Source of the DNA: an uncultured Alphaproteobacteria bacterium
GTDB lineage: Bacteria > Pseudomonadota > Alphaproteobacteria > Rs-D84 > CACZYB01
NCBI GenBank assembly: GCA_934246625.1
Contig: CAKQHZ010000001.1
Coordinates: 232,338 to 296,337, forward strand
DNA: 64,000 bases
Direction of reading: 5' to 3'
The position numbers and the translations under genes were made by a program. Shown piece after piece: positions 1 through 64,000 of the stretch (within the stretch, counting starts at the first letter, position 1; each line of letters begins with the position of its first letter). Under the pieces are notes generated by a model. The model saw only the letters and a list, made by a program, of their open reading frames with translations, was not told where the DNA came from and ran no database searches.

Positions 1-917
1 TCAATGATTTAGCTAGCCCTGAATCTTCTCTTCACCTTTTAAAATATGATTCTGTTCATGGAAGACTTCCTGTTGAAGCTAAACTTGAAGGCGATATGCT
101 TATTGCTGGAACTCAAAAGGCAAAAATGTTTGCTATCCGTGATCCAAAAGAATATCCATGGAAAGATTTAGATATTGATATCGTTTTTGAATGCACAGGT
201 ATTTTCACTGAAAAAGAAAAAGCTCAAGTTCATTTAGATGCTGGTGCAAAACGTGTTCTCGTTTCTGCTCCTGCAAAAGGTGCTGATTTAACTGTTGTTT
301 ATGGTGTTAACCAAGACAAAATTACTTCTGATATGAGAGTTTTCTCAAATGCAAGTTGCACAACAAACTGCTTGGCTCCTGTTGTTGAAGTATTAAACAG
401 AAACTTTGGTATTTCTCATGGTTATATGACAACTATTCACTCATATACAGGTGATCAAGTAACTCTTGATAGAGATTTAAAAGGTAATCTTTACCGTTCA
501 CGTGCTGCTGCACAAAACATTATTCCTACAACAACTGGTGCTGCAAAAGCTATCGGTCTTGTTATCCCAGAATTGGCTGGAAAACTTGATGGTGCTTCTA
601 CTCGTGTTCCTACACCAGATGTTTCATTGGTTGATTTCAAATTTGTTGTTAAAAAAGATTCAGTTACAGCTGAAGAAATTAACAATGCTATTATCGAAGC
701 ATCAAAGTCAGACAGATATAATGGTATCCTTTGCGTAAATACTGACGCTTTGGTTTCATCTGACTTTATCCATAACCCTGCTTCTTCAACATTTGATTTG
801 AAAGAAACTAAAGTTATGGAAGGTAATTTCGTTCGTATCGTTTCATGGTATGATAACGAATGGGGTTTCTCTAATCGTATGCTTGATACAGCTGTTGCTA
901 TTGCAAAAACTATATAA
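1..917 (+). CDS. gap: Glyceraldehyde-3-phosphate dehydrogenase, 5'-truncated by window edge (in frame from pos 3)
   Basis: Translation carries HLLKYDSVHGR and SNASCTTNCLAP (catalytic Cys region), colinear with GAPDH residues about 40 to the end. The N-terminus lies outside the window. Confidence 0.9.
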   Translation, partial: NDLASPESSLHLLKYDSVHGRLPVEAKLEGDMLIAGTQKAKMFAIRDPKEYPWKDLDIDIVFECTGIFTEKEKAQVHLDAGAKRVLVSAPAKGADLTVVYGVNQDKITSDMRVFSNASCTTNCLAPVVEVLNRNFGISHGYMTTIHSYTGDQVTLDRDLKGNLYRSRAAAQNIIPTTTGAAKAIGLVIPELAGKLDGASTRVPTPDVSLVDFKFVVKKDSVTAEEINNAIIEASKSDRYNGILCVNTDALVSSDFIHNPASSTFDLKETKVMEGNFVRIVSWYDNEWGFSNRMLDTAVAIAKTI

Positions 918-937
918 TAACAACTGTATGAAAAATA

Positions 938-962
938 AAGCCCTCCGATTGGAGGGTTTTTT
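938..962 (+). terminator. Rho-independent terminator after gap
   Basis: The hairpin aagccctcc-gatt-ggagggttt is followed by a T-tract. Confidence 0.5.
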
Positions 963-970
963 ATTATCTT

Positions 971-1579
971 TTATTCTTCAGTATGAAAATACATCACGTT
1001 AGGCACAGTTGCGATATTGTTTGCGAAGAAAACACTTTTCATTAAAAATAATAAATCGTCAACGGAATTTTCTTTATTAAATTTGATTTTGTTTGTTGTT
1101 AAAAAATCTTTTTTGAAAAGATAGCGAAAAATAAATTCGTATTTGTTAAGTTCGGTGATATTAACCTTGTCCTTTATTCTATTATACAATGTGTTGGTTT
1201 TATAAATAATTTTTTCATTGCCGATATTGAACCCACTTATGGCAATGTCGCTGTTGTTTGGCAATACAGAATTTAACATTTTTTCATAATAATCAGGAGA
1301 AATATAATCGCAGGAAGAAATAAAATGAACATAGTCGCCAGTTGCAAGGTTTAAACCCAAATTATTAACATCAGATGAAGTCGTCGTAATGATTTTTATT
1401 CGATTATCCTTTTTTGCAAATTTATTGTAAATATCAGAAAAAATTGGTTTTGGGTGATTATCAATAATTAAAATTTCAAGATTTTTATACGTTTGATTTG
1501 TTATACTTTCCAAACATTTACTTATACACTTTTTTATGCTGTATATAGGAATTATAACAGAGATTAGTTTTTGGCTCAT
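971..1579 (-). CDS. Glycosyltransferase family 2 (short)
   Basis: LISVIIPIYS...ITNQTYKNLEILIIDN is a GT2 N-terminal signature. The likely start is the internal Met (MSQKLISVIIP) rather than the track start at 1618. Confidence 0.6.
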   Translation of the reverse strand: MSQKLISVIIPIYSIKKCISKCLESITNQTYKNLEILIIDNHPKPIFSDIYNKFAKKDNRIKIITTTSSDVNNLGLNLATGDYVHFISSCDYISPDYYEKMLNSVLPNNSDIAISGFNIGNEKIIYKTNTLYNRIKDKVNITELNKYEFIFRYLFKKDFLTTNKIKFNKENSVDDLLFLMKSVFFANNIATVPNVMYFHTEE

Positions 1580-1727
1580 TTGAGTTCCTTTTATTGTATT
1601 TATATAAAAGCAGAACATCGGAGAATTATTATTTAGTATAATCCGTTTTTATAATATATGCCATAAGAAAAAATACTTTTATTTAATGACTTACATATAT
1701 TAGGCAATATATATAGCTTATAAAAAA

Positions 1728-1758
1728 ACTCCCTTCGGAAAAAGAAAGGAGTTTTTAT
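1728..1758 (-). terminator. Hairpin plus U-tract downstream of recA (minus strand)
   Basis: AAAACTCC ... GGAGTTTT forms an 8-bp stem with a long loop, flanked by A/T runs. It sits between the recA stop and the GT2 gene. Confidence 0.35.
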
Positions 1759-1774
1759 TTTTATAAAGATTATT

Positions 1775-2833
1775 TTATTCTTCTACTGGAGCAGGAGTAT
1801 CATCATCAGATTCAATAGAAGATGAGGCTTCTAGCATTTTTTCGTTAATAACGCCAGATTTTTCCATAATCTTTTTAATAAGTTCTTGGGCAATTTTTGG
1901 ATTATCCTTTAACCATTGACGAGCATTTTCCTTTCCTTGACCAATGCGTTCAGAATTATAGGAAAACCATGAACCAGATTTTTCAATAATACCAGCCTTT
2001 ACACCAAGTTCAATAATTTCGCCTTCACGAGAAATTCCTTGATTATACATAATATCAAAATCAACTGTTTTAAATGGTGGAGCAACCTTGTTTTTAACAA
2101 TTTTCACACGTGTTTCATTTCCAATAACATTTTCCTTATCCTTAATTGAACCAACACGGCGGATATCCATACGAACAGATGAATAGAACTTTAGTGCATT
2201 TCCACCAGTTGTTGTTTCAGGATTTCCGAACATCACTCCAATTTTCATACGGATTTGGTTAATAAATACAACCAAAGCATTTGATTTTGCAACTGATGCA
2301 GTTAATTTTCTTAAGGCTTGAGACATAAGACGTGCTTGAAGTCCCATATGACTGTCGCCCATTTCTCCTTCAAGTTCAGCCTTTGGCACAAGGGCAGCAA
2401 CAGAATCGACAATCAAAACATCAATCGCACCAGAACGAACAAGTGTATCTGCAATTTCCAATGCTTGTTCACCAGAATCAGGTTGTGAAATTATAAGATT
2501 ATCAATATCCACACCTATTTTTTTTGCATAAGCAGGATCAAGAGCATGCTCTGCATCAACGAAAGCACATGTGCCACCAGCCTTTTGAGCCTCTGCAACT
2601 ATATGTAAAGTAAGTGTTGTTTTACCAGAGCTTTCAGGTCCATAAATTTCAACAATACGTCCCTTTGGAAGACCACCAATACCAAGCGCAATATCAAGTC
2701 CAAGTGAACCAGTTGAAATTGATGGAATTTTTAATCCAGCTTGTTCACCAAGTTTCATAATACTTCCCTTACCAAAAGATTTTTCAATTTGTGAAAGTGC
2801 AGCTTCTAATGCTTTTTGTTTGTTTTCTGACAT
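1775..2833 (-). CDS. recA: Recombinase RecA
   Basis: Walker [11 protein letters not shown], full-length colinearity with RecA, and a C-terminal acidic tail. Confidence 0.95.
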
Positions 2834-2853
2834 CTTCTTTTCCTCTTTTAATT

Positions 2854-2868
2854 GTTCTTATTATGTTC
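2854..2868. promoter_or_regulatory. Candidate alphaproteobacterial-type SOS (LexA) box GTTC-N7-GTTC in the recA promoter
   Basis: Exact GTTC ttattat GTTC direct repeat lies 20-35 bp upstream of the recA start codon. Confidence 0.5.
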
Positions 2869-2908
2869 TAACACAGATTCGTTTTTATTGCAAGAAAATT
2901 TTCCTATC

Positions 2909-3547
2909 TTAATAACTTCTTATTAACATAGCCAACTGACCTTGAATTTTAACACGTTCAGGTGCAAAAATTCGTGTTTGATAGTTTGGATTTGCTGGCT
3001 TTAATGCAATAGAACCATCCTTTCTGTAAAGATATTTAAGGGTAACTTCCTCATTATCAATAAGTGCAACAACAATAGTGCCATTTTCAGCAGTTGGAGT
3101 TTCCTTTATAATAACTCTATCACCACTGTGAATACCAGCTTCTATCATAGAATCCCCCTCAACACGCAAAGCGTAAAATTTACCAATTCCCAACATATCA
3201 GATGGTATCTCCATTGTTTCAGTTGTATCCGCAATCGCAGCAATAGGTGTTCCAGCAGCAATTTTTCCATATAATGGAATTGTGGTCATTTTCACATTAT
3301 CATTTACAGGTGTTATATTAGGAGGATTAAAGTTTTCTGGATATTTGATAATTTCCAATGCCCTAGCCTTGTTCGGAATTTGTTTTATAAATCCACGTTC
3401 CTCCAAACTTTTAATAAGTCTATGAATACCAGATTTTGACTTTAATCCAATCAAATTTTTCATTTCCTCAAAAGAAGGGCAAATACCATCTTTTTTTAAA
3501 CTTTCATCAATAATCATAAAAAGTTTAAGTTGCTGTTTTGTTAGCAT
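2909..3547 (-). CDS. lexA: LexA repressor
   Basis: N-terminal winged HTH, and a C-terminal S24 peptidase with Ser in GDSM and a downstream Lys (RVIIKET). Confidence 0.9.
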   Translation of the reverse strand: MLTKQQLKLFMIIDESLKKDGICPSFEEMKNLIGLKSKSGIHRLIKSLEERGFIKQIPNKARALEIIKYPENFNPPNITPVNDNVKMTTIPLYGKIAAGTPIAAIADTTETMEIPSDMLGIGKFYALRVEGDSMIEAGIHSGDRVIIKETPTAENGTIVVALIDNEEVTLKYLYRKDGSIALKPANPNYQTRIFAPERVKIQGQLAMLIRSY

Positions 3548-3651
3548 ATTTATCTCCTTAATCTTATTTCAAAACTTACTTATATTCTATATTTGTTCTA
3601 CTTATTTGTCAACTATTAAAATCTATAATTGTATTTTTTATAAAAAATATT

Positions 3652-4047
3652 CTATTTTGAATTTTTTCTCGAATTTTTAGAGAATTTTTGATTTTTGATT
3701 ATATTAAAAAGACGTTCACGATTTTTTTCAGACATACTTTGGACCATTTTGAAACAGTCGATGTAATTATTAAGAACTTTTAAACTTTCAACTATATTTT
3801 TATTTTCTATACCTGTAAGTAAATACATTTTATTAAGTTTTAATAAATCTGCAATTTCTGATAATAAATCAATAGAAATTTTTTGTTTACCCTTTTCAAT
3901 ATTTTCCAAAGCACTTGCAGAAATATTAAGTTGTTTTGCAAAATCACCAAAATCAATATGCAATGCAACTCGTCTTTTGTTTATTCTATTTCCGATTATT
4001 TCATATAAAGATTCATCAGAAATGTTTTTTTTGTTTGTATTTTTCAT
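3652..4047 (-). CDS. XRE-family HTH transcriptional regulator
   Basis: Cro/C1-type HTH (FAKQLNISASALENIEKGKQKISIDLLSEIADLL). Confidence 0.6.
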   Translation of the reverse strand: MKNTNKKNISDESLYEIIGNRINKRRVALHIDFGDFAKQLNISASALENIEKGKQKISIDLLSEIADLLKLNKMYLLTGIENKNIVESLKVLNNYIDCFKMVQSMSEKNRERLFNIIKNQKFSKNSRKNSK

Positions 4048-4199
4048 TTTATCTCCTAAAATAAATAATGCTTATGTATTATAAATATGATATAATATTT
4101 TATGTAAAAAATTATATATTTGTATTATATACATATATTTTTATGTTTGTAAAGTATAAAATACATAATTTTATATGCTTTAAACTTGTTAGGAAAGAA

Positions 4200-4652
4200 A
4201 TGGAAGAAAAATTAAAAAAAATTCGTTTAACATTAAAAAAGACTCAAAAGGAAATGTCTTCTCTTTTAGGACTTGGTGAAATAACATGGCAAAATTACGA
4301 ACGTGGTATTAGTAAGCCTAAACTTGAAACATTAGAAAAATTAGGAAAACTTGGGTTCAATATAAATTGGATTACCTCCATTGATGATGATTCAAATGGT
4401 GAAGTTGAGGAAAGTTTAATTAACAGACTTGCCAATACATCTGTAAATAAAACAAATGTATTTAATACTTTGTTAAATGAATTAAGAGTATTATATGAAA
4501 ATGAAAGTTTAGAAGATAAACCTCAAAATTATTTAGAAGACAAGGCTTTTGAAATGGCTATCAATGTTTCATCTATGGCTCAAAATGACAACGATGCTGT
4601 AAAAATGATTCAACTTTTGATAAACCAAGAAAAGGAAAGTTTAGATAAATAA
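4200..4652 (+). CDS. XRE-family HTH transcriptional regulator (divergent from the previous gene)
   Basis: HTH TQKEMSSLLGLGEITWQNYERG. The start is placed at the ATG at 4200, which has an AGGAAAG RBS. The track ORF start at 4068 is an AT-rich spurious extension. Confidence 0.55.
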   Translation: MEEKLKKIRLTLKKTQKEMSSLLGLGEITWQNYERGISKPKLETLEKLGKLGFNINWITSIDDDSNGEVEESLINRLANTSVNKTNVFNTLLNELRVLYENESLEDKPQNYLEDKAFEMAINVSSMAQNDNDAVKMIQLLINQEKESLDK

Positions 4653-4723
4653 TCATAGGTTTTAACAACTATTGACTTTTATATAAAAGCATAATAAATT
4701 TAAAAAAAATTAAGGAGTAATAA

Positions 4724-5665
4724 ATGTTATATTTAATGTTTGTTTTGGGGTTGATTTTGCTTGCTGTGGGCGGTGATGTTATGGTTTCAAGCTCTGTAGA
4801 AGTAGCAAAAAAATTAAAAGTTTCAACTTTGTTGATTGGTATAGTCCTTATTGGATTTGGAACTTCTACCCCTGAATTAGTGGCAAGTATTATCGCAACT
4901 TTTCAAGAAGTGCCTGCTACTGGTATTGCTGTTGGTAATATTGTTGGAAGTAATATTGCAAATATTTTGCTTATTCTTGGAGTTACATCACTTATATATC
5001 CAATAAAAATTGATAAAAAATCTTTCCTTAAAAGAGATATGTGGTTTTTGATTTTTGCAACTGCTATGGTTCTTTTGATGGCTTTGCTTAAAAAAGTTGG
5101 ATTTGTAATTGGTGGAGTTATGATTTTATCTTTGCTTTTTTATGTATATTATAGTTATATCACAGAAAAAAAGTTTAAAAAGGAAACAAAGGAAATTGCC
5201 AATGAAATTGATGTAAAACATACAAAATCTTTGCCTGTTTCTTTGATTATGGCAGTTATTGGAATTGCGATGACAATTTATGGGGCAAATTTATTGGTAA
5301 ATAGCGCTATTGTTATTGCTAAAAACTTTGGTATTTCAGAAAGTATTATTGGACTTACAATAGTTGCTGTGGGAACATCTCTTCCTGAACTTGCATCTTC
5401 TATTACTGCATCTTTGAAAAAACATAATGACCTTGCATTTGGAAATATTGTTGGAAGCAATATTTATAATGTCTTATTTATCTTGGGTATTGTTGCATTA
5501 TTGCAACCTATTATGTTCCCTGTTGATATGGTAAAAGATGTTTATATCTTAATTGCAACTACAACTCTTTTAATTGCAAATGCTTTTATGGGAGGTATAA
5601 GTAGAAAATTTGGTGTTATCTATTTAATTGCGTATGCGTTTTATGTAGCACATCTTATTGGTTAA
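4724..5665 (+). CDS. Ca2+/Na+ antiporter, CaCA family (YrbG-like)
   Basis: Two alpha-repeat motifs (GTSTPELVASI and GTSLPELASSI) within 10 predicted TM helices. AAGGAG RBS lies 6 nt upstream. Confidence 0.8.
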   Translation: MLYLMFVLGLILLAVGGDVMVSSSVEVAKKLKVSTLLIGIVLIGFGTSTPELVASIIATFQEVPATGIAVGNIVGSNIANILLILGVTSLIYPIKIDKKSFLKRDMWFLIFATAMVLLMALLKKVGFVIGGVMILSLLFYVYYSYITEKKFKKETKEIANEIDVKHTKSLPVSLIMAVIGIAMTIYGANLLVNSAIVIAKNFGISESIIGLTIVAVGTSLPELASSITASLKKHNDLAFGNIVGSNIYNVLFILGIVALLQPIMFPVDMVKDVYILIATTTLLIANAFMGGISRKFGVIYLIAYAFYVAHLIG

Positions 5666-5686
5666 TCGTAAATAAAAGGTTTTTAA

Positions 5687-6292
5687 ATGTTGGAAAATAT
5701 TAAAAAGTTTATAAGAAAGCTATATAAATATATCTTGAAAACTTTTAAGGATAAAAAAAATAAATCACCTGCTTATATGGGAAGAACTTTTTGTGTGGGA
5801 TTTATCGCTGGAATCAATCCTTTTTGGGGACAATCTCTTATTTGCTTTATCCTTTGGAGTATTATTGATAGAGTATTTAAGTTAAGATTTAATCTTATTA
5901 TTGCATGTCTTTTGACATTTATAAGTAATCCTCTTACAACACCTATTATGTTTTATATTTTTTATATTACTGGTCAACTTATGTTAGGTGAAGCATCTAT
6001 TCCATTTGCAACTTTCGTAAATGAAATAAAGGCTTTGCTTATCGAAGATTTTTCTGCAGACCATCTTATTGAAACATTAACTTTATTATTAAAAGGTATT
6101 GGAAAACCTATTTTAATTGGAAATATTCCTTGGACTGTGATTGTTGGAATATTCGGCTATTATCTTGGATACCGTATTTCAATAAGACTTAGAAAACAAA
6201 GAAATAAAAAGAAAAAGCATAGAATAAAACTTATGATTGATTTCTTTCACAAACAAAAACAAAACAAAGTTGCAGTCGAAAAAAAGAAATAA
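5687..6292 (+). CDS. DUF2062-family membrane protein
   Basis: GRTFCVGFIAGINPFWGQSL ... SNPLTTPIMFYIFY pattern with a basic C-terminal tail. Confidence 0.45.
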   Translation: MLENIKKFIRKLYKYILKTFKDKKNKSPAYMGRTFCVGFIAGINPFWGQSLICFILWSIIDRVFKLRFNLIIACLLTFISNPLTTPIMFYIFYITGQLMLGEASIPFATFVNEIKALLIEDFSADHLIETLTLLLKGIGKPILIGNIPWTVIVGIFGYYLGYRISIRLRKQRNKKKKHRIKLMIDFFHKQKQNKVAVEKKK

Positions 6293-6293
6293 A

Positions 6294-8123
6294 TTATATT
6301 AAATTATCAGCAAGTTGTATCCAGTGTTCTTCAATACTGGATATTTCTTTTTGGATTAAACTTAATTCCTTTGAAAGTGCAGTGATTTCATTTGAGGAAA
6401 TTGGAGTTGAAAGCTCCTCGACTATTTCATCCTTTCGAGAATTTAACTCTTCTAATTTATGTTCAAGTTTTTGAAGATTTGCACGAATTTGTCGGATTTC
6501 TTTTTGATTTTGTTGTTTGACTTGAACAACGGGATTTTCCTGTTTTTTCTCAACCAAAACTTCCTTTGGCTTTGAAAGAAGGAAGTTTTTATAATCATTA
6601 AGTGAACCATCAAACATTTGACAAGTATGATTATCAACAAGATATAAATCATCAACTACCATATTTAGAAAATTAAAATCGTGGGTGATAAGCATAACTG
6701 CACCGTTATAATTATTTAATGCTTCAATCAATGCTTCGCGAGCAGAAATATCCAAATGATTTGTTGGTTCATCAAGTATTAAAAGTGATGGAGAATCGAT
6801 TGAAAGTTTTGCAAATACAACACGGCTTTTTTCACCACCAGATAATTGTTTGATTGGTGTAATACTTATATCACCTGTAATTCCAAAATTACCAAGATGC
6901 GAACGAATTTGTGTTTCATTCAAATCAGGTAAAAGTGTTGAAAAGTATTCAAGTGGAGTTTGGTCAAGTGGTAATTCTTCGGATTGGTGTTGGGTAAAAT
7001 ATCCAATTTTTAATTTTGGATTTTTAAATATACTTCCAGACATAAGTTTTAAATCACCATAAATAAGTTTTGCCAATGTTGATTTTCCATTACCATTTTT
7101 ACCAAGGATACCTATTCTGTCGCCCTGTGAAATATTCAAATTTAATTTTGTTAGGACTGGAGTATCAGTATATCCAACCGAACCATTTTCAATTTTTATA
7201 ATTGGTGATGGAATAACAGGAGCTTCCTTAAATTCGAAATGTGAAGATTTATCAAGAGCGGTTATAGTAATATCTTCCATTTTGTTTATCATTTTTAAAC
7301 GGCTTTGAGCTTGCTTTGCCTTGGTGGCCTTATACCTAAATCTATCAACAAAAGATTGAAGATGTGCTTTTTGCTCTGCTTGCCTTTTTGCAAGTTTTTC
7401 TTCGTTTTCGTGTTTTAGTAGATAATTTTTATAAAATCTGTCGTAATTGCCAGAATAAAAAAACAATTTTTTATTTTCAAAATGGATTATATTTTCACAA
7501 ATGTCATTAAGGATATTCTTATCATGACTTATAATTAACAAAGTCCCCTTATATTTTTTCAAATAATTTTCAAGCCAAATTGAGGCCTCTAAATCCAAAT
7601 GGTTTGTAGGTTCATCAAGAAGTAATATTGTTGAATATTTAAACAATGCACCAGCAAGAGCAAGTCGCATTCTCCAACCACCAGAAAAGTCAGATACTGG
7701 ACGATTAAAATCTTCGTTTTTAAAACCTAATCCATTAAGTATGGTTGAAATTTTTGCCTCGGCTTTATCACTATCTAAGACACGAAGTTCTTCATAAATT
7801 TCAGGCAATTCTTCGGGTGTTGCTGTTTCCAATTTTTTACGGGTGTTGATAAGCTCCTTATCCTTACTTAACACAAAATCAATAATTGAAAGGTTGATGT
7901 CGTAAAATTCCTGTTCCACAAATGAAATTTTTTGATTATTCGAAAATATAACCTTGCCATCAGTTGGTTCCAATTCCTTTTTAAGTATTTTAAAAAGTGT
8001 TGATTTTCCACAACCATTTAAACCAACAATACCGATTTTTTGATTATCAAAAATTTGGACTGAGGCATTTTCAAGCAAAGTCCTTGATTGCATATAAACT
8101 GTTATATTTTCTATATTTATCAT
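6294..8123 (-). CDS. ABC-F family ATPase (translation-associated; two ABC domains plus C-terminal coiled coil)
   Basis: Two Walker A motifs (GLNGCGKST, GKNGNGKST), two LSGG signatures, and an inter-domain linker. Confidence 0.85.
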   Translation of the reverse strand: MINIENITVYMQSRTLLENASVQIFDNQKIGIVGLNGCGKSTLFKILKKELEPTDGKVIFSNNQKISFVEQEFYDINLSIIDFVLSKDKELINTRKKLETATPEELPEIYEELRVLDSDKAEAKISTILNGLGFKNEDFNRPVSDFSGGWRMRLALAGALFKYSTILLLDEPTNHLDLEASIWLENYLKKYKGTLLIISHDKNILNDICENIIHFENKKLFFYSGNYDRFYKNYLLKHENEEKLAKRQAEQKAHLQSFVDRFRYKATKAKQAQSRLKMINKMEDITITALDKSSHFEFKEAPVIPSPIIKIENGSVGYTDTPVLTKLNLNISQGDRIGILGKNGNGKSTLAKLIYGDLKLMSGSIFKNPKLKIGYFTQHQSEELPLDQTPLEYFSTLLPDLNETQIRSHLGNFGITGDISITPIKQLSGGEKSRVVFAKLSIDSPSLLILDEPTNHLDISAREALIEALNNYNGAVMLITHDFNFLNMVVDDLYLVDNHTCQMFDGSLNDYKNFLLSKPKEVLVEKKQENPVVQVKQQNQKEIRQIRANLQKLEHKLEELNSRKDEIVEELSTPISSNEITALSKELSLIQKEISSIEEHWIQLADNLI

Positions 8124-8411
8124 AATAGGCTTTATGCTATCAAATAGGATTTTTTATTTCAAGCAATATTATAAAAAGTTTTTCTCTTTTACAAGAAAAA
8201 ATCAATGATATTTTATATTTGGCTACACGACAAAGACTTAATGTATTTGATATTGGTGATAAAACGCATATGCAAAATATTTCAAAGGTCAAAGTTATTT
8301 AAATGTTGCAAATGTTAGCTTTGAACCAAAGTCCAGAAATAATTGGCATATCCATCACAAGGGTGGACAAATCTTGCTTATTACTGGTAGAAATGGATAT
8401 TACCAAGAATG

Positions 8412-8585
8412 GGGAAAGCCTGCTGTAAAATTAAAAAAGGGAGTTACCTCCCTTGCGTATAATTAACAATATATATGGGGTGTGGGAAAGTAACACTTAA
8501 AAAAGGGAGTTACCTCCCTGTATTCACAGGCACCCTTTCAACAATAGGAGGGAAAGTAACACTTAAAAAAGGGAGTTACCTCCCT
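8412..8585. CRISPR. Orphan CRISPR-like mini-array: three 36-bp repeats (the first degenerate) separated by two unique 30-bp spacers
   Basis: GGGAAAGTAACACTTAAAAAAGGGAGTTACCTCCCT is exact at 8484-8519 and 8550-8585. A degenerate copy lies at 8412-8453. Spacers are 8454-8483 and 8520-8549. The repeat contains the hairpin AGGGAG-TTAC-CTCCCT. No cas genes are in the window. Confidence 0.4.
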
Positions 8586-8683
8586 ATTAGAAGAAAAATA
8601 TCCCTAATAATGTGTATTTCCACATAAATCATATTAAAAATTTTAAGAATTTCTAATACTTACTTTTCATTATATTGCCGTTT

Positions 8684-9610
8684 TTATTTTTTACAATAAT
8701 TTTCTTTTTTTGCATCTTCTGTAATTTCTTTTAATTTTATTTTCAAATCTTTATACATTTTAAAAACTATAACTTTAGTTTTTTTTAAATTTTTGTTTGG
8801 ATTTTCATTAATATCTAAAATTATACTTTTAATTTTTTCTTTAAATCGTTTATGAACTGACAAAGATTTATCATTTGAAATTTTTATCGTTAAAATTTCT
8901 TTTTTAACTTTATCTTGTTTTTTATGTTTTTCAAATTCTGTTAAAAGTATTATATTATCTTTCTTTAAAAATAATGACATTAATGCTTTTAATAAATTTA
9001 TTTTTAATTCTTTTGCGTTTTCAAAATTATTATCAAAAAAATCTAAAATTAACAGCAAATTGCTTCTAAATGTATCAAAAAATGACTTCGTAGCATCACT
9101 TTCGTTATAAAAAAATATTTTACCATGACTAATTTGATTTCTGATTTTTGTAATTTTTTCAGGAATAGATCTACACTTTATGTTTTCATAATTATAAACA
9201 AAATGTTTTTGTAGTATTTCACTTATTTTTATAAATAACATAAAAATTTTTTCTTTTTCTTCTAGATAAAATAATTTACGATATTGTGAATATTTTTTCT
9301 TTCCTAATAATGTTTTTAATATACTATCAATTTTATTTAAATTATATGAATTTATAAAATTTTGGCGTTCCAAACAATTAGATATTTTAATAGATTGTAA
9401 ACTTTTTAAAAGCATACGATTGTCTTTTATTAAATCAATTTCTTTTTTATTATAATGATTTTCAAAAATAGTTTTTACATTTTTACTTTTTGTAGATAAA
9501 ACAGATTTGAATAAATCTTCAATATTATAATCAAATTTTCCGTTATTTTTTTCACGTTCAAACAATAATTTAATATCATTAATATAAACATTAGGAAGAA
9601 ATAAAAACAA
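8684..9610 (-). CDS. Hypothetical protein with HEPN-like Rx4HG motif (Abi_2/AbiD-AbiF-like candidate)
   Basis: KIRNQISHG lies mid-protein in an otherwise low-complexity K/N-rich helical protein. Assignment rests on the motif only. Confidence 0.3.
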   Translation of the reverse strand: MFLFLPNVYINDIKLLFEREKNNGKFDYNIEDLFKSVLSTKSKNVKTIFENHYNKKEIDLIKDNRMLLKSLQSIKISNCLERQNFINSYNLNKIDSILKTLLGKKKYSQYRKLFYLEEKEKIFMLFIKISEILQKHFVYNYENIKCRSIPEKITKIRNQISHGKIFFYNESDATKSFFDTFRSNLLLILDFFDNNFENAKELKINLLKALMSLFLKKDNIILLTEFEKHKKQDKVKKEILTIKISNDKSLSVHKRFKEKIKSIILDINENPNKNLKKTKVIVFKMYKDLKIKLKEITEDAKKENYCKK

Positions 9611-9753
9611 ATTTTTTAAAGATTCTTCAACATTTAGTTCCTTCTCAATTCCAGAAACTGTAATAGTTTCCTCTTTCGGTAAATTATTATGTTCAAAATA
9701 ATGTCTTAATAAAGAAATTGATGCAATTTTATTTTTGAAATCTTTAAAATCTT

Positions 9754-10086
9754 TTATATAAATAAGTTTCTTTTTAAATATAAAATAAAAGTATTTTTTA
9801 ATTTCTGACTCTGTTTTGATAAAAATTCTTCTCTAAATACATCTGTCCCAAAAATATCAAAAGGATAACTTGGCAAGTTATTTGAGTTATTTTTTTCTTT
9901 TTTATACCATTTTACAACTTGTTCAAAAGAATTTCTTGCTTCGTTATCAAGCATTTCATACTTATATTCATAATCTTTTGTTGCATCAAAAAAACTATGC
10001 AAAATTGCATTATCTAAAATATAAATATAAGATAATATTTTACTTCTTACTGATTTATTTGAAAAAATCTCCATAATAATTTCCAT
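9754..10086 (-). CDS. Hypothetical protein (possibly the 5' part of a frameshifted gene continuing into 8684-9610)
   Basis: ORF only. It is in a different frame from the downstream ORF and separated by 143 bp with no intervening start. Confidence 0.25.
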   Translation of the reverse strand: MEIIMEIFSNKSVRSKILSYIYILDNAILHSFFDATKDYEYKYEMLDNEARNSFEQVVKWYKKEKNNSNNLPSYPFDIFGTDVFREEFLSKQSQKLKNTFILYLKRNLFI

Positions 10087-10985
10087 TGATAAATAATGCT
10101 TTTATTTTAATCTGTATATATTATCCTTTCAAGAAAAAATAAACACGACCAAATGATGATGTTTAATAAAATATAAATTATTACTGGACCACTTAATCCT
10201 ATTGCGAATCACTCACCTAAAAATGATTATGAGGGATTTTGAAAGATTTTTACTTAAAAGACATTGGAATAAAAAGCACATACCATTCATTGCATTTGCA
10301 GAAAAATGAGTATCTGAAGAATGGCATTTTCACTTGCTTTTCAATGGTGGTGAATTTACTCATCAGGAATTAAAAATAGCAACCTACAGGATAATTTTGA
10401 AACAAAAACTACCCGCATACAGTCTGTAAATAGATGAAATAAAAGATGGTGTTGCAAAGGTTGAATGTTATACGATAAAGGAAATCAAAGTCACAGATTA
10501 TAATCATTTTGACAGTGACAGGATTATACTTTCTCACAATTTATTTAATCTGGAGGTAAAATAATTCAATCCCACCTACCCAATATCAACGAAAAACAAA
10601 ATTATAGTAAATTATAAACCAGAACTGTTTAATCGCAATTCTGGCTTGTTTATGTCATTCTAGATAATATTTAGTATTCTTCTGCTAACATAACTGTCAT
10701 TACTCGTATTGTCTTTGTTATATCAGTTGGGTCGTTCGAATAATAACGAAAATCCCTATCATAATAATCAATCTTCCACATTATCTTTTCACCATAATAA
10801 ATAAAACTTCCATAATCGTGTTCATTATATGGGTCGTTCTTACTATTAAAATTATTAAAAGCTTTTCACTCCCTGCAAAATCTCATTTATTGCTTTTTGT
10901 CCTTTGCTGAAAACACCTCTGGTCAACATCACTTTCCCACCTAAAAGGCTTTTACGGAAGTTATCGTTTAGTGTTTGAATATCCA

Positions 10986-11236
10986 TTATCTACCCTCCTG
11001 AATCAAGAATTTATTGAAGCGACGAAGTGCTTGTTTTACGCTTGTGTGAGAACGATTTCCATAAGCAAATTTTTCACCCGCTTTGTAAATTGGTAAGATT
11101 GAAGTAATGTTTTGTGTGAGAGTTTCAAGGCTGATATTTTACTTCTTACAAAGGCAAGTTATACGACCTTGATAGTCCTTTGCAGTGTTAAGTTTGTAGT
11201 TGTTAGCGATAAGCCAATTTTTAAATTTTTTAAGCA
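10986..11236 (-). pseudogene. Fragment resembling a tyrosine-recombinase N-terminal SAM-like domain, interrupted by an in-frame stop
   Basis: Reads MLKKFKNWLIANNYKLNTAKDYQGRITCLCKK*NISLETLTQNITSILPIYKAGEKFAYGNRSHTSVKQALRRFNKFLIQEGR*. There is no catalytic domain downstream. Confidence 0.3.
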
Positions 11237-11528
11237 TTTTAAAACCCTTTCATTTTTTGTTTTACATAATAAATATGTCGTGTTGTTTTGAGAAAATACG
11301 CAAAAAATGTGAGAAAGATGGCTGTTTTTAGGTATTTTTTGAGTAGGTTTGAATTTTATTGAGAAAAATCAAACCTCGTGTCCACATGGACACAAGATTG
11401 AAATCAATAATTTGTTACCACAAAAACGCTAACAAATGATGCTAAACTGAAAATGTGTTTTATCCGAGAATAAAAAAAGACACCTCATATCGCTAATAAT
11501 ACGAGGAGTCATAATTATGGATTACTTT

Positions 11529-12095
11529 TTAATTCTTCATATATCCATCAATAATTAATACTTCTTCTTTTAAAGTTCCATCATCATTATAAATTTTTTT
11601 TATTCCATCTGCTGTACCATTTTTATAAGGAGTTTTTATATTTATTTTTCCGTTTGGAAAATAACCAATATGATAACCATCTGCCTTTCCATTCTTTAAA
11701 TGAACTATACCAGTAATATAATTTGTTCTCCAATTTAATGAAGGGTGCATCATTTCTTTAAAACGTGTAGCATTTTCATAACTATCTCTACCATAAAGTG
11801 TTATCAAATCAAAAGAATAAGTCTTTACAATACCAGTTATAGGATTTCCGTTTTTATCGGTACAGCTTTCCGTTTCTGGTTCTATAGTTAATATACAATT
11901 AACGTCTTTACCAAGATATACTTTTTCAGAAAACAAAGCATAATATCCAATAAAAAGACAACATAATATTGTCAAAATTTTAACAATTTTATATTGCTTA
12001 TAAGATGAAACACATTTTGCTGTATATTTATTTTTATTTAATTTTTCTTCTATTAAAGATGTGTATTTTTTAAGTTGAGTAAGATATTTTTCCAT
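11529..12095 (-). CDS. Membrane-anchored MORN/YwqK-like repeat protein
   Basis: N-terminal TM helix, then repeated G-x-G-x-x-x-Y / NGK units (GIVHLKNGKADGYHIGYFPNGKI...YKNGTADGIKKIYNDDGTL). Confidence 0.4.
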   Translation of the reverse strand: MEKYLTQLKKYTSLIEEKLNKNKYTAKCVSSYKQYKIVKILTILCCLFIGYYALFSEKVYLGKDVNCILTIEPETESCTDKNGNPITGIVKTYSFDLITLYGRDSYENATRFKEMMHPSLNWRTNYITGIVHLKNGKADGYHIGYFPNGKINIKTPYKNGTADGIKKIYNDDGTLKEEVLIIDGYMKN

Positions 12096-12110
12096 TTTTT
12101 TATCCTTTCA

Positions 12111-13043
12111 TTAAAATCCATTTAAAGTTTCAGCACATAAAGTAAGCCAACTATTATCATTAAGAATCTGCTCCATTCTATCAGGGTTTTCGTAAGCAAG
12201 CTTTACAGATTCTTTCATAAATGTATAAGCTTCAGCTCCATGAGAATAAGTACTTTCTATCATTTTATATGCAATATTAATAGGAGTTCCATTTCTTCTA
12301 TGTCCAACTATAACGTTCATTATAGTAGCAAAATTAGAACATATTCTTCCTCCCATAGTTTCCAATATTCGTTCTTTTTCAGCAAGTCTTTTAGCTTCTT
12401 CAGGATGTTCTTCTGCCCACTTCCGATTTATTTCAGCTTGTCTTGCTAATTCAGCTTCTTTTTCTTTTTTAGCTTTTTCTCTAGCTGCTTTTTCATTGGA
12501 TATACTCTTATCTATTTCAGAAACAATTTTTAAAATTTCAGATAATTTAGCATCTAAACCTGCAATTTGTTCATCAGTTAATGAGCTACTACAAATAAGA
12601 TTTTCAAATTCTTGTATAGCATTTTCAGCTTTATCTATAACTGCTGAAATTTTTTTGTTTGCATCATATCTATTTTCATATCCCAATTGACTTAATTTTT
12701 TTAATGATTCATTAAACTTTTTATTTAAATTTTCAACTTTCCGTATATATTTTAAATAAACTCCAAAATTTTTTCCGAAATTATCATAAAAATTTAAAAA
12801 ATCATATTTATCATCAAATCCCCATTCTTTTTTGTAATCTGTATATTTTTGAAAATATGTTCTTATATCAGCATAAGAATATCCTTGATTCAAATATTTT
12901 TGATATGTTTCTAAATCGAAATGGCAAGAATAATCTCCACAAATAAGACTATATTGTTCTTCATCATCACTTTGAGACCTTGCAAAAACCTCATTAAAAT
13001 TTAAGCAAAATAAACAAAGTATTAAAAAAATTTTTTTTAACAT
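12111..13043 (-). CDS. Secreted coiled-coil protein, hypothetical
   Basis: Signal peptide MLKKIFLILCLFCLNFNEVFA and a Lys/Glu-rich coiled-coil core. The stop overlaps the upstream gene start. Confidence 0.35.
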   Translation of the reverse strand: MLKKIFLILCLFCLNFNEVFARSQSDDEEQYSLICGDYSCHFDLETYQKYLNQGYSYADIRTYFQKYTDYKKEWGFDDKYDFLNFYDNFGKNFGVYLKYIRKVENLNKKFNESLKKLSQLGYENRYDANKKISAVIDKAENAIQEFENLICSSSLTDEQIAGLDAKLSEILKIVSEIDKSISNEKAAREKAKKEKEAELARQAEINRKWAEEHPEEAKRLAEKERILETMGGRICSNFATIMNVIVGHRRNGTPINIAYKMIESTYSHGAEAYTFMKESVKLAYENPDRMEQILNDNSWLTLCAETLNGF

Positions 13044-13681
13044 ATTTTTTCGGCCTCCTTCTTTACTTTTTTAACTGAAAATTTTTTATCCCATTCATCC
13101 AAAACATCGTCATCATCTACAGTTTTCATAAGATACATAAGATGGTCTAAATCTTCATCTGATACATGTGTAATTATATAATTTGTTTGGCAAATACATT
13201 TAAAATCTCCTCCACATGTTGGAACAAAAGCTGTTCTCATTTCTTTTCTAAACTCATCATAATCAACAGGTTTTTCCTCTTTTTTAGGACTATTTGGATT
13301 AAAACATTTTTCTTCAGCTTTCTTAGATATAGCTTGTATAGATGGTTTATTCCAGAAATTATTAAATTTAGGAGTTTTATTTATTTCTATCGCTTTTTGG
13401 AAAATATTTGCAACATCTTTCAAGTCTGTTTCAGATAAATTATTAGCAGTATAATTTGTTTTACATTTACAATCTATATCATCACAAGATTTTAGCATTA
13501 CATCTCTAAACAATTCTCTAATTTCTTCAGAAGAAGCTTCTTGTAAATTTATTTTTTGTTCATTAGATTCTGTTTCTGTTATACTATTAATCCCATTTAA
13601 ACTTTTATCAACAATATCCTTTAATTGAACACATGCTGCAAAACTAAATACCATAGGAATTATAAACAATTTTTTATTCAT
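13037..13681 (-). CDS. Secreted Cys-rich protein with an internal duplication, hypothetical
   Basis: Signal peptide, then two copies of a C-x-C-x-T-N-Y...S-E/D-x-D-L-x module (DIDCKCKTNYTANNLSETDLKDV and GDFKCICQTNYIITHVSDEDLDHL). Confidence 0.35.
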   Translation of the reverse strand: MNKKLFIIPMVFSFAACVQLKDIVDKSLNGINSITETESNEQKINLQEASSEEIRELFRDVMLKSCDDIDCKCKTNYTANNLSETDLKDVANIFQKAIEINKTPKFNNFWNKPSIQAISKKAEEKCFNPNSPKKEEKPVDYDEFRKEMRTAFVPTCGGDFKCICQTNYIITHVSDEDLDHLMYLMKTVDDDDVLDEWDKKFSVKKVKKEAEKIC

Positions 13682-13698
13682 TTTATTTCTCCTTATTC

Positions 13699-14157
13699 TT
13701 ATATTTGTTTAATTAAAAATTTTAGCCCTGAAACTTTTGTATCAAGCCAATTTTCATTAGATAACGGATTTTTCTCTTCATTCTTACGAGAACTTCCATT
13801 ATAATCACATTCCACTTCTGATAAAAATATACCAAAACAATAAGTATTATTAGATTTCAGTTTTTCTAAATTTTTACAATCGTCTATAAAACTACTTCTT
13901 TTATTTGTATTACCTTGATTAATTTTATCATATTTAAATTCAATATAATAATTAATATTATTCACAACAAAATACATATCAACATCATGACCATTACGAT
14001 GCTCTTCTGTATGAAGTTTTTGTAAATTTTGTTTTAATAAACCATCAGATACATAATTTCTGAAATCATTTTCATCTTCTGGGTGAAAATTAAGATTTTC
14101 AATTATTTTAATTAAAACGTTTAACATTGTTCTTCCTTGTTTATAATTAAACTTCAT
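13699..14157 (-). CDS. Hypothetical protein
   Basis: ORF only. It is the first gene of the minus-strand 14157-to-11529 cluster. Confidence 0.3.
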   Translation of the reverse strand: MKFNYKQGRTMLNVLIKIIENLNFHPEDENDFRNYVSDGLLKQNLQKLHTEEHRNGHDVDMYFVVNNINYYIEFKYDKINQGNTNKRSSFIDDCKNLEKLKSNNTYCFGIFLSEVECDYNGSSRKNEEKNPLSNENWLDTKVSGLKFLIKQI

Positions 14158-14195
14158 ATTAAATCCAGTCGATTTTTGCTATTTTTAATATACAC

Positions 14196-14319
14196 AAATC
14201 ACCGTCTATTTGATATAGTCTTATGCAATCATTGGATATGCTAGCTTTTATAGAAATTAGTTGACTTTTAGGGTTAAAATTCCTAAAATGGAAATGTATT
14301 AAATATAGACGGTGGTTTA
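14196..14319. promoter_or_regulatory. Candidate invertible promoter switch: 10-13 bp inverted repeats flanking a near-consensus sigma70 promoter
   Basis: IR-L at 14196-14217 contains CACCGTCTAT. IR-R at 14301-14319 contains ATAGACGGTG. Between them are TTGACT (14261-14266), a 17-bp spacer and TAAAAT (14284-14289). The element lies immediately upstream of a serine recombinase gene. Confidence 0.3.
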
Positions 14320-14405
14320 TTTGTCATATTTAATTTTCACAACAAACATTAGGTAAAATCTGGTAGTTCTTATAGTTGTAAAAACAACAAATAGGAGCTA
14401 AAAAA

Positions 14406-14993
14406 ATGATTTATGGATATACCAGAGTTTCAACTGAACTACAAAACACCGAAAATCAAAAACACGAAATTCAAACCTTTGTAAAGTCGCAGAAAATCAA
14501 GATTGACAAGTGGGTGGATGAAATAATTTCTTCCCGAAAATCATTAAAAGAAAGGCAACTGGGTAAACTTTTAAAACATCTTAAAAAAGGGGATATTTTG
14601 ATTGCTTCGGAACTTTCAAGACTTGGCAGAAATTTGCTTGAAGTTATGGGAATTTTGCAAAGCTGTTTGGAAAAAGATTGCCAAATATGGACCTTAAAAG
14701 AAAACTATAAACTTGGTGCAGATATACAGTCAAAAGTCCTTGCATTTGCGTTTTCGTTGGCTGCTGAAATTGAGCGACAACTTATTTCTCAACGGACAAG
14801 GGAGTCATTAAAAAGGATAAAAGATGAAGGTAAACATCTTGGCCGGCCATTTGGATTTAGTTATAAAAAACTTGATGCAAAGAAAGGTAAAATCCAAGAA
14901 TTACTTTCAAAAGATATTTCCAAAGCCGAAATTGCAAGGCTTCTAGATTGTTCTTGGATAACACTTCACAGGTATATACGAAAGTCATTGTAA
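14406..14993 (+). CDS. Serine recombinase (resolvase/invertase family)
   Basis: N-terminal MIYGYTRVSTELQN with the catalytic Ser, SELSRLGRN, and a C-terminal HTH. Confidence 0.8.
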   Translation: MIYGYTRVSTELQNTENQKHEIQTFVKSQKIKIDKWVDEIISSRKSLKERQLGKLLKHLKKGDILIASELSRLGRNLLEVMGILQSCLEKDCQIWTLKENYKLGADIQSKVLAFAFSLAAEIERQLISQRTRESLKRIKDEGKHLGRPFGFSYKKLDAKKGKIQELLSKDISKAEIARLLDCSWITLHRYIRKSL

Positions 14994-15309
14994 AAAACCT
15001 TGTATTGCTGATAATACAAACTTTATTTATTTGTTATTCATAATCAACTAAATTTTTTTGTAAAAGCATAAGTAATAACCATTAAAATTAGTTCAATAAT
15101 TACACCGTATCGCACTTAACTAATTGCATAATACTTAGTATAAAACCCTTTTTTCTAAAGCAAACAAGTTTTTAATAAAATTAATTTTAATTAACGCATA
15201 AAAAACTCATCTTATAGGGGATACATTTTCCTTCTTATTTTACTTAAATTTTTAACATTAAAATCTTATAACTCATTTTACATATCAAATAAACATTATT
15301 TTTTATTTT

Positions 15310-17901
15310 CTAATATTTCGATAATACTGTAATTATCTCCTGTTTTATTTTCTGTGGAAAATCGTAATTTATCCAATCTGGATTGTTATTAAACCAAGAC
15401 AAGCATTGTTCCTGAGTTAAGTTATCACTTGTCATGTATTCAAATATATAGGATACTGCCGTACGAGAAAAACCTAAATATAACAATGATAACTGTGTTT
15501 TTTGACTAACACCGAATTCCAAGAAAACTGAAAAATCTTGAATTTCTTGAACTAAATCATTTCTATTAATACTCGTCAAATAATATTTCAATACATCTGA
15601 ATAGCATTTAAGATATTTTGGGGCTGTATATCTTGCAAATTTTTCTATTAATTCCATTGTTTCCCTGATCAATGTATTTGTATTTAGTGAATCAGAATAA
15701 TTCCTTGATTTTATATAGTTAATTCTGTTTGTTATAATTCTCTTTAATGGATACCCTCTCATCCAATTCACTACTATAATTGAGCAACTATATAACGAAC
15801 GACTTGAGTAATAAATTCGAGTTAAATGATTATTGATTCTTTGAAACGCTTTGTTATAGATACCAACAGCATTTTCACTAGCAGGATCGCATAGTAATAG
15901 CTCCTCAATATTCTTTTTTTTATTTTTATTGCGTTCTATAAAATAATTATACAGTCTAATTATATGCATAGAATTTATGCCTGGATTATTTTCTATAATA
16001 TCCAAAGGGAAGGGTAAATTTTGATAAATATTTGCAATCTCGCTTTCTATCTCATCAATGTTAGGAAAGAAATTACTCCATTTATATTGTTTTATTGTCT
16101 TATATCTTCCATATTGTGCCACTAAATATGACACAAACTGATCAAATAAATGATTAGGCTGTGCGTTTATATCTTGACATTTTATATAGTTTAAAAAACT
16201 TGTTGTCTTAAACTCTTCATTATCGATAAATTTCCTAATGTAGTATTTCTGTCTTTTCTTTGGAGCTTGTCCATCCGTCCAGATATTTTTATCGTTGGGA
16301 TCAATACAGATTATATTACCTTGAAATTCAGTTCCCCATCGTCCTGCTCGTCCCGCTAAATTCCAAAAATCAGCATTTGACATTAACTGTTGTTTCCCTT
16401 TTTTAGGGCCTCGCATAAATATACTTCTACACGACAAATTAACACCTTCAACCAATGTAGAGGTACAAACTAAATGTGTAATAATATTTTCATTGAATAA
16501 TCGTTCTATTTCTGCTTTTATTAAAATAGGCATATTTCCATAATGAAAAGCTACACCACGTTTTAGAACTTTACATAGAACATATTCTTCATGGATAGTT
16601 TTCTTACATAAATCAATTAATGAATTTAGTGCTTCATCGTTTTTATTGTTATCTTCACCCAACAAATCACATATTAACTGAGCAATCTTTTCAGCATCTG
16701 CAGCACCATTTACATATATAATATTACCTTTAGCAATTATATTTTGATTATGGGTTAATGCATCGACCATATAAGCAATTCTTTTTTGATCAGAATTGGG
16801 GGATGATTTAAGAGAAATATTATTCAAACAATATTCTTCATTACCACTTATCAGCTTCAAAACCCATTTCTTAGATGAATGAGGCTGTTGTTCTACCCAC
16901 AGAATGTTCTGATTAACCGTCAGTTCTTCACCTTTGATACAATGTGTTTGTTTTTTCTCATCTATATCTTCAAGTAATCGTTCTGGATTAGCAGTAAATG
17001 GGCTAACAAAAACTAATTTAAGATTACTATTTTCAAATATTCCCCATTCTATAATTTGTTGCAATAAAAGTCCACGATTATCATCACCTATCTTATAGGC
17101 TTCGTCAATAATCATTGCAAATATATTTAATTCAAAATTCAACGAAGAAAGTAATAGATAAAAACGTTCTTGCGTAAATACGAAAATATTTGATTTATTC
17201 CAATCTAAAATATCATTTATTGGCATAGATGTCACATTGACTTTTTCTTCCAGAGCATTATCGTTTATTAGTTTTTTAAAATCTTCTTCTAATTCATATA
17301 TTAAAGCTCGCGTAGGAACAATATATACTATATTTACTTTGTTATTTTCTTTTATTTGATCGATAATCCATTGTTTTACTATAAATGTTTTACCTGCAGC
17401 TGTTGGAGCTGTAACACTCAAATATTTGTAACATTCCAAACTTCTCCAAAAATTATTTTGAAATTTATTCGCAAATATTTTCTTTCCGTTGTTTGTGTCT
17501 ATAAGATTTTCTTTTCTACATCTTGTCCAAAACATTTTAGATGAAAAATTTAGACGGTTTTCTATATGTCCTTCTATAAGGTTTCTTTTTTCTGCTAAAT
17601 TAATGGCCGGAATGTTAGATAAAGAATTAAGAATAATGGTCGCCATATCTCTATGTTCAGGTGATACAGCACAAGATATACATGTCTGGGTAATTCTTAA
17701 AACCTTATCAAAATTAGAAACATCTTTTGCTAAAATACTTGCACATAGTAGCAAATATCCCCAATCTATATCTGCTTGCGTATCTTTTTCCTTAATAAAT
17801 ATGCCATCGAACTGTTCTTCAACAGATAAAAGGAGAACCTTTAAATACATATTACTAAAGTATTGGTTATTATTTATCCATTCCAATAAAGTTTCTTGCA
17901 T
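15310..17901 (-). CDS. Ski2-like SF2 helicase, candidate Hachiman HamB
   Basis: Helicase motifs are TAPTAAGKT (I), PTRAL (Ia), IIDEAYK (II), SPFTA (III), FHYGNMP, TSTLVEGVNL (V) and QLMSNADFWNLAGRAGR (VI), after a roughly 160-aa N-terminal domain. The start is 3 bp from the upstream DUF1837-like gene. Confidence 0.5.
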   Translation of the reverse strand: MQETLLEWINNNQYFSNMYLKVLLLSVEEQFDGIFIKEKDTQADIDWGYLLLCASILAKDVSNFDKVLRITQTCISCAVSPEHRDMATIILNSLSNIPAINLAEKRNLIEGHIENRLNFSSKMFWTRCRKENLIDTNNGKKIFANKFQNNFWRSLECYKYLSVTAPTAAGKTFIVKQWIIDQIKENNKVNIVYIVPTRALIYELEEDFKKLINDNALEEKVNVTSMPINDILDWNKSNIFVFTQERFYLLLSSLNFELNIFAMIIDEAYKIGDDNRGLLLQQIIEWGIFENSNLKLVFVSPFTANPERLLEDIDEKKQTHCIKGEELTVNQNILWVEQQPHSSKKWVLKLISGNEEYCLNNISLKSSPNSDQKRIAYMVDALTHNQNIIAKGNIIYVNGAADAEKIAQLICDLLGEDNNKNDEALNSLIDLCKKTIHEEYVLCKVLKRGVAFHYGNMPILIKAEIERLFNENIITHLVCTSTLVEGVNLSCRSIFMRGPKKGKQQLMSNADFWNLAGRAGRWGTEFQGNIICIDPNDKNIWTDGQAPKKRQKYYIRKFIDNEEFKTTSFLNYIKCQDINAQPNHLFDQFVSYLVAQYGRYKTIKQYKWSNFFPNIDEIESEIANIYQNLPFPLDIIENNPGINSMHIIRLYNYFIERNKNKKKNIEELLLCDPASENAVGIYNKAFQRINNHLTRIYYSSRSLYSCSIIVVNWMRGYPLKRIITNRINYIKSRNYSDSLNTNTLIRETMELIEKFARYTAPKYLKCYSDVLKYYLTSINRNDLVQEIQDFSVFLEFGVSQKTQLSLLYLGFSRTAVSYIFEYMTSDNLTQEQCLSWFNNNPDWINYDFPQKIKQEIITVLSKY

Positions 17902-17904
17902 GTT

Positions 17905-18873
17905 TTATCCTTTATCTGGAAAAATTCCCAAACATTTATGAAATTCTGTTCTTAATTCATTTACAGATTTAAAAGGAATACAGAAGAAATGTATAACAAA
18001 AGAGTCTAATCCTTTCATTTTTAGTTTATTTTGAATAACTATATTCAATTTCGGTATTTCTTTTCGAATTTTCTTTTCTACATCTGAAATAGTTTCTTGA
18101 TTGGGAGATTGAGGATAATAATTATCTTGTTCAAAGCCAACAAAAGCTATGGCTCTTATTTCGAGTTTATTAAATTTAGGACTATCTCTATCTAAATACT
18201 CCTTAAGTACATCTTCCATTTTTTTATCATTAAGATCTATAAACTGCTTTAATAGAATAAAATCCCTATTATCTGCGGACAAGATACCACCATTCGCATT
18301 AAGTAAGGTATTTAAGCTATTTAAGCAATCTTCAACTGCGGTAGGAAAATCTTTATAAACTTTTGATTCTCCCCAATGTAAAGCTAAATTATTATCCTCT
18401 GTTAATCCAAGATATACTCCATCTGCACCATGGAAGTACATATTATGATTTGTTTTTAAATTCATTTTACATATCACTTGGGGAATTTTTAAAAATTTTT
18501 CTGCTAATACAAATAAAATTAGTTCACCTAATTCACCTGACTTAACACTATCGACAAATGTTTCCTGTGCTTCTTGCCGTAATTTCATCATATTTCTGGT
18601 TGTTGAATTTTGGTTATCCCTATTTTTTGCTTCAACAATACGACTTCTTGGAATTACATAATCAATTATATCACAAACCACACAATCCACAAAATCTTTT
18701 GTTCGATCCCGTCCGTTGCCATCTAATTCAATACAATGCCAATAAGATATTGTTTCTGTTTCATCTATCTTTTTTTCTTTTTCTACAGTGTGTAAGAAAG
18801 CTTCATAGCTATTGAAATCACCCCTAGCTAATCTATTTAATATACTCAATAAAAAATCTTCGTTCTCAGACAT
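17905..18873 (-). CDS. PD-(D/E)xK-like protein, candidate Hachiman HamA (DUF1837-like)
   Basis: The E ... D ... ExK pattern (GELGE, HGADGV, HWGESKVY) sits directly upstream of, and translationally coupled to, the helicase. Confidence 0.45.
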   Translation of the reverse strand: MSENEDFLLSILNRLARGDFNSYEAFLHTVEKEKKIDETETISYWHCIELDGNGRDRTKDFVDCVVCDIIDYVIPRSRIVEAKNRDNQNSTTRNMMKLRQEAQETFVDSVKSGELGELILFVLAEKFLKIPQVICKMNLKTNHNMYFHGADGVYLGLTEDNNLALHWGESKVYKDFPTAVEDCLNSLNTLLNANGGILSADNRDFILLKQFIDLNDKKMEDVLKEYLDRDSPKFNKLEIRAIAFVGFEQDNYYPQSPNQETISDVEKKIRKEIPKLNIVIQNKLKMKGLDSFVIHFFCIPFKSVNELRTEFHKCLGIFPDKG

Positions 18874-18900
18874 ATCTTTTTTCTACCTTATTATGCATTT

Positions 18901-19257
18901 TTATAACTTATTGCAATAGTGCATTAATTCATCGACTTTAGCAACGATACGTTTTTGCTCAGTTAGTGGAAGAAGGGGAATTAAAATATTATGTAACACT
19001 CCAGAGGATAATCTCTGTATTCCAATACCTTTTCCTCCGATAAAACCAGTTATTTTATAAAAGAATAATACATAATCAGCCCTTTTAGGCTCTCCACGTT
19101 TAACTTCCTTACCCCTAATCATTATTCTACCTTTAGTAAAGCTAACTTCTTGCTTTATTTGAGTCTTATTATCCCAACCTCTTTCAATAATGCTTGGTGT
19201 AATTTCAATACGTTTAGTATCCTCTTCGGATAATTTATTATAATCAACTTTAACCAT
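18901..19257 (-). pseudogene. Chimeric remnant of a type I restriction-modification locus (HsdR_N-like N-terminus fused to the HsdS C-terminal conserved tail)
   Basis: LSEEDTKRIEITPSIIERGW...KRADYVLFFY is HsdR_N-like. ILIPLLPLTEQKRIVAKVDELMHYCNKL is the hallmark HsdS C-terminus. Neither domain is complete. Confidence 0.5.
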
Positions 19258-19390
19258 AAGACTAACCTTTTGTTAGGTTAACAACCAATTTTCTCTATTT
19301 TACTTAATTGTATAGCATCTTTCAAGGAAAATAATCTCTTGTTTATGTAAATATTCTTTGATAAAATGTTTCCGTACATGGAGGTAAAAT

Positions 19391-19954
19391 ATGAAAAAGA
19401 AATGGGGATTTTTAAGAGAAACAAAAGAACTTGCTCAAAAAGCAGGAATTGATAAAGATACTGGTTTACACAGAAATGGTTTAGATGAATATTTAAATGT
19501 TATTTTTCCTCATGTTAATGATTGGATTCATGATAAATCTATTGATCTTGATGGAAAAAAATATAGACCAGATTACAGAAGTGAAACATTAAAACTTATT
19601 GTAGAATTTGATGGACTTCCTCACTATACAAACCCTCAAAATATACTAAATGATATTGAAAAAACAGAATTTTACAAAAAACACGAATATAAAGTTGTAA
19701 GAATTCCATACTTTATACAATTATCAAATAGTGTTGTTAAAAGTTTATTTAATGTAAATGTAAAAGAAGAATTATTTGATGAAAAGATACCATCCCTTGG
19801 AATACAAGGTCGAAATACTCCAGCTTTTCTTTGTGTAGCTGGAATTATTAGGATGAAGGAAGAATTTAAAAAATTTCCGAGACAATATGAAGTTAATAAA
19901 AAAGCTCTTATAAAAGAAAACAATCCTTATTTAACAGGCGTAGATTTGATATAA
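19391..19954 (+). CDS. DUF559/Vsr-like (PD-(D/E)xK) endonuclease-domain protein
   Basis: KYRPDYRSETLKLIVEFDGLPHYT ... YKVVRIPYF matches the restriction-endonuclease-like fold pattern. Confidence 0.4.
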   Translation: MKKKWGFLRETKELAQKAGIDKDTGLHRNGLDEYLNVIFPHVNDWIHDKSIDLDGKKYRPDYRSETLKLIVEFDGLPHYTNPQNILNDIEKTEFYKKHEYKVVRIPYFIQLSNSVVKSLFNVNVKEELFDEKIPSLGIQGRNTPAFLCVAGIIRMKEEFKKFPRQYEVNKKALIKENNPYLTGVDLI

Positions 19955-20012
19955 GTCTACATAAAATAAAACATCCCCACAACGACGGGGAGCAAAAAAG
20001 TAGGAAAAAAAT

Positions 20013-20939
20013 CTATTTATGTGTTATCTCAATCTTCTTTTTTGATGCAAGAGGTTCAGCCTTTACAACAACCTCATTTTCTTTCTCTTTAAGTTCAATT
20101 TTTGGCATAGATATAAGGATATTATCCTTAAAAAAATCAGGTTCAAGTTTACATGCAAACTCTACAAATTCCTTTATATATCTTAACTTTTGACGTTTGT
20201 TATCATTTTTAACATTAGGTTGAGCTAAAATATCCTTTGAAATTTTTTGAATATTGTCTGTATTATGAAATTTTGAATAGTCATCATCAAGAGATAGACC
20301 TAACTTATTAAAATTTTCCTTTAAAAAATTTCTTTTTCTTTTGGTTTCAGCCTCCCCGTTATTGGCTTTTAAAAGCATTGAATCCAATATATATTCAAGA
20401 GTATGTTTCGGTGGTTCAATTATTTGAATTCCACCTACTTTTTTGAATAGTTCAGAACCAAAAGTTTTTTCAAGTAGTTTATACTTATATTCCATAGATT
20501 TCAATCTGTCCGATATTTCCTTTTGAACATTGTATTTTGCAATATTTTGATTTAACTCTCCATATAATTTTATAAATTCAGCCATCGTTTGAGGGTCATT
20601 ATCTTTTGCAATAAACCATTCATCAGGAATATTAAGCATAAAGCCCAAATTACAAGAAGATAAAGGCCTTCTATATCTTATAACTTCAATTTCCGAGTAT
20701 AATTTGCATAATCTGTCGAATTTTTCGTTGAAATCCTTAATTTCATTCATTTTGCCTAACGCCTCATAATAACTATTAGTATGTAAGGAATAGCACAAAT
20801 ACCGCCTTTTTCCTTCCACTCTTGACAATTCTATTCTACAGTAAAAGACATTATTCCTCAACCATAAATGTGGTTGGATTTTGCTTTGTGCTATACAGTT
20901 TGCCATGCACTTTTTATCCATTTGCAACTTTCCTAACAT
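20013..20939 (-). CDS. Hypothetical protein with an integrase arm-binding-like N-terminus
   Basis: N-terminal NNVFYCRIELSRVEGKRRYLCYSLHTNSYYEALGKMNEI resembles an arm-type DNA-binding domain. No catalytic R/HxxR/Y motifs were found. Confidence 0.25.
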   Translation of the reverse strand: MLGKLQMDKKCMANCIAQSKIQPHLWLRNNVFYCRIELSRVEGKRRYLCYSLHTNSYYEALGKMNEIKDFNEKFDRLCKLYSEIEVIRYRRPLSSCNLGFMLNIPDEWFIAKDNDPQTMAEFIKLYGELNQNIAKYNVQKEISDRLKSMEYKYKLLEKTFGSELFKKVGGIQIIEPPKHTLEYILDSMLLKANNGEAETKRKRNFLKENFNKLGLSLDDDYSKFHNTDNIQKISKDILAQPNVKNDNKRQKLRYIKEFVEFACKLEPDFFKDNILISMPKIELKEKENEVVVKAEPLASKKKIEITHK

Positions 20940-21050
20940 TTTTAAGGAGTTAAAATTGTTAACTATTTGTTTTTGCTAGTATTTTGCAAAAGATAAAATT
21001 CTTTAAATTGATTAAAGTGAGAAATAAAAAATCAGTAAAATCAAAGATTT

Positions 21051-21103
21051 TTTAGTGGTGCCGGCACACGGACTCGAACCGCGGACCTGATGATTACAAA
21101 TCA
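21051..21103 (-). repeat. Partial copy of the tRNA-Thr 3' end plus 6 flanking nt: direct repeat/att site marking the distal island end
   Basis: The 53-bp stretch ttttagtggtgccggcacacggactcgaaccgcggacctgatgattacaaatca is identical to 38274-38326. The sequences diverge immediately after it. Confidence 0.7.
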
Positions 21104-21349
21104 TAAGGGCTATTATTTTACAATTTTTGATTGTAATTTATTTTATTGTATAATCAATATGTTAAATCGTTTTATGAAAATTTTAAGATTTACCAAAATT
21201 GATGTATTTTGACCTTTTTTGATAAAAAATACGGCAATAATTCGGCAATGAAAATTGAATAAAAATCCTTGATTTTAGCAATGTATATACTTATAATTAA
21301 ATTATGATTCGGCAATAAATGAAACAATTAAGGAACAAAGGGTTAAAAA

Positions 21350-22378
21350 ATGGAAAATAAAGGAAATATTATAATATACAAAGATGAAAATGGCACAGTT
21401 AAGGCTAATGCTTTATTTGCCAATGAAACTATATGGCTTACACAAAAAGGAATGAGTGAACTTTTTGATATAGACCCTTCTGGTATAAGCAAACATATAC
21501 AAAATATATTTAATGACGGAGAATTGGCAGAAAACACGACTCTTGCAAAATTTGCAACTGTCGTAAATCGAGGTTTTCGTGGTCCAATAGAAGAGGAACT
21601 TGATTACTATAATCTTGATATGATTATTGCTGTCGGATATAGAGTAAATTCCAAAAAAGCAACTGCTTTTCGTATTTGGGCGACAAATGTTTTAAAAGAA
21701 TTTATTACAAAAGGCTTTATCCTTGATGATGAACGCTTAAAAAATGGAAATATGTTCGGTAAAGATTATTTTAGAGAATTATTAGAACGTATTCGTGATA
21801 TTAGGATTAGTGAAAAAAGACTATATCAACAATTAAAAGATATTTACGCCCTTTCCGCTGATTATACAAAAGATAATAAAGATGCCTTACGATTTTTTGC
21901 AACAGTCCAAAATAAAGTGCATTTTGCAATTACTGGAAAAACTGCTCCTGAAATTATATATGAAAGAGCAGACTCTGAAAAATCTAATATGGGACTTACA
22001 TCTTGGAAAAATTCACCAAACGGAAAAATCTCCAAATCAGATATTGGTATTGCTAAAAATTATCTTAATGATTCCGAATTACAAGATTTAAGGGGAATAA
22101 TAAATATGTTCCTTGATTATGCAGAAATGCAAACAAGAAATAACAAACTAATTTATATGAAAGATTGGGAAAAACGTCTTGACGACTTTATAAAATTTAA
22201 TGAAAAGCAAGTTTTATCAAATGCCGGAAAGATATCTCGTATGACAGCACTAAGAAAAGCCTTTTCTGAATATGATAAATATAAAGAATTATTAAGAATA
22301 GAAGAAAAGGAACAAGCTGAAAAAGAAATAGAAACAGATATAAAAGAATTAAATGAAATTTTAGTGAAGAATAATTAG
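21350..22378 (+). CDS. RhuM-family protein (virulence/DNA-binding family common on islands)
   Basis: N-terminal IIIYKDENGTVKANALFANETIWLTQKGMSELF pattern, and the family-typical length. Confidence 0.55.
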   Translation: MENKGNIIIYKDENGTVKANALFANETIWLTQKGMSELFDIDPSGISKHIQNIFNDGELAENTTLAKFATVVNRGFRGPIEEELDYYNLDMIIAVGYRVNSKKATAFRIWATNVLKEFITKGFILDDERLKNGNMFGKDYFRELLERIRDIRISEKRLYQQLKDIYALSADYTKDNKDALRFFATVQNKVHFAITGKTAPEIIYERADSEKSNMGLTSWKNSPNGKISKSDIGIAKNYLNDSELQDLRGIINMFLDYAEMQTRNNKLIYMKDWEKRLDDFIKFNEKQVLSNAGKISRMTALRKAFSEYDKYKELLRIEEKEQAEKEIETDIKELNEILVKNN

Positions 22379-22435
22379 CATATCAGTTGTTCGAGATTTT
22401 CGAATAACTGATAATCAATAAAACAGGAATATCTT

Positions 22436-23596
22436 ATGTCAAAACAATTTAACTTCACCAAAAAAGATATTGATGCATTGCCAGTGCCAAACAAAGGTTT
22501 TGCCACCTACTCTGACACAACGGAAAAAGGGTTGAAACTCTACATTACTCCAACAAGGACAAAGACTTTCTTTATTCGTAAATTTATAAATGGGCGGGAT
22601 GAACGGCTTATCATAGGTCCGTATCCGGATTTGACTATTTCACAGGCGAGGGAGAAAGCAAGAATTTTAAAGGGGACTATTGCAAACGGCATCAACCCAG
22701 CGGAGGAGAAAAGAAAACTTCGCCGTGATATGACCGTTGCGGAATTTTTTGATTACTACATTACAAATTACTCCACAAAGAAAAAGCGCCCTAATTCCAT
22801 CAGGTCGGAAAAAACTTTGTATAAAAATCATATTGCAGATTTTCTCGGGTATAAAAAGATGACCTTGGTGCAAAAGGCGGACATTGAACGGATTTTAAAG
22901 CCCTTGGTAAATCAAGGCAACTTTGCCACAGCAAACAGGATACTTGCCCTGTTTTCTGGTATGTATAACAGAGCGATTGAATGGGGTTATCCCGATGAAA
23001 ATCCGACAAAGGGGATAAAAAAGCAACGCGAAAAATCACGGGAGAGATTTTTGCAACCTGATGAATTGCCACGATTTTTTGAGATGTTAAACTCTGTTAA
23101 AAATGAGAATTTTAAAAACTATATATTGCTTTCACTTTTTACGGGGCAACGAAAAAATAATGTGCTTTCAATGAAATGGGAGCAGATAGATTTGTCGCTT
23201 GGGATTTGGTTTATACCACACACGAAAAATGGAGAAAGTTTGAATTGTGCGTTGAGTGATGAGGCAATAAAACTTCTCTCTGATATAAAACAAAATACAA
23301 CCTCCGAGTGGGTTTTGCCAAGTGAAACTTCCTCCAGCGGGCATTATGAAGAGCCGAAACGGGCTTGGAGAACCTTGCTTAAAAATGCAGGGATTGAAAA
23401 TTTACATCTTCATGATTTAAGGCGAACCCTTGGAAGCTATCAGGCGATAGGCGGTTCAAGTTTACAAATAATTGGTCAATCTTTGGGACATAAATCCTTG
23501 CAATCTACACAAATATACGCCCGCCTTATCAAAGCTCCCGTCCGCCAAAGCACAAACATGGCCGTCGCGAAAATTTTGGAGTATGCGAAGAGGTAG
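22436..23596 (+). CDS. int: Tyrosine integrase, P4-like (N-terminal arm-binding DUF4102-type domain)
   Basis: KGLKLYITPTRTKTFFIRKF arm domain. Catalytic motifs are HDLRRT and LGHKSLQSTQIYARL (the Tyr nucleophile). Confidence 0.9.
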   Translation: MSKQFNFTKKDIDALPVPNKGFATYSDTTEKGLKLYITPTRTKTFFIRKFINGRDERLIIGPYPDLTISQAREKARILKGTIANGINPAEEKRKLRRDMTVAEFFDYYITNYSTKKKRPNSIRSEKTLYKNHIADFLGYKKMTLVQKADIERILKPLVNQGNFATANRILALFSGMYNRAIEWGYPDENPTKGIKKQREKSRERFLQPDELPRFFEMLNSVKNENFKNYILLSLFTGQRKNNVLSMKWEQIDLSLGIWFIPHTKNGESLNCALSDEAIKLLSDIKQNTTSEWVLPSETSSSGHYEEPKRAWRTLLKNAGIENLHLHDLRRTLGSYQAIGGSSLQIIGQSLGHKSLQSTQIYARLIKAPVRQSTNMAVAKILEYAKR

Positions 23597-23758
23597 GGAT
23601 ATTCATACAAAGTGTGATTTTATGATTGGTAATTGCAGAGTAATTTCAAACCCTAGAGTATATTAACTATGGCGAAAATCCCCAATGGAACAAGAATGGT
23701 TGTATAATTGAGGTGTAGGAGGATAATGTTTATACTTCATCATTTGGAAATGTTCGTG

Positions 23759-24364
23759 TTATTTCGTATGCTCATCTCCAATTTTTATATATTTTCTATA
23801 AATTTCCACAGGATTTAGTTTAAAAATTTCTGTTAATATATCATGCTCTTCATTTACTATTTTTGTTCGCTCATTGTCGACAGGGAGATCTTCTATTTTA
23901 AAATTTAAAATAAATGCTTTCTTAGCTTTATTTAACCATAGTTCAGTATATTCAACAATATCTTTTGGTAAATAAAGTCTTGCTTCTGAAAATGCTTTAT
24001 AAATATAATTATGAGCTTTTGCATTAACATGACCGGCTCTCCAACATTCTGATATAAATGAATTAACCAAATTATAATTATCCAAAAACAATTTTCTTTC
24101 ATCATCTGTTAATACTTGTTTTTGAGTCATAAAATCAATTTCATAATCTTTAAATTTTATACGAGATAAATCCATATATTTAAATATCCAACAAACAAGA
24201 GCTATAATTCCAAAATAAAAACCTTTTAAATCAAATAAAATTAAAATAAAAGATATGACAGGAATTAGCAATAAAAAGAAATATTTTATTGAAATATTAT
24301 ATTGAGATAAATAACTTTCTAAATTTCCATACCAAATTTCTACTTTATTTACTTTCTTATTCAT
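23759..24364 (-). CDS. Hypothetical membrane protein (two N-terminal TM helices)
   Basis: Hydrophobic segments YFFLLLIPVISFILILF and GIIALVCWIF, with a cytoplasmic C-terminal domain. Confidence 0.3.
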   Translation of the reverse strand: MNKKVNKVEIWYGNLESYLSQYNISIKYFFLLLIPVISFILILFDLKGFYFGIIALVCWIFKYMDLSRIKFKDYEIDFMTQKQVLTDDERKLFLDNYNLVNSFISECWRAGHVNAKAHNYIYKAFSEARLYLPKDIVEYTELWLNKAKKAFILNFKIEDLPVDNERTKIVNEEHDILTEIFKLNPVEIYRKYIKIGDEHTK

Positions 24365-24368
24365 ATTT

Positions 24369-24716
24369 TTATTTTCCTTGAAACAATTTATTTAAAATAA
24401 ATTCAAAACCTTCATCTTTTAATTTATCAACAGCTACATAAAAAGGAATATTGTTAGTAAGATAAACTAATGATTTATAGACTGTATTATAATCAAGTTC
24501 TTCATATTTAACTATTTTAACATTTGTAAATATAGATAATGCGTTGATAGATTGTTTATATCTTTCCATAGATTTATTTAATCTATCTTGTAGTTCATTA
24601 AAATTATTTCTCCTTATAACCTCTATATTTTCATGATAAAAAGATATATCTTCTCCTAAATCATAAGAAGATTTCATTATTTTTAATCCTTCATAGACAT
24701 CATCAAATGTAATCAT
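24369..24716 (-). CDS. Hypothetical protein (upstream partner of the membrane protein)
   Basis: ORF only. It lies 4 bp from the downstream gene. Confidence 0.3.
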   Translation of the reverse strand: MITFDDVYEGLKIMKSSYDLGEDISFYHENIEVIRRNNFNELQDRLNKSMERYKQSINALSIFTNVKIVKYEELDYNTVYKSLVYLTNNIPFYVAVDKLKDEGFEFILNKLFQGK

Positions 24717-25148
24717 ATTCTCTATCCTTTCTGTAATTTATTATAATTCTGTATGTTTTTTAATATTCTATTTACATTTTGTTTATTTACAATATTTTAT
24801 TTCCTTCAAAACATACCACATTCAACCTATTTAGCACCGTTCAGCCACCTTTGTAACCGTTTGCAAGCACTTTGAGACTACTTACAACTGGTAAGTAAAG
24901 TGTTTTTTTATTAAGTATAACATATTGAAAAGATGGAGTAAAACTTGAAGTTGTTTTTTTGACTCGAAAGTAGCTTGCCCTAATTCTGCAACCATTTAGA
25001 ATTTTTTTGAACCAAATACCAACCTGTTTGATAGTTTTTATACCATTAGTTAAAGTTCTATACTAATAAAATCTTTACATCCTATATTGAAATTTAAGGA
25101 CATATTTCTTATATAATAATATATAATTGAATTAAGAAAAGGATTAAA

Positions 25149-26615
25149 ATGTTTTATGCAAATTGGATATTTTTCTTAGGTGATAAAGAAAATAAATATA
25201 AAATTTTTGTATATGGACTTTCTTTACCAACAAATAAAAAAGAAAAATATGTTTCTAAATTACAAAAACTTTGTAAAATTGATAATTATAATTTATATAT
25301 GTTATGTGCAATTACAGAGATAAATAATATTATACAAGATAATACTATAAATTTATCAATTATTTCTGATGAATTACCTCAAATAAAATATTTATGTTCA
25401 AAAAAATTTATTCAACCTGCTGACCCAGGAGAGGCATTGTCATATATTAAAAGTCCTATAAATAGTTTAACAAATATTACTAGCTACTATACTAAAGAAA
25501 TTTTAACAAAAGAGTTTTTAAACGAAGATTTAATTATTCTCTTGAAGCAATTAAATGATATATTAAATCAAAGGTTTTATGGAGAATATTCAAAAAGATT
25601 AGGTTGCTTTGAAATAGGAGAAATACAAACTTGGGCAGAAGATATTATTCCATTTTATTTTAAATTTGATAAAAATAATAATGACTATATTTTTCATAAA
25701 AGAAATGATTTTAAAGAAGATCTTTATATTGTTTTAAAATGTTATTTATCAGATAATGAGAAAATATATGAAAATATAAAATTTGTTTCTAAAACAGATA
25801 ATGATATTCAATTCAATGGAATTAAAGAGCATTGGATATATGAAGCTTCTATATATAATAATACAGGAAATTTAATACATGAGGAAAAATATTTCTATAC
25901 AAAACGTATTTGGTTAAATATATGTCCTAAACCTTCAAATAAAATAAAAATAGAAGATGTATATTCTGAAAAAGATGCTAATTTAAGGACTGTAGATTCT
26001 GCTATATTTACTACTCAATCTATAGTAAATAATCCGTATATTGATATTAAATATGATGAAATAGAAAAATTACATAAAAATATAGAACAGAGAATAAACA
26101 ATTATAAAATCTCTGAAAAAGAAGGAGCATTCTTTTCAGAAAAGGATAAATTAAATTCTATAATAAATTATCTTAATTCTATTAACTTAAAAAATGATAA
26201 AATTATCATTATTGATCCTTATATTGATATAGATTCTTTATCATTAGGGTTGAGATTACATTCAAGCGAATTATTGGTGATTTCTTCAAAAAATCCGCCA
26301 CATATGCCAAAATCCAGTATCAAGCAAAATATACAAAATATACTTAAAGTGAAAAAAGAAAATAATATAAACAGTATTAAAGTTCATTTTATTGAAAAAC
26401 GATTTCATGATAGATTTATTATATTTTTTAATAATCATGAAAAAGATATTTATAGTATATCAAATAGTGTTAACTCCTTAAAAACAAATCCTAATATATT
26501 AATTACAAAATTAAATGGAAAAGTTAGATTTGATGTAGAAAAATATCTTGATACATTAATAGAATTATGTAAACCAGAAAATACAGTTGAAGAAATTTTA
26601 AAAAATGATAAATAA
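25149..26615 (+). CDS. Hypothetical protein (unknown cargo gene A)
   Basis: AT-rich ORF. The C-terminal region KIIIIDPYIDIDSLSLGLRLHSS...FHDRFIIF suggests a possible nucleotide-binding or nuclease-like fold. No confident family was found. Confidence 0.3.
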   Translation: MFYANWIFFLGDKENKYKIFVYGLSLPTNKKEKYVSKLQKLCKIDNYNLYMLCAITEINNIIQDNTINLSIISDELPQIKYLCSKKFIQPADPGEALSYIKSPINSLTNITSYYTKEILTKEFLNEDLIILLKQLNDILNQRFYGEYSKRLGCFEIGEIQTWAEDIIPFYFKFDKNNNDYIFHKRNDFKEDLYIVLKCYLSDNEKIYENIKFVSKTDNDIQFNGIKEHWIYEASIYNNTGNLIHEEKYFYTKRIWLNICPKPSNKIKIEDVYSEKDANLRTVDSAIFTTQSIVNNPYIDIKYDEIEKLHKNIEQRINNYKISEKEGAFFSEKDKLNSIINYLNSINLKNDKIIIIDPYIDIDSLSLGLRLHSSELLVISSKNPPHMPKSSIKQNIQNILKVKKENNINSIKVHFIEKRFHDRFIIFFNNHEKDIYSISNSVNSLKTNPNILITKLNGKVRFDVEKYLDTLIELCKPENTVEEILKNDK

Positions 26616-27858
26616 AAAGTTTTGTTTTAAGAAATTAACTGATACTAAACCAGAAGTTGTATTGACTAATTTAATAAAAAAATTTAACTCTAGGAGAAAT
26701 ATTAAACTTATAAAATATGTTGAAGCATTATCATTATTATCTCATATAAGAAATGAAAAAATTTTTAAGTATCAATTAATAAAAATATTGAAAACAAAAT
26801 TACTTAATAATATTTATAATAAATTAGAGGATTTACCTAGTACTTTTGATGAGATTAATATAGATATATCAGAAATTGATAGTTTAATTAACTCAGAATT
26901 ATCATATAAATTAATAGACAATATTGCAAAAACTGAAATTAATATAAATAAAAATTATAAATATTATGGAATCCGTAACTTATTTCAATATTTATTGGAA
27001 ATAGATTTACAAAATTTTGAAAAATTTATATCAGAAACAAATAGAGATGATTTTAAAATAATATTTGTAAGTATTCTTTTATCTATATTTCCAATATTAG
27101 AAGATATATATAAAAATTGGGATAAAGCTACCTTAGGTATTTTACAGGCATATTATGCAAATATATACTACAATAATAATCCTCACTATTGGCAATTTAA
27201 TTTAAATAAAAATAAAGAGATTAATACAATATTAAAAACAAACTTACCTAATAAAAGTAAATTTATAATATATTTGAAGTATATTATTCAGAAATATCAC
27301 GGTAAAAAATTCACTAATTTATTAAAAGATAGTGAAATTGACAATTTAGTAAATAACCTATTATCTATAGATTATAACTTCACTTGTGAAGAACTATTTG
27401 CTCAATCTCCAGTTTTTTATTCTTCAATATATTTGATAATTATAGATAATGTTTCTGATAAAAAGAAACAATACGAATTTGCTTCTTTCTTATATGAAAA
27501 ACTCATAAATTGTATTGAAAAAAATAATTCAGAATATTATGTTCAATACATAGAATATGCAAATATATTGGGTGATTTAACTATAATTATGAATAATTTT
27601 GATAAACTAGATAAATTATTTAATCAAAATTATAAACAATTATTATTTCCATATAGTTTTTGTAAAAGACAAGATTGGAATGAAAAGATATTATTATTAC
27701 TTTATATACTAATATCAATAAAAATAGTATATGATGGAAATGATATTTCCAACTACTTACATAAATTTAAAGAAGTAAAGGGCAAGCACTTGACAATGCT
27801 AGAAAAAATAAATCCTGATATCTATAATCAGATAATCAAACAATTAGACAATAATTAA
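26605..27858 (+). CDS. Hypothetical protein (unknown cargo gene B, overlapping A by 11 bp)
   Basis: ORF only. It is helical and repeat-like, and translationally coupled to gene A. Confidence 0.3.
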   Translation: MINKKFCFKKLTDTKPEVVLTNLIKKFNSRRNIKLIKYVEALSLLSHIRNEKIFKYQLIKILKTKLLNNIYNKLEDLPSTFDEINIDISEIDSLINSELSYKLIDNIAKTEININKNYKYYGIRNLFQYLLEIDLQNFEKFISETNRDDFKIIFVSILLSIFPILEDIYKNWDKATLGILQAYYANIYYNNNPHYWQFNLNKNKEINTILKTNLPNKSKFIIYLKYIIQKYHGKKFTNLLKDSEIDNLVNNLLSIDYNFTCEELFAQSPVFYSSIYLIIIDNVSDKKKQYEFASFLYEKLINCIEKNNSEYYVQYIEYANILGDLTIIMNNFDKLDKLFNQNYKQLLFPYSFCKRQDWNEKILLLLYILISIKIVYDGNDISNYLHKFKEVKGKHLTMLEKINPDIYNQIIKQLDNN

Positions 27859-27940
27859 AAGAAATAAGCTCTTATAATGGAACATACAAAATATAAATAT
27901 TAAAATCAATGTTAATATATATTTAGATAATTATGTATTA

Positions 27941-29749
27941 TTATGATTCTTTAATCTTATTCAACCAAAATAAATACCATTTATCCTGAATATGTTCTTT
28001 AATTTTATTCTCAATACTAAGAGTATTCAATTTGTTATTTTCTAAACAAAAATTATATAGAATTAAAAATTTAGATAAAGGATAACCCTTTTTATGTTTA
28101 TTTTTAGGAAATAAATATTCTTTTAAATAATGTATATTTTTACATGATCTAATTTCATCCATATTATAAATTACAGAAGATGCATCATTATAGTCACGTT
28201 GTAAAATGAAACTACGTAAATCATTGTATTCATCTTTTAAGTCTGGTAATAAACGAAAAAGAATAGATGAAACTTGTCTAGTTAAAAATGAATTTTTGAT
28301 CCAAAGATTTCGATATTTATTTATATGTTCATAGATAGATTTTGGTGTTTCATATTTAGCAGCAAACCATAAGTAACTATAAAAATTAAATTCTTTATCC
28401 TTAATAGTTAATGATTTTAAATATTTAGATATATAATTTATATTTTCAATATCCACTCTTGAATATCCAATATTCCAATCTATAATTAAAGCAACCAATA
28501 AAAATAACGTTATATCATCATATCTTGTAATATTTATCAATGATTGAAAAATTTTATATGTTTTTTTAGTATATCCTAATTTATATAAATATTGACATAC
28601 ATTAGTTCTCAGATCTGAATATTCTTCAAAAATTCTTGGTAAATATTTTAAGATTTTAGTAAAATTGTTATTTCCAGCAATAGTCAAAAATCTTTTTAAA
28701 ACCTTATCAAAATTTTTATATTGTTTATTCTTGTTCCAATGTCTTCTAAAATATTTCATAAACTCTTTTTCTTTTGGGGGATTTTTGTCAAATATATTTA
28801 ATTGAATATTTTCGTCAAATAAAAAATGTCTTTTTGCCTCAGAAGCATCAAGAATCTTTGTTTTTGACATATTAAGAGACAATCCTCTACTTTTTAAAAC
28901 ATCAGATATATTGCTTAAAATTGACTTAGCCTCCCTTATATCATCAATACCAATAACAATATCATCCATCCATCTTACAAAATTTTCATTTATTTGATAT
29001 TTTAATAAGTAATCAATTTCAAAAAGAAAAGAATGTGCTAATAGTCTAATTGCTTCTAAATTAATTGTAGGCATTCCAATTGATTGATTGGGTAAATAAT
29101 CTGGTTTCCATGATAAATCTTCAATTATATTAAAAATTAAATCTAATAAAACTTCGTCACATTTGATATACCCAGAAACTACACTTCTTAACTCATTTAA
29201 CCGTATACTATCAAAATAATTTGATAAATCTGTTATAATAATATATTTTTTTGTTTTTGTAAATTGAAGAATTTCATTTTGATATATTTTCCATTGTTCA
29301 AACCAATCATTATAATCCGTATTTATTTCATGAGGAAGTTTAATAGAAGAACTTTTATCTCTAGAATAATAAGCATGATTTGAAGGTGCCTGTTTTTCTA
29401 AATCATTACAAAAAGGTTCTATAAGAGCTTGTAAAATAAGAGTGTCACTAGGAGATAAAATAATCATATGGCGACAAATGCCAAATTTTTTCTCTAATGT
29501 ATATATAATTGGTATTTGCGATTTATATTGACCAGAAATAATTTGTTCATTAATTTTACTTGTATTATAATCTATTCTTCTATGAAAATCATAAAAATCA
29601 TGTAAATCAAGAATACTCATACTCCTTACTTGACTCTTAACTTTATGTTTCCATAATGTTTTTAAAGTATCCTTTTTAAATGGATTTTCTAACTGTTTTT
29701 GCCTTTTTTTAAATCTTAACGTTATAGGTTTAGACATTTTAAAACTCAT
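27941..29749 (-). CDS. Reverse transcriptase, stand-alone Abi/defence-type (AbiK/Abi-P2/UG-like), with an RT domain plus a roughly 300-aa helical C-terminal extension
   Basis: RT motifs are FGICRHMIILSPSDTLILQALIEP (1/2), IITDLSNYFDSI (A), GMPTINLEAIRLLAHSF (B'), FVRWMDDIVIG (C, with MDD replacing YxDD) and SLNMSKTKIL (D). There is no maturase, endonuclease or intron-like domain. Confidence 0.8.
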   Translation of the reverse strand: MSFKMSKPITLRFKKRQKQLENPFKKDTLKTLWKHKVKSQVRSMSILDLHDFYDFHRRIDYNTSKINEQIISGQYKSQIPIIYTLEKKFGICRHMIILSPSDTLILQALIEPFCNDLEKQAPSNHAYYSRDKSSSIKLPHEINTDYNDWFEQWKIYQNEILQFTKTKKYIIITDLSNYFDSIRLNELRSVVSGYIKCDEVLLDLIFNIIEDLSWKPDYLPNQSIGMPTINLEAIRLLAHSFLFEIDYLLKYQINENFVRWMDDIVIGIDDIREAKSILSNISDVLKSRGLSLNMSKTKILDASEAKRHFLFDENIQLNIFDKNPPKEKEFMKYFRRHWNKNKQYKNFDKVLKRFLTIAGNNNFTKILKYLPRIFEEYSDLRTNVCQYLYKLGYTKKTYKIFQSLINITRYDDITLFLLVALIIDWNIGYSRVDIENINYISKYLKSLTIKDKEFNFYSYLWFAAKYETPKSIYEHINKYRNLWIKNSFLTRQVSSILFRLLPDLKDEYNDLRSFILQRDYNDASSVIYNMDEIRSCKNIHYLKEYLFPKNKHKKGYPLSKFLILYNFCLENNKLNTLSIENKIKEHIQDKWYLFWLNKIKES

Positions 29750-29819
29750 TAAATATTATTTTGCAAAAATATATTATCTTTATAAGTCTTTTTCAATAAA
29801 AAATATGAATTATTATCTT

Positions 29820-32800
29820 TTATCCAAACAATCTATCCAGTTCTTCTTCTAAAATACCTTCCTTAACAAGAGGAAGTGTATCAACTTGTTTCAAATTATG
29901 TTTTTGAATGAAATTTTCATTATCGAAACCAAGGATATATGATATAGCAATACGATAAATTATTTCTGTCGGTGCTAATCCATAAACTTGCTTTTCAAAA
30001 ATATGCTTTAATCTATCTTTTGAATCAGGATAAATCTTTATCAATTTAGGATTATTATATAATCGTTTTACAATTTCAGTGATATATAATCCTGATTTCA
30101 TATATAAATCAATAAATGTTTTATCTGGATCTGTAAAGCAATCTGGACATTCTTTTTCTAAATTATCTACCATTTCTTTTACTACTTTTTTAGGCGTAAA
30201 GATTTGGTTTGTTTTTTGTGGTGGAATATAATCAAAAATATCCTCAGTGTTATTTTCATCAAAATAATTGGAAAGTTTAGTTTTCAAATTTAAGAATTCC
30301 TTAATGGAATCATTGAAAACAATAGGATCAAATAGATGTCCATCAAAATGCTCCATTTTTCCTGTTTTTTCATCTTTATAATCTCCACCATCACGTAAAA
30401 ACTTAAATTCAGCAAGAGAAATACTTGTAACTTCTTTAAATACTTCATCTGGTATAATTGTATCAAAGTTTTCTAATGTTGTGTTTTCATTACCATAAGC
30501 CATTAAAAATGAAGGTATTGTTCTTGAAAAACCTCTTAAATAGTCTCGAACTGAATCTTCTATGGCTGTTTTTTCTTTTTGCCTTTTATCTGTTTCTACT
30601 CTTTCAATAATTGTATTTCCTGTATTTTGAATAAGTTCAGGAAGTTTATTCTTCAATTCTGAAATAAATGTTGTTTTGTTTTCAGCAACTTTCAAATCAT
30701 ATAGTTCATTAATTTTATCTTTTTCAAAATCAGATGCTGTTTTTAATTCTTTTTTTCGTTCTAATTCTGTCTGATTTTGTAAGATTTTATAATTACCATA
30801 TTCTTTATCAAAAACCTGATTTGTTGTATTTAATATTGTTTGAGTAATTTTCTTTAAAGAGCTGGTTGTTACAGCATTTTTGTAGTTTGTTTTTACTGTA
30901 TCAACAAAAGTTTCTTCAACTTTAGCTTTAAATGTATCTTTTAATTCTTTTAATTTCTCATCATCTTGTTCAGGTTGGTTATTTTGCAATTCATTTACAG
31001 TTTCAACTAAATCTTTATTAATACTTTCATAAATCTTATCTCCAAATATTTCATTCGCTTGACCAATAATAAAGTTTTGTGAAAGTTCTACTTCTCCATC
31101 TTCATTTAAAGATAAATCATCTTTTGTATTTTGATTAATTGGTAAAGGTTCTTTTGTCTTTTCAAATTTTTTTATAATATCAACAACTTCTTGTGGTGCA
31201 TTGAATATGTTTCCAATATTCTGGAATAAGAAATTACTCATAAAACCACGTTGAACGACTTCTTGTGCATGGATTTTACGAGGAATAGATAATACCTGTT
31301 CAGCCTTAAGAAGTATCATTTCACCATCCTCATCTTCACCATAAACAGGGAAAAAGTTTAAAAGTTCTCTAACATTTTGTTTCCTTGTATCACTATCACC
31401 TTGTCCACTTGTTGTATTTATACTTAAATCGTTAGCAAATTTTTCAACAATTTCCAAAGTTCTTGCTGGATCAAAATCAAATACATAAGCATTTTCTTTT
31501 CTAAAGAATTGTCTATCTTTATGGAATATACAAGGATTTTGCGACCTGAAAGCTGTTTGCATATATAATGCTGGACTTTTAACATTACCAAGCATTAAAA
31601 CTGCTGTCCATTCAGGAATTGTAATTCCAGTAGTTAATTGTCCTACAGATAGAGTAATTGTCTTTTCATAATTCTTTATGCCATTAACAACTTTATTAAA
31701 TGCATTTTCACGTTCTTCGTCTTCATTAAGTTTACCATCCCCAGCGGCAACAATAATTTCATAATTTTTAAATATAGGGTGATTTTTTAATTTTTTTGCC
31801 AAAGCTTTAACACTACCAACTCTATCTAAAAACCAGAATGTATGATTAAGTTCATCTCTTAATTCTTGAGTTGAAAATGGAAATTTAGTTTTTATAGTTA
31901 ATGCATCCAAAAATTTATCAACGGCTTCATCATACTTAAAACTTCCATTTTCATTTGTTGAAAAGAATTCATTCAAATCAAAAGCATATTCTCTAATATC
32001 ATCATCAGATAAATTGCATCCCTGTTTTACCTTGTCTTCAATAATATCTGACATCTTATATGTATAAAGATTTAATTGAGGTAAGTTTTGATAAGGATTT
32101 TCTTCTTCGTTTGATGTATCCCAATTTTTTTTTGCATTTTGTTCATCAGCATAAGTCCAATTAAATATAGCTTTCTCTTCAAATTTATTATTTGCTAAAG
32201 CTTTAAATGGCGTTCCAGATAAATGAAGTGTAAATTTTCTTTTTATTTGATCAAAGGCAATGTCAGTATGATATGTATCAACACCTTCATGTGCTTCATC
32301 AATTACTAATAAATCCCAGTCTAAATCTTTAATCTCTTTAAGTTTATCATATTTTCCACCAAAGTAGATTGACCCTTTTAAATCTTGTAATGATACAAAT
32401 TCAATACATCCTTTATGATTTCCATCGTTAAGTTTATTTAAGTATTCTTCTCTTGATAGAACATATTCTTTACTTTTCAAAGTACTAACTTGACTAACAA
32501 AATAATATCCTGAATTGGTACCTAAAAACCTTTCATAATCAGCATACCAAGAATTAGCAATAGCTGGTCTATTCGTTACAATTAAAACTTTTTTTGCATT
32601 TATCTGTTTGCATAAGTCATAAGTTGATAATGTTTTACCAAATCTAGGTTTTGCATTCCATAAAAATTCTGGTTCATCATCTTTATGACTTTCAAAATAT
32701 TCTTTTGTTTGAGAAACAGCATTAAATTGCTCATTTCTAAGTTTGTATTCTATTACAGGTTTTGTTTCTAAAATTCCTCTGTTTTCTTTAAATTCATAAA

Positions 32801-33119
32801 ATTTTTCTTTTGAATCTTTTGGGGATATTTTAAACCATTCTGTATCCGGTTTTCTTTCAATATTGTTTTTCTTAAGGTAAGCGTGAAAATCTGTATCATG
32901 GAAAACCTCGCCAGAACCATCCTCATATATAGCATTAGATTTCCATTCCAATACAAATTTTACATCTGCAGTTTGAGTTTGCTGTTTTATACGAGTTTCG
33001 ACATCTTGTTCTGTAAAACCAATCTTTGTCCATCCATCATGTTCTTTAATCTCAGGAGTTGTATATGCATAACACATAGGGACAATTTTCTTTAATGTTT
33101 TAATATTTAGTTTTACCAT
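29820..33119 (-). CDS. Multidomain protein: N-terminal T5orf172 (GIY-YIG-like) domain, SF2 helicase (ResIII-type, DEAH), long linker, and a C-terminal degenerate MTase N-lobe
   Basis: CYAYTTPEIKEHDGWTKIGFT...VETRIKQ is T5orf172-like. Helicase motifs are Walker A NAKPRFGKT, LLVIDEAHEG and LSGTPF. The C-terminus carries IFTPKKVVKEMV (motif X), FIDLYMKSGLYI (degenerate motif I) and QVYGLAPTEIIYRIA (motif II), with no NPPY. The start is taken at the internal MVKLNIK, 1 nt after the upstream gene's stop. The track start at 33155 overlaps the upstream gene. Confidence 0.7.
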   Translation of the reverse strand: MVKLNIKTLKKIVPMCYAYTTPEIKEHDGWTKIGFTEQDVETRIKQQTQTADVKFVLEWKSNAIYEDGSGEVFHDTDFHAYLKKNNIERKPDTEWFKISPKDSKEKFYEFKENRGILETKPVIEYKLRNEQFNAVSQTKEYFESHKDDEPEFLWNAKPRFGKTLSTYDLCKQINAKKVLIVTNRPAIANSWYADYERFLGTNSGYYFVSQVSTLKSKEYVLSREEYLNKLNDGNHKGCIEFVSLQDLKGSIYFGGKYDKLKEIKDLDWDLLVIDEAHEGVDTYHTDIAFDQIKRKFTLHLSGTPFKALANNKFEEKAIFNWTYADEQNAKKNWDTSNEEENPYQNLPQLNLYTYKMSDIIEDKVKQGCNLSDDDIREYAFDLNEFFSTNENGSFKYDEAVDKFLDALTIKTKFPFSTQELRDELNHTFWFLDRVGSVKALAKKLKNHPIFKNYEIIVAAGDGKLNEDEERENAFNKVVNGIKNYEKTITLSVGQLTTGITIPEWTAVLMLGNVKSPALYMQTAFRSQNPCIFHKDRQFFRKENAYVFDFDPARTLEIVEKFANDLSINTTSGQGDSDTRKQNVRELLNFFPVYGEDEDGEMILLKAEQVLSIPRKIHAQEVVQRGFMSNFLFQNIGNIFNAPQEVVDIIKKFEKTKEPLPINQNTKDDLSLNEDGEVELSQNFIIGQANEIFGDKIYESINKDLVETVNELQNNQPEQDDEKLKELKDTFKAKVEETFVDTVKTNYKNAVTTSSLKKITQTILNTTNQVFDKEYGNYKILQNQTELERKKELKTASDFEKDKINELYDLKVAENKTTFISELKNKLPELIQNTGNTIIERVETDKRQKEKTAIEDSVRDYLRGFSRTIPSFLMAYGNENTTLENFDTIIPDEVFKEVTSISLAEFKFLRDGGDYKDEKTGKMEHFDGHLFDPIVFNDSIKEFLNLKTKLSNYFDENNTEDIFDYIPPQKTNQIFTPKKVVKEMVDNLEKECPDCFTDPDKTFIDLYMKSGLYITEIVKRLYNNPKLIKIYPDSKDRLKHIFEKQVYGLAPTEIIYRIAISYILGFDNENFIQKHNLKQVDTLPLVKEGILEEELDRLFG

Positions 33120-33120
33120 A

Positions 33121-33501
33121 TTACACCATCTCCTTTTTATCCAATTGAATTCCATTTACTTTTGTTTTTAATTGTTCAATTAGTTTATATTTATGTTTTT
33201 TGATATAATATTTACGTAAAAATAAAGAAATAATTTCTATAAATAATCCAATAAAATAAATATACACGTTATCTATATATAAAGTTTCAAAAATATTAGA
33301 AATGGTAAAAGATAAGATACCAACACATTTTAAATATCTTTCTTTTAAATATTCTTCTATCAAATTTGTATTACAATCTAAATATGTTGAACTTTTTGCT
33401 AAAATATGCTCATCTGAATCTAAATTACATATTATTAATATAATACCAAATATTTGCAAAATAAGTTTTAATACAGTAGATAAACTTAAATAAATAAACA
33501 T
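33121..33501 (-). CDS. Small membrane protein (3 predicted TM), translationally coupled to the helicase gene
   Basis: Hydrophobic segments LILQIFGIILIICNL, VGILSFTISNIF and IYFIGLFIEIISLF. The TAA stop lies 1 nt before the downstream ATG. Confidence 0.35.
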   Translation of the reverse strand: MFIYLSLSTVLKLILQIFGIILIICNLDSDEHILAKSSTYLDCNTNLIEEYLKERYLKCVGILSFTISNIFETLYIDNVYIYFIGLFIEIISLFLRKYYIKKHKYKLIEQLKTKVNGIQLDKKEMV

Positions 33502-33516
33502 TTTTACTCATCTCCT

Positions 33517-34506
33517 TTAGACAGTTTTTTGTTCAATATACTTTATTTCTTCTAATGTAAGATTATATTTTTCATATAAATCTTTGTTGTTCCATTTCTT
33601 TGAAAAATCTTGGATAGGTACAAATTTATAAACATTTCTTGCTGCATTTTGTGATTTTTTTATTTGAGATATTAAGTATTTATATAGATTAGTATTCATA
33701 TATGAAATAACATTTTCACATATTTCTTTACTATCAAATGGTCCCACAACTAAATATGTTTCATTACAAGCTGTTCCTGGTGCTCCATAGAATGGTAATC
33801 CATTAAATTTTGCAGAAATTTCTCCTGCTTTTGATACATAAACTTTATGCTGATCAATCCATTCTTTTTTAGAAATAATTTTATTTCTATCTATATATGC
33901 AAACTTTTCATCTGAACGATCTCGAGAAAATCTATAAATTTTAATGGAATTTTTTTCTTTTTTATTTGAAAAATAATTTTTATAATTTCCAACTTTTCCA
34001 TTAGCAAAAGGAGAATATGTTGAAACTAAATCCATAAATGATGCAAAATCTTTAGAATATATTCCAACTTTAGTTACTATTTCATCAGCTTTTGGATCTC
34101 TTATAAAAAATTCTGTTCCATGTTCAGCCATGTTCCTAATATCTGTTTTCACTATATCGCCATCTATATAGGTATATTTTGTATGTGCTGTAACATTTTT
34201 ATCATATATAAAGTATGATACACCACCAGCTAAGGAAATATTTGTTTGAAAAACCTTATTTGCATCAGTATAATCAACCATAGATGAAATATGATTATTT
34301 TTTAACATAAATTTTCTAAATTCATCTAAACCAGTTCCACCTGTCATCCATAAACTTGGTGTAATCATAGAAACATAATTAGCTTTTAAATTAATTGCAC
34401 TTTGTACAAAATGATGATAAACAGGATTTGCTTGAGAAATAGATCCTGAATTATTTGCAACTAATTCCTGATAAGGTGGGTTTCCAATTATAACATCAAA
34501 CTTCAT
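33517..34506 (-). CDS. N6-adenine DNA methyltransferase catalytic and target-recognition half (gamma-class, Eco57I/TaqI-like)
   Basis: The protein begins at motif IV: MKFDVIIGNPPYQ. It lacks the AdoMet-binding motifs X and I, which are found in the upstream ORF. Confidence 0.75.
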   Translation of the reverse strand: MKFDVIIGNPPYQELVANNSGSISQANPVYHHFVQSAINLKANYVSMITPSLWMTGGTGLDEFRKFMLKNNHISSMVDYTDANKVFQTNISLAGGVSYFIYDKNVTAHTKYTYIDGDIVKTDIRNMAEHGTEFFIRDPKADEIVTKVGIYSKDFASFMDLVSTYSPFANGKVGNYKNYFSNKKEKNSIKIYRFSRDRSDEKFAYIDRNKIISKKEWIDQHKVYVSKAGEISAKFNGLPFYGAPGTACNETYLVVGPFDSKEICENVISYMNTNLYKYLISQIKKSQNAARNVYKFVPIQDFSKKWNNKDLYEKYNLTLEEIKYIEQKTV

Positions 34507-35438
34507 TTTTTAGCTCCTTTCAAATCTTTGAAATAGATAGTTTTTCCACTACGCCAATCTTTGATTTTGCAAAGTATTGGTGTCGAAAGTTGTATATCTG
34601 TATTAAATAAATCTGGTTGAAAATAATCTTCTTCTGTTGTTGCAAATGGTACAGTATCGTTTAAACCATCCATCTGCCATATATTCCATGAAATAATATT
34701 TGCAATTTGCTCAATCTGTATAAGACTTGGTTCTTTATGATATTTATTCTGATAGTAATCAATAAAAGTCCAAAGCAAATTTTCCCTTGCCAATAATAAA
34801 TTATCGCCTTGGTATTCATAACCATAGGTACTTTCAAATGCTCGCTTAACCCAATTAAACCAATCTGTATCATTATTTGTGTTTTCGTTAACGACACGAA
34901 GTTTTCTATCTAAAATACCTATACGTTTTATGATTGGTAAGATTTCACCAGTTGTGGTATCATATCTTGAAACTAAATATGGTGCCTCACCACAAGTAAT
35001 TTCAAGTCTTCTTGAATCGACATAACTTTTCCAATCCTTGTCGTTAAAATCTATAAATCTTTCATTTGGTATCCAATCTTGATTTTGTTGGATATTGAAT
35101 ACATTTTTGTAACCAAACCATTCTTCATCACAAAGATTATTCATTTCATTACAAATCCAAGATGGAGTGAAAACTTCTGCTGATTTATGGGTACGATTTT
35201 TTTGTTCTTCTTTGTTTTTGGCAATTCTTGGCTGAATAATAGAGGTATTCTTATCAATAATTAATTCAGGTAAGATTTCTTTTTCTTTTGAATAATCATC
35301 ACCATATTTTAGATATTCATCGCATGCCCAATGGATATATCTCCCTGTTGTCTTATCCCTTAGTAATATCTTTAAAAGATAAGGACTTAAGACATGTATA
35401 TATTGCTCAAGAATATCTATGTTACTTTCAATAACCAT
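34503..35438 (-). CDS. N6-adenine MTase N-terminal (AdoMet-binding) half; a split MTase or a frameshift-separated gene
   Basis: AEVFTPSWICNEM is motif X-like and LEITCGEAPYL is motif I-like. The ORF overlaps the NPPY ORF by ATGA. Confidence 0.5.
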   Translation of the reverse strand: MVIESNIDILEQYIHVLSPYLLKILLRDKTTGRYIHWACDEYLKYGDDYSKEKEILPELIIDKNTSIIQPRIAKNKEEQKNRTHKSAEVFTPSWICNEMNNLCDEEWFGYKNVFNIQQNQDWIPNERFIDFNDKDWKSYVDSRRLEITCGEAPYLVSRYDTTTGEILPIIKRIGILDRKLRVVNENTNNDTDWFNWVKRAFESTYGYEYQGDNLLLARENLLWTFIDYYQNKYHKEPSLIQIEQIANIISWNIWQMDGLNDTVPFATTEEDYFQPDLFNTDIQLSTPILCKIKDWRSGKTIYFKDLKGAKK

Positions 35439-35554
35439 CTTTTTAGATGCGGAAAATAATATCCACCCATATTAATTTTCATTGATTATTGAGAATTTTT
35501 TGCTAAAATATTGAGAGAATTTTATTAATAGAACAGTAAAATATATGGGTCATT

Positions 35555-36163
35555 TTATATATGCTTTTGTAAATGATTTTTTATATATTTATTGAGTGTT
35601 GGTTTAGTAATTTTTAGTTTTTTTGCAACAATATATTTGGGTAATCCTAATCTTAAAAGACTAATGATTTTATCTTTTTTCTCTTCAAGTTTATTGTGCT
35701 TATTTTTACTTCCCTTCGGTCTTCCAATTGTGGAACCTTCTAAAAGTCTGCGTTTCAATCCCTCTATAGTCCTTTGACTTATCAAATCTCTTTCCATCTC
35801 TGCAAATGCACTTAAGATTGCTATCATCATCTTTCCCATAGGGGTGTTATCAATCGACATTCCTTGCTTTACAAGATAACAATTCACACCTTTTTTCACA
35901 AGCAACTGACAAGTATTTATAACATCACTTGTTGATCTTCCAAGTCTAGATAGTTCTGATGTTATAAGCACGTCTCCTTTATCCAATATTTTTAGTAAGG
36001 TTCCCAGTTTACGTTTCTTTGCAAGAATTGTGCCACTGACACCTTCATCAATATATTCTTTATCTATTTTCCAATTCATTCTGTTTACAAAATCTATTAC
36101 TCCAAGTTTTTGACTTTCATAGTTTTGCAATTCTGTAGATACTCTGTAATATGCATATATCAA
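35555..36163 (-). CDS. Serine recombinase (resolvase/invertase), paralogue of the 14406-14993 gene
   Basis: MIYAYYRVSTELQN, SELSRLGRS, and a C-terminal HTH. Confidence 0.8.
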   Translation of the reverse strand: MIYAYYRVSTELQNYESQKLGVIDFVNRMNWKIDKEYIDEGVSGTILAKKRKLGTLLKILDKGDVLITSELSRLGRSTSDVINTCQLLVKKGVNCYLVKQGMSIDNTPMGKMMIAILSAFAEMERDLISQRTIEGLKRRLLEGSTIGRPKGSKNKHNKLEEKKDKIISLLRLGLPKYIVAKKLKITKPTLNKYIKNHLQKHI

Positions 36164-36495
36164 TTATCTTTCTCCTGTTCCATTTCTAAAAGTTCTTGGA
36201 TTTCTTTAAAGTTTTCAATATCCTTTATTTTTTCTTCCTCATCAATAAACTGTAAAATAAGACAAATAGCCCTTACATCTCCATTTAATCCCTTTTGTAT
36301 AAGTGATATACATAATTTCTCTTTAAAACTAATTCCATCAGGTGATTTATTTTCCAATAAGTCATTTAATATTTTCTTAAATTTTCGTTTTTCTCTTCTT
36401 ACTTTACCGCTGGCAATACCACCTTTTTGAGCAATTTTTCTTTGTTCTTCCGTGGTTCGTTTATTTATTGGTATTAAGTTTTTATTATTTGACAA
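36160..36495 (-). CDS. Small basic protein, hypothetical (overlaps the recombinase by 4 bp)
   Basis: TEEQRKIAQKGGIASGKVRREKRK basic patch. It may be DNA-binding. Confidence 0.3.
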   Translation of the reverse strand: MSNNKNLIPINKRTTEEQRKIAQKGGIASGKVRREKRKFKKILNDLLENKSPDGISFKEKLCISLIQKGLNGDVRAICLILQFIDEEEKIKDIENFKEIQELLEMEQEKDN

Positions 36496-36663
36496 TTTTA
36501 ATATCCTTTATTAAATCCTACATGGTATATTATATGTTTCCCAAAATTTAATACTTTGGTATGAATAAAAAGTATAAGATAAATATCAATTTTTGAACTT
36601 ATCAAACATATATAAATTAAATGAAGTTTTAAAATTTGATACATACAATAGTAAAAAATGATA

Positions 36664-37056
36664 CTATCTTGCATTTTTATATTCTTTCCATTCATTAGTT
36701 GGCGGATTATTATTATAATTTAGAAATGTAAGAATATAAGTAGTGGCCATTTTATATGTAAACATACCCTTTTTATTAACCTTTATAAAACCTTTATCTA
36801 TTAGTTCATGCGATGCTTTACTAAAAGTATTCTTTGATAAATTACATAACTTAGCACCTTCTGCAATCCCTACTCCAATTTCTCCATTATTCATCCCATT
36901 ATATCTGCGAATAAATAATAGCAAAACAGTTTTTGCAGATGATGATAACCTTATATAATTAATATTATCAAACATTTGATGTGTGATTTTTATAAATCTC
37001 TCTTTATTTTTTCTTCCCATTGTTTTTTCAAATTTATTAACTTTGCGTTTAATCAT
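36664..37056 (-). CDS. Hypothetical winged-helix-like protein
   Basis: LSKNTFSKASHELIDKGFIKV is an HTH-like segment. The ORF overlaps the AlpA gene by 8 bp. Confidence 0.3.
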   Translation of the reverse strand: MIKRKVNKFEKTMGRKNKERFIKITHQMFDNINYIRLSSSAKTVLLLFIRRYNGMNNGEIGVGIAEGAKLCNLSKNTFSKASHELIDKGFIKVNKKGMFTYKMATTYILTFLNYNNNPPTNEWKEYKNAR

Positions 37057-37264
37057 AATAAACCTCCGTATTTATAGTTTTACTTTTCAACCATTCATAG
37101 AATTTGTCTTCCGGATAAAGAATAATTTTACCAAGTTTTATATATGGTAAATCTTCCCATCCTTTTGCTTTGATACAGCGGTGATGATTAAGGGTTGATA
37201 ATTTTATGCCTAATATTGTGGCTACTTCTTTTTGAGTTAGATATTGTGTTTTCATATCAATCAT
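37049..37264 (-). CDS. AlpA/excisionase-family HTH regulator
   Basis: LTQKEVATILGIKLSTLNHHRCIKAKG...PYIKLGKIILYPEDKFYEWL matches the HTH_17/AlpA pattern. It is positioned near the att/tRNA end of the island. Confidence 0.7.
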   Translation of the reverse strand: MIDMKTQYLTQKEVATILGIKLSTLNHHRCIKAKGWEDLPYIKLGKIILYPEDKFYEWLKSKTINTEVYYD

Positions 37265-37381
37265 ATTTTATCTCCTCTTTTTTTTATTAATATTAAGGAA
37301 TTATCTCATTCCTTTGTTTATAAGAGGTAATATAGATTGATATTTTTAAAAAGAAATCCCAAAAGGCGCTTTTGGGGTCAA

Positions 37382-38071
37382 TTATTTTTTTATAAGTTTA
37401 CTATAATATTTTTCTGCGGTCTTATCACAAACATCTTCTTTTTCCATAATATAGTTTATTTTACTCATATACTTAGTACAATATTTCGGAAAATATGCAT
37501 CTGGATTTGCTAAGTATGTTTTCTTGAATTTTCTAAATTTATTAACTCCCTTTTTTGCTCCATTATTTCTATTATGCTTAGTAATAATTGGCTTTGTATC
37601 TTCTTTGATGACACTTCTAAATCCTGTATATATTAAAATACTTTCTAATTTAGCCAATAATATTATATAATTATAAGCCTCTGAGTTAGTGTAAATTTCT
37701 TTTTCAATATCGTAATTATTTTCAATTTCAAAACTTGCTATTATAAAAATTGAAATTATAACAGTTTCAAAAGTTCCTAATAAAGATACGCCTATTATTT
37801 TTTCATATTTTTGCTCAAAATCTTCTCTAATACTTACATGAGAATAACGAGATTCTACACTAAAATATTCAATTAAATTAAATATATTTTCATATTCTTT
37901 ACTAATATCTTTAATAATCGTAATTATCTTATTTATGTAATCATCATCAAATGAAGATGTTACAAATAAAATTCTATCTATATCTTTACTTAAATAAGAA
38001 TAAATTTGAGATTGTTTTAAATGACATCTTTCTTTTAAATATTTTGAATAAAGTGATTCGTCAATTAACAT
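37382..38071 (-). CDS. Hypothetical protein
   Basis: ORF only. Confidence 0.3.
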   Translation of the reverse strand: MLIDESLYSKYLKERCHLKQSQIYSYLSKDIDRILFVTSSFDDDYINKIITIIKDISKEYENIFNLIEYFSVESRYSHVSIREDFEQKYEKIIGVSLLGTFETVIISIFIIASFEIENNYDIEKEIYTNSEAYNYIILLAKLESILIYTGFRSVIKEDTKPIITKHNRNNGAKKGVNKFRKFKKTYLANPDAYFPKYCTKYMSKINYIMEKEDVCDKTAEKYYSKLIKK

Positions 38072-38278
38072 AATATACCCTTCTATTTTAAAATAGATAC
38101 AGCTACTATTCTACTTCTTATATCCAGCTCTATTTTAAATATAATTCCACAATAATCAAATCTTTTTCCCCTGCAAATTTCTGCAAAAATTCGGCAATGA
38201 TTCGGCAATGGAAATTTTGCACGCAAAACTCATCGTTCTTACTAACTTCATAACTCATTGATTTTTGGATGGTTTTAG

Positions 38279-38354
<76 letters not shown>

Positions 38355-38408
38355 AATCAAGATAGCTATAATAATAACAATATTTTTTCAAAAATCAAGA
38401 AAAATTTA

Positions 38409-39731
38409 TTATTTTTTATCAATCAGCATTTCATATAGGTCAAATGATGGATAGCCATCTGGAATTATTGGGTTTCCAGATTTATATGTTGTAATTTCTT
38501 CGCCCGTTGGTGAAACATCTTTATCCCCATCTAAAAGCATATTTTGATACTTTTTTATCGCCTTCATTGTCAACTTACCATACAAACCTGAAATCTTTGC
38601 ATTATAAATGTCAAGTTTTGCAAGTTTTTCCTGTATTTCCTTTATTTGATTTGTGCTCATGGGCTTTATTTTATCCCAATTTGCAGGACGATCAAATAAT
38701 GGTGTAGAGTTTGATACTATTGCATCTGAAAGAAGCCCGATTGATAAAGCATAATTAGTTGAAAAATTCCAACGCATAATATATTTAAAATTGTTATACA
38801 CAAGAAAAACTGGACCATTCACACCATCAGGAGCAATCAAAGATGCACTTATATCTGAAGAAGGAAGTGGTGAACCATCATATTTTTTTACTCCAAGAGA
38901 TTTGAAAAAATTAACATCTTTCCACTCATTAGAATTTACATATTGCCAAACATTTTTATCCTTTTTATCAACAAGAACAGGTCTTCCCCATTTATATTTT
39001 CCATTCCAACCCATTTTTGATAAATAGTTGGCAGCTGAATTTACTGCGTCTTCAAGATTATTGATTAAATCGATTTTTCCATCACCATTTCCATCAACGG
39101 CATAAGCCATAAAGGTTGATGGCATAAATTGGAAATTGCCAAAGGCTCCTGCCCATGAACCTTTCAATGATTTTATACTTATATGACCAGCATTTACGAT
39201 TTGCAAAGCCTTTATAAGTTCTGAGGTAAAGAAATCTGAACGTCGAGGGTCAAATGCCAAAGTTGTAAGGGCTGGAATTATTGAATGATTACCCATATAT
39301 TTCCCATAATTGGTTTCCATTCCCCAAAATGCAATCAAAATTTGTGGTTGGACATTATATTTTTCAGCAACAGAATAAAATAACTTTGCATTTTGTTTGA
39401 GCTTTATTTTTCCATTTGCTACACGTTCAGGCTTTAATGCAGAATCGTAATAGTTCCAAAACGTTTTCATAAATTCAGGTTGTTTTCTGTCGTAATTGAT
39501 AATTTTTGGTTCGTATTTAATATCACGAAAAGCCTCATCAACAATGGATTGCTTTATTTTATATTTTTTTACGGCTGTTTTTTTGAAATCTTCCACCCAT
39601 TCTTTAAATTCCTTATCATCAAAGGTTTCGACATCTTCTGTGGCAGTTGCCAAAGCATTTATTGCTGGGGCTTCCTGTGCCAAAGAAATGTGTGAAAATA
39701 AACATAATATAAATAAAATTAAATACTTCAT
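38409..39731 (-). CDS. mltB: Lytic murein transglycosylase (MltB/Slt35 family) with a C-terminal peptidoglycan-binding domain
   Basis: Signal peptide, GSWAGAFGNFQFMPSTF, and a C-terminal PG_binding_1-like repeat. Confidence 0.8.
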   Translation of the reverse strand: MKYLILFILCLFSHISLAQEAPAINALATATEDVETFDDKEFKEWVEDFKKTAVKKYKIKQSIVDEAFRDIKYEPKIINYDRKQPEFMKTFWNYYDSALKPERVANGKIKLKQNAKLFYSVAEKYNVQPQILIAFWGMETNYGKYMGNHSIIPALTTLAFDPRRSDFFTSELIKALQIVNAGHISIKSLKGSWAGAFGNFQFMPSTFMAYAVDGNGDGKIDLINNLEDAVNSAANYLSKMGWNGKYKWGRPVLVDKKDKNVWQYVNSNEWKDVNFFKSLGVKKYDGSPLPSSDISASLIAPDGVNGPVFLVYNNFKYIMRWNFSTNYALSIGLLSDAIVSNSTPLFDRPANWDKIKPMSTNQIKEIQEKLAKLDIYNAKISGLYGKLTMKAIKKYQNMLLDGDKDVSPTGEEITTYKSGNPIIPDGYPSFDLYEMLIDKK

Positions 39732-39740
39732 TGTAATACC

Positions 39741-41540
39741 TTATATCTTCGCAATATCGTCAATTATAAATTGAATATAATGTTTGCCGTTCCAATCATT
39801 TGCACGAATCTTTCCTGCAAGTTTGAAACGTGAACCAACTTCGGATAATAACACCTCACCAACCTCTGTATCAACTGCTTTATAACAAATAGCTGAAATT
39901 GACTTGCCATTATCAGATGCAAAATAGCACCTTATATTACCACCACCTATTGCATCGCTTCCTGTGAGTTTTGCATTTAAAATTGCGAATCGAGGTTCTT
40001 CGTTTGCAGTTCCAAATGGTTCCAAAATTTTTAATTTATTTATTAACTCATTATTTATACCAGTTATGTCAATCACAGAATCTATGTTTAACACAGGTAT
40101 AATTTTTTGTGATTTAGTTGATGATTCAATATAATCATGTAAGAATTTTTTGAATTCTTCTATCTTTGATTCTTCAAGTGTGAATCCCGCAGCCATAGAA
40201 TGTCCGCCACCTTCCTTAAGGATACCTATTTCCTTTGCCTTTATAATAGCACTGCCCAAATCAATTTCTGGAATACTACGTCCACTTCCATTTGCAATAC
40301 CATTTTCGTCAATGGTTGCCACACAGGTTGGAAGGTTGTATCGCTCCTTTAATCTTCCTGCGATAATTCCAATAACTCCAGTATGCCAATTATTACCACT
40401 TACAAAAATAAAGTTATCATCAGGTTTAAGTTCACTTGATACCTTTTGAAAAGCCTGCTCTAAAACAGAGGCTTCTATATCCTTTCTTTCCAAATTAAAA
40501 TTATTTAATTTTTGAGCAAGGCTGTCCGCTGTCAATGGATTACGTGTAGTTAAAAGTTGTGCAGCAATACTTGAATTTCCAACACGACCACCGGCATTTA
40601 TTCTTGGACCTAAAACATAACCCAAATGATATATTGATGGAGAAGTGCTTACACCTGATACATCACAAAGAGATTTTAAACCAATATTTTGGCGTCGAGC
40701 CATAACCTTTACACCCACAGAAACAAATGCTCGATTAACACCAACAAGTGGAACAACATCACATACAGTGCCAAGTGCAACCAAATCCAAATATGAAAAT
40801 AAATCAGGTTCTTCGATACCCTTTTTCTTATAAAAACCACGTTCACGCAAAGTTTTATTAAGGGCAACTGTTAAAAGAAATACTACGCCACAAGCCGCCA
40901 AATATGTTAAACCAGAATCATCATCAACACGTTTTGGGTCCACAACTGCAACGGCATTAGGAATGCCAACTTCGGCTTCGTGATGGTCAGCAATCACAAT
41001 ATCTAAATCCATTTGATTTGCCAAATCAACTGCATCAAACCCAGTTATTCCACAATCAACTGCAACAACCAAAGTGCAACCAGCGGACATAAGTTTTTTT
41101 AATCCATCGGAGCTTAAACCATAACCATCATTTTGACGATCAGGGATAAAAATTTGAATATTTTTTACACCAACATCATATAAAAATTTATAAAGTATTG
41201 AAGATGAAGTCGCACCATCAACATCATAATCTCCAAAAATACCAATGGCCTCATTTGATTCAATGGCACGAACAATTCGATTAACTGCCTTGTCCATATC
41301 TTTTAAAATAAATGGCGACGGCAACAAACTTTTTATTTGTGGAGAAATATAAGTATCCGTTTTTTCAAAAGGAACCTTTCTTGAATTTATAATTTTTGCA
41401 ATTATATCTGGTAAATTATATTTTTGGCAAACCGCCTGAACAAATCGTTCATCGGGGGTAAACAATCTCCACCTAAACCCATTAAATGAAGTATTTTCAT
41501 CGGTTAAAAATTCGCTTTTATCACCACCTGAGGGAATCAT
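39741..41540 (-). CDS. recJ: Single-stranded-DNA-specific exonuclease RecJ
   Basis: DHH motifs (GDYDVDGATSS, DCGIT, ADHHE) plus a DHHA1 C-terminal region. Confidence 0.9.
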   Translation of the reverse strand: MIPSGGDKSEFLTDENTSFNGFRWRLFTPDERFVQAVCQKYNLPDIIAKIINSRKVPFEKTDTYISPQIKSLLPSPFILKDMDKAVNRIVRAIESNEAIGIFGDYDVDGATSSSILYKFLYDVGVKNIQIFIPDRQNDGYGLSSDGLKKLMSAGCTLVVAVDCGITGFDAVDLANQMDLDIVIADHHEAEVGIPNAVAVVDPKRVDDDSGLTYLAACGVVFLLTVALNKTLRERGFYKKKGIEEPDLFSYLDLVALGTVCDVVPLVGVNRAFVSVGVKVMARRQNIGLKSLCDVSGVSTSPSIYHLGYVLGPRINAGGRVGNSSIAAQLLTTRNPLTADSLAQKLNNFNLERKDIEASVLEQAFQKVSSELKPDDNFIFVSGNNWHTGVIGIIAGRLKERYNLPTCVATIDENGIANGSGRSIPEIDLGSAIIKAKEIGILKEGGGHSMAAGFTLEESKIEEFKKFLHDYIESSTKSQKIIPVLNIDSVIDITGINNELINKLKILEPFGTANEEPRFAILNAKLTGSDAIGGGNIRCYFASDNGKSISAICYKAVDTEVGEVLLSEVGSRFKLAGKIRANDWNGKHYIQFIIDDIAKI

Positions 41541-41604
41541 TTAAAACTATCCTTATAATCAATAAAAATAAAAGGCAGATAAAATACACTGCCCTTATAT
41601 AACA

Positions 41605-42492
41605 CTAATAATTTATATATACTTCTGTTCGTCTGTTTATTGCTTCGTTGATTGGCATATTTTCTTCAACAACCTTTTCTGTATCTGCAACGGCATCAAT
41701 AAATATTTTATCAGAAGGAACACCTTGAGAAATCAACACATCACGAACCTTTTGTGCACGAAGAATTGATAATTCAAAGTTTTTAAGTTTGTTTTGTATT
41801 TCCTTCATATTCTTTGAACGGCTTGAAGAATTTCCAACAACACGAATTGTGCCATTATTCTTCTTTACAAATTCAGCAACTGATTTCAAAGCCTTTATAT
41901 CCTTTGCAGAAATATCAGCTTGTGCATTTGAATGATAAATAATTGTGCTTAAAAATGTAATGCTTTGATTTGAAGTTTTTGTGTCTTCTTTTACATCAAC
42001 AATATTAAATTTTAAATTCTTTGATGATTGTGTTTTTTTAGCTTCAACCTTTTTTGGCATTGTGATAGGACGAGAAACGTGTTTTATACCACGGCTTTCT
42101 TCTGCTTGACGAACAGCCATTTCAAATTCTAAATCAGTATCTGCTACTGGCATTGTTGTATCTTCGACATAAACATCTTCTACAAATGAAACAACTTCAT
42201 CATTATTTGCAACTGGTGCTGTAATAATTTCAACATCGTTTTTTGTATCTTCAGAAATGATAACTGTATCATCAGCTACCTCCTTGTGTTCTTCGATTTT
42301 TTTATCCAAAGAATGCACAGGAGCATTTTCAACTTCAACCTTTACAGTTTCACTTTTGTAGACAACATTTGTATCGATAAGGTCATTAGAATTAACAGGA
42401 ATATTGTTATTTATATCTGATGATGTGCAACCGACAATCGCCAAAAGCATAACTATTGGTAAAGATAAACATTTTTTGATTTCAAATTTCAT
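41605..42492 (-). CDS. OmpA-family lipoprotein
   Basis: Lipobox LAIVGCTSS and a C-terminal OmpA-like domain (NRRTEVYI). Confidence 0.6.
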   Translation of the reverse strand: MKFEIKKCLSLPIVMLLAIVGCTSSDINNNIPVNSNDLIDTNVVYKSETVKVEVENAPVHSLDKKIEEHKEVADDTVIISEDTKNDVEIITAPVANNDEVVSFVEDVYVEDTTMPVADTDLEFEMAVRQAEESRGIKHVSRPITMPKKVEAKKTQSSKNLKFNIVDVKEDTKTSNQSITFLSTIIYHSNAQADISAKDIKALKSVAEFVKKNNGTIRVVGNSSSRSKNMKEIQNKLKNFELSILRAQKVRDVLISQGVPSDKIFIDAVADTEKVVEENMPINEAINRRTEVYINY

Positions 42493-42581
42493 ATTAAAAC
42501 CCTCGTATAAATTATATTTATAAAATATAATACCCCAATTATTACTTTGTTTTCAACAGTTTTCTTTAAAATTTGTATTTT

Positions 42582-43268
42582 TTATTTTTTTACAAATGAA
42601 AGATAGATTGGTTTTCGTAATTCTTTAAGGGCTTTTTGTTCATATTTTGTGGTTTCCCAATCATTTGGAGGATTAACAAAATCTGATGATTTGGTTGCCA
42701 ACCATTCAAATAAATTACTATCCTTCATACAAAATAAAACCCATGGGATATAAATTGGGTGGTCGCTTGCAACAAAAAGATTTCCTCCTTTTGTTAAAAA
42801 TTTATGAAACAAAGTTAAATTTGTTTTATTTATCATACGACGATTTTCATTTCTGTTTTTTGGCCATGGATCAGGATATAAAACAAAAATTCGAGAAAAA
42901 GTTTCGTCCTTGATAAATGGGAATAACAAATTTACATCGTCTGGAAAAATTCGAATATTTTTTATATTATTTTCAAGAATCTTTTTTAAAATTGACGCAT
43001 TTCCATTTACAAAAACTTCGGTTCCAATAAAACCAACATCTGGATTTTTAAGTGCCATTTGAACGATATGGTCGCCATCGCCATAACCAATTTCAAAAAT
43101 AAGTTTTGATGGTGTAAAGTCAAATAATTTATTAAAATCTATAGTTCCAGATTTTGGTAATTTTATTTCAAATTTTGGCATTTCAGAGGAGATTAAATCT
43201 TCCTTTGCCTTACTCATTCCCTTACCTTTACGGCGTCCAAAAAAAGTTTTTTGTTTTATATCAATCAT
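42582..43268 (-). CDS. trmB: tRNA (guanine-N7)-methyltransferase
   Basis: EIGYGDGDHIV AdoMet motif and colinearity with TrmB. Confidence 0.8.
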   Translation of the reverse strand: MIDIKQKTFFGRRKGKGMSKAKEDLISSEMPKFEIKLPKSGTIDFNKLFDFTPSKLIFEIGYGDGDHIVQMALKNPDVGFIGTEVFVNGNASILKKILENNIKNIRIFPDDVNLLFPFIKDETFSRIFVLYPDPWPKNRNENRRMINKTNLTLFHKFLTKGGNLFVASDHPIYIPWVLFCMKDSNLFEWLATKSSDFVNPPNDWETTKYEQKALKELRKPIYLSFVKK

Positions 43269-44043
43269 TGTAATTTACCATTTCTTTTACAAGTTTTACA
43301 TCTTCGGCTGTGGCACCATATTTTACAAATTCATTTAACAGAATTTTAACATAATTCATTTTTTTGATTGTTTCCTTTGTTGCATCAAAATATATGTCAT
43401 TTACCCAAGAAATGACTATTGCAATATGGTCAGAAATAGTTTTTAAATTTTTGTTATCAATAAATTCTTTTTTTATAATGGATTGTCTTACAATATCCGT
43501 CAATGAACCATTTGGATGATGAAATACAGGAATTCCGTGAAGTATAAAGTTTTCCATATTTTCAAGTTTATCTGCATCACGCAAAATTTTTGCAACTATA
43601 TCTGCAATTTTTTTATCCTTGTCGGAAAGTGAAGTATAGTATTCTGAATTATAATCTATACTTATTAAATCGTGTGAAGAAATTGCAAAAAGCAATATTG
43701 GATTATTAAACAATGGATTTGCTTTTAATATATCAACAGCCTTTGCTCCATGATGAAAGATATAATTTGGAATAAAGTTTCCATTTTCATCACATTGATA
43801 GAATCGTGCCAAATCGTGAAGAATTGCAGATAATTCAATAAGCTCCTTAACCTCGGTGGTTAAATATGGCTGTATGCTATCTTCTCTTATCATTATATCA
43901 ATAATTGTATGTGCAACTGCAAAAGTATGTTTCAACTTATGAAGAAAATATTTTTCACAATCTTCTTTTGTTTTGAACTTTGCATATTGAGAAGAATACG
44001 CATTGCAAATAAGTTTTGTTGCCTCATAAATTTTGTCTAACAT
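43261..44043 (-). CDS. HD-domain phosphohydrolase
   Basis: H...HD motif (HTFAVAHT, LHDLARF). Confidence 0.6.
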   Translation of the reverse strand: MLDKIYEATKLICNAYSSQYAKFKTKEDCEKYFLHKLKHTFAVAHTIIDIMIREDSIQPYLTTEVKELIELSAILHDLARFYQCDENGNFIPNYIFHHGAKAVDILKANPLFNNPILLFAISSHDLISIDYNSEYYTSLSDKDKKIADIVAKILRDADKLENMENFILHGIPVFHHPNGSLTDIVRQSIIKKEFIDNKNLKTISDHIAIVISWVNDIYFDATKETIKKMNYVKILLNEFVKYGATAEDVKLVKEMVNYND

Positions 44044-44044
44044 A

Positions 44045-45526
44045 TTATCCTCCTATATTTATAATTGGTAATAACAAAATTGTTATAATAATAAGTAATG
44101 TTGTTATTTGATTTGTAAGTGGAATTACATTATTCCTTATTATATTATTAACGTCCATATCCAAAGATTGATTACTATAAATTACATCTATTGCATTTAT
44201 TCCGATAAGGGAAACCAAAGATGTCATAATTATCAATCCTAAAACAAAAGATGCAAGAACTTCATAATTTATATATGGAAATACGAAATAAAGGCATACA
44301 CAGAATAAAAAGATGTATAAAGAGCTTCTGAAAAATAAATATACACTTTTGCGATTTAATTCCATATATTTTGTTAAATTAAAAATCTTTAATAAATTAA
44401 ATATGACAAGAACTATACTTAAAAACAAACCAATAATAACATTTGTTGAAAATATGTTTATATCAAGTTGTCTTCGTGCAACAAATTCCAATGTTTCAAA
44501 AAAGATATAAAATAACACTATGTTGTTAAGTGATTTTGCAACATATCTATAGCTGTCTGAATTATTATAAATTGATGATGTTGTGTATTTTAAGAATCTG
44601 TTGCCTATCATTGAAAGACATACAACTGCAAGTCCATAAAAATTTCCGAAATTAAGGGAAATAAAAATAATAGCAACCATCAAAAGTCCCGCCCAAAATG
44701 TAGAAGATACTATATTTGAAATAGGATATAAATATCTTAAATTTACTGGAATCTTCCTTTTATCACCAAGTTTATTTATATTCAAATATGTCGCAAATTT
44801 TGTAATAAGATATGTTCCCAAAATTCCTATCATCAAGATAATAAAGATATTATAACTTAATGAAAAAGCAAATATAATCCAAAATGAAACCAAGATAAAA
44901 CAAAATAAATCAAAGAATTCGTTCACATATTGTCTTACTTGTCTTTCAAATTTGTTTGTAAAATATTCTAATATCAACCCAACATTTGAAAGCAAAAGAT
45001 AAACTATACTTATAAAAAATGGGAAATTGATAAGTGTTGTTCGCTTTAATCCCGCACCAAAATAACGTGTAATATCAACAATAGGTATAAGAGAAGCAAG
45101 AATCGCTGTTGTTTCTGTGATAACGATAAATAAAAATGTATTATCAATACCTTTTAAAATAATATTTGAAAAAAGTATTGAAAATTTTGACTTATATTTT
45201 GTAACTATATTGATAATTTTTATAATAATATTACAAAGTATCAAACCTCCAAGAATAAGCAATGATGATAAAATACTATCAAGATTTTCAAAATAGTGAT
45301 TATAGAGGAAATATAAACCTAAAACAGAGATTCCAGAAAAAAACACACTTGAAATCTCACTTAGTTTATATGCAAGGTTTTCATCTATATTTTTAAAAAA
45401 TGTTTTATCCTTAAACCTTTTAAATAAAAGACTTAACAACAAAACAACGAATTCAAAAGAAAAAATCACACCTGCTATATTCATAATAGTCAATACTTGC
45501 ATTGATGAAATTTCACTTAAAAGCAT
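44045..45526 (-). CDS. Polytopic membrane protein, hypothetical
   Basis: About 12 hydrophobic segments. No recognised motif. Confidence 0.4.
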   Translation of the reverse strand: MLLSEISSMQVLTIMNIAGVIFSFEFVVLLLSLLFKRFKDKTFFKNIDENLAYKLSEISSVFFSGISVLGLYFLYNHYFENLDSILSSLLILGGLILCNIIIKIINIVTKYKSKFSILFSNIILKGIDNTFLFIVITETTAILASLIPIVDITRYFGAGLKRTTLINFPFFISIVYLLLSNVGLILEYFTNKFERQVRQYVNEFFDLFCFILVSFWIIFAFSLSYNIFIILMIGILGTYLITKFATYLNINKLGDKRKIPVNLRYLYPISNIVSSTFWAGLLMVAIIFISLNFGNFYGLAVVCLSMIGNRFLKYTTSSIYNNSDSYRYVAKSLNNIVLFYIFFETLEFVARRQLDINIFSTNVIIGLFLSIVLVIFNLLKIFNLTKYMELNRKSVYLFFRSSLYIFLFCVCLYFVFPYINYEVLASFVLGLIIMTSLVSLIGINAIDVIYSNQSLDMDVNNIIRNNVIPLTNQITTLLIIITILLLPIINIGG

Positions 45527-45670
45527 TTAATACTCCTTTTAAACTTTAATTTTATGTTATAATAATCGTAATTTAATTATTTTGCAACTAACCAATTATT
45601 TTTTTGACTTTAAAAGAAGTATTTGCTAACATAGTTAAATCAAAAATATATAAGAGGCTAAAAGAGTAAA

Positions 45671-47068
45671 ATGATTTTAAACAGTATTAGCATTGCAGGG
45701 AAAGAAATTCTCCCTATTATAGAAGGTGGTAAAGGCGTAAATGTTTCAACTGGACTTACTTCTGGAAGATGGGCGAATTGCGGTGGTGCTGGCACATTTT
45801 CTGGTGTAAATCCTGATTTTTATGATAAAGATGGTAATTTTGAAAAACCTGTATTTTATGGAAAAACTCGTCAGGAAAGACAAAAGGAACTTATTGAATA
45901 TGGTATAAGAGGTTGTCTTGACCAAGCAGGTATTGCACACGAAGAATCTCGTGGAAATGGACTTGTATTTATGAATGTGCTTTGGGAACAAGGTGGTTCT
46001 CAAGAATTACTTACAAATGTTCTTGAAAAAGCAAAGGGCACAATAAAGGCTATTTCTTGCGGTGCTGGTATGCCTTTTAAACTTGCTGATATATGTGCTG
46101 CAAACAAAACTTTCTTTAACCCAATTATATCTTCTGCAAGAGTTTTGCAACTTCTTTGGAAACGTTCTTATTATCGTTTCAAGGAATGGATTGGTGCTGT
46201 TATTTATGAAGATCCATGGCTTGCTGGTGGACATAATGGTTTATCAAATGCAGATAATCCTTTGGCTCCTGAAAAACCTTTGGCAAGACTTCTTGAAATA
46301 AGAAAGTTTATGAATGAAGTTGGACTTAAAACTGTCCCTATAATAATAGCAGGTGGTATTTGGTGGCTTTCTGAATGGATTGACTATATTAACAACAAAG
46401 AAATTGGTCCTGTTGGTTTTCAATTTGGAACAAGACCTATGGTAACAATGGAAAGTCCATTAAAGGATAAAGTTAAACAAAAACTTTTAAATATTGATAA
46501 TGGTGGCGTTAAACTTCAACAATTTAGCCCTACTGGACTTTATTCTTCTGCTGTGGAAAATAATTTCCTTAAGGATTTAGAAGCTCAACTTGAACGACAA
46601 ATTCCATTTGCTGAAGAACAAAATGATTCTGAAAACTTTAATGTCGCAGTCGAATTAACTGTGAATAAAAAAACTGTATTTATAAATAAAAATGATGAAG
46701 TCAAATTTAAACAATTTATAAATAACGGTTTTAACCACATTTTAAAAACACCATCAAAAACTTTGCTTTTTGTTTCAAAGGAACGTTTTGATGAAATTCT
46801 TGGTGATATGAAAAATTGTGTTGGTTGTCTTTCAAATTGTATGTTTTCTGGATGGACACAACGCGAAAATGCAATTATTCAACCTGATCCAAGAAGTTTT
46901 TGTATTCAAAAATCTTTGCAACAAATTTCTCATACTGATGATGTAGAAGGAAATCTTTTGTTTGCTGGTCAAATTGTTCACAGATTTAAAACCGACCCAT
47001 TCTATAAAAATGGGACATTTATCCCAACTGTGAAAGAATTGGTTGAACAAATAAAAACAGGTTATTAA
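45671..47068 (+). CDS. Nitronate monooxygenase (NMO)/FabK-like FMN-dependent oxidoreductase family protein
   Basis: TIM-barrel NMO-like motifs (PIIEGGKG, IIAGGIW, GFQFGTRPM). Confidence 0.5.
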   Translation: MILNSISIAGKEILPIIEGGKGVNVSTGLTSGRWANCGGAGTFSGVNPDFYDKDGNFEKPVFYGKTRQERQKELIEYGIRGCLDQAGIAHEESRGNGLVFMNVLWEQGGSQELLTNVLEKAKGTIKAISCGAGMPFKLADICAANKTFFNPIISSARVLQLLWKRSYYRFKEWIGAVIYEDPWLAGGHNGLSNADNPLAPEKPLARLLEIRKFMNEVGLKTVPIIIAGGIWWLSEWIDYINNKEIGPVGFQFGTRPMVTMESPLKDKVKQKLLNIDNGGVKLQQFSPTGLYSSAVENNFLKDLEAQLERQIPFAEEQNDSENFNVAVELTVNKKTVFINKNDEVKFKQFINNGFNHILKTPSKTLLFVSKERFDEILGDMKNCVGCLSNCMFSGWTQRENAIIQPDPRSFCIQKSLQQISHTDDVEGNLLFAGQIVHRFKTDPFYKNGTFIPTVKELVEQIKTGY

Positions 47069-47072
47069 AACG

Positions 47073-47097
47073 AATCCTCCGAATGGAGGATTTTTTA
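47073..47097 (+). terminator. Rho-independent terminator
   Basis: aatcctcc-gaat-ggaggatt hairpin followed by a T-tract. Confidence 0.55.
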
Positions 47098-47315
47098 TTT
47101 TCTATTTAGCAAAAAAAATACCATTTTATTAGCAAGGATATTATTACAGCACCTTGTTCGTTTAATAGCGATTACAATCAAAAAGAACGTAATACGATAA
47201 TACAAGAAATAAAAAAAGTATAAAAATATTTAGAAAATAAATCTATAACGTTAGGTTTAGATTATTAAAAAAATCCCCCTAGAAAGTTCTAGGGGGCATA
47301 ATTTAATTATTATAC

Positions 47316-48821
47316 TTAATTATAAAACCTTGATATGGCTTTATCATTTCTTTTTACACCATATTTTTTATATAAGTTAAATAAATAATCATCAAAAATA
47401 TTTTCTGAAATAGTCCTTTGTTCTGTAGATGCAAAGTTATCAAAATCATCTTTGTTTGTAATTTCTGGAAGAATTATTTTCTTTATTGTTGCAACATAGT
47501 ATATGTCTCCAGATTTTGAAACAAATGGTTTATTGATGTCTTCTGCAAATACTTTGGTTAAAAAGTTTGCATCATAAGAATTGTTAAATCTTCCTGTTTT
47601 TGCATCTAATGAAGGTTTTGCAACTTTATCAACAGAAGATACTGCCATTGCAAAATTTGCTCCATTATTAAGGTTTGAAAGAATTTTATTTACCTTATCT
47701 GATGCTTGTGAAACTTGCATATTATGTTTCCACATTTTTACAAGTTCAGATTTCACATTTTCAAATGATTTTGGTTTTGGTTCAAATACCTTTTCAACAT
47801 AAACCAACATTATATTATCACCATTATCCATAACATCACTTATACCATTTTCATCAAGTGCAAAGAAAGCTATATCACGATATTTTTGTGTGAAAGTTTT
47901 ATCTTTGAATGTTGAACCATCACGTTTTTTGCCTTCTACACTTAAATCAGGAAGTGATGTTTTTGAAACAGAAAAACTTTTTACAATATCATTTATATTT
48001 GAACCACCATTGATTTCATCAATTATATTTTCACCCATTTCAACCATTGTTTTATAGATTTTATCGGTATCGTCCTTTTTAATATCCTTATATTTTACAG
48101 CATCATCAGATGTAATTGTTATATAAGAAATTTTTCTGTATTCTGGTTGTTGGAATTTTGTAATGTTAAGTTTGTAAATTTCTTCAAGCTCTTCTGTTTT
48201 TGGTGAAGAAGCGATTTGTTCATTATCAACTTTGAAACTTACAACATCAATAATACGTTGTTCATTTTTTTGTTTGTAAAGAATTTCTGCTATATTTGTA
48301 ATATTAAAATTACTTACAACTGCATTTATCAAAAGTTCACGTGCAATATTGTTTGAAATTTCAGCAATAAAGTCAGCTTCGCTTACATTGTTTGCATCTA
48401 AAATATATGCAAATTTTTCAGGAGAGAAATTTCCCTTTTCATCTTGGAATTCCTTTGTATTTTGAATTATTTCATAAATTTTTGAATCGCTTACATAAAT
48501 GCCTTGTTTTTTTGCCTCTGTATCAAGCAAAATTCTATACACCATATTATTGATAACTTGGTCAAGGAGGCCCATTTGGATTGCTTGTTTATAATTAAAG
48601 TTTATGTTTGGTCCCATTGCAGATTGCATTTGTGCAATTTGTCGTTTAAGTTCGGTTTCAAGCTCTATTGTTGAAACACTTCGTCCTGCAACCTTTAATG
48701 CGACATCGGCACCAGACATATTGTTCCCACTTATGCCCCAAAAAACAAAACTTGCACCAATTACAAATAATAAAATTCTGCTTATCCAGGTTTCAGAACA
48801 ATTTCTTAATTTATTTAACAT
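47316..48821 (-). CDS. ppiD: Periplasmic chaperone PpiD-like (SurA_N plus PPIase-like)
   Basis: N-terminal TM anchor and a domain layout colinear with PpiD. Confidence 0.6.
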   Translation of the reverse strand: MLNKLRNCSETWISRILLFVIGASFVFWGISGNNMSGADVALKVAGRSVSTIELETELKRQIAQMQSAMGPNINFNYKQAIQMGLLDQVINNMVYRILLDTEAKKQGIYVSDSKIYEIIQNTKEFQDEKGNFSPEKFAYILDANNVSEADFIAEISNNIARELLINAVVSNFNITNIAEILYKQKNEQRIIDVVSFKVDNEQIASSPKTEELEEIYKLNITKFQQPEYRKISYITITSDDAVKYKDIKKDDTDKIYKTMVEMGENIIDEINGGSNINDIVKSFSVSKTSLPDLSVEGKKRDGSTFKDKTFTQKYRDIAFFALDENGISDVMDNGDNIMLVYVEKVFEPKPKSFENVKSELVKMWKHNMQVSQASDKVNKILSNLNNGANFAMAVSSVDKVAKPSLDAKTGRFNNSYDANFLTKVFAEDINKPFVSKSGDIYYVATIKKIILPEITNKDDFDNFASTEQRTISENIFDDYLFNLYKKYGVKRNDKAISRFYN

Positions 48822-48935
48822 TTGAACTTCCTTTCGTAAAAATTTTCACTTTTATATAGAAATAACAAAATAAATATGTTAAAACAAGAAAAATATTTAA
48901 TAAATTTTAACAAACAAACTTAGAAGGAGAAAAAT

Positions 48936-49697
48936 ATGGCTTTTTCAAATAAAAAAATTATTGCTGGTAATTGGAAAATGAACGGTCTTAAACAAGATAG
49001 TTGGCAATTAACAAACGATTTACTTAATAAATTTGAAACACCTGATGGTAATTTGGGTTTTGAAATGATTGTTTGCCCTCCTGCAACTCTTTTGTCTGAA
49101 ATTACCGCTATGGTAGAAGGTTCACCAATTAAAACAGGTGCACAAAATTGTTATGACAAATTAAGTGGTGCTTATACTGGTGAAATTTCACCTATGATGG
49201 TAAAAGATGTTGGTGCTAAATTCGTAATTCTTGGTCATTCAGAAAGAAGAAGTTATTTTTGTGAAACAAATGAAATTGTTGCTCGTAAAGCTCAAGCTGT
49301 ATTGGAACAATCTTTAACTCCTATTATTTGTCTTGGCGAATCATTAGAACAAAAAGAAGCTGGTATTGCAGGTGATGTAATTGAAGAACAATTCTTAAAT
49401 TCTGTGCCTGAAAATGCAACTGTTGATAATATTATTATTGCATACGAACCAGTATGGGCAATCGGAACTGGTAAAGTTGCAACTCTTCAAGATATTATTG
49501 ATATTCATTCAAAAATTCGTGAAGTTTCAGAAAAGAAACTTGGTTCAAAAGATATTACAATTCTTTATGGTGGAAGTGTAAAACCATCAAATGCAGAAGA
49601 AGTATTTTCAACTGATGAAGTAAATGGTGTGCTTGTTGGTGGTGCATCACTTAAGGCTGATGATTTTTGGAATATCGCAATGGCTAGTATAAAATAA
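48936..49697 (+). CDS. tpiA: Triosephosphate isomerase
   Basis: AYEPVWAIGTG and ILYGGSV active-site motifs. Confidence 0.9.
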   Translation: MAFSNKKIIAGNWKMNGLKQDSWQLTNDLLNKFETPDGNLGFEMIVCPPATLLSEITAMVEGSPIKTGAQNCYDKLSGAYTGEISPMMVKDVGAKFVILGHSERRSYFCETNEIVARKAQAVLEQSLTPIICLGESLEQKEAGIAGDVIEEQFLNSVPENATVDNIIIAYEPVWAIGTGKVATLQDIIDIHSKIREVSEKKLGSKDITILYGGSVKPSNAEEVFSTDEVNGVLVGGASLKADDFWNIAMASIK

Positions 49698-49722
49698 AAA
49701 CACTATACCGAAAATAAAAGAA

Positions 49723-49747
49723 AAGCTCCATAATGGAGCTTTTTTTA
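49723..49747. terminator. Bidirectional hairpin terminator between tpiA and the ankyrin gene
   Basis: aaagctcc-ataa-tggagcttt, with A/T tracts on both sides. Confidence 0.5.
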
Positions 49748-50233
49748 TCTTTGATTTGTATTTAGATTTATAACTTGTTTTACCTGATGTTCATAATTTT
49801 CCAAAATTGATACAATCTTAGCAGAACTTTCCTTTAACTCATCATCTGCAAATTTATTTGTTATTTTGGCATAGGAAAGAGGAGTCATATCATAAGTATC
49901 CTTTGATAAAATATCAATTTTATTTTTTACAAGAAAATCAACCATTTCTATTTTTTGATTGATAATTGCAATATACAATGCTGTGCGTTTATCAATATCA
50001 ACTGAATTAACATTTAAACCAAGTTGCAATAAAAGTTTTGCAATTTCAGTATTACCAAAGTAAGCAGCATAATGAAGGTATGACCAATGCAAAGCATCTT
50101 GTTCCAAAACCACTGATTCTGATGCAAGCAATTTTTTCAAAGTTGCTACATCATTATATCTAATACAATCCAAAATCATTGAAAATTTTGATTGTGAAAT
50201 GTCGTTATCAACTTTTTCCATAGTATGCTCCAT
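49745..50233 (-). CDS. Ankyrin-repeat protein
   Basis: At least three ANK repeats (LHYAAYFGNTEIAKLLLQLGLNVN and TALYIAIINQKIEMVDFLVKN). Confidence 0.75.
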   Translation of the reverse strand: MEHTMEKVDNDISQSKFSMILDCIRYNDVATLKKLLASESVVLEQDALHWSYLHYAAYFGNTEIAKLLLQLGLNVNSVDIDKRTALYIAIINQKIEMVDFLVKNKIDILSKDTYDMTPLSYAKITNKFADDELKESSAKIVSILENYEHQVKQVINLNTNQR

Positions 50234-50367
50234 ATTTTTATTACTACCCTAATTATAAACTAAAAAAAAAAGTTGTCAATATTTTTATAAAAAATAGAGA
50301 ATACGTTAAATTTTGTTTGGAAAAGAGTAAAAAATAATGTATAATAAAACTCAAATAGGAGAGAACT

Positions 50368-51057
50368 ATGAAAAAATATATTACAAAATTTATGATTGTA
50401 TGTGCTTGTCTTTTGCAAACTGTAAATGCAAATGCTAGTGTTTTTTCTTTGTGGGAAAACGAAGATGAAGAATACAAAATGAAGGTTGGGTCAAAAGAAA
50501 CAACAAAAAAAACGGAAACAACTCCTCTCAAAACACCTACAGAAACTCTTAAATCTTCTTTACAAGAAACTGTTGTAATGCCTTCTCAAGTTAATAACAC
50601 TATTGCTTTACCAAATTATTATACAAGCAATAATAACGACAATTATAATATGATTGACTATGATACTATTCAAGCAGAACGCAGTATCCAAGATTCCGAA
50701 GTTTTAAATTCTATTGATAAATGGCAACTTGGTATCAAAAATGTGTTTTGGGAAAACTATCGTGGCAATAATATAAGAATTGAAATGTTAAGAAATAATC
50801 GTGATTTAAAGGAAATGCGTCTTAAATTCGTTCAATCTCAAGATATGATTGCGGACCCTGATGGTTCAATTTCCGATATGTTGAATAAAGTTGCTGAACA
50901 AGTTATGAAAAGAACTTGCGGTAAAAAATCAAAACAATCAATTATCCTTTATGAACGCCCATCTATCGAGCTTGTAAAGGAAACAACTTATGATAATTAT
51001 AAGATAATTGCAAAGGGAACTTCCTTAAAAGAATATGGTTTTAGATGTATTTATTAA
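50368..51057 (+). CDS. Secreted hypothetical protein
   Basis: Signal peptide MKKYITKFMIVCACLLQTVNANA. Confidence 0.35.
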   Translation: MKKYITKFMIVCACLLQTVNANASVFSLWENEDEEYKMKVGSKETTKKTETTPLKTPTETLKSSLQETVVMPSQVNNTIALPNYYTSNNNDNYNMIDYDTIQAERSIQDSEVLNSIDKWQLGIKNVFWENYRGNNIRIEMLRNNRDLKEMRLKFVQSQDMIADPDGSISDMLNKVAEQVMKRTCGKKSKQSIILYERPSIELVKETTYDNYKIIAKGTSLKEYGFRCIY

Positions 51058-51133
51058 AAAAAATAAAAAAATGCTTGCTTTTTTTTTAAATATAGTGTTT
51101 AATACCTCTATCTTTTAAAGATAGCCCTTAAGT

Positions 51134-51211
51134 GGGGGTGTAGCTCAGCTGGTTTAGAGCGCTTGCCTGTCACGCAAGAGGTCGAGGGTTCGAGCCCCTT
51201 CACTCCCGCCA
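51134..51211 (+). tRNA. tRNA-Asp (anticodon GUC)
   Basis: Cloverleaf with acceptor GGGGGUG/CACUCCC, anticodon loop CUGUCAC, GGUUCGAGC T-loop, G73 and an encoded CCA. Confidence 0.85.
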
Positions 51212-51231
51212 CTTAAAATTTAGGCTTTTCA

Positions 51232-52194
51232 ATGAAAAAATCAAAATTTAATTTAGTATCTGTGTTAAAGGCTTTTGGAATAACTCCTCAATTCCTTATA
51301 ATCTCTTTATTTATCATTTTTATATTTGGTATTGGTTTGGGTTTGTTTTTTAAAAATAGCTATTCCCCAAAAAAGAAAGTTGTCGTTGTTGAAACAGAAA
51401 TAAAGGAGCCAACAGAGGCAACCGTTCCTAAATCTGAAAATGACAACCAAACACTTGATATATTTGCAGAACTAAGCAATACTCCATTCGTGAAAAATGC
51501 AGTTATTATTGATAAGGAAATAAAAACTCCTGTGGTGGCGATTATCATTGATGATATGGGGATTGATATGCTTAAATCTCGTCAAATTTTAGAGTTTAAT
51601 TTACCATTCAATGTTTCATTTTTAACTTATGCTCCAAATATTCAATCACAAATTGACTTTGCCCGTAAATCAGGAAAGGAAATTATGCTTCACGTCCCTA
51701 TGCAGGCTTTACATGACAACTATGATTATGGTGGGGATTATCTTTCAACTGATAAATCTCGATTTGAAAATCTTGAAATTTTAAATACTCAACTTGATAA
51801 AGCAAAGGGATACATTGGCATAAATAATCATATGGGAAGCAAATTTACTGCGGATATGGCTCAAATGACTGCTGTAATGGAGGAATTAACTAAACGAGGA
51901 TTAGCCTTTATCGACTCAAAAACAAATTCCGAATCAAAAGGAGATGAAATTGCAAGTTTCCTAAAACTCCCTTATGTTGCTCGTGATGTATTTTTAGACG
52001 ACAGCAATAAGGAAGAAGATATTATAAAAAGCCTTATCAAACTTGAAACTATTGCAAAAAAACGTGGCTATGCTGTGGCAATAGGACACCCAAGAAAAAA
52101 TACTATCAAAGTTTTAAAGCAATGGTTTGATACTATTTCTCAACGTGGAATTGAAATAGTTCCTATTTCCTATATTATAAAAAATTATCGTTAA
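51232..52194 (+). CDS. Divergent polysaccharide deacetylase (YibQ family)
   Basis: N-terminal TM helix, and AIIIDDMG and HPR motifs typical of YibQ. Confidence 0.7.
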   Translation: MKKSKFNLVSVLKAFGITPQFLIISLFIIFIFGIGLGLFFKNSYSPKKKVVVVETEIKEPTEATVPKSENDNQTLDIFAELSNTPFVKNAVIIDKEIKTPVVAIIIDDMGIDMLKSRQILEFNLPFNVSFLTYAPNIQSQIDFARKSGKEIMLHVPMQALHDNYDYGGDYLSTDKSRFENLEILNTQLDKAKGYIGINNHMGSKFTADMAQMTAVMEELTKRGLAFIDSKTNSESKGDEIASFLKLPYVARDVFLDDSNKEEDIIKSLIKLETIAKKRGYAVAIGHPRKNTIKVLKQWFDTISQRGIEIVPISYIIKNYR

Positions 52195-52266
52195 GTTTTG
52201 TGATTTTGTTCTTATAGCTAACACCTTGAATTTATGTTATTATTTCCTTAACACAAGGAGAAATAA

Positions 52267-52872
52267 ATGGCAAATATTTTACTTATCTATGGACACCCCA
52301 AAACACCAAAAAGTTTTAATTTTGATTTAAAAGAAAAATTGGTAGAGGCATTGAAACAACACGGACACAATGTCCTTGTTCGTGATTTATATGAAATAAG
52401 TTTCAATCCGTTATTATCATCAAAAGATTTGGAACTTATTCACAACGGACAAATTTCCGAAGATATAAGAAAAGAGCAAGAATTTATTAAAAATGCAGAC
52501 ACTATTATATTTATCTATCCTATATGGTGGGCGGGACAACCTGCAATTATAAAGGGATATATTGACCGAGTATTCAGCTATGGTTTTGCCTATATGTATA
52601 AGGGTGGCAAAGTCATAGGACTTCTTCCAGATAAAAAAGCAATTATCATAAATTCAAATGGAAACCCAAGTGCACTTTATAAAAAAAATGATTTTTACAA
52701 TGCTATAAAGTTGCTTGTGGATAAGGGAATTTTTGCCTTTTGTGGATTTTCAAAAATAAAGCATTTATTTTATGGTGATATGTCAACAAAAAGTGATGAT
52801 GATAAAAGCAAGGATATAAACAACGCTATTGATGAAACAATTATTGAAATAGAAGCAAAAAATATGGATTAA
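52267..52872 (+). CDS. Flavodoxin-like fold NAD(P)H dehydrogenase (quinone) family
   Basis: ILLIYGHPKTPKSFN ... IFIYPIWW pattern of Flavodoxin_2/NQO-like proteins. Confidence 0.7.
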   Translation: MANILLIYGHPKTPKSFNFDLKEKLVEALKQHGHNVLVRDLYEISFNPLLSSKDLELIHNGQISEDIRKEQEFIKNADTIIFIYPIWWAGQPAIIKGYIDRVFSYGFAYMYKGGKVIGLLPDKKAIIINSNGNPSALYKKNDFYNAIKLLVDKGIFAFCGFSKIKHLFYGDMSTKSDDDKSKDINNAIDETIIEIEAKNMD

Positions 52873-52908
52873 AAAATACCCCCTGTTATTGCTAAGGGGG
52901 TATAATTT

Positions 52909-53553
52909 TTAATAACAATTAAAACTTATCGTTATTGAAGCTCCTTCTAAACATTTTTTATACTTTTCCCTTCTTTCGGACATTATACTGGAACAACTTT
53001 GTTCATTACAATATGTGTTTATCGTGCAAGAAGTTGAAATAATATCCCTTATACTAAATTCAGACAGACTAGCACTTTGCCCATGGTATTCAGTTGATTT
53101 TATATATCTCTTTTGTGAGTTTTCTGTAGAATCCCAGGTTATTTTATATGTTTTGTTGCTAGCATCTAGTGTTGCAACCAATGTATATGATGAATCATCT
53201 TTTTCTTTATACACATATACTATTGTGCAACAGAGATTACCGGATTGAGAGAAACCGGAATCGCAAGCCCAGGAGCAAGAGTCGGAGGTTGCGTTAGAAG
53301 TGAAGTGGGAGTTTGCTGGTTTGCTTTGGCATGGGGAACAGAAAGAGGCTGAACTGCTTGAGTAAGTGCCTGTTGGACAGGCTTCACAGCTTGAGGCGGC
53401 TCCCTTTGAAAATGTGCCTGCACTACAACTTTTGCATTGACCACTTTCTGCATAAGTGCCGGCTGGGCATGGTGTGCATTGATAAAAATTTTGGGCGAAG
53501 GCTGGGCTTGACATTACTCCCATTATGCCCGCTATTAGTATTTCTTTTTTCAT
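52909..53553 (-). CDS. Secreted Cys-rich protein with tandem eukaryote-like C-x2-C-x-x-G-T-Y/F repeats (GCC2_GCC3/ephrin-receptor-like)
   Basis: Signal peptide, then CTPCPAGTYAESGQCKSCSAGTFSKGAASSCEACPTGTY. Confidence 0.5.
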   Translation of the reverse strand: MKKEILIAGIMGVMSSPAFAQNFYQCTPCPAGTYAESGQCKSCSAGTFSKGAASSCEACPTGTYSSSSASFCSPCQSKPANSHFTSNATSDSCSWACDSGFSQSGNLCCTIVYVYKEKDDSSYTLVATLDASNKTYKITWDSTENSQKRYIKSTEYHGQSASLSEFSIRDIISTSCTINTYCNEQSCSSIMSERREKYKKCLEGASITISFNCY

Positions 53554-53677
53554 ATTTTTCTCCTTTGGTTCGTTCTTATTCGGGGGACTTTTTGCCTTTG
53601 AAACCTCCCCTTTTCGGTTTCAATTCGGGAGGGTGGAAGCGAAGACCATGAACAAAAAAAAACTTCCACCCATAACT

Positions 53678-54100
53678 TTAAAAACTTTTTGTGTCTGGGT
53701 TGTATCGCCTTAACAAATACCCATTTTGGTTTGTGCAAGTTGATGAGTTTTTGAGTTGTAAAATTCGTCCAGAAGGGCAGTTGCCGTTGGATACATAAAT
53801 TCTTATGTATCCGTTTGGGCAAACTAAAGGTTCGCAACTTTTGTAATCAGAGGTTGCGAAGGAGCCGGAAGTGCAATTTTCGCAAAGTCGAGAAGAGGGG
53901 CTGTAGAATTTAGAGCGGTTTTCACAGTCGCAGATACCGTTTTTGTAAGCGACTTTTTGATGGCAGTTGCCAGGTGTTGGCACGCAGTATTTAGCGAGCA
54001 CATCGGAAAGAGGAGATGCTGTTGCGATTGAGGTTGTGGCGATATTTATGGCGAAAGTGCCACATAGGACAGCCACTGCGAGTTGAAATTTTTTATACAT
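53678..54100 (-). CDS. Secreted Cys-rich protein (similar repeat style)
   Basis: Signal peptide. CENCTSGSFATSDYKSC and CPNGY units. Confidence 0.4.
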   Translation of the reverse strand: MYKKFQLAVAVLCGTFAINIATTSIATASPLSDVLAKYCVPTPGNCHQKVAYKNGICDCENRSKFYSPSSRLCENCTSGSFATSDYKSCEPLVCPNGYIRIYVSNGNCPSGRILQLKNSSTCTNQNGYLLRRYNPDTKSF

Positions 54101-54543
54101 TTTACTACCCCCTTTTTTTATTTAAAGGATTGAAGGTCCCGCATTGGCATAGAGTTGATGTTGCACTTGCTTTTGCGAAGGTCCTACCCCCTTTATAAAA
54201 ATAATTCCACGTATCAAAGATAGTGGTCGGGCAGTTCAGAAATCACAAAAAAGAATGATCCTATAGCTTTTAGAGTATAAAGAATATACTCCTGTTGTAT
54301 GACTATATGCTCCCCAACCAACAAAGGCTGGGGCTTTGGGTATAAAAAAAAGATACTGCAAGAGTATCTGATGGTTATTTTTTAATACCCTCTTTTTTGA
54401 AAGGCTTCTGACGGCCCACATCATCTTTGATGCTAAATACAGATATTTCCTGTATCTAAAATTTGCTATAACATAGATTCGGAAAAAACAATAAAAAAAA
54501 TCCCCTTTTAAACAAGGGGATTTAAAATTTTAAAGATTATGAC

Positions 54544-55698
54544 TTATTTTTCGAATACACGAACTTCATCTGTCATTACATCATCTGTTTGCATTGTTAA
54601 TGCTACACGTGATGCAGGAAGTCCCATTTCTGTTAATGTTGTCATTACATCTTTTACATTTTTCTTTATTGAACCATTTGCTTTGCCTTGTGGAGCTACA
54701 CCAACAACTTCAAATGTTGCAGATGGGTTTCTTTCCAATACACGGCTTAATGCTTGGTATAAAGGTTCTGCGAAATCAACTGATGCCTTATCGAATTTTA
54801 CAACGATTACTGGACGAGTTGATGAAGGAGCAACAATTTCTACTGGTGTAGATGTTGCACGCATTGGTTTTAATGAAAAAGAATCTCTTTCTTTTAGCAT
54901 TACTTTACGAGAAGGACGATTTGCCTTTCGTGGAGCCATACCATAATCTTGAGCTGTTTCATTTACAAATGCTTCGTATGATTCATCACTTGAAAACATT
55001 GAGCCACCATCAGCAAAGAAATCTGTTGAACCTGCTGCACCATAAAGTTTTCCATTTTTAATGTTAAGAGCAACATCATTTAAGTTGAATTTTTCATTAT
55101 CAACGTATGCTTGTTGTCTGTCAGCTTCTTGATTTAATTGACGAGCAAAAATTGCAATGTTTGAACCAATTTGTTTTGCTTCTTCTTCAAGAGCCTTTAA
55201 TTGTTTGTGGTCATCTTCTGTTGCACCACGGATTTTGTATGATGCTTGGATAGAACCAACCATATAATCAACCATTGATTGATCAGATTCAACATCTGCT
55301 ACAAGACGTTTAATGTCAAATGCAATATTGTTAATTTTTTCTAATTTAGCACGTGCATCTTTCCATTCGTCCATAAGTTCAGGATTTCCAGGTGTTGTGC
55401 CAAGTTGCAATTTTGAATTGATTTGAGCAACTGCAGTTCTGTAATCTGATACTGCTGTGTTTGTATCATTTCTCATTTGTTGAAGAGTTGTTTTTCTTCC
55501 ATCAACTAAACTTTTTAATTGTTCTTGTTCTGATTTGAAATTAGCAATTTTATTTTTCATAAATGTGCCATCAAATGCAGTATGTTTTGGTTGATTTGCT
55601 TCTACCTTTTTTTCACCACCAAAAAGAGTATCTGAAGTAGAAGAACATGCCCCTAAGATTACTACTGATAGTAATGCAAGTATGTTTTTTATTTTCAT
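54544..55698 (-). CDS. Lipoprotein with coiled-coil region, hypothetical
   Basis: Lipobox LGACSST and a Q/K/E-rich coiled coil. Confidence 0.4.
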   Translation of the reverse strand: MKIKNILALLSVVILGACSSTSDTLFGGEKKVEANQPKHTAFDGTFMKNKIANFKSEQEQLKSLVDGRKTTLQQMRNDTNTAVSDYRTAVAQINSKLQLGTTPGNPELMDEWKDARAKLEKINNIAFDIKRLVADVESDQSMVDYMVGSIQASYKIRGATEDDHKQLKALEEEAKQIGSNIAIFARQLNQEADRQQAYVDNEKFNLNDVALNIKNGKLYGAAGSTDFFADGGSMFSSDESYEAFVNETAQDYGMAPRKANRPSRKVMLKERDSFSLKPMRATSTPVEIVAPSSTRPVIVVKFDKASVDFAEPLYQALSRVLERNPSATFEVVGVAPQGKANGSIKKNVKDVMTTLTEMGLPASRVALTMQTDDVMTDEVRVFEK

Positions 55699-55794
55699 TT
55701 ATTAACCCCTAAGTTATTATGTTAGCAAACTGTTTTTAATACAGATTGATTAAATAATATAATCTTTATTATTAAAAATCAACACTTTCTTATA

Positions 55795-56400
55795 TTATTT
55801 TTTTATATACTTTTTTACAAGTTTTATCGCTTCTTCTGGTGTATCAACAAGTTTATACATCTTTTTATTATCCTTTGACATAAAGCCTTCTTTGATAATA
55901 GAATCAAGCAATGTTTCAAATGGTTTGAAGAAATTTTTATAATTAATTAAAATAATAGGTCTTGTTTCTGAAAGTTTGCTTCCTGGAACAACTTCTTTAT
56001 GTTTTTCATAAATTTCTTTGCCTACTAATAAATCAAATAATTCATCGAATGTGCCAAAGCCTCCTGGTAAAACAATAAAAGCATTTGAATTGTCGATAAA
56101 TTCTTTTTTTCTTCTTTGAAGAGATTTTACAATTTTTGTTTTTGTTTTTTTGATTGGTTGTTCAAATGCTGCAATTACTTCGGTTGTAATACCATAGATG
56201 TCCCCACCATTATCAAGAACACCATTTGCTACACCACCCATAAGTCCACGACCACCTGCTCCATAAATAAGACGCATATTATTTTTTGCAAGGAGTGTTC
56301 CAACGTGATAAGCAAGCTCCATATATTCCTTTTTATTTCCATTGCGAGAACCGCAAAATACACTTACTGATGTTTTTTTATTTTTGTTAAATAGTCCCAT
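55795..56400 (-). CDS. LOG-family protein (TIGR00730; nucleotide 5'-monophosphate nucleosidase-like)
   Basis: PGGFGTFDELFD motif and an N-terminal VFCGSRNG Rossmann start. Confidence 0.8.
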   Translation of the reverse strand: MGLFNKNKKTSVSVFCGSRNGNKKEYMELAYHVGTLLAKNNMRLIYGAGGRGLMGGVANGVLDNGGDIYGITTEVIAAFEQPIKKTKTKIVKSLQRRKKEFIDNSNAFIVLPGGFGTFDELFDLLVGKEIYEKHKEVVPGSKLSETRPIILINYKNFFKPFETLLDSIIKEGFMSKDNKKMYKLVDTPEEAIKLVKKYIKK

Positions 56401-56507
56401 TTTTTCTCCTTTTTGACTTTATACTTGAAATAATATATCGTAAAAATGTATTTCTTTCAACTAAATATATTGCAATTTGAAATTTATTTGTTTATAATAT
56501 CCCCTAT

Positions 56508-56581
56508 GGTCGGTTGGCAGATTGGCTATGCAGAGGACTGCAAATCCTTGTAGACTGGTTCGATTCCGGTACCGACCTCCA
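56508..56581 (+). tRNA. tRNA-Cys (anticodon GCA)
   Basis: Acceptor GGUCGGU/ACCGACC, U73, anticodon loop CUGCAAA, GGUUCGAUUCC T-arm and an encoded CCA. Confidence 0.85.
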
Positions 56582-56607
56582 TAATAAAACAATAAAGGAG
56601 TATATGT

Positions 56608-57132
56608 TTGGCAAATAAAGATAATGGTATTTCATTAAATGTTAATGAAAAAATTCGTGCTCGTGAAGTAAGACTTATTGGTGCTGATGGCAACAATGTT
56701 GGTGTCGTTTCAATAAATGAAGCATTAAATATGGCTCGTGATGCTGGTCTTGATCTTTTGGAAATTGCCCCTCAATCAAATCCTCCTGTTTGCAAAATTA
56801 TGGATTATGGCAAATGGAAATACGAAGAACAAAAAAAATTAAAAGAAGCCAAATCTAATCAAAAAGTTGTTGAAACAAAGGAACTTAAAATCCGTCCAAA
56901 TATTGATGTGCATGATTTTGATGTTAAAATGAAATCTGCAAAACGTTTTATCGAAGATGGCAATAAAGTTAAGTTTTCTGTTAGATTTAAAGGTCGTGAA
57001 ATCACAAATCAAGAATCTGGTCTTTCTCTTCTTAATCGTATAAAGGAAGAATTAGGTGATACTATCAAGGTTGATAAAGAACCTTTGATGGAAGGAAGAC
57101 AAATGATTATGTTTGTGTCTCCTGCAAAATAA
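56608..57132 (+). CDS. infC: Translation initiation factor IF-3 (TTG start 7 nt after AAGGAG)
   Basis: Full-length colinearity with IF-3 (IRAREVRLIGADG ... GRQMIMFVSPAK). An in-frame TAA 15 nt upstream restricts the start to a non-AUG codon. Confidence 0.9.
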   Translation: MANKDNGISLNVNEKIRAREVRLIGADGNNVGVVSINEALNMARDAGLDLLEIAPQSNPPVCKIMDYGKWKYEEQKKLKEAKSNQKVVETKELKIRPNIDVHDFDVKMKSAKRFIEDGNKVKFSVRFKGREITNQESGLSLLNRIKEELGDTIKVDKEPLMEGRQMIMFVSPAK

Positions 57133-57176
57133 TTAAATACTTGACCACAATTTTTTAATGTGTAATCTTTTTAATT

Positions 57177-58178
57177 ATGATAACACAAGAATTATTTAAT
57201 AAAAATTTAGAATCTATTTTAAAAGCAAAACCAAAAAAGATTGCTGTGGCAGTATCTGGTGGTTCGGATAGTCTTGCTCTTACCTTACTTTCTTCTTTTT
57301 GGGCAAAGGAAAATAATGTTGAAGTTGTGGCAATTACTGTGGACCATAATTTAAGGAAAAATTCTGCAAAAGAGGCTTTGCTTGTAAATAAATGGCTTCA
57401 AAAATATAAAATAAATCATACCATTTTGACCTATAATGGTGAAATTCCAACTTCAAATATAGAGGCAGTGGCAAGACAATATCGCTATCAAATGCTTTTT
57501 GATTATTGTAAAAAAAATAAAATCAAATATTTGTTTGTTGCACATAATGCGGACGAACAAAGAGAAACTTTCTTTTTAAACCTTTCTCGAGGAAGTGGCG
57601 TTTATGGACTTTGCGGAATGCAAAAAATTCAACAAAGAAACGAAATAACTATTGTTCGTCCGATGCTTTGCTTTACAAAAGATGAAATAAAAGCATATCT
57701 TAAATCATTAAAACAAAAATGGGTTGAGGACCCATCAAACAAAGATAACAAATATAAACGTGTCAGAATAAGAAAATTAAAAAAACTTATTGATACTTTG
57801 GAACTTTCAAATGAACGAATTTCTAATACCTTAGAAAATATGAAACGAGCTCGTGATGCTATTGATTTTTTTGTAAATGATTTGATTGAAAAATCAATAA
57901 TTGAAAGCAAAAACGAATCACTTCTTTTTAAAGCAGAACTTTTTCAAACTTATCCAGAAGAAGTTGTTATTCGTGCGATTGCAAAGATTTTTCAAAATCT
58001 GTCTAGAAAAGATTATCCTCCACGATTTGAAAATTTGGAAAATATCTATACAAAAATAAAAGATAAATCTTTGACTGGTTCAACTTTGTATAATCTTAAA
58101 ATTTCGACAAAGAAAAATGATACTATTCTTATTGAAAAAGAAAAAGGCAAAGGTAAAAAAACTACTGGTAAAAAATGA
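57177..58178 (+). CDS. tilS: tRNA(Ile)-lysidine synthetase
   Basis: PP-loop VAVSGGSDSLAL. Confidence 0.8.
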   Translation: MITQELFNKNLESILKAKPKKIAVAVSGGSDSLALTLLSSFWAKENNVEVVAITVDHNLRKNSAKEALLVNKWLQKYKINHTILTYNGEIPTSNIEAVARQYRYQMLFDYCKKNKIKYLFVAHNADEQRETFFLNLSRGSGVYGLCGMQKIQQRNEITIVRPMLCFTKDEIKAYLKSLKQKWVEDPSNKDNKYKRVRIRKLKKLIDTLELSNERISNTLENMKRARDAIDFFVNDLIEKSIIESKNESLLFKAELFQTYPEEVVIRAIAKIFQNLSRKDYPPRFENLENIYTKIKDKSLTGSTLYNLKISTKKNDTILIEKEKGKGKKTTGKK

Positions 58179-58229
58179 TTTTATAATATAAACTAGGTCT
58201 GTTAAAAATACATATAAAAGGATATTGAA

Positions 58230-60110
58230 ATGAGAAAATATTGGAAATATTTATATCTGATTGCTGTGATTTTTTTATTTTTCAATCTTATAAGTGATAA
58301 CAAATCAAATGTTTCAAATAAAAAATCAAATGAAATAAAGTTTTCTGATTTTATTGATAAAGCCAAAAATGGTGAAATAGAATCTGTTGTTATAAGGGGT
58401 GATATGGTTGAAGGAACCCTTAAAGCCAAAAATAAAGATAGCAAAGAAGAAAAATTTATGGCAAAAACCATATTTTATCCTCGTGTATTTGATATTTTAG
58501 AGGAAAATAAGGTTTCAACAGAAGTGAAACTTCCTGATACTCAAGGTTTTAGTGTTTGGAAAATAATTGATGTATTTGGTTCTGTATTATGGATTGTGAT
58601 TTTAGTTCTTCTTTTCAAAAGTATGAAAGGGGATAAATTTGGCATTGGAAAATCCAATATTAAAATGTTCACACCTGATATGCAAAAGGTAAGATTTTCT
58701 GATGTATTAGGGGCAGATGAAGCGAAACAAGAAGTCAGTGAAATTGTGGACTTTCTTGCCGACCCAAAGAAATATTCTAGACTTGGGGCAAAAATTCCAA
58801 AGGGAGTTTTGCTTGTAGGTTCTCCTGGAACTGGAAAAACTTTACTTGCAAAGGCTATTGCTGGTGAAGCTGGCGTTCCATTTTTTTCAACAAGCGGTTC
58901 TGAATTTGTGGAAATGTTTGTTGGTGTAGGTGCAAGCCGTGTAAGAGCTTTGTTTGAACAAGCCCAAAAGAATGCTCCTTGTCTTGTTTTCATTGATGAA
59001 ATTGATGCAGTTGGTCGTCATCGTGGTTCTGGATATGGCGGTGGCAATGATGAACGTGAACAAACCCTTAATCAATTACTTGTTGAAATGGATGGATTTG
59101 AAACAAACAATGGAATTATTGTAATCGCAGCAACAAATCGTGTTGATGTATTAGATGATGCCCTACTCCGTCCAGGTAGATTTGATAGACAAGTTTATAT
59201 TGATTTGCCTGACTTAAAAGGACGTGAAGCAATACTTAAAAAATACATAAGTGAAGTGAAAATACTTTCAGATGTAGATATTGTTTCTGTGGCTCGTGGC
59301 ACACCTGGATTTAGTGGTGCAGAACTTGCAAACCTTGTGAACGAGGCAGCAATTATCGCCGCAAGAAAAAATGAAAAAATGATTTCCCAAGCGGATTTTG
59401 AATATGCAAGAGATAAACTTCTTATGGGATTAGAACATAAATCAAAAACTATGGCTCCTGAAGAAATAAAAAATACTGCTTATCATGAAGCTGGTCATGC
59501 TCTTTGCTCTGTCCTTCTTCCAGAAGTTGACCCTATACACAAGGCAACAATTATTCCACGTGGTCAAGCTCTTGGCTTGGTGCAACAACTTCCTGAAAGA
59601 GACAAGGTTAGTGTAAATATTACCGAAATTCGTTCTAATATTGCGGTTGCTCTTGCTGGCCGTATAAGTGAAGAAACTTTCTTTGGTAAAGATAAAATTA
59701 CAACTGGGGCTTCTTCTGATATACAATCTGCAACAAGATATGCAAGAAATGCGGTTGTATTTTGGGGATTATCACCAAAAGTTGGCACTGTTTATTATGG
59801 TGAAAGAGATAAATACCCTATTTCTGAAGCAACTGCACGTGAAATAGATGAAGAAGTTAAAAGAATGATTGATGAAGGATATAAGCTCGCAAAATCAACT
59901 ATTTCAAAAAACAAAGCAACTTTAGAAAAACTTGCAAAGGCACTTTTAGAATATGAAACATTGACAGGAGATGAAGTTCGTGCAATAGTAAAAGGGAAAA
60001 AAGTAAAATTAACAAAAAAGGTTGATATTGCTAAAAATAGGATAGAAAGAACATCTTCTGTTCCTTTGACAATAAAAAAAATAAATAAAAAAGAAGAAAA
60101 GAAACAATAA
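58230..60110 (+). CDS. ftsH: ATP-dependent zinc metalloprotease FtsH
   Basis: AAA+ motifs ([15 protein letters not shown]), HEAGH zinc site, and two N-terminal TM helices. Confidence 0.95.
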
Positions 60111-61903
60111 TGTCATTATTTAAGAAAAAAGATAAACAAAATAGTAAAAAACTTAATACAACTATACTTCATCGTATTTGGCGTGAACATACAAAAAAAT
60201 ATATATGGGCATTGATTGGAGCAATGATTATCACATCATTGACTGCTGCAACAGAAGCCTTTTCTGTATCACTTTTAAAACCAATATTTGATAAGGGATT
60301 TATTGACCACAACAGTCATGTATTGTTTGTATTATGTGCCCAAATTGTTGGTCTTTATTTTATAAAGGGTTGGTTTTATTTCGCACAAACTATGATACTT
60401 ACACACATAAGTGCAAGAACTGTGCAAGCAATTCAACAACGTGTTTATTCTCATTTAATTTCTCTTGATATGGGATTTTTCAGTAAAACAACAAGCGGTC
60501 AAATGCTATCTAGAATCTTAAATGATTGTAATTCTATTACAAATATCGCAATTAACTTTATTACAAATATTTTCAAAGATTTGATTACATTTATTGCTAT
60601 GTTTAGCTTGATGTTATATTATTCATGGAAAATGTGTTTGGTTATATTTATATTTTTCCCTGTGGGTGCAATTGCAATATCTGTGATTATGAAAAAAACT
60701 AAACGTATTGCAAAACAAGCTACTCAAGAAGCATCTGATTTCATCAGTCAATTAAACGAATCTCTTCAAAGTATTAAGATTATTCAATCTTATTGTATGG
60801 AAAAATTTGAAACAAAAAGAATGAAGGGACGTCTTACAAACCTTTTTAATCTTCAAATGAAATCTGTAAAAACAACAACTATGACAACCCCGATTATTGA
60901 AAGTTTATCTGGTTTAATTATGGCTGGAATTATTATTTTTGGTGGTTGGCAAATCGCAAATGGATACCTTACAACTGGTGGATTTATAACTTTCCTTGGG
61001 GCTTGGGTATCAGTTTATAAACCATTAAAATCTTTGCTTGGGTTCCGTGTGCAACTTCAAACTGCTCTTGTCAGTGCGGAACGTGTGTATGAAATTATTG
61101 ATACAAAGCCATCTATCAAAGATTCTGATGATGCGATTGAACTTAAAAATGTTGTTGGGGATATTGAAATTAAAAATGTTTCATTTGAATATGAAGCTGG
61201 AAAACCAATTATCAAAAACCTTAATATAACTATCCCACATGGAAAAACTATTGCTCTTGTTGGAGCAAGTGGTGGTGGTAAAACAACTATTGTTAATTTA
61301 ATTCCACGATTTTTTGAACCAACAAGTGGTGAAATTTTAATTGATGGAGTTAATATTAAAAAATATACTCAATCATCACTTAGAAAAAATACATCTCTTG
61401 TAAGCCAAGATATTATCCTTTTTGATGATACAATAAGAAATAATATCGCTTATGGTAAAGGTGAAAATGACTTTGATACCGTTTCTGATGAAGAAATTTT
61501 TGAAGCATCAAAAAGTGCGAATGCCTATGACTTTATTATGAATATGTCCGAAGGTTATAACACAAAAATAGGAGAAAAAGGTGTAAGACTTTCAGGCGGT
61601 CAAAAACAAAGAATTTCGATTGCTCGTGCTATTATTAAAAATGCGCCTATACTTCTTCTTGATGAAGCAACTTCCGCACTTGATACCGAATCAGAACACG
61701 AAGTTCAAACTGCTCTTGATAATTTGATGAAAAATAAAACTACTATTGTGATTGCTCACAGACTTTCAACAATCAAAAATGCTGACAAAATTTATGTGAT
61801 TGAAAATGGTAAAGTTGTGGAAAGCGGAACTCACGATGAACTTATCAAGGAAAATGGCGAATATTCAAAACTTTACAATATGCAATTTTCAAATAAGAAA
61901 TAG
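60110..61903 (+). CDS. ABC transporter permease/ATPase fusion (MsbA-like lipid exporter)
   Basis: Six-TM domain plus NBD (GASGGGKTT, LSGGQKQRISIARA, LLLDEATSALD). Confidence 0.8.
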   Translation: MSLFKKKDKQNSKKLNTTILHRIWREHTKKYIWALIGAMIITSLTAATEAFSVSLLKPIFDKGFIDHNSHVLFVLCAQIVGLYFIKGWFYFAQTMILTHISARTVQAIQQRVYSHLISLDMGFFSKTTSGQMLSRILNDCNSITNIAINFITNIFKDLITFIAMFSLMLYYSWKMCLVIFIFFPVGAIAISVIMKKTKRIAKQATQEASDFISQLNESLQSIKIIQSYCMEKFETKRMKGRLTNLFNLQMKSVKTTTMTTPIIESLSGLIMAGIIIFGGWQIANGYLTTGGFITFLGAWVSVYKPLKSLLGFRVQLQTALVSAERVYEIIDTKPSIKDSDDAIELKNVVGDIEIKNVSFEYEAGKPIIKNLNITIPHGKTIALVGASGGGKTTIVNLIPRFFEPTSGEILIDGVNIKKYTQSSLRKNTSLVSQDIILFDDTIRNNIAYGKGENDFDTVSDEEIFEASKSANAYDFIMNMSEGYNTKIGEKGVRLSGGQKQRISIARAIIKNAPILLLDEATSALDTESEHEVQTALDNLMKNKTTIVIAHRLSTIKNADKIYVIENGKVVESGTHDELIKENGEYSKLYNMQFSNKK

Positions 61904-61923
61904 TAAAGTTTCGTATAAAAAGA

Positions 61924-61950
61924 TAAAGGGAGGTTTTGCCTCCCCTTTTT
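61924..61950. terminator. Bidirectional hairpin terminator
   Basis: gggagg-ttttg-cctccc, with T-tract downstream and A-rich upstream. Confidence 0.5.
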
Positions 61951-63985
61951 ATTTTCGTTCTTTTTTAACTTCCTTTATAAAGTCCTTAATAAAATCTAAA
62001 TTTTTTAAATTATCTGTTGTAAATGGCAACTTAATTCGCCAATTTGGATATTCATCAACAGTGCTTGGAACATTTTGCATAAGGGTTTGCCCAACAATAT
62101 CTTCTATACGAATCATAAATAAGGCACTTTTGCTTTTTGCACCGTATTTATTAAATGATAGTGCAAGGTTTTCAGGCACACAATCACCACTTAGGCAATA
62201 TTGAAACAAATCCGCATTATCCACAAAACAATTTTCCCTTTTTAATGCCCTTATAACCGCAATTCGTTCAGTATTCCTTGTTTCCAAACTGGTTTCATAT
62301 TGTGATTTTTTAGGGTAAAGATGGCAAGAATTATTTGCCTTTATATCCTCGGCAATCCAAAAACCACAGCTTGTTGCTTGGTCATGAGTTGATACCTGTG
62401 CCAATGAAAAGTATGGGTATTTTGTGGTGGAAAGAAAAGCTCCATCTTTGTCCTTTTGCCTAAATAAAATTTTATTTGAAAGGATTTTATGTTGTGCCAT
62501 AAATTCCCTAAAACCATCTGGAACATTACCTAAATCCTCACCAATAACAATACATTTATGCTTATGGCTTTCAAGGGTTAATATTGCAACCAAATCTTTC
62601 ATATTATAATAGATATAAGCGCCCTTACCGTTTTTATTTACCCAAAAAAGTCGCATAAGGCTGAAGGAATGGTCCAAGCGAATCGCACCTGCATATTGCA
62701 TAGTTTGTGTAATAAGTGAAATAAATACTTGATAATTTTGTTGAAGTTCAAATGGCTTTAATGGAGTTAAACCCCATGTTTGTCCCTTTGGTCTTATTGT
62801 ATCAGGAGGAGTTCCTATATCATAATCAAGTGCAAACATATTTTTGTTTTGCCAAACTTCTGCACTATTGGAACTTGCACCTGTAGGAATATCAAGATAA
62901 AGTCCAACCTTCATTTTTAATTTTTCACAAAGAGCTTTTATTTTTTTAATTTCTATATCACAAAGCCAATGTGTATAAGCATAGAAATATATTTTATTTT
63001 GATATTTCTTTTTTAATTTTTCCAAATTATCAGGTGTTATATTTTTTAATTCTGTTTTCCATTTACCCCAAAACGAATCGTTTGTTTCAAGCAAACTTTC
63101 AAATAAACATAAATTTACAAGGTTCGTATCAGATGCAAATTTATAAAACTTTTTTGCACGTGATGAATTTTTTAAAAGCTCGGTTTTATAAAAGTGATTA
63201 AACATCATTTTAAGGATTTTTGTTTTAATTTGAAATGTTTTAAAATAATCAACCTTGTCCGAATTTTCTAAAATATTTACCTGTTTTTTATATGATAAAG
63301 ACTTGATAAACTTGCTTACTTCTTCTGATTGTTTAAAATCATTTTGTTTTGGTAAATCAAGATAAAGATAGTTCAAATATTCACGGGATAAAGCACGATA
63401 AGGAGATACATCTGATTTGCTTTTGTTATACATTGCACCCAGCGGATTTAAGCCAACAAAATCACAGTCCTTGTCCGCAACATATTTTATCAAATTTTCA
63501 AGAGCGGTAAAGTTTCCAACACCCATATCATTTTTTGAACGAAGTGCATAAAGTTGAATCCCAAGCCCCAATAATTTTTTTTGCTTTGCTTCTATTTGTT
63601 TTGGGAAATAAGCATATTGTGGGGCATATATGATAAATGAATTTAATACCATCTTTCCAACAAAAACTTTCAAAGAATAATATCCAAAATCCTTTGGTAA
63701 AGGAAGTTCAAATTGAATATGGGTTAAATTTTTCTTATCAATACGTTTATTCTCCTTTGTTTGAAAATTTTTGATAACACCTGTTTTTATAACTTTGTCA
63801 TTTTGTAAAATTTTATATACAATTTGTGAATCAAGCAATGTGGTATCAAGATATAAATCAATCAACTTTTTATCATTTTCAAAAAATGATATACTTGGCG
63901 AAATACCATTATACCAACAAAAATTCGGTATGGTTTTCATATCCATTTTTGAAAGATGAAAGGATTTAATAAATAAATTCCTCAT
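61949..63985 (-). CDS. malQ: 4-alpha-glucanotransferase (GH77 amylomaltase)
   Basis: GH77 motifs (IGTPPDTIRPKGQTWGLTPL, DHSFSLMRLFWV) with an N-terminal extension. Confidence 0.8.
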   Translation of the reverse strand: MRNLFIKSFHLSKMDMKTIPNFCWYNGISPSISFFENDKKLIDLYLDTTLLDSQIVYKILQNDKVIKTGVIKNFQTKENKRIDKKNLTHIQFELPLPKDFGYYSLKVFVGKMVLNSFIIYAPQYAYFPKQIEAKQKKLLGLGIQLYALRSKNDMGVGNFTALENLIKYVADKDCDFVGLNPLGAMYNKSKSDVSPYRALSREYLNYLYLDLPKQNDFKQSEEVSKFIKSLSYKKQVNILENSDKVDYFKTFQIKTKILKMMFNHFYKTELLKNSSRAKKFYKFASDTNLVNLCLFESLLETNDSFWGKWKTELKNITPDNLEKLKKKYQNKIYFYAYTHWLCDIEIKKIKALCEKLKMKVGLYLDIPTGASSNSAEVWQNKNMFALDYDIGTPPDTIRPKGQTWGLTPLKPFELQQNYQVFISLITQTMQYAGAIRLDHSFSLMRLFWVNKNGKGAYIYYNMKDLVAILTLESHKHKCIVIGEDLGNVPDGFREFMAQHKILSNKILFRQKDKDGAFLSTTKYPYFSLAQVSTHDQATSCGFWIAEDIKANNSCHLYPKKSQYETSLETRNTERIAVIRALKRENCFVDNADLFQYCLSGDCVPENLALSFNKYGAKSKSALFMIRIEDIVGQTLMQNVPSTVDEYPNWRIKLPFTTDNLKNLDFIKDFIKEVKKERK

Positions 63986-64000
63986 TTGATTATCGGTATT

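Follow-up and report, generated by a model that had tools for sequence, protein, structure and literature searches.

RESULTS

Genes of the locus

The window, the whole 64,000-nucleotide stretch of an uncultured alphaproteobacterial genome that was analyzed, carries on its minus strand three genes that together encode four modules: A, a stand-alone methyltransferase (MTase) N-lobe; B, an NPPY catalytic half; and H and K, the nuclease-helicase part and the C-terminal N-lobe of one large protein, H-K. Gene A (positions 34503 to 35438; 311 aa) was correctly described in the first-pass annotation as a further N-lobe ORF preceding the NPPY ORF (PADLOC MTase_II, PDLC03390, 3e-102). It has canonical motifs X (EVFTP), I (EITCGEAPYL), II (YGYEYQGDN), and III (NIWQMDGL) and no NPPY; within the A family, Gly is present in motif I in 100% of sequences and Glu or Asp in motif II in 99%. 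A single-sequence search of Pfam and NCBIfam with the 311-aa protein gave nothing meaningful. The profile of the long A proteins had no match in the PDB, and the MTase nature of A was therefore established through short forms, A', which align with A (hhalign, 98.4%) and match HsdM and MmeI in the PDB.

Gene B (33517 to 34506; 329 aa) opens with MKFDVIIGNPPY and encodes the NPPY half of the enzyme followed by a C-terminal region that is presumably the target-recognition region (TRD). Residues 73 to 171 match Pfam Eco57I (E 8e-24), PADLOC places B in MTase_II (2e-46) and at positions 1011 to 1324 of REase_MTase_IIG, and B is over its full length 42 to 45% identical to the C-terminal two-thirds of 500-aa single-chain MTases. 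As had been claimed, the only NPPY-type motif of the locus is in this separate ORF; no further NPPY remnant was found within positions 27900 to 36200. A lies upstream of B, and the two genes overlap by 4 nt, an arrangement from which A is predicted to be translationally coupled to B. Together they have the makeup of a split gamma-class MTase, with motifs X and I to III on A and the NPPY half (motifs IV to VIII and the presumed TRD) on B, in genes that are adjacent here and fused in relatives.

The longest ORF of the H-K gene spans positions 29820 to 33155 (1,111 aa); however, the true start is probably the ATG at 33119, which gives a gene of 29820 to 33119 and a protein of 1,099 aa, since this ATG is preceded by an AAGGAGA Shine-Dalgarno (SD) sequence and is the start used in homologues of 95% and 33% identity. 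The domain order is T5orf172 nuclease, SF2 helicase, coiled coil, and C-terminal K-lobe, with Pfam matches to T5orf172, ResIII, and Helicase_C. The T5orf172 (GIY-YIG-like) domain, a putative nuclease (32805 to 33071; PF10544, E 2e-4), has conserved K32, G34, R43, D75, H79, and E94 in a 54-sequence alignment. The helicase motor (31245 to 32747; ResIII 4e-14 and Helicase_C) consists of two RecA-like domains, also recognizable in the AlphaFold (AF2) secondary structure, with a Walker A motif (AKPRFGKT) and a DEAH box that are invariant in the alignment; its Foldseek matches are LlaBIII and Snf2-family ATPases. A long helical (coiled-coil) connector (30525 to 31079; AF2 helices at residues 681 to 865 in the 1,099-aa numbering) leads from the motor to the K-lobe; K-B type systems, whose helicases are short (830 aa), lack it.

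The AF2 model of full-length H-K (pLDDT 85) has as its best PDB match the Type ISP enzyme LlaBIII (4xqk; Foldseek, E 5e-12), with more than 1,050 aligned columns but a global TM-score of only 0.23, and Snf2-type ATPases score nearly as high on the motor alone. H-K had no match in the NCBIfam and PADLOC libraries, and searches of PDB sequences with the single sequence and with a seven-sequence profile returned only marginal matches to UvrB and RapA.

Between B and H-K lies a lineage-specific insertion of about 380 bp containing a 126-aa hydrophobic ORF (33121 to 33501, minus strand) with its own SD sequence and no family match. This ORF was set aside as a component and is probably outside the core of the system, being absent from a relative of 95% identity, in which only 13 nt separate B from H-K. 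An Mpi-like serine invertase adjoins the locus; a search of the 23- to 39-kb region for a segment that it might invert gave no convincing inverted repeats.

A half-Rossmann lobe at the end of the helicase

The first-pass annotation assigned the last 110 or so residues of H-K to an MTase-like N-lobe. The assignment was borne out, and the size was too small: the K-lobe, a noncanonical N-terminal half of a gamma-class N6-adenine MTase, comprises 153 aa (29823 to 30281, minus strand), as supported by HMM, PDB profile, AF2/Foldseek, and junction alignment. Motifs X, I (DLYMKSG), and II (YGLAPTE) are present, as is beta3, and the lobe stops at the B junction. All three motifs were found as reported, namely, motif X, IFTPKKVVKEMV, at residues 985 to 996 of the 1,111-aa ORF, DLYMKSGLY at residues 1016 to 1024, and VYGLAPTE at residue 1057, with the end of the protein 45 residues further on; the motif X helix (FTPxxxxxxM) is present as IFTPKKVVKEM.

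The annotation would have fallen had profile searches found no MTase N-lobe here. An HMM built from the N-terminal 180 or so residues of about 100 single-chain relatives of B matched helicase residues 965 to 1066 with 66.6 bits (E 8e-23, for a search space of one sequence), and a PDB search with the K-lobe profile retrieved CamA, through its N-lobe (E 2.6e-4); a single-sequence search of Pfam and NCBIfam with the C-terminal 216 aa of H-K gave nothing meaningful. The AF2 model of the K-lobe (pLDDT 87) is a beta1-alphaA-beta2-alphaB-beta3 half-Rossmann fold (helices at residues 31 to 44, 65 to 75, and 106 to 117; strands at 56 to 58, 99 to 103, and 129 to 132), and its Foldseek matches, at a probability of 1.0, are the gamma-class DNA adenine MTases CamA, LlaGI, DrdV, LlaBIII, BrxX, and EcoKI HsdM. 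By sequence and predicted structure, the K-lobe is thus a genuine gamma-class MTase N-lobe.

It lacks the canonical AdoMet loop of motif I (D/E-P-x-C-G-x-G) and the acid that motif II normally has two positions after its Gly. The replacement of the first motif I Gly by Lys had been taken as degeneration; the substitution is real, but it is no local decay, as Lys occupies this position in 99% of 319 K-lobes, and the acid position of motif II is Ala in 92%. These replacements suggest that the K-lobe has lost AdoMet binding; the invariant Lys could also make a different cofactor contact rather than none. Motif IV (NPPY) and beta4 to beta7 are likewise absent from the H-K polypeptide, which ends at the K/B junction.

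Comparison of the two N-lobes with each other, a check proposed in the first-pass annotation, indicated that they are only distantly related: motif X alone aligned, both in pairwise BLAST (E 0.04) and between profiles (hhalign, probability 42%), and K and A are therefore not recent duplicates.

Recurrence and permutation of the modules

In about 170 related loci, the four modules (A, K, B, and H) are found again, fused or separate, in at least five arrangements, which are, in gene order, A-B followed by H-K; A, B, and H-K; A and H-K-B; A', K-B, and H; and A, H-K, and B. The first of these was found in 31 and the second in 27 of about 90 loci, the A-B layout being the commonest, although the loci are phylogenetically related and these counts are not of independent events. 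All loci but one (L061) have a single B. Among the best 150 cluster representatives, 34 were H-K-B fusions and 59 were H-K proteins.

Fused and separate forms meet at one point. The A-B fusions share a junction with K-B and H-K-B, and H-K stops exactly where its fused homologues go on with MKFDVIIGNPPY; the H-K tail in the window, ...LEEELDRLFG, followed by the beginning of B, MKFDVIIGNPPYQ, is colinear with ...VLEERFGEEMKFDVIIGNPPYQ of the H-K-B fusion P0427. Single-chain H-K-B relatives make up about one-third of the family clusters (fused loci are L085, L087 to L091, and L093 to L098). The suggestion that the locus represents a rearranged ancestral single-chain enzyme is thereby partly upheld, with the protein of the window ending at the K/B junction of these relatives.

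The existence of fused H-K-B and A-B versions, together with a few loci in which B or K is frameshifted (L018, L023, L026, L043, and L072), might be read as decay, with H-K a Type ISP-like gene that has been cut short or frameshifted and with the A/B split a pseudogene or an assembly error. This reading is effectively refuted, and we give it almost no weight. No sequencing error or truncation was apparent: the stop position is kept in all 120 of the homologues listed, whose lengths are 1,094 to 1,124 aa at 99% coverage, and the complete helicase genes of the genome loci, which come from several phyla, have the same end point except in two H-K-B fusions and the frameshifted L072. Furthermore, few parts of H-K are as conserved as the K-lobe in the 54-sequence alignment, the next gene lies only 70 nt from the H-K stop, and the locus holds no NPPY remnant. 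At the A/B junction, where the window has only an A6 run, a homopolymer slip or programmed frameshift was considered and rejected as a general explanation, because the junctions of other split loci have many quite different sequences, each with its own SD sequence and ATG.

B modules have not stayed with one partner. The B of the window is closest to K-linked B modules (41 to 42% identity, compared with 34% or less for other A-linked B modules), and the K-linked B of L085 is closest to A-linked modules (51%); therefore, B has swapped partners in evolution.

Among the metagenome loci, 74 carry K-B or H-K-B together with at least some sequence upstream of it, and in all 74 an orphan A or A' directly precedes that gene. 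The orphan lobes are fully canonical in motifs X, I, II, and III; thus, an apparently complete K-B is not left there without a canonical lobe. This finding bears on the possibility that K·B is itself an active MTase, like that of a normal Type ISP enzyme but with an unusual AdoMet site, and that A is an accessory, which might, for instance, pair with a further copy of B to methylate the second strand, serve in regulation, or act as an AdoMet sensor. K-B and H-K-B do resemble complete gamma-class enzymes and are listed as MTase_II or Type IIG by REBASE-derived PADLOC models; non-Gly residues in motif I occur in some active enzymes, such as M.TaqI, which tolerates Ala at the corresponding position; and A is missing from the 12-kb contig of one H-K-B locus, L089. 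We nevertheless consider an active K·B quite improbable: a canonical orphan lobe at 74 of 74 loci is hard to explain if K·B suffices, the motif I Gly and motif II acid are missing from nearly all K-lobes, and A overlaps B in the window and is fused to it in many relatives.

A start signal within fused genes

Fused genes retain a start codon and a strong SD sequence at the B junction. The median SD duplex energy there was -7.6 kcal/mol, against -2.7 kcal/mol for other in-frame ATGs (p 1e-10), and the result was replicated at 53 other junctions (-7.7 against -1.9; p 5e-24), of which 45 had ATG and 8 GTG. The signal is missing from the loci of Bacteroidota, which make little use of SD sequences. 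Its retention suggests that free B is produced in every layout; the signal could also be a gene-fusion relic or a by-product of purine-rich linker codons.

DISCUSSION

On the domain identities, the exact junction, the conservation, the module permutations, and the start signal described above, we base the proposal that A, B, and H-K form a modular, Type ISP-like restriction-modification (R-M) system in which one catalytic and specificity module serves two enzymes, a reading to which we assign a probability of roughly 55%. B would complete its Rossmann fold with either N-lobe, A or K, the two being mutually exclusive partners: A·B would be the modification methyltransferase and H-K·B, for which we infer restriction activity, the restriction complex. 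In the latter, K·B would act as a pseudo-methyltransferase domain, recognizing the DNA sequence that A·B recognizes and sensing whether the target adenine is methylated, and this reading would be coupled to ATP-driven translocation and cleavage. Restriction and modification would share one specificity determinant yet stay physically separated. The restriction complex is probably unable, or poorly able, to methylate, because the K-lobe has Lys for the motif I Gly and Ala for the motif II acid. Where the genes are fused, the scheme would require either displacement of the cis N-lobe or synthesis of free B from the internal start.

The idea of two alternative N-lobes for one catalytic half, already put forward in the first-pass annotation, has gained the best comparative support, from same-junction fusions, B swaps, and the retention of both lobes in all complete related loci that were examined. 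Likewise, of the readings offered there, docking of the helicase onto the NPPY subunit by domain complementation is the one that the comparative evidence best supports, and a SAM-sensing module is the one that it supports least, the helicase-borne lobe being without the motif I Gly and the motif II acid.

A different arrangement would leave A in place. The K-lobe might be a static docking or adaptor domain that never replaces A on B but anchors the nuclease-helicase, by another surface, on a complete A·B (or A-B) enzyme, giving a holoenzyme like Type III Mod-Res or Type I M2S-R that could still methylate. Res and HsdR subunits of known systems bind intact methyltransferases, the K-lobe model folds confidently alone, and the most frequent layout has A covalently joined to B as a complete MTase, so that displacing A looks costly. 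We regard this arrangement as unlikely. In K-B and H-K-B, K joins B at exactly the junction that A uses, which is the canonical position of an N-lobe and not a peripheral one; a half-Rossmann fold would normally expose a beta1 edge, which pairs with beta4; and the start signal at the B junction points to free B for the orphan lobe.

More specifically, and only tentatively, it can be envisioned that B with A is an active MTase, that B with K is a dead, methylation-sensing reader that licenses the nuclease-helicase, and that the internal start supplies free B. Such a swap of half-folds would be an unrecognized way to guarantee identical specificity for restriction and modification, and it would prevent the restriction complex from accidentally protecting phage DNA.

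The proposed system is reminiscent of the Type ISP enzymes LlaGI and LlaBIII. The fused H-K-B relatives have the same order of nuclease, SF2 helicase, connector, gamma-class adenine MTase, and TRD, the K-lobe matches the MTase N-lobes of both enzymes, and in the proposed model one TRD serves both restriction and modification. Type ISP enzymes translocate by ATP hydrolysis from an unmethylated site, cleave DNA upon collision, and hemimethylate it with the same protein. Unlike their Mrr, PD-(D/E)xK nuclease, the nuclease here is T5orf172/GIY-YIG-like. Nuclease, helicase, MTase, and TRD form a single polypeptide in the fused relatives only; the split seen in the window falls between motifs III and IV of the MTase domain, and the part with NPPY and the presumed TRD has a gene of its own. 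Furthermore, the motor-borne N-lobe lacks canonical AdoMet motifs, and a second, canonical N-lobe protein is present (the L089 contig excepted).

In Type I (HsdS/HsdM/HsdR) and Type III (Mod/Res) systems, as proposed here, a specificity element is common to methylase-only and motor-nuclease complexes, and an SF2 motor subunit relies on the methyltransferase for DNA recognition. Those systems share whole, competent MTase subunits, whereas here half a catalytic domain would be shared, and the two complexes would differ by the N-lobe that completes the MTase fold. Type III systems have a beta-class Mod and a Res with a C-terminal PD-(D/E)xK nuclease; in the window the motif order (X, I, II, III, NPPY) is gamma-class, the nuclease is N-terminal and of the T5orf172 type, and the proteins had no Type III match in NCBIfam and PADLOC.

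DnmA-YeeB-YeeC clusters, found in defense islands, also combine a gamma-class MmeI/Eco57I-like adenine MTase with an SF2 helicase and a T5orf172 protein (PMC9973331). Compared by their description, they differ in having three separate, whole proteins in another gene order, with no split MTase or duplicated N-lobe. Reconstitution of an MTase fold from two polypeptides has precedents in the natural enzymes M.AquI and M.EcoHK31I and in the engineered, bisected M.HhaI (PMC2836561, PMC3439449). These enzymes act on C5 of cytosine, and in each the two fragments come in a single version; none has two alternative N-terminal fragments, and no fragment is joined to a motor-nuclease. CamA, the orphan gamma-class adenine MTase of C. 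difficile (PDB 7lni), is the closest to the K-lobe in solved structure and sequence; however, it comprises the whole enzyme in one chain, its motif I (SCGCGNFL) is canonical, and its motif II (YGADID) has the acid.

In the searchable literature, we found no description of the split, shared-MTase architecture and no biochemistry on the A/B/H-K family. If one B does serve both enzymes, the system would represent a new R-M principle, in which a split catalytic domain is complemented by alternative halves, one of them giving a pseudo-enzyme. It would also explain the orphan N-lobe beside apparently complete K-B "methyltransferases," and the assignment of specificity from methylomes would need both A and B. 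In addition, because the specificity module is demonstrably portable between partners, it would offer a natural scaffold for split, switchable DNA methyltransferases or programmable motor-nucleases.

The family appears to be large. The helicase and A, used separately as queries, each returned at least 8,000 candidates, every scored one of which was significant, and a collection with one genome per species contained at least 596 candidate stretches coding for a relative. The hosts are Firmicutes, Bacteroidota, Actinobacteria, Proteobacteria, Planctomycetota, and one archaeal bin, and they include gut Collinsella, Bifidobacterium, Streptococcus, and Prevotella. The component proteins carry only generic names: "DEAD/DEAH box helicase," "restriction endonuclease subunit M," and "Eco57I ... 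domain-containing protein."

Results

The system consists of three consecutive minus-strand genes. Gene A (34503-35438) encodes a 311-aa canonical methyltransferase N-lobe, which is matched end to end by the PADLOC model MTase_II PDLC03390 (3e-102) and for which a Pfam search gave no match. Gene B (33517-34506), which overlaps A by 4 nt, encodes 329 aa that start with MKFDVIIGNPPY and comprise the catalytic half and a presumed TRD; it matches the second half alone of the Pfam Eco57I model (positions 73-171). The first-pass annotation had placed NPPY solely in this separate ORF, and B does hold the one NPPY-type motif of positions 27900-36200. The nuclease-helicase gene H-K forms an ORF of 1111 aa (29820-33155), although its start is probably the ATG at 33119 (1099 aa), as judged from an AAGGAGA Shine-Dalgarno (SD) sequence and agreement with homologue N termini. 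Its Pfam matches are T5orf172 (aa 29-117), ResIII (aa 137-317) and Helicase_C; an NCBIfam search gave no match, and a PADLOC search gave nothing meaningful. An insertion of ~380 bp containing a 126-aa hydrophobic ORF (33121-33501, minus strand) separates B from H-K; it is missing in a 95%-identical relative (L092), where the gap is 13 nt. The insertion duplicates the AAGGAGATG..TAA.ATG junction, and the 126-aa ORF has its own SD sequence.

It had been proposed that H-K ends in a methyltransferase N-lobe, and the three motifs on which this proposal was based were located within the 1111-aa ORF, at aa 985-996, 1016-1024 and 1057-1070. Single-sequence searches with the C terminus found nothing. 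The closest full-length relatives of B are ~500-aa single-chain Eco57I-family methyltransferases, 42 to 45% identical across all of B, and an HMM of their N-terminal ~180 aa matched H-K residues 965-1066 at 66.6 bits (E 8e-23 in a one-sequence search space), but matched A at only 5 bits. A profile of 26 sequences of this C-terminal lobe (the K-lobe, or K) matched the N-lobe of the adenine methyltransferase CamA in the PDB (E 2.6e-4, residues 27-151), with motifs X, I, II and III paired in the alignment. The AlphaFold2 model of the last 153 aa (959-1111), a confident one (pLDDT 87.4, pTM 0.78), has a motif X helix followed by beta1-alphaA-beta2-alphaB-beta3, and its Foldseek matches in the PDB at probability 1.0 were gamma-class DNA adenine methyltransferases (CamA, LlaGI, DrdV, LlaBIII, BrxX and EcoKI HsdM). 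The HMM, the PDB profile and the structure model were each significant; the N-lobe at the end of H-K is real. Truncation or an assembly artefact, such as a sequencing error that ends the gene early, is effectively refuted, because homologue lengths are uniform (120/120 of the homologues listed have 1094-1124 aa, with coverage of 99%) and because the K-lobe was found in all 80 helicase-found genome loci except two whose contigs stop before it.

When the last 251 aa of H-K were compared with 1.8 billion cluster representatives, 914 clusters were found at E up to 1e-3. The best 150 of these included 59 H-K proteins like that of the window and 34 H-K-B proteins of 1320-1530 aa (hyphens denote fusion in one gene), in which the K-lobe continues directly into a B module. 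The window's H-K tail and B are colinear with these fusions: '...LEEELDRLFG' then 'MKFDVIIGNPPYQ' in the window aligns with '...VLEERFGEEMKFDVIIGNPPYQ' in the fusion P0427, which places the H-K stop exactly on the domain junction. The K-B unit also makes up the single-chain 500-aa enzymes, which have an additional Cys-rich stretch inserted ahead of the junction; one of them, of 503 aa, is encoded in Sedimentisphaera (CP021023), together with its A' (a short form of A). This insertion (~70 aa between motif III and NPPY, consensus ...HTWxNGKCxFCGAS...HAYEFIH) looks like a zinc ribbon; it is carried by L004 (7962-9509), L005 (7998-9530) and ~100 single-chain K-B proteins (P0131-P0240), and H-K and H-K-B proteins are without it.

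The ORFs of 172 related loci were classified by local HMMs for A, its shorter forms (A'), B, K and the helicase core (H). Four layouts occurred in species-representative genomes found with the helicase query. A-B / H-K was seen in 31 loci, and in 4 more whose B is frameshifted; A / B / H-K, the layout of the window, was seen in 27 loci, and in 3 more whose B is split; A / H-K / B and A / H-K-B (L085) were seen in one locus each. Six more H-K-B genes were traced to contigs, and a small A or A' lay directly upstream in five, with none in L089. Metagenome loci found with a K-B query were arranged as A' / K-B / H (48 loci, in which H is a short 830-aa helicase without a K-lobe), A' / K-B with a downstream contig end (12 loci) or A or A' / H-K-B (14 loci); no A was detected in 6 loci, whose upstream sequence was just 0-7 nt. 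An orphan canonical N-lobe adjoins an apparently complete K-B "methyltransferase" in 74/74 informative metagenome loci. These layouts show that the four modules H, K, A and B are present in every complete system, and that only one locus has more than one B. In K-B type systems, an unrelated small ORF (87-220 aa) occupies the position of the 126-aa ORF of the window.

Several copies are irregular (L061, L054, L072, L018, L023, L026 and L043): L061 carries an extra B along with an A downstream, the disrupted helicase gene of L054 contains an inverted A-B, and the others have frameshifted B or K modules. These copies suggest frequent decay or rearrangement of the system. A full A / B / H-K copy, 59% identical, is found in an archaeal methanogen bin (L025, Methanocorpusculum sp. 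MAG, JAFQBW010000045.1) and reflects either inter-domain transfer or a binning error. Carriers of the system also include Streptococcus mitis, Enterococcus moraviensis and Collinsella.

Discussion

The best-supported interpretation is a Type ISP-like restriction-modification system of exchangeable parts, in which A·B would be the modification enzyme and H-K·B the restriction enzyme, both employing the TRD of one B; the two N-lobes would complement B physically and in a mutually exclusive manner. In the window the system is taken apart completely, A, B and H-K each being a gene of its own, and this makes it the clearest case. Covalent A-B and K-B linkages share one junction: natural A-B fusions read '...LKGEKKMKFNVVIGNPPY' at this point, in agreement with '...LKGAKK' (stop) and 'MKFDVIIGNPPY' in the window. 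The A-linked B of the window is closest to K-linked Bs (L004, 42%; L087, 41%), with other A-linked Bs at ≤34%, and the K-linked B of L085 is closest to A-linked Bs (51%); B modules have thus swapped partners. The most plausible rival to exchangeable lobes is that K is a static tether onto an intact methyltransferase.

The two N-lobes differ at the AdoMet site. Motifs X (EVFTPSW) and III (NIWQMDGL) of A are conserved, as are the Gly of motif I (LEITCGEAPYL, 100%) and the acid of motif II (YGYEYQGDN, 99%). A is homologous to the A' proteins (210-260 aa; hhalign 98.4%, E 4e-15), whose motifs are textbook (HGEVFTP, LEPACGEGAFL, LYGIELLEDN and NIVQGDFL) and whose profile matches HsdM (3ufb, 1.6e-4) and MmeI (5hr4, 1.1e-3) in the PDB. 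In contrast, motif I of 319 K-lobes reads D-[LP]-x-x-K-S-G, and motif II reads Q-x-[YF]-G-x-A-[PI]-[TS]-E, with Ala (92%) at the ribose-binding acid position of gamma-class enzymes, where CamA has YGADID. The first-pass annotation had called motif I degenerate; the Lys at the first glycine position stands, but local decay does not, since Lys occupies this position in 99% of K-lobes and is a family signature. Because A and A' keep the canonical residues and K does not, we infer that A is the AdoMet-binding lobe and that K is a pseudo-lobe that has lost AdoMet binding. This difference speaks against the second most plausible rival, in which the real methyltransferase would be K·B, with A as an accessory. 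The A and K profiles align at motif X only (probability 42%), and the two are distinct lobes of ancient origin.

Fused genes, too, probably yield free B. In 35 of them, the B junction has a start codon with a strong SD sequence ahead of it: the median anti-SD duplex energy is -7.6 kcal/mol, versus -2.7 kcal/mol at the 454 remaining in-frame ATGs in these genes (p 1.2e-10 by the Mann-Whitney test, among related loci). The result was replicated in 53 non-redundant metagenome junctions (-7.7 versus -1.9 kcal/mol, p 4.6e-24), whose junction codons are ATG (45) or GTG (8). The exceptions are the six Bacteroidota loci, with junction energies of about 0 kcal/mol; Bacteroidota rarely rely on SD sequences, and the signal is present in Streptococcus and Enterococcus loci whose A belongs to the same subclade. 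The signal could instead be a relic of gene fusion or a product of purine-rich linker codons.

The system shares one aspect with Type ISP enzymes, one (subunit sharing) with Type I/III systems, one with MmeI-like DnmA-YeeB-YeeC clusters (PMC9973331) and one with split C5 methyltransferases (PMC2836561). None of these four groups combines a pseudo-N-lobe on the motor with another, canonical N-lobe that serves one NPPY/TRD module. No description of this architecture was found in the full-text literature searched, although subscription journals or REBASE notes may hold one; REBASE-derived PADLOC models catalogue its pieces as Type II MTases or Type IIG enzymes.

In the AlphaFold2 model of whole H-K (pLDDT 85.4, pTM 0.77; 1099-aa numbering), residues 1-113 form a small, nuclease-like alpha/beta domain, residues 129-625 a pair of RecA-like domains, residues 681-865 four long helices, residues 868-948 a further small domain and residues 977-1098 the K-lobe. 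Among PDB structures, the model best matches LlaBIII, a Type ISP enzyme (4xqk; E 5e-12, >1050 aligned columns); the next matches, to the motor part only, are Snf2-family ATPases, ZorD and SauUSI. The global TM-scores, at about 0.23, are low, as expected of a multidomain model. The Walker A and DEAH motifs are intact, as are the conserved residues of T5orf172, and H-K is a putative nuclease and translocase.

The operon lies within a ~17.2-kb integrative island (21050-38326) flanked by a perfect 54-bp direct repeat (21050-21103 and 38273-38326), which is the 3' half of tRNA-Thr(TGT) (38279-38354). The GC content of the island (0.19-0.29) is below that of its flanks. Since the whole system lies inside these tRNA-Thr repeats and this low-GC region, it rides on a mobile defence island. 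The left end encodes, on the plus strand, a tyrosine integrase (Phage_integrase and Arm-DNA-bind_3; 22436-23596) and a RhuM-family protein (21350-22378). An Mpi-family serine invertase (35555-36163, minus strand) lies directly upstream of A; a search of 23-39 kb gave no inverted repeats that would point to an invertible segment, and in L001 a resolvase also flanks the system, in divergent orientation. Directly downstream of the helicase gene is a 602-aa reverse transcriptase (27941-29749, minus strand) that is matched end to end by PADLOC RT_UG13a (2e-178). UG13a is a class of defence-associated reverse transcriptases (DRT). In relatives, the gene is unlinked to the system, and L001 has SMC-like and DUF2130 genes at that position. 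The lowest GC of the window (0.19) falls at two overlapping plus-strand genes, which encode a 488-aa protein with a VPA1262-family N-terminal domain (25149-26615; NCBIfam, 6e-23) and a 417-aa protein with no family match (26605-27858), and which are possibly another two-gene defence candidate.
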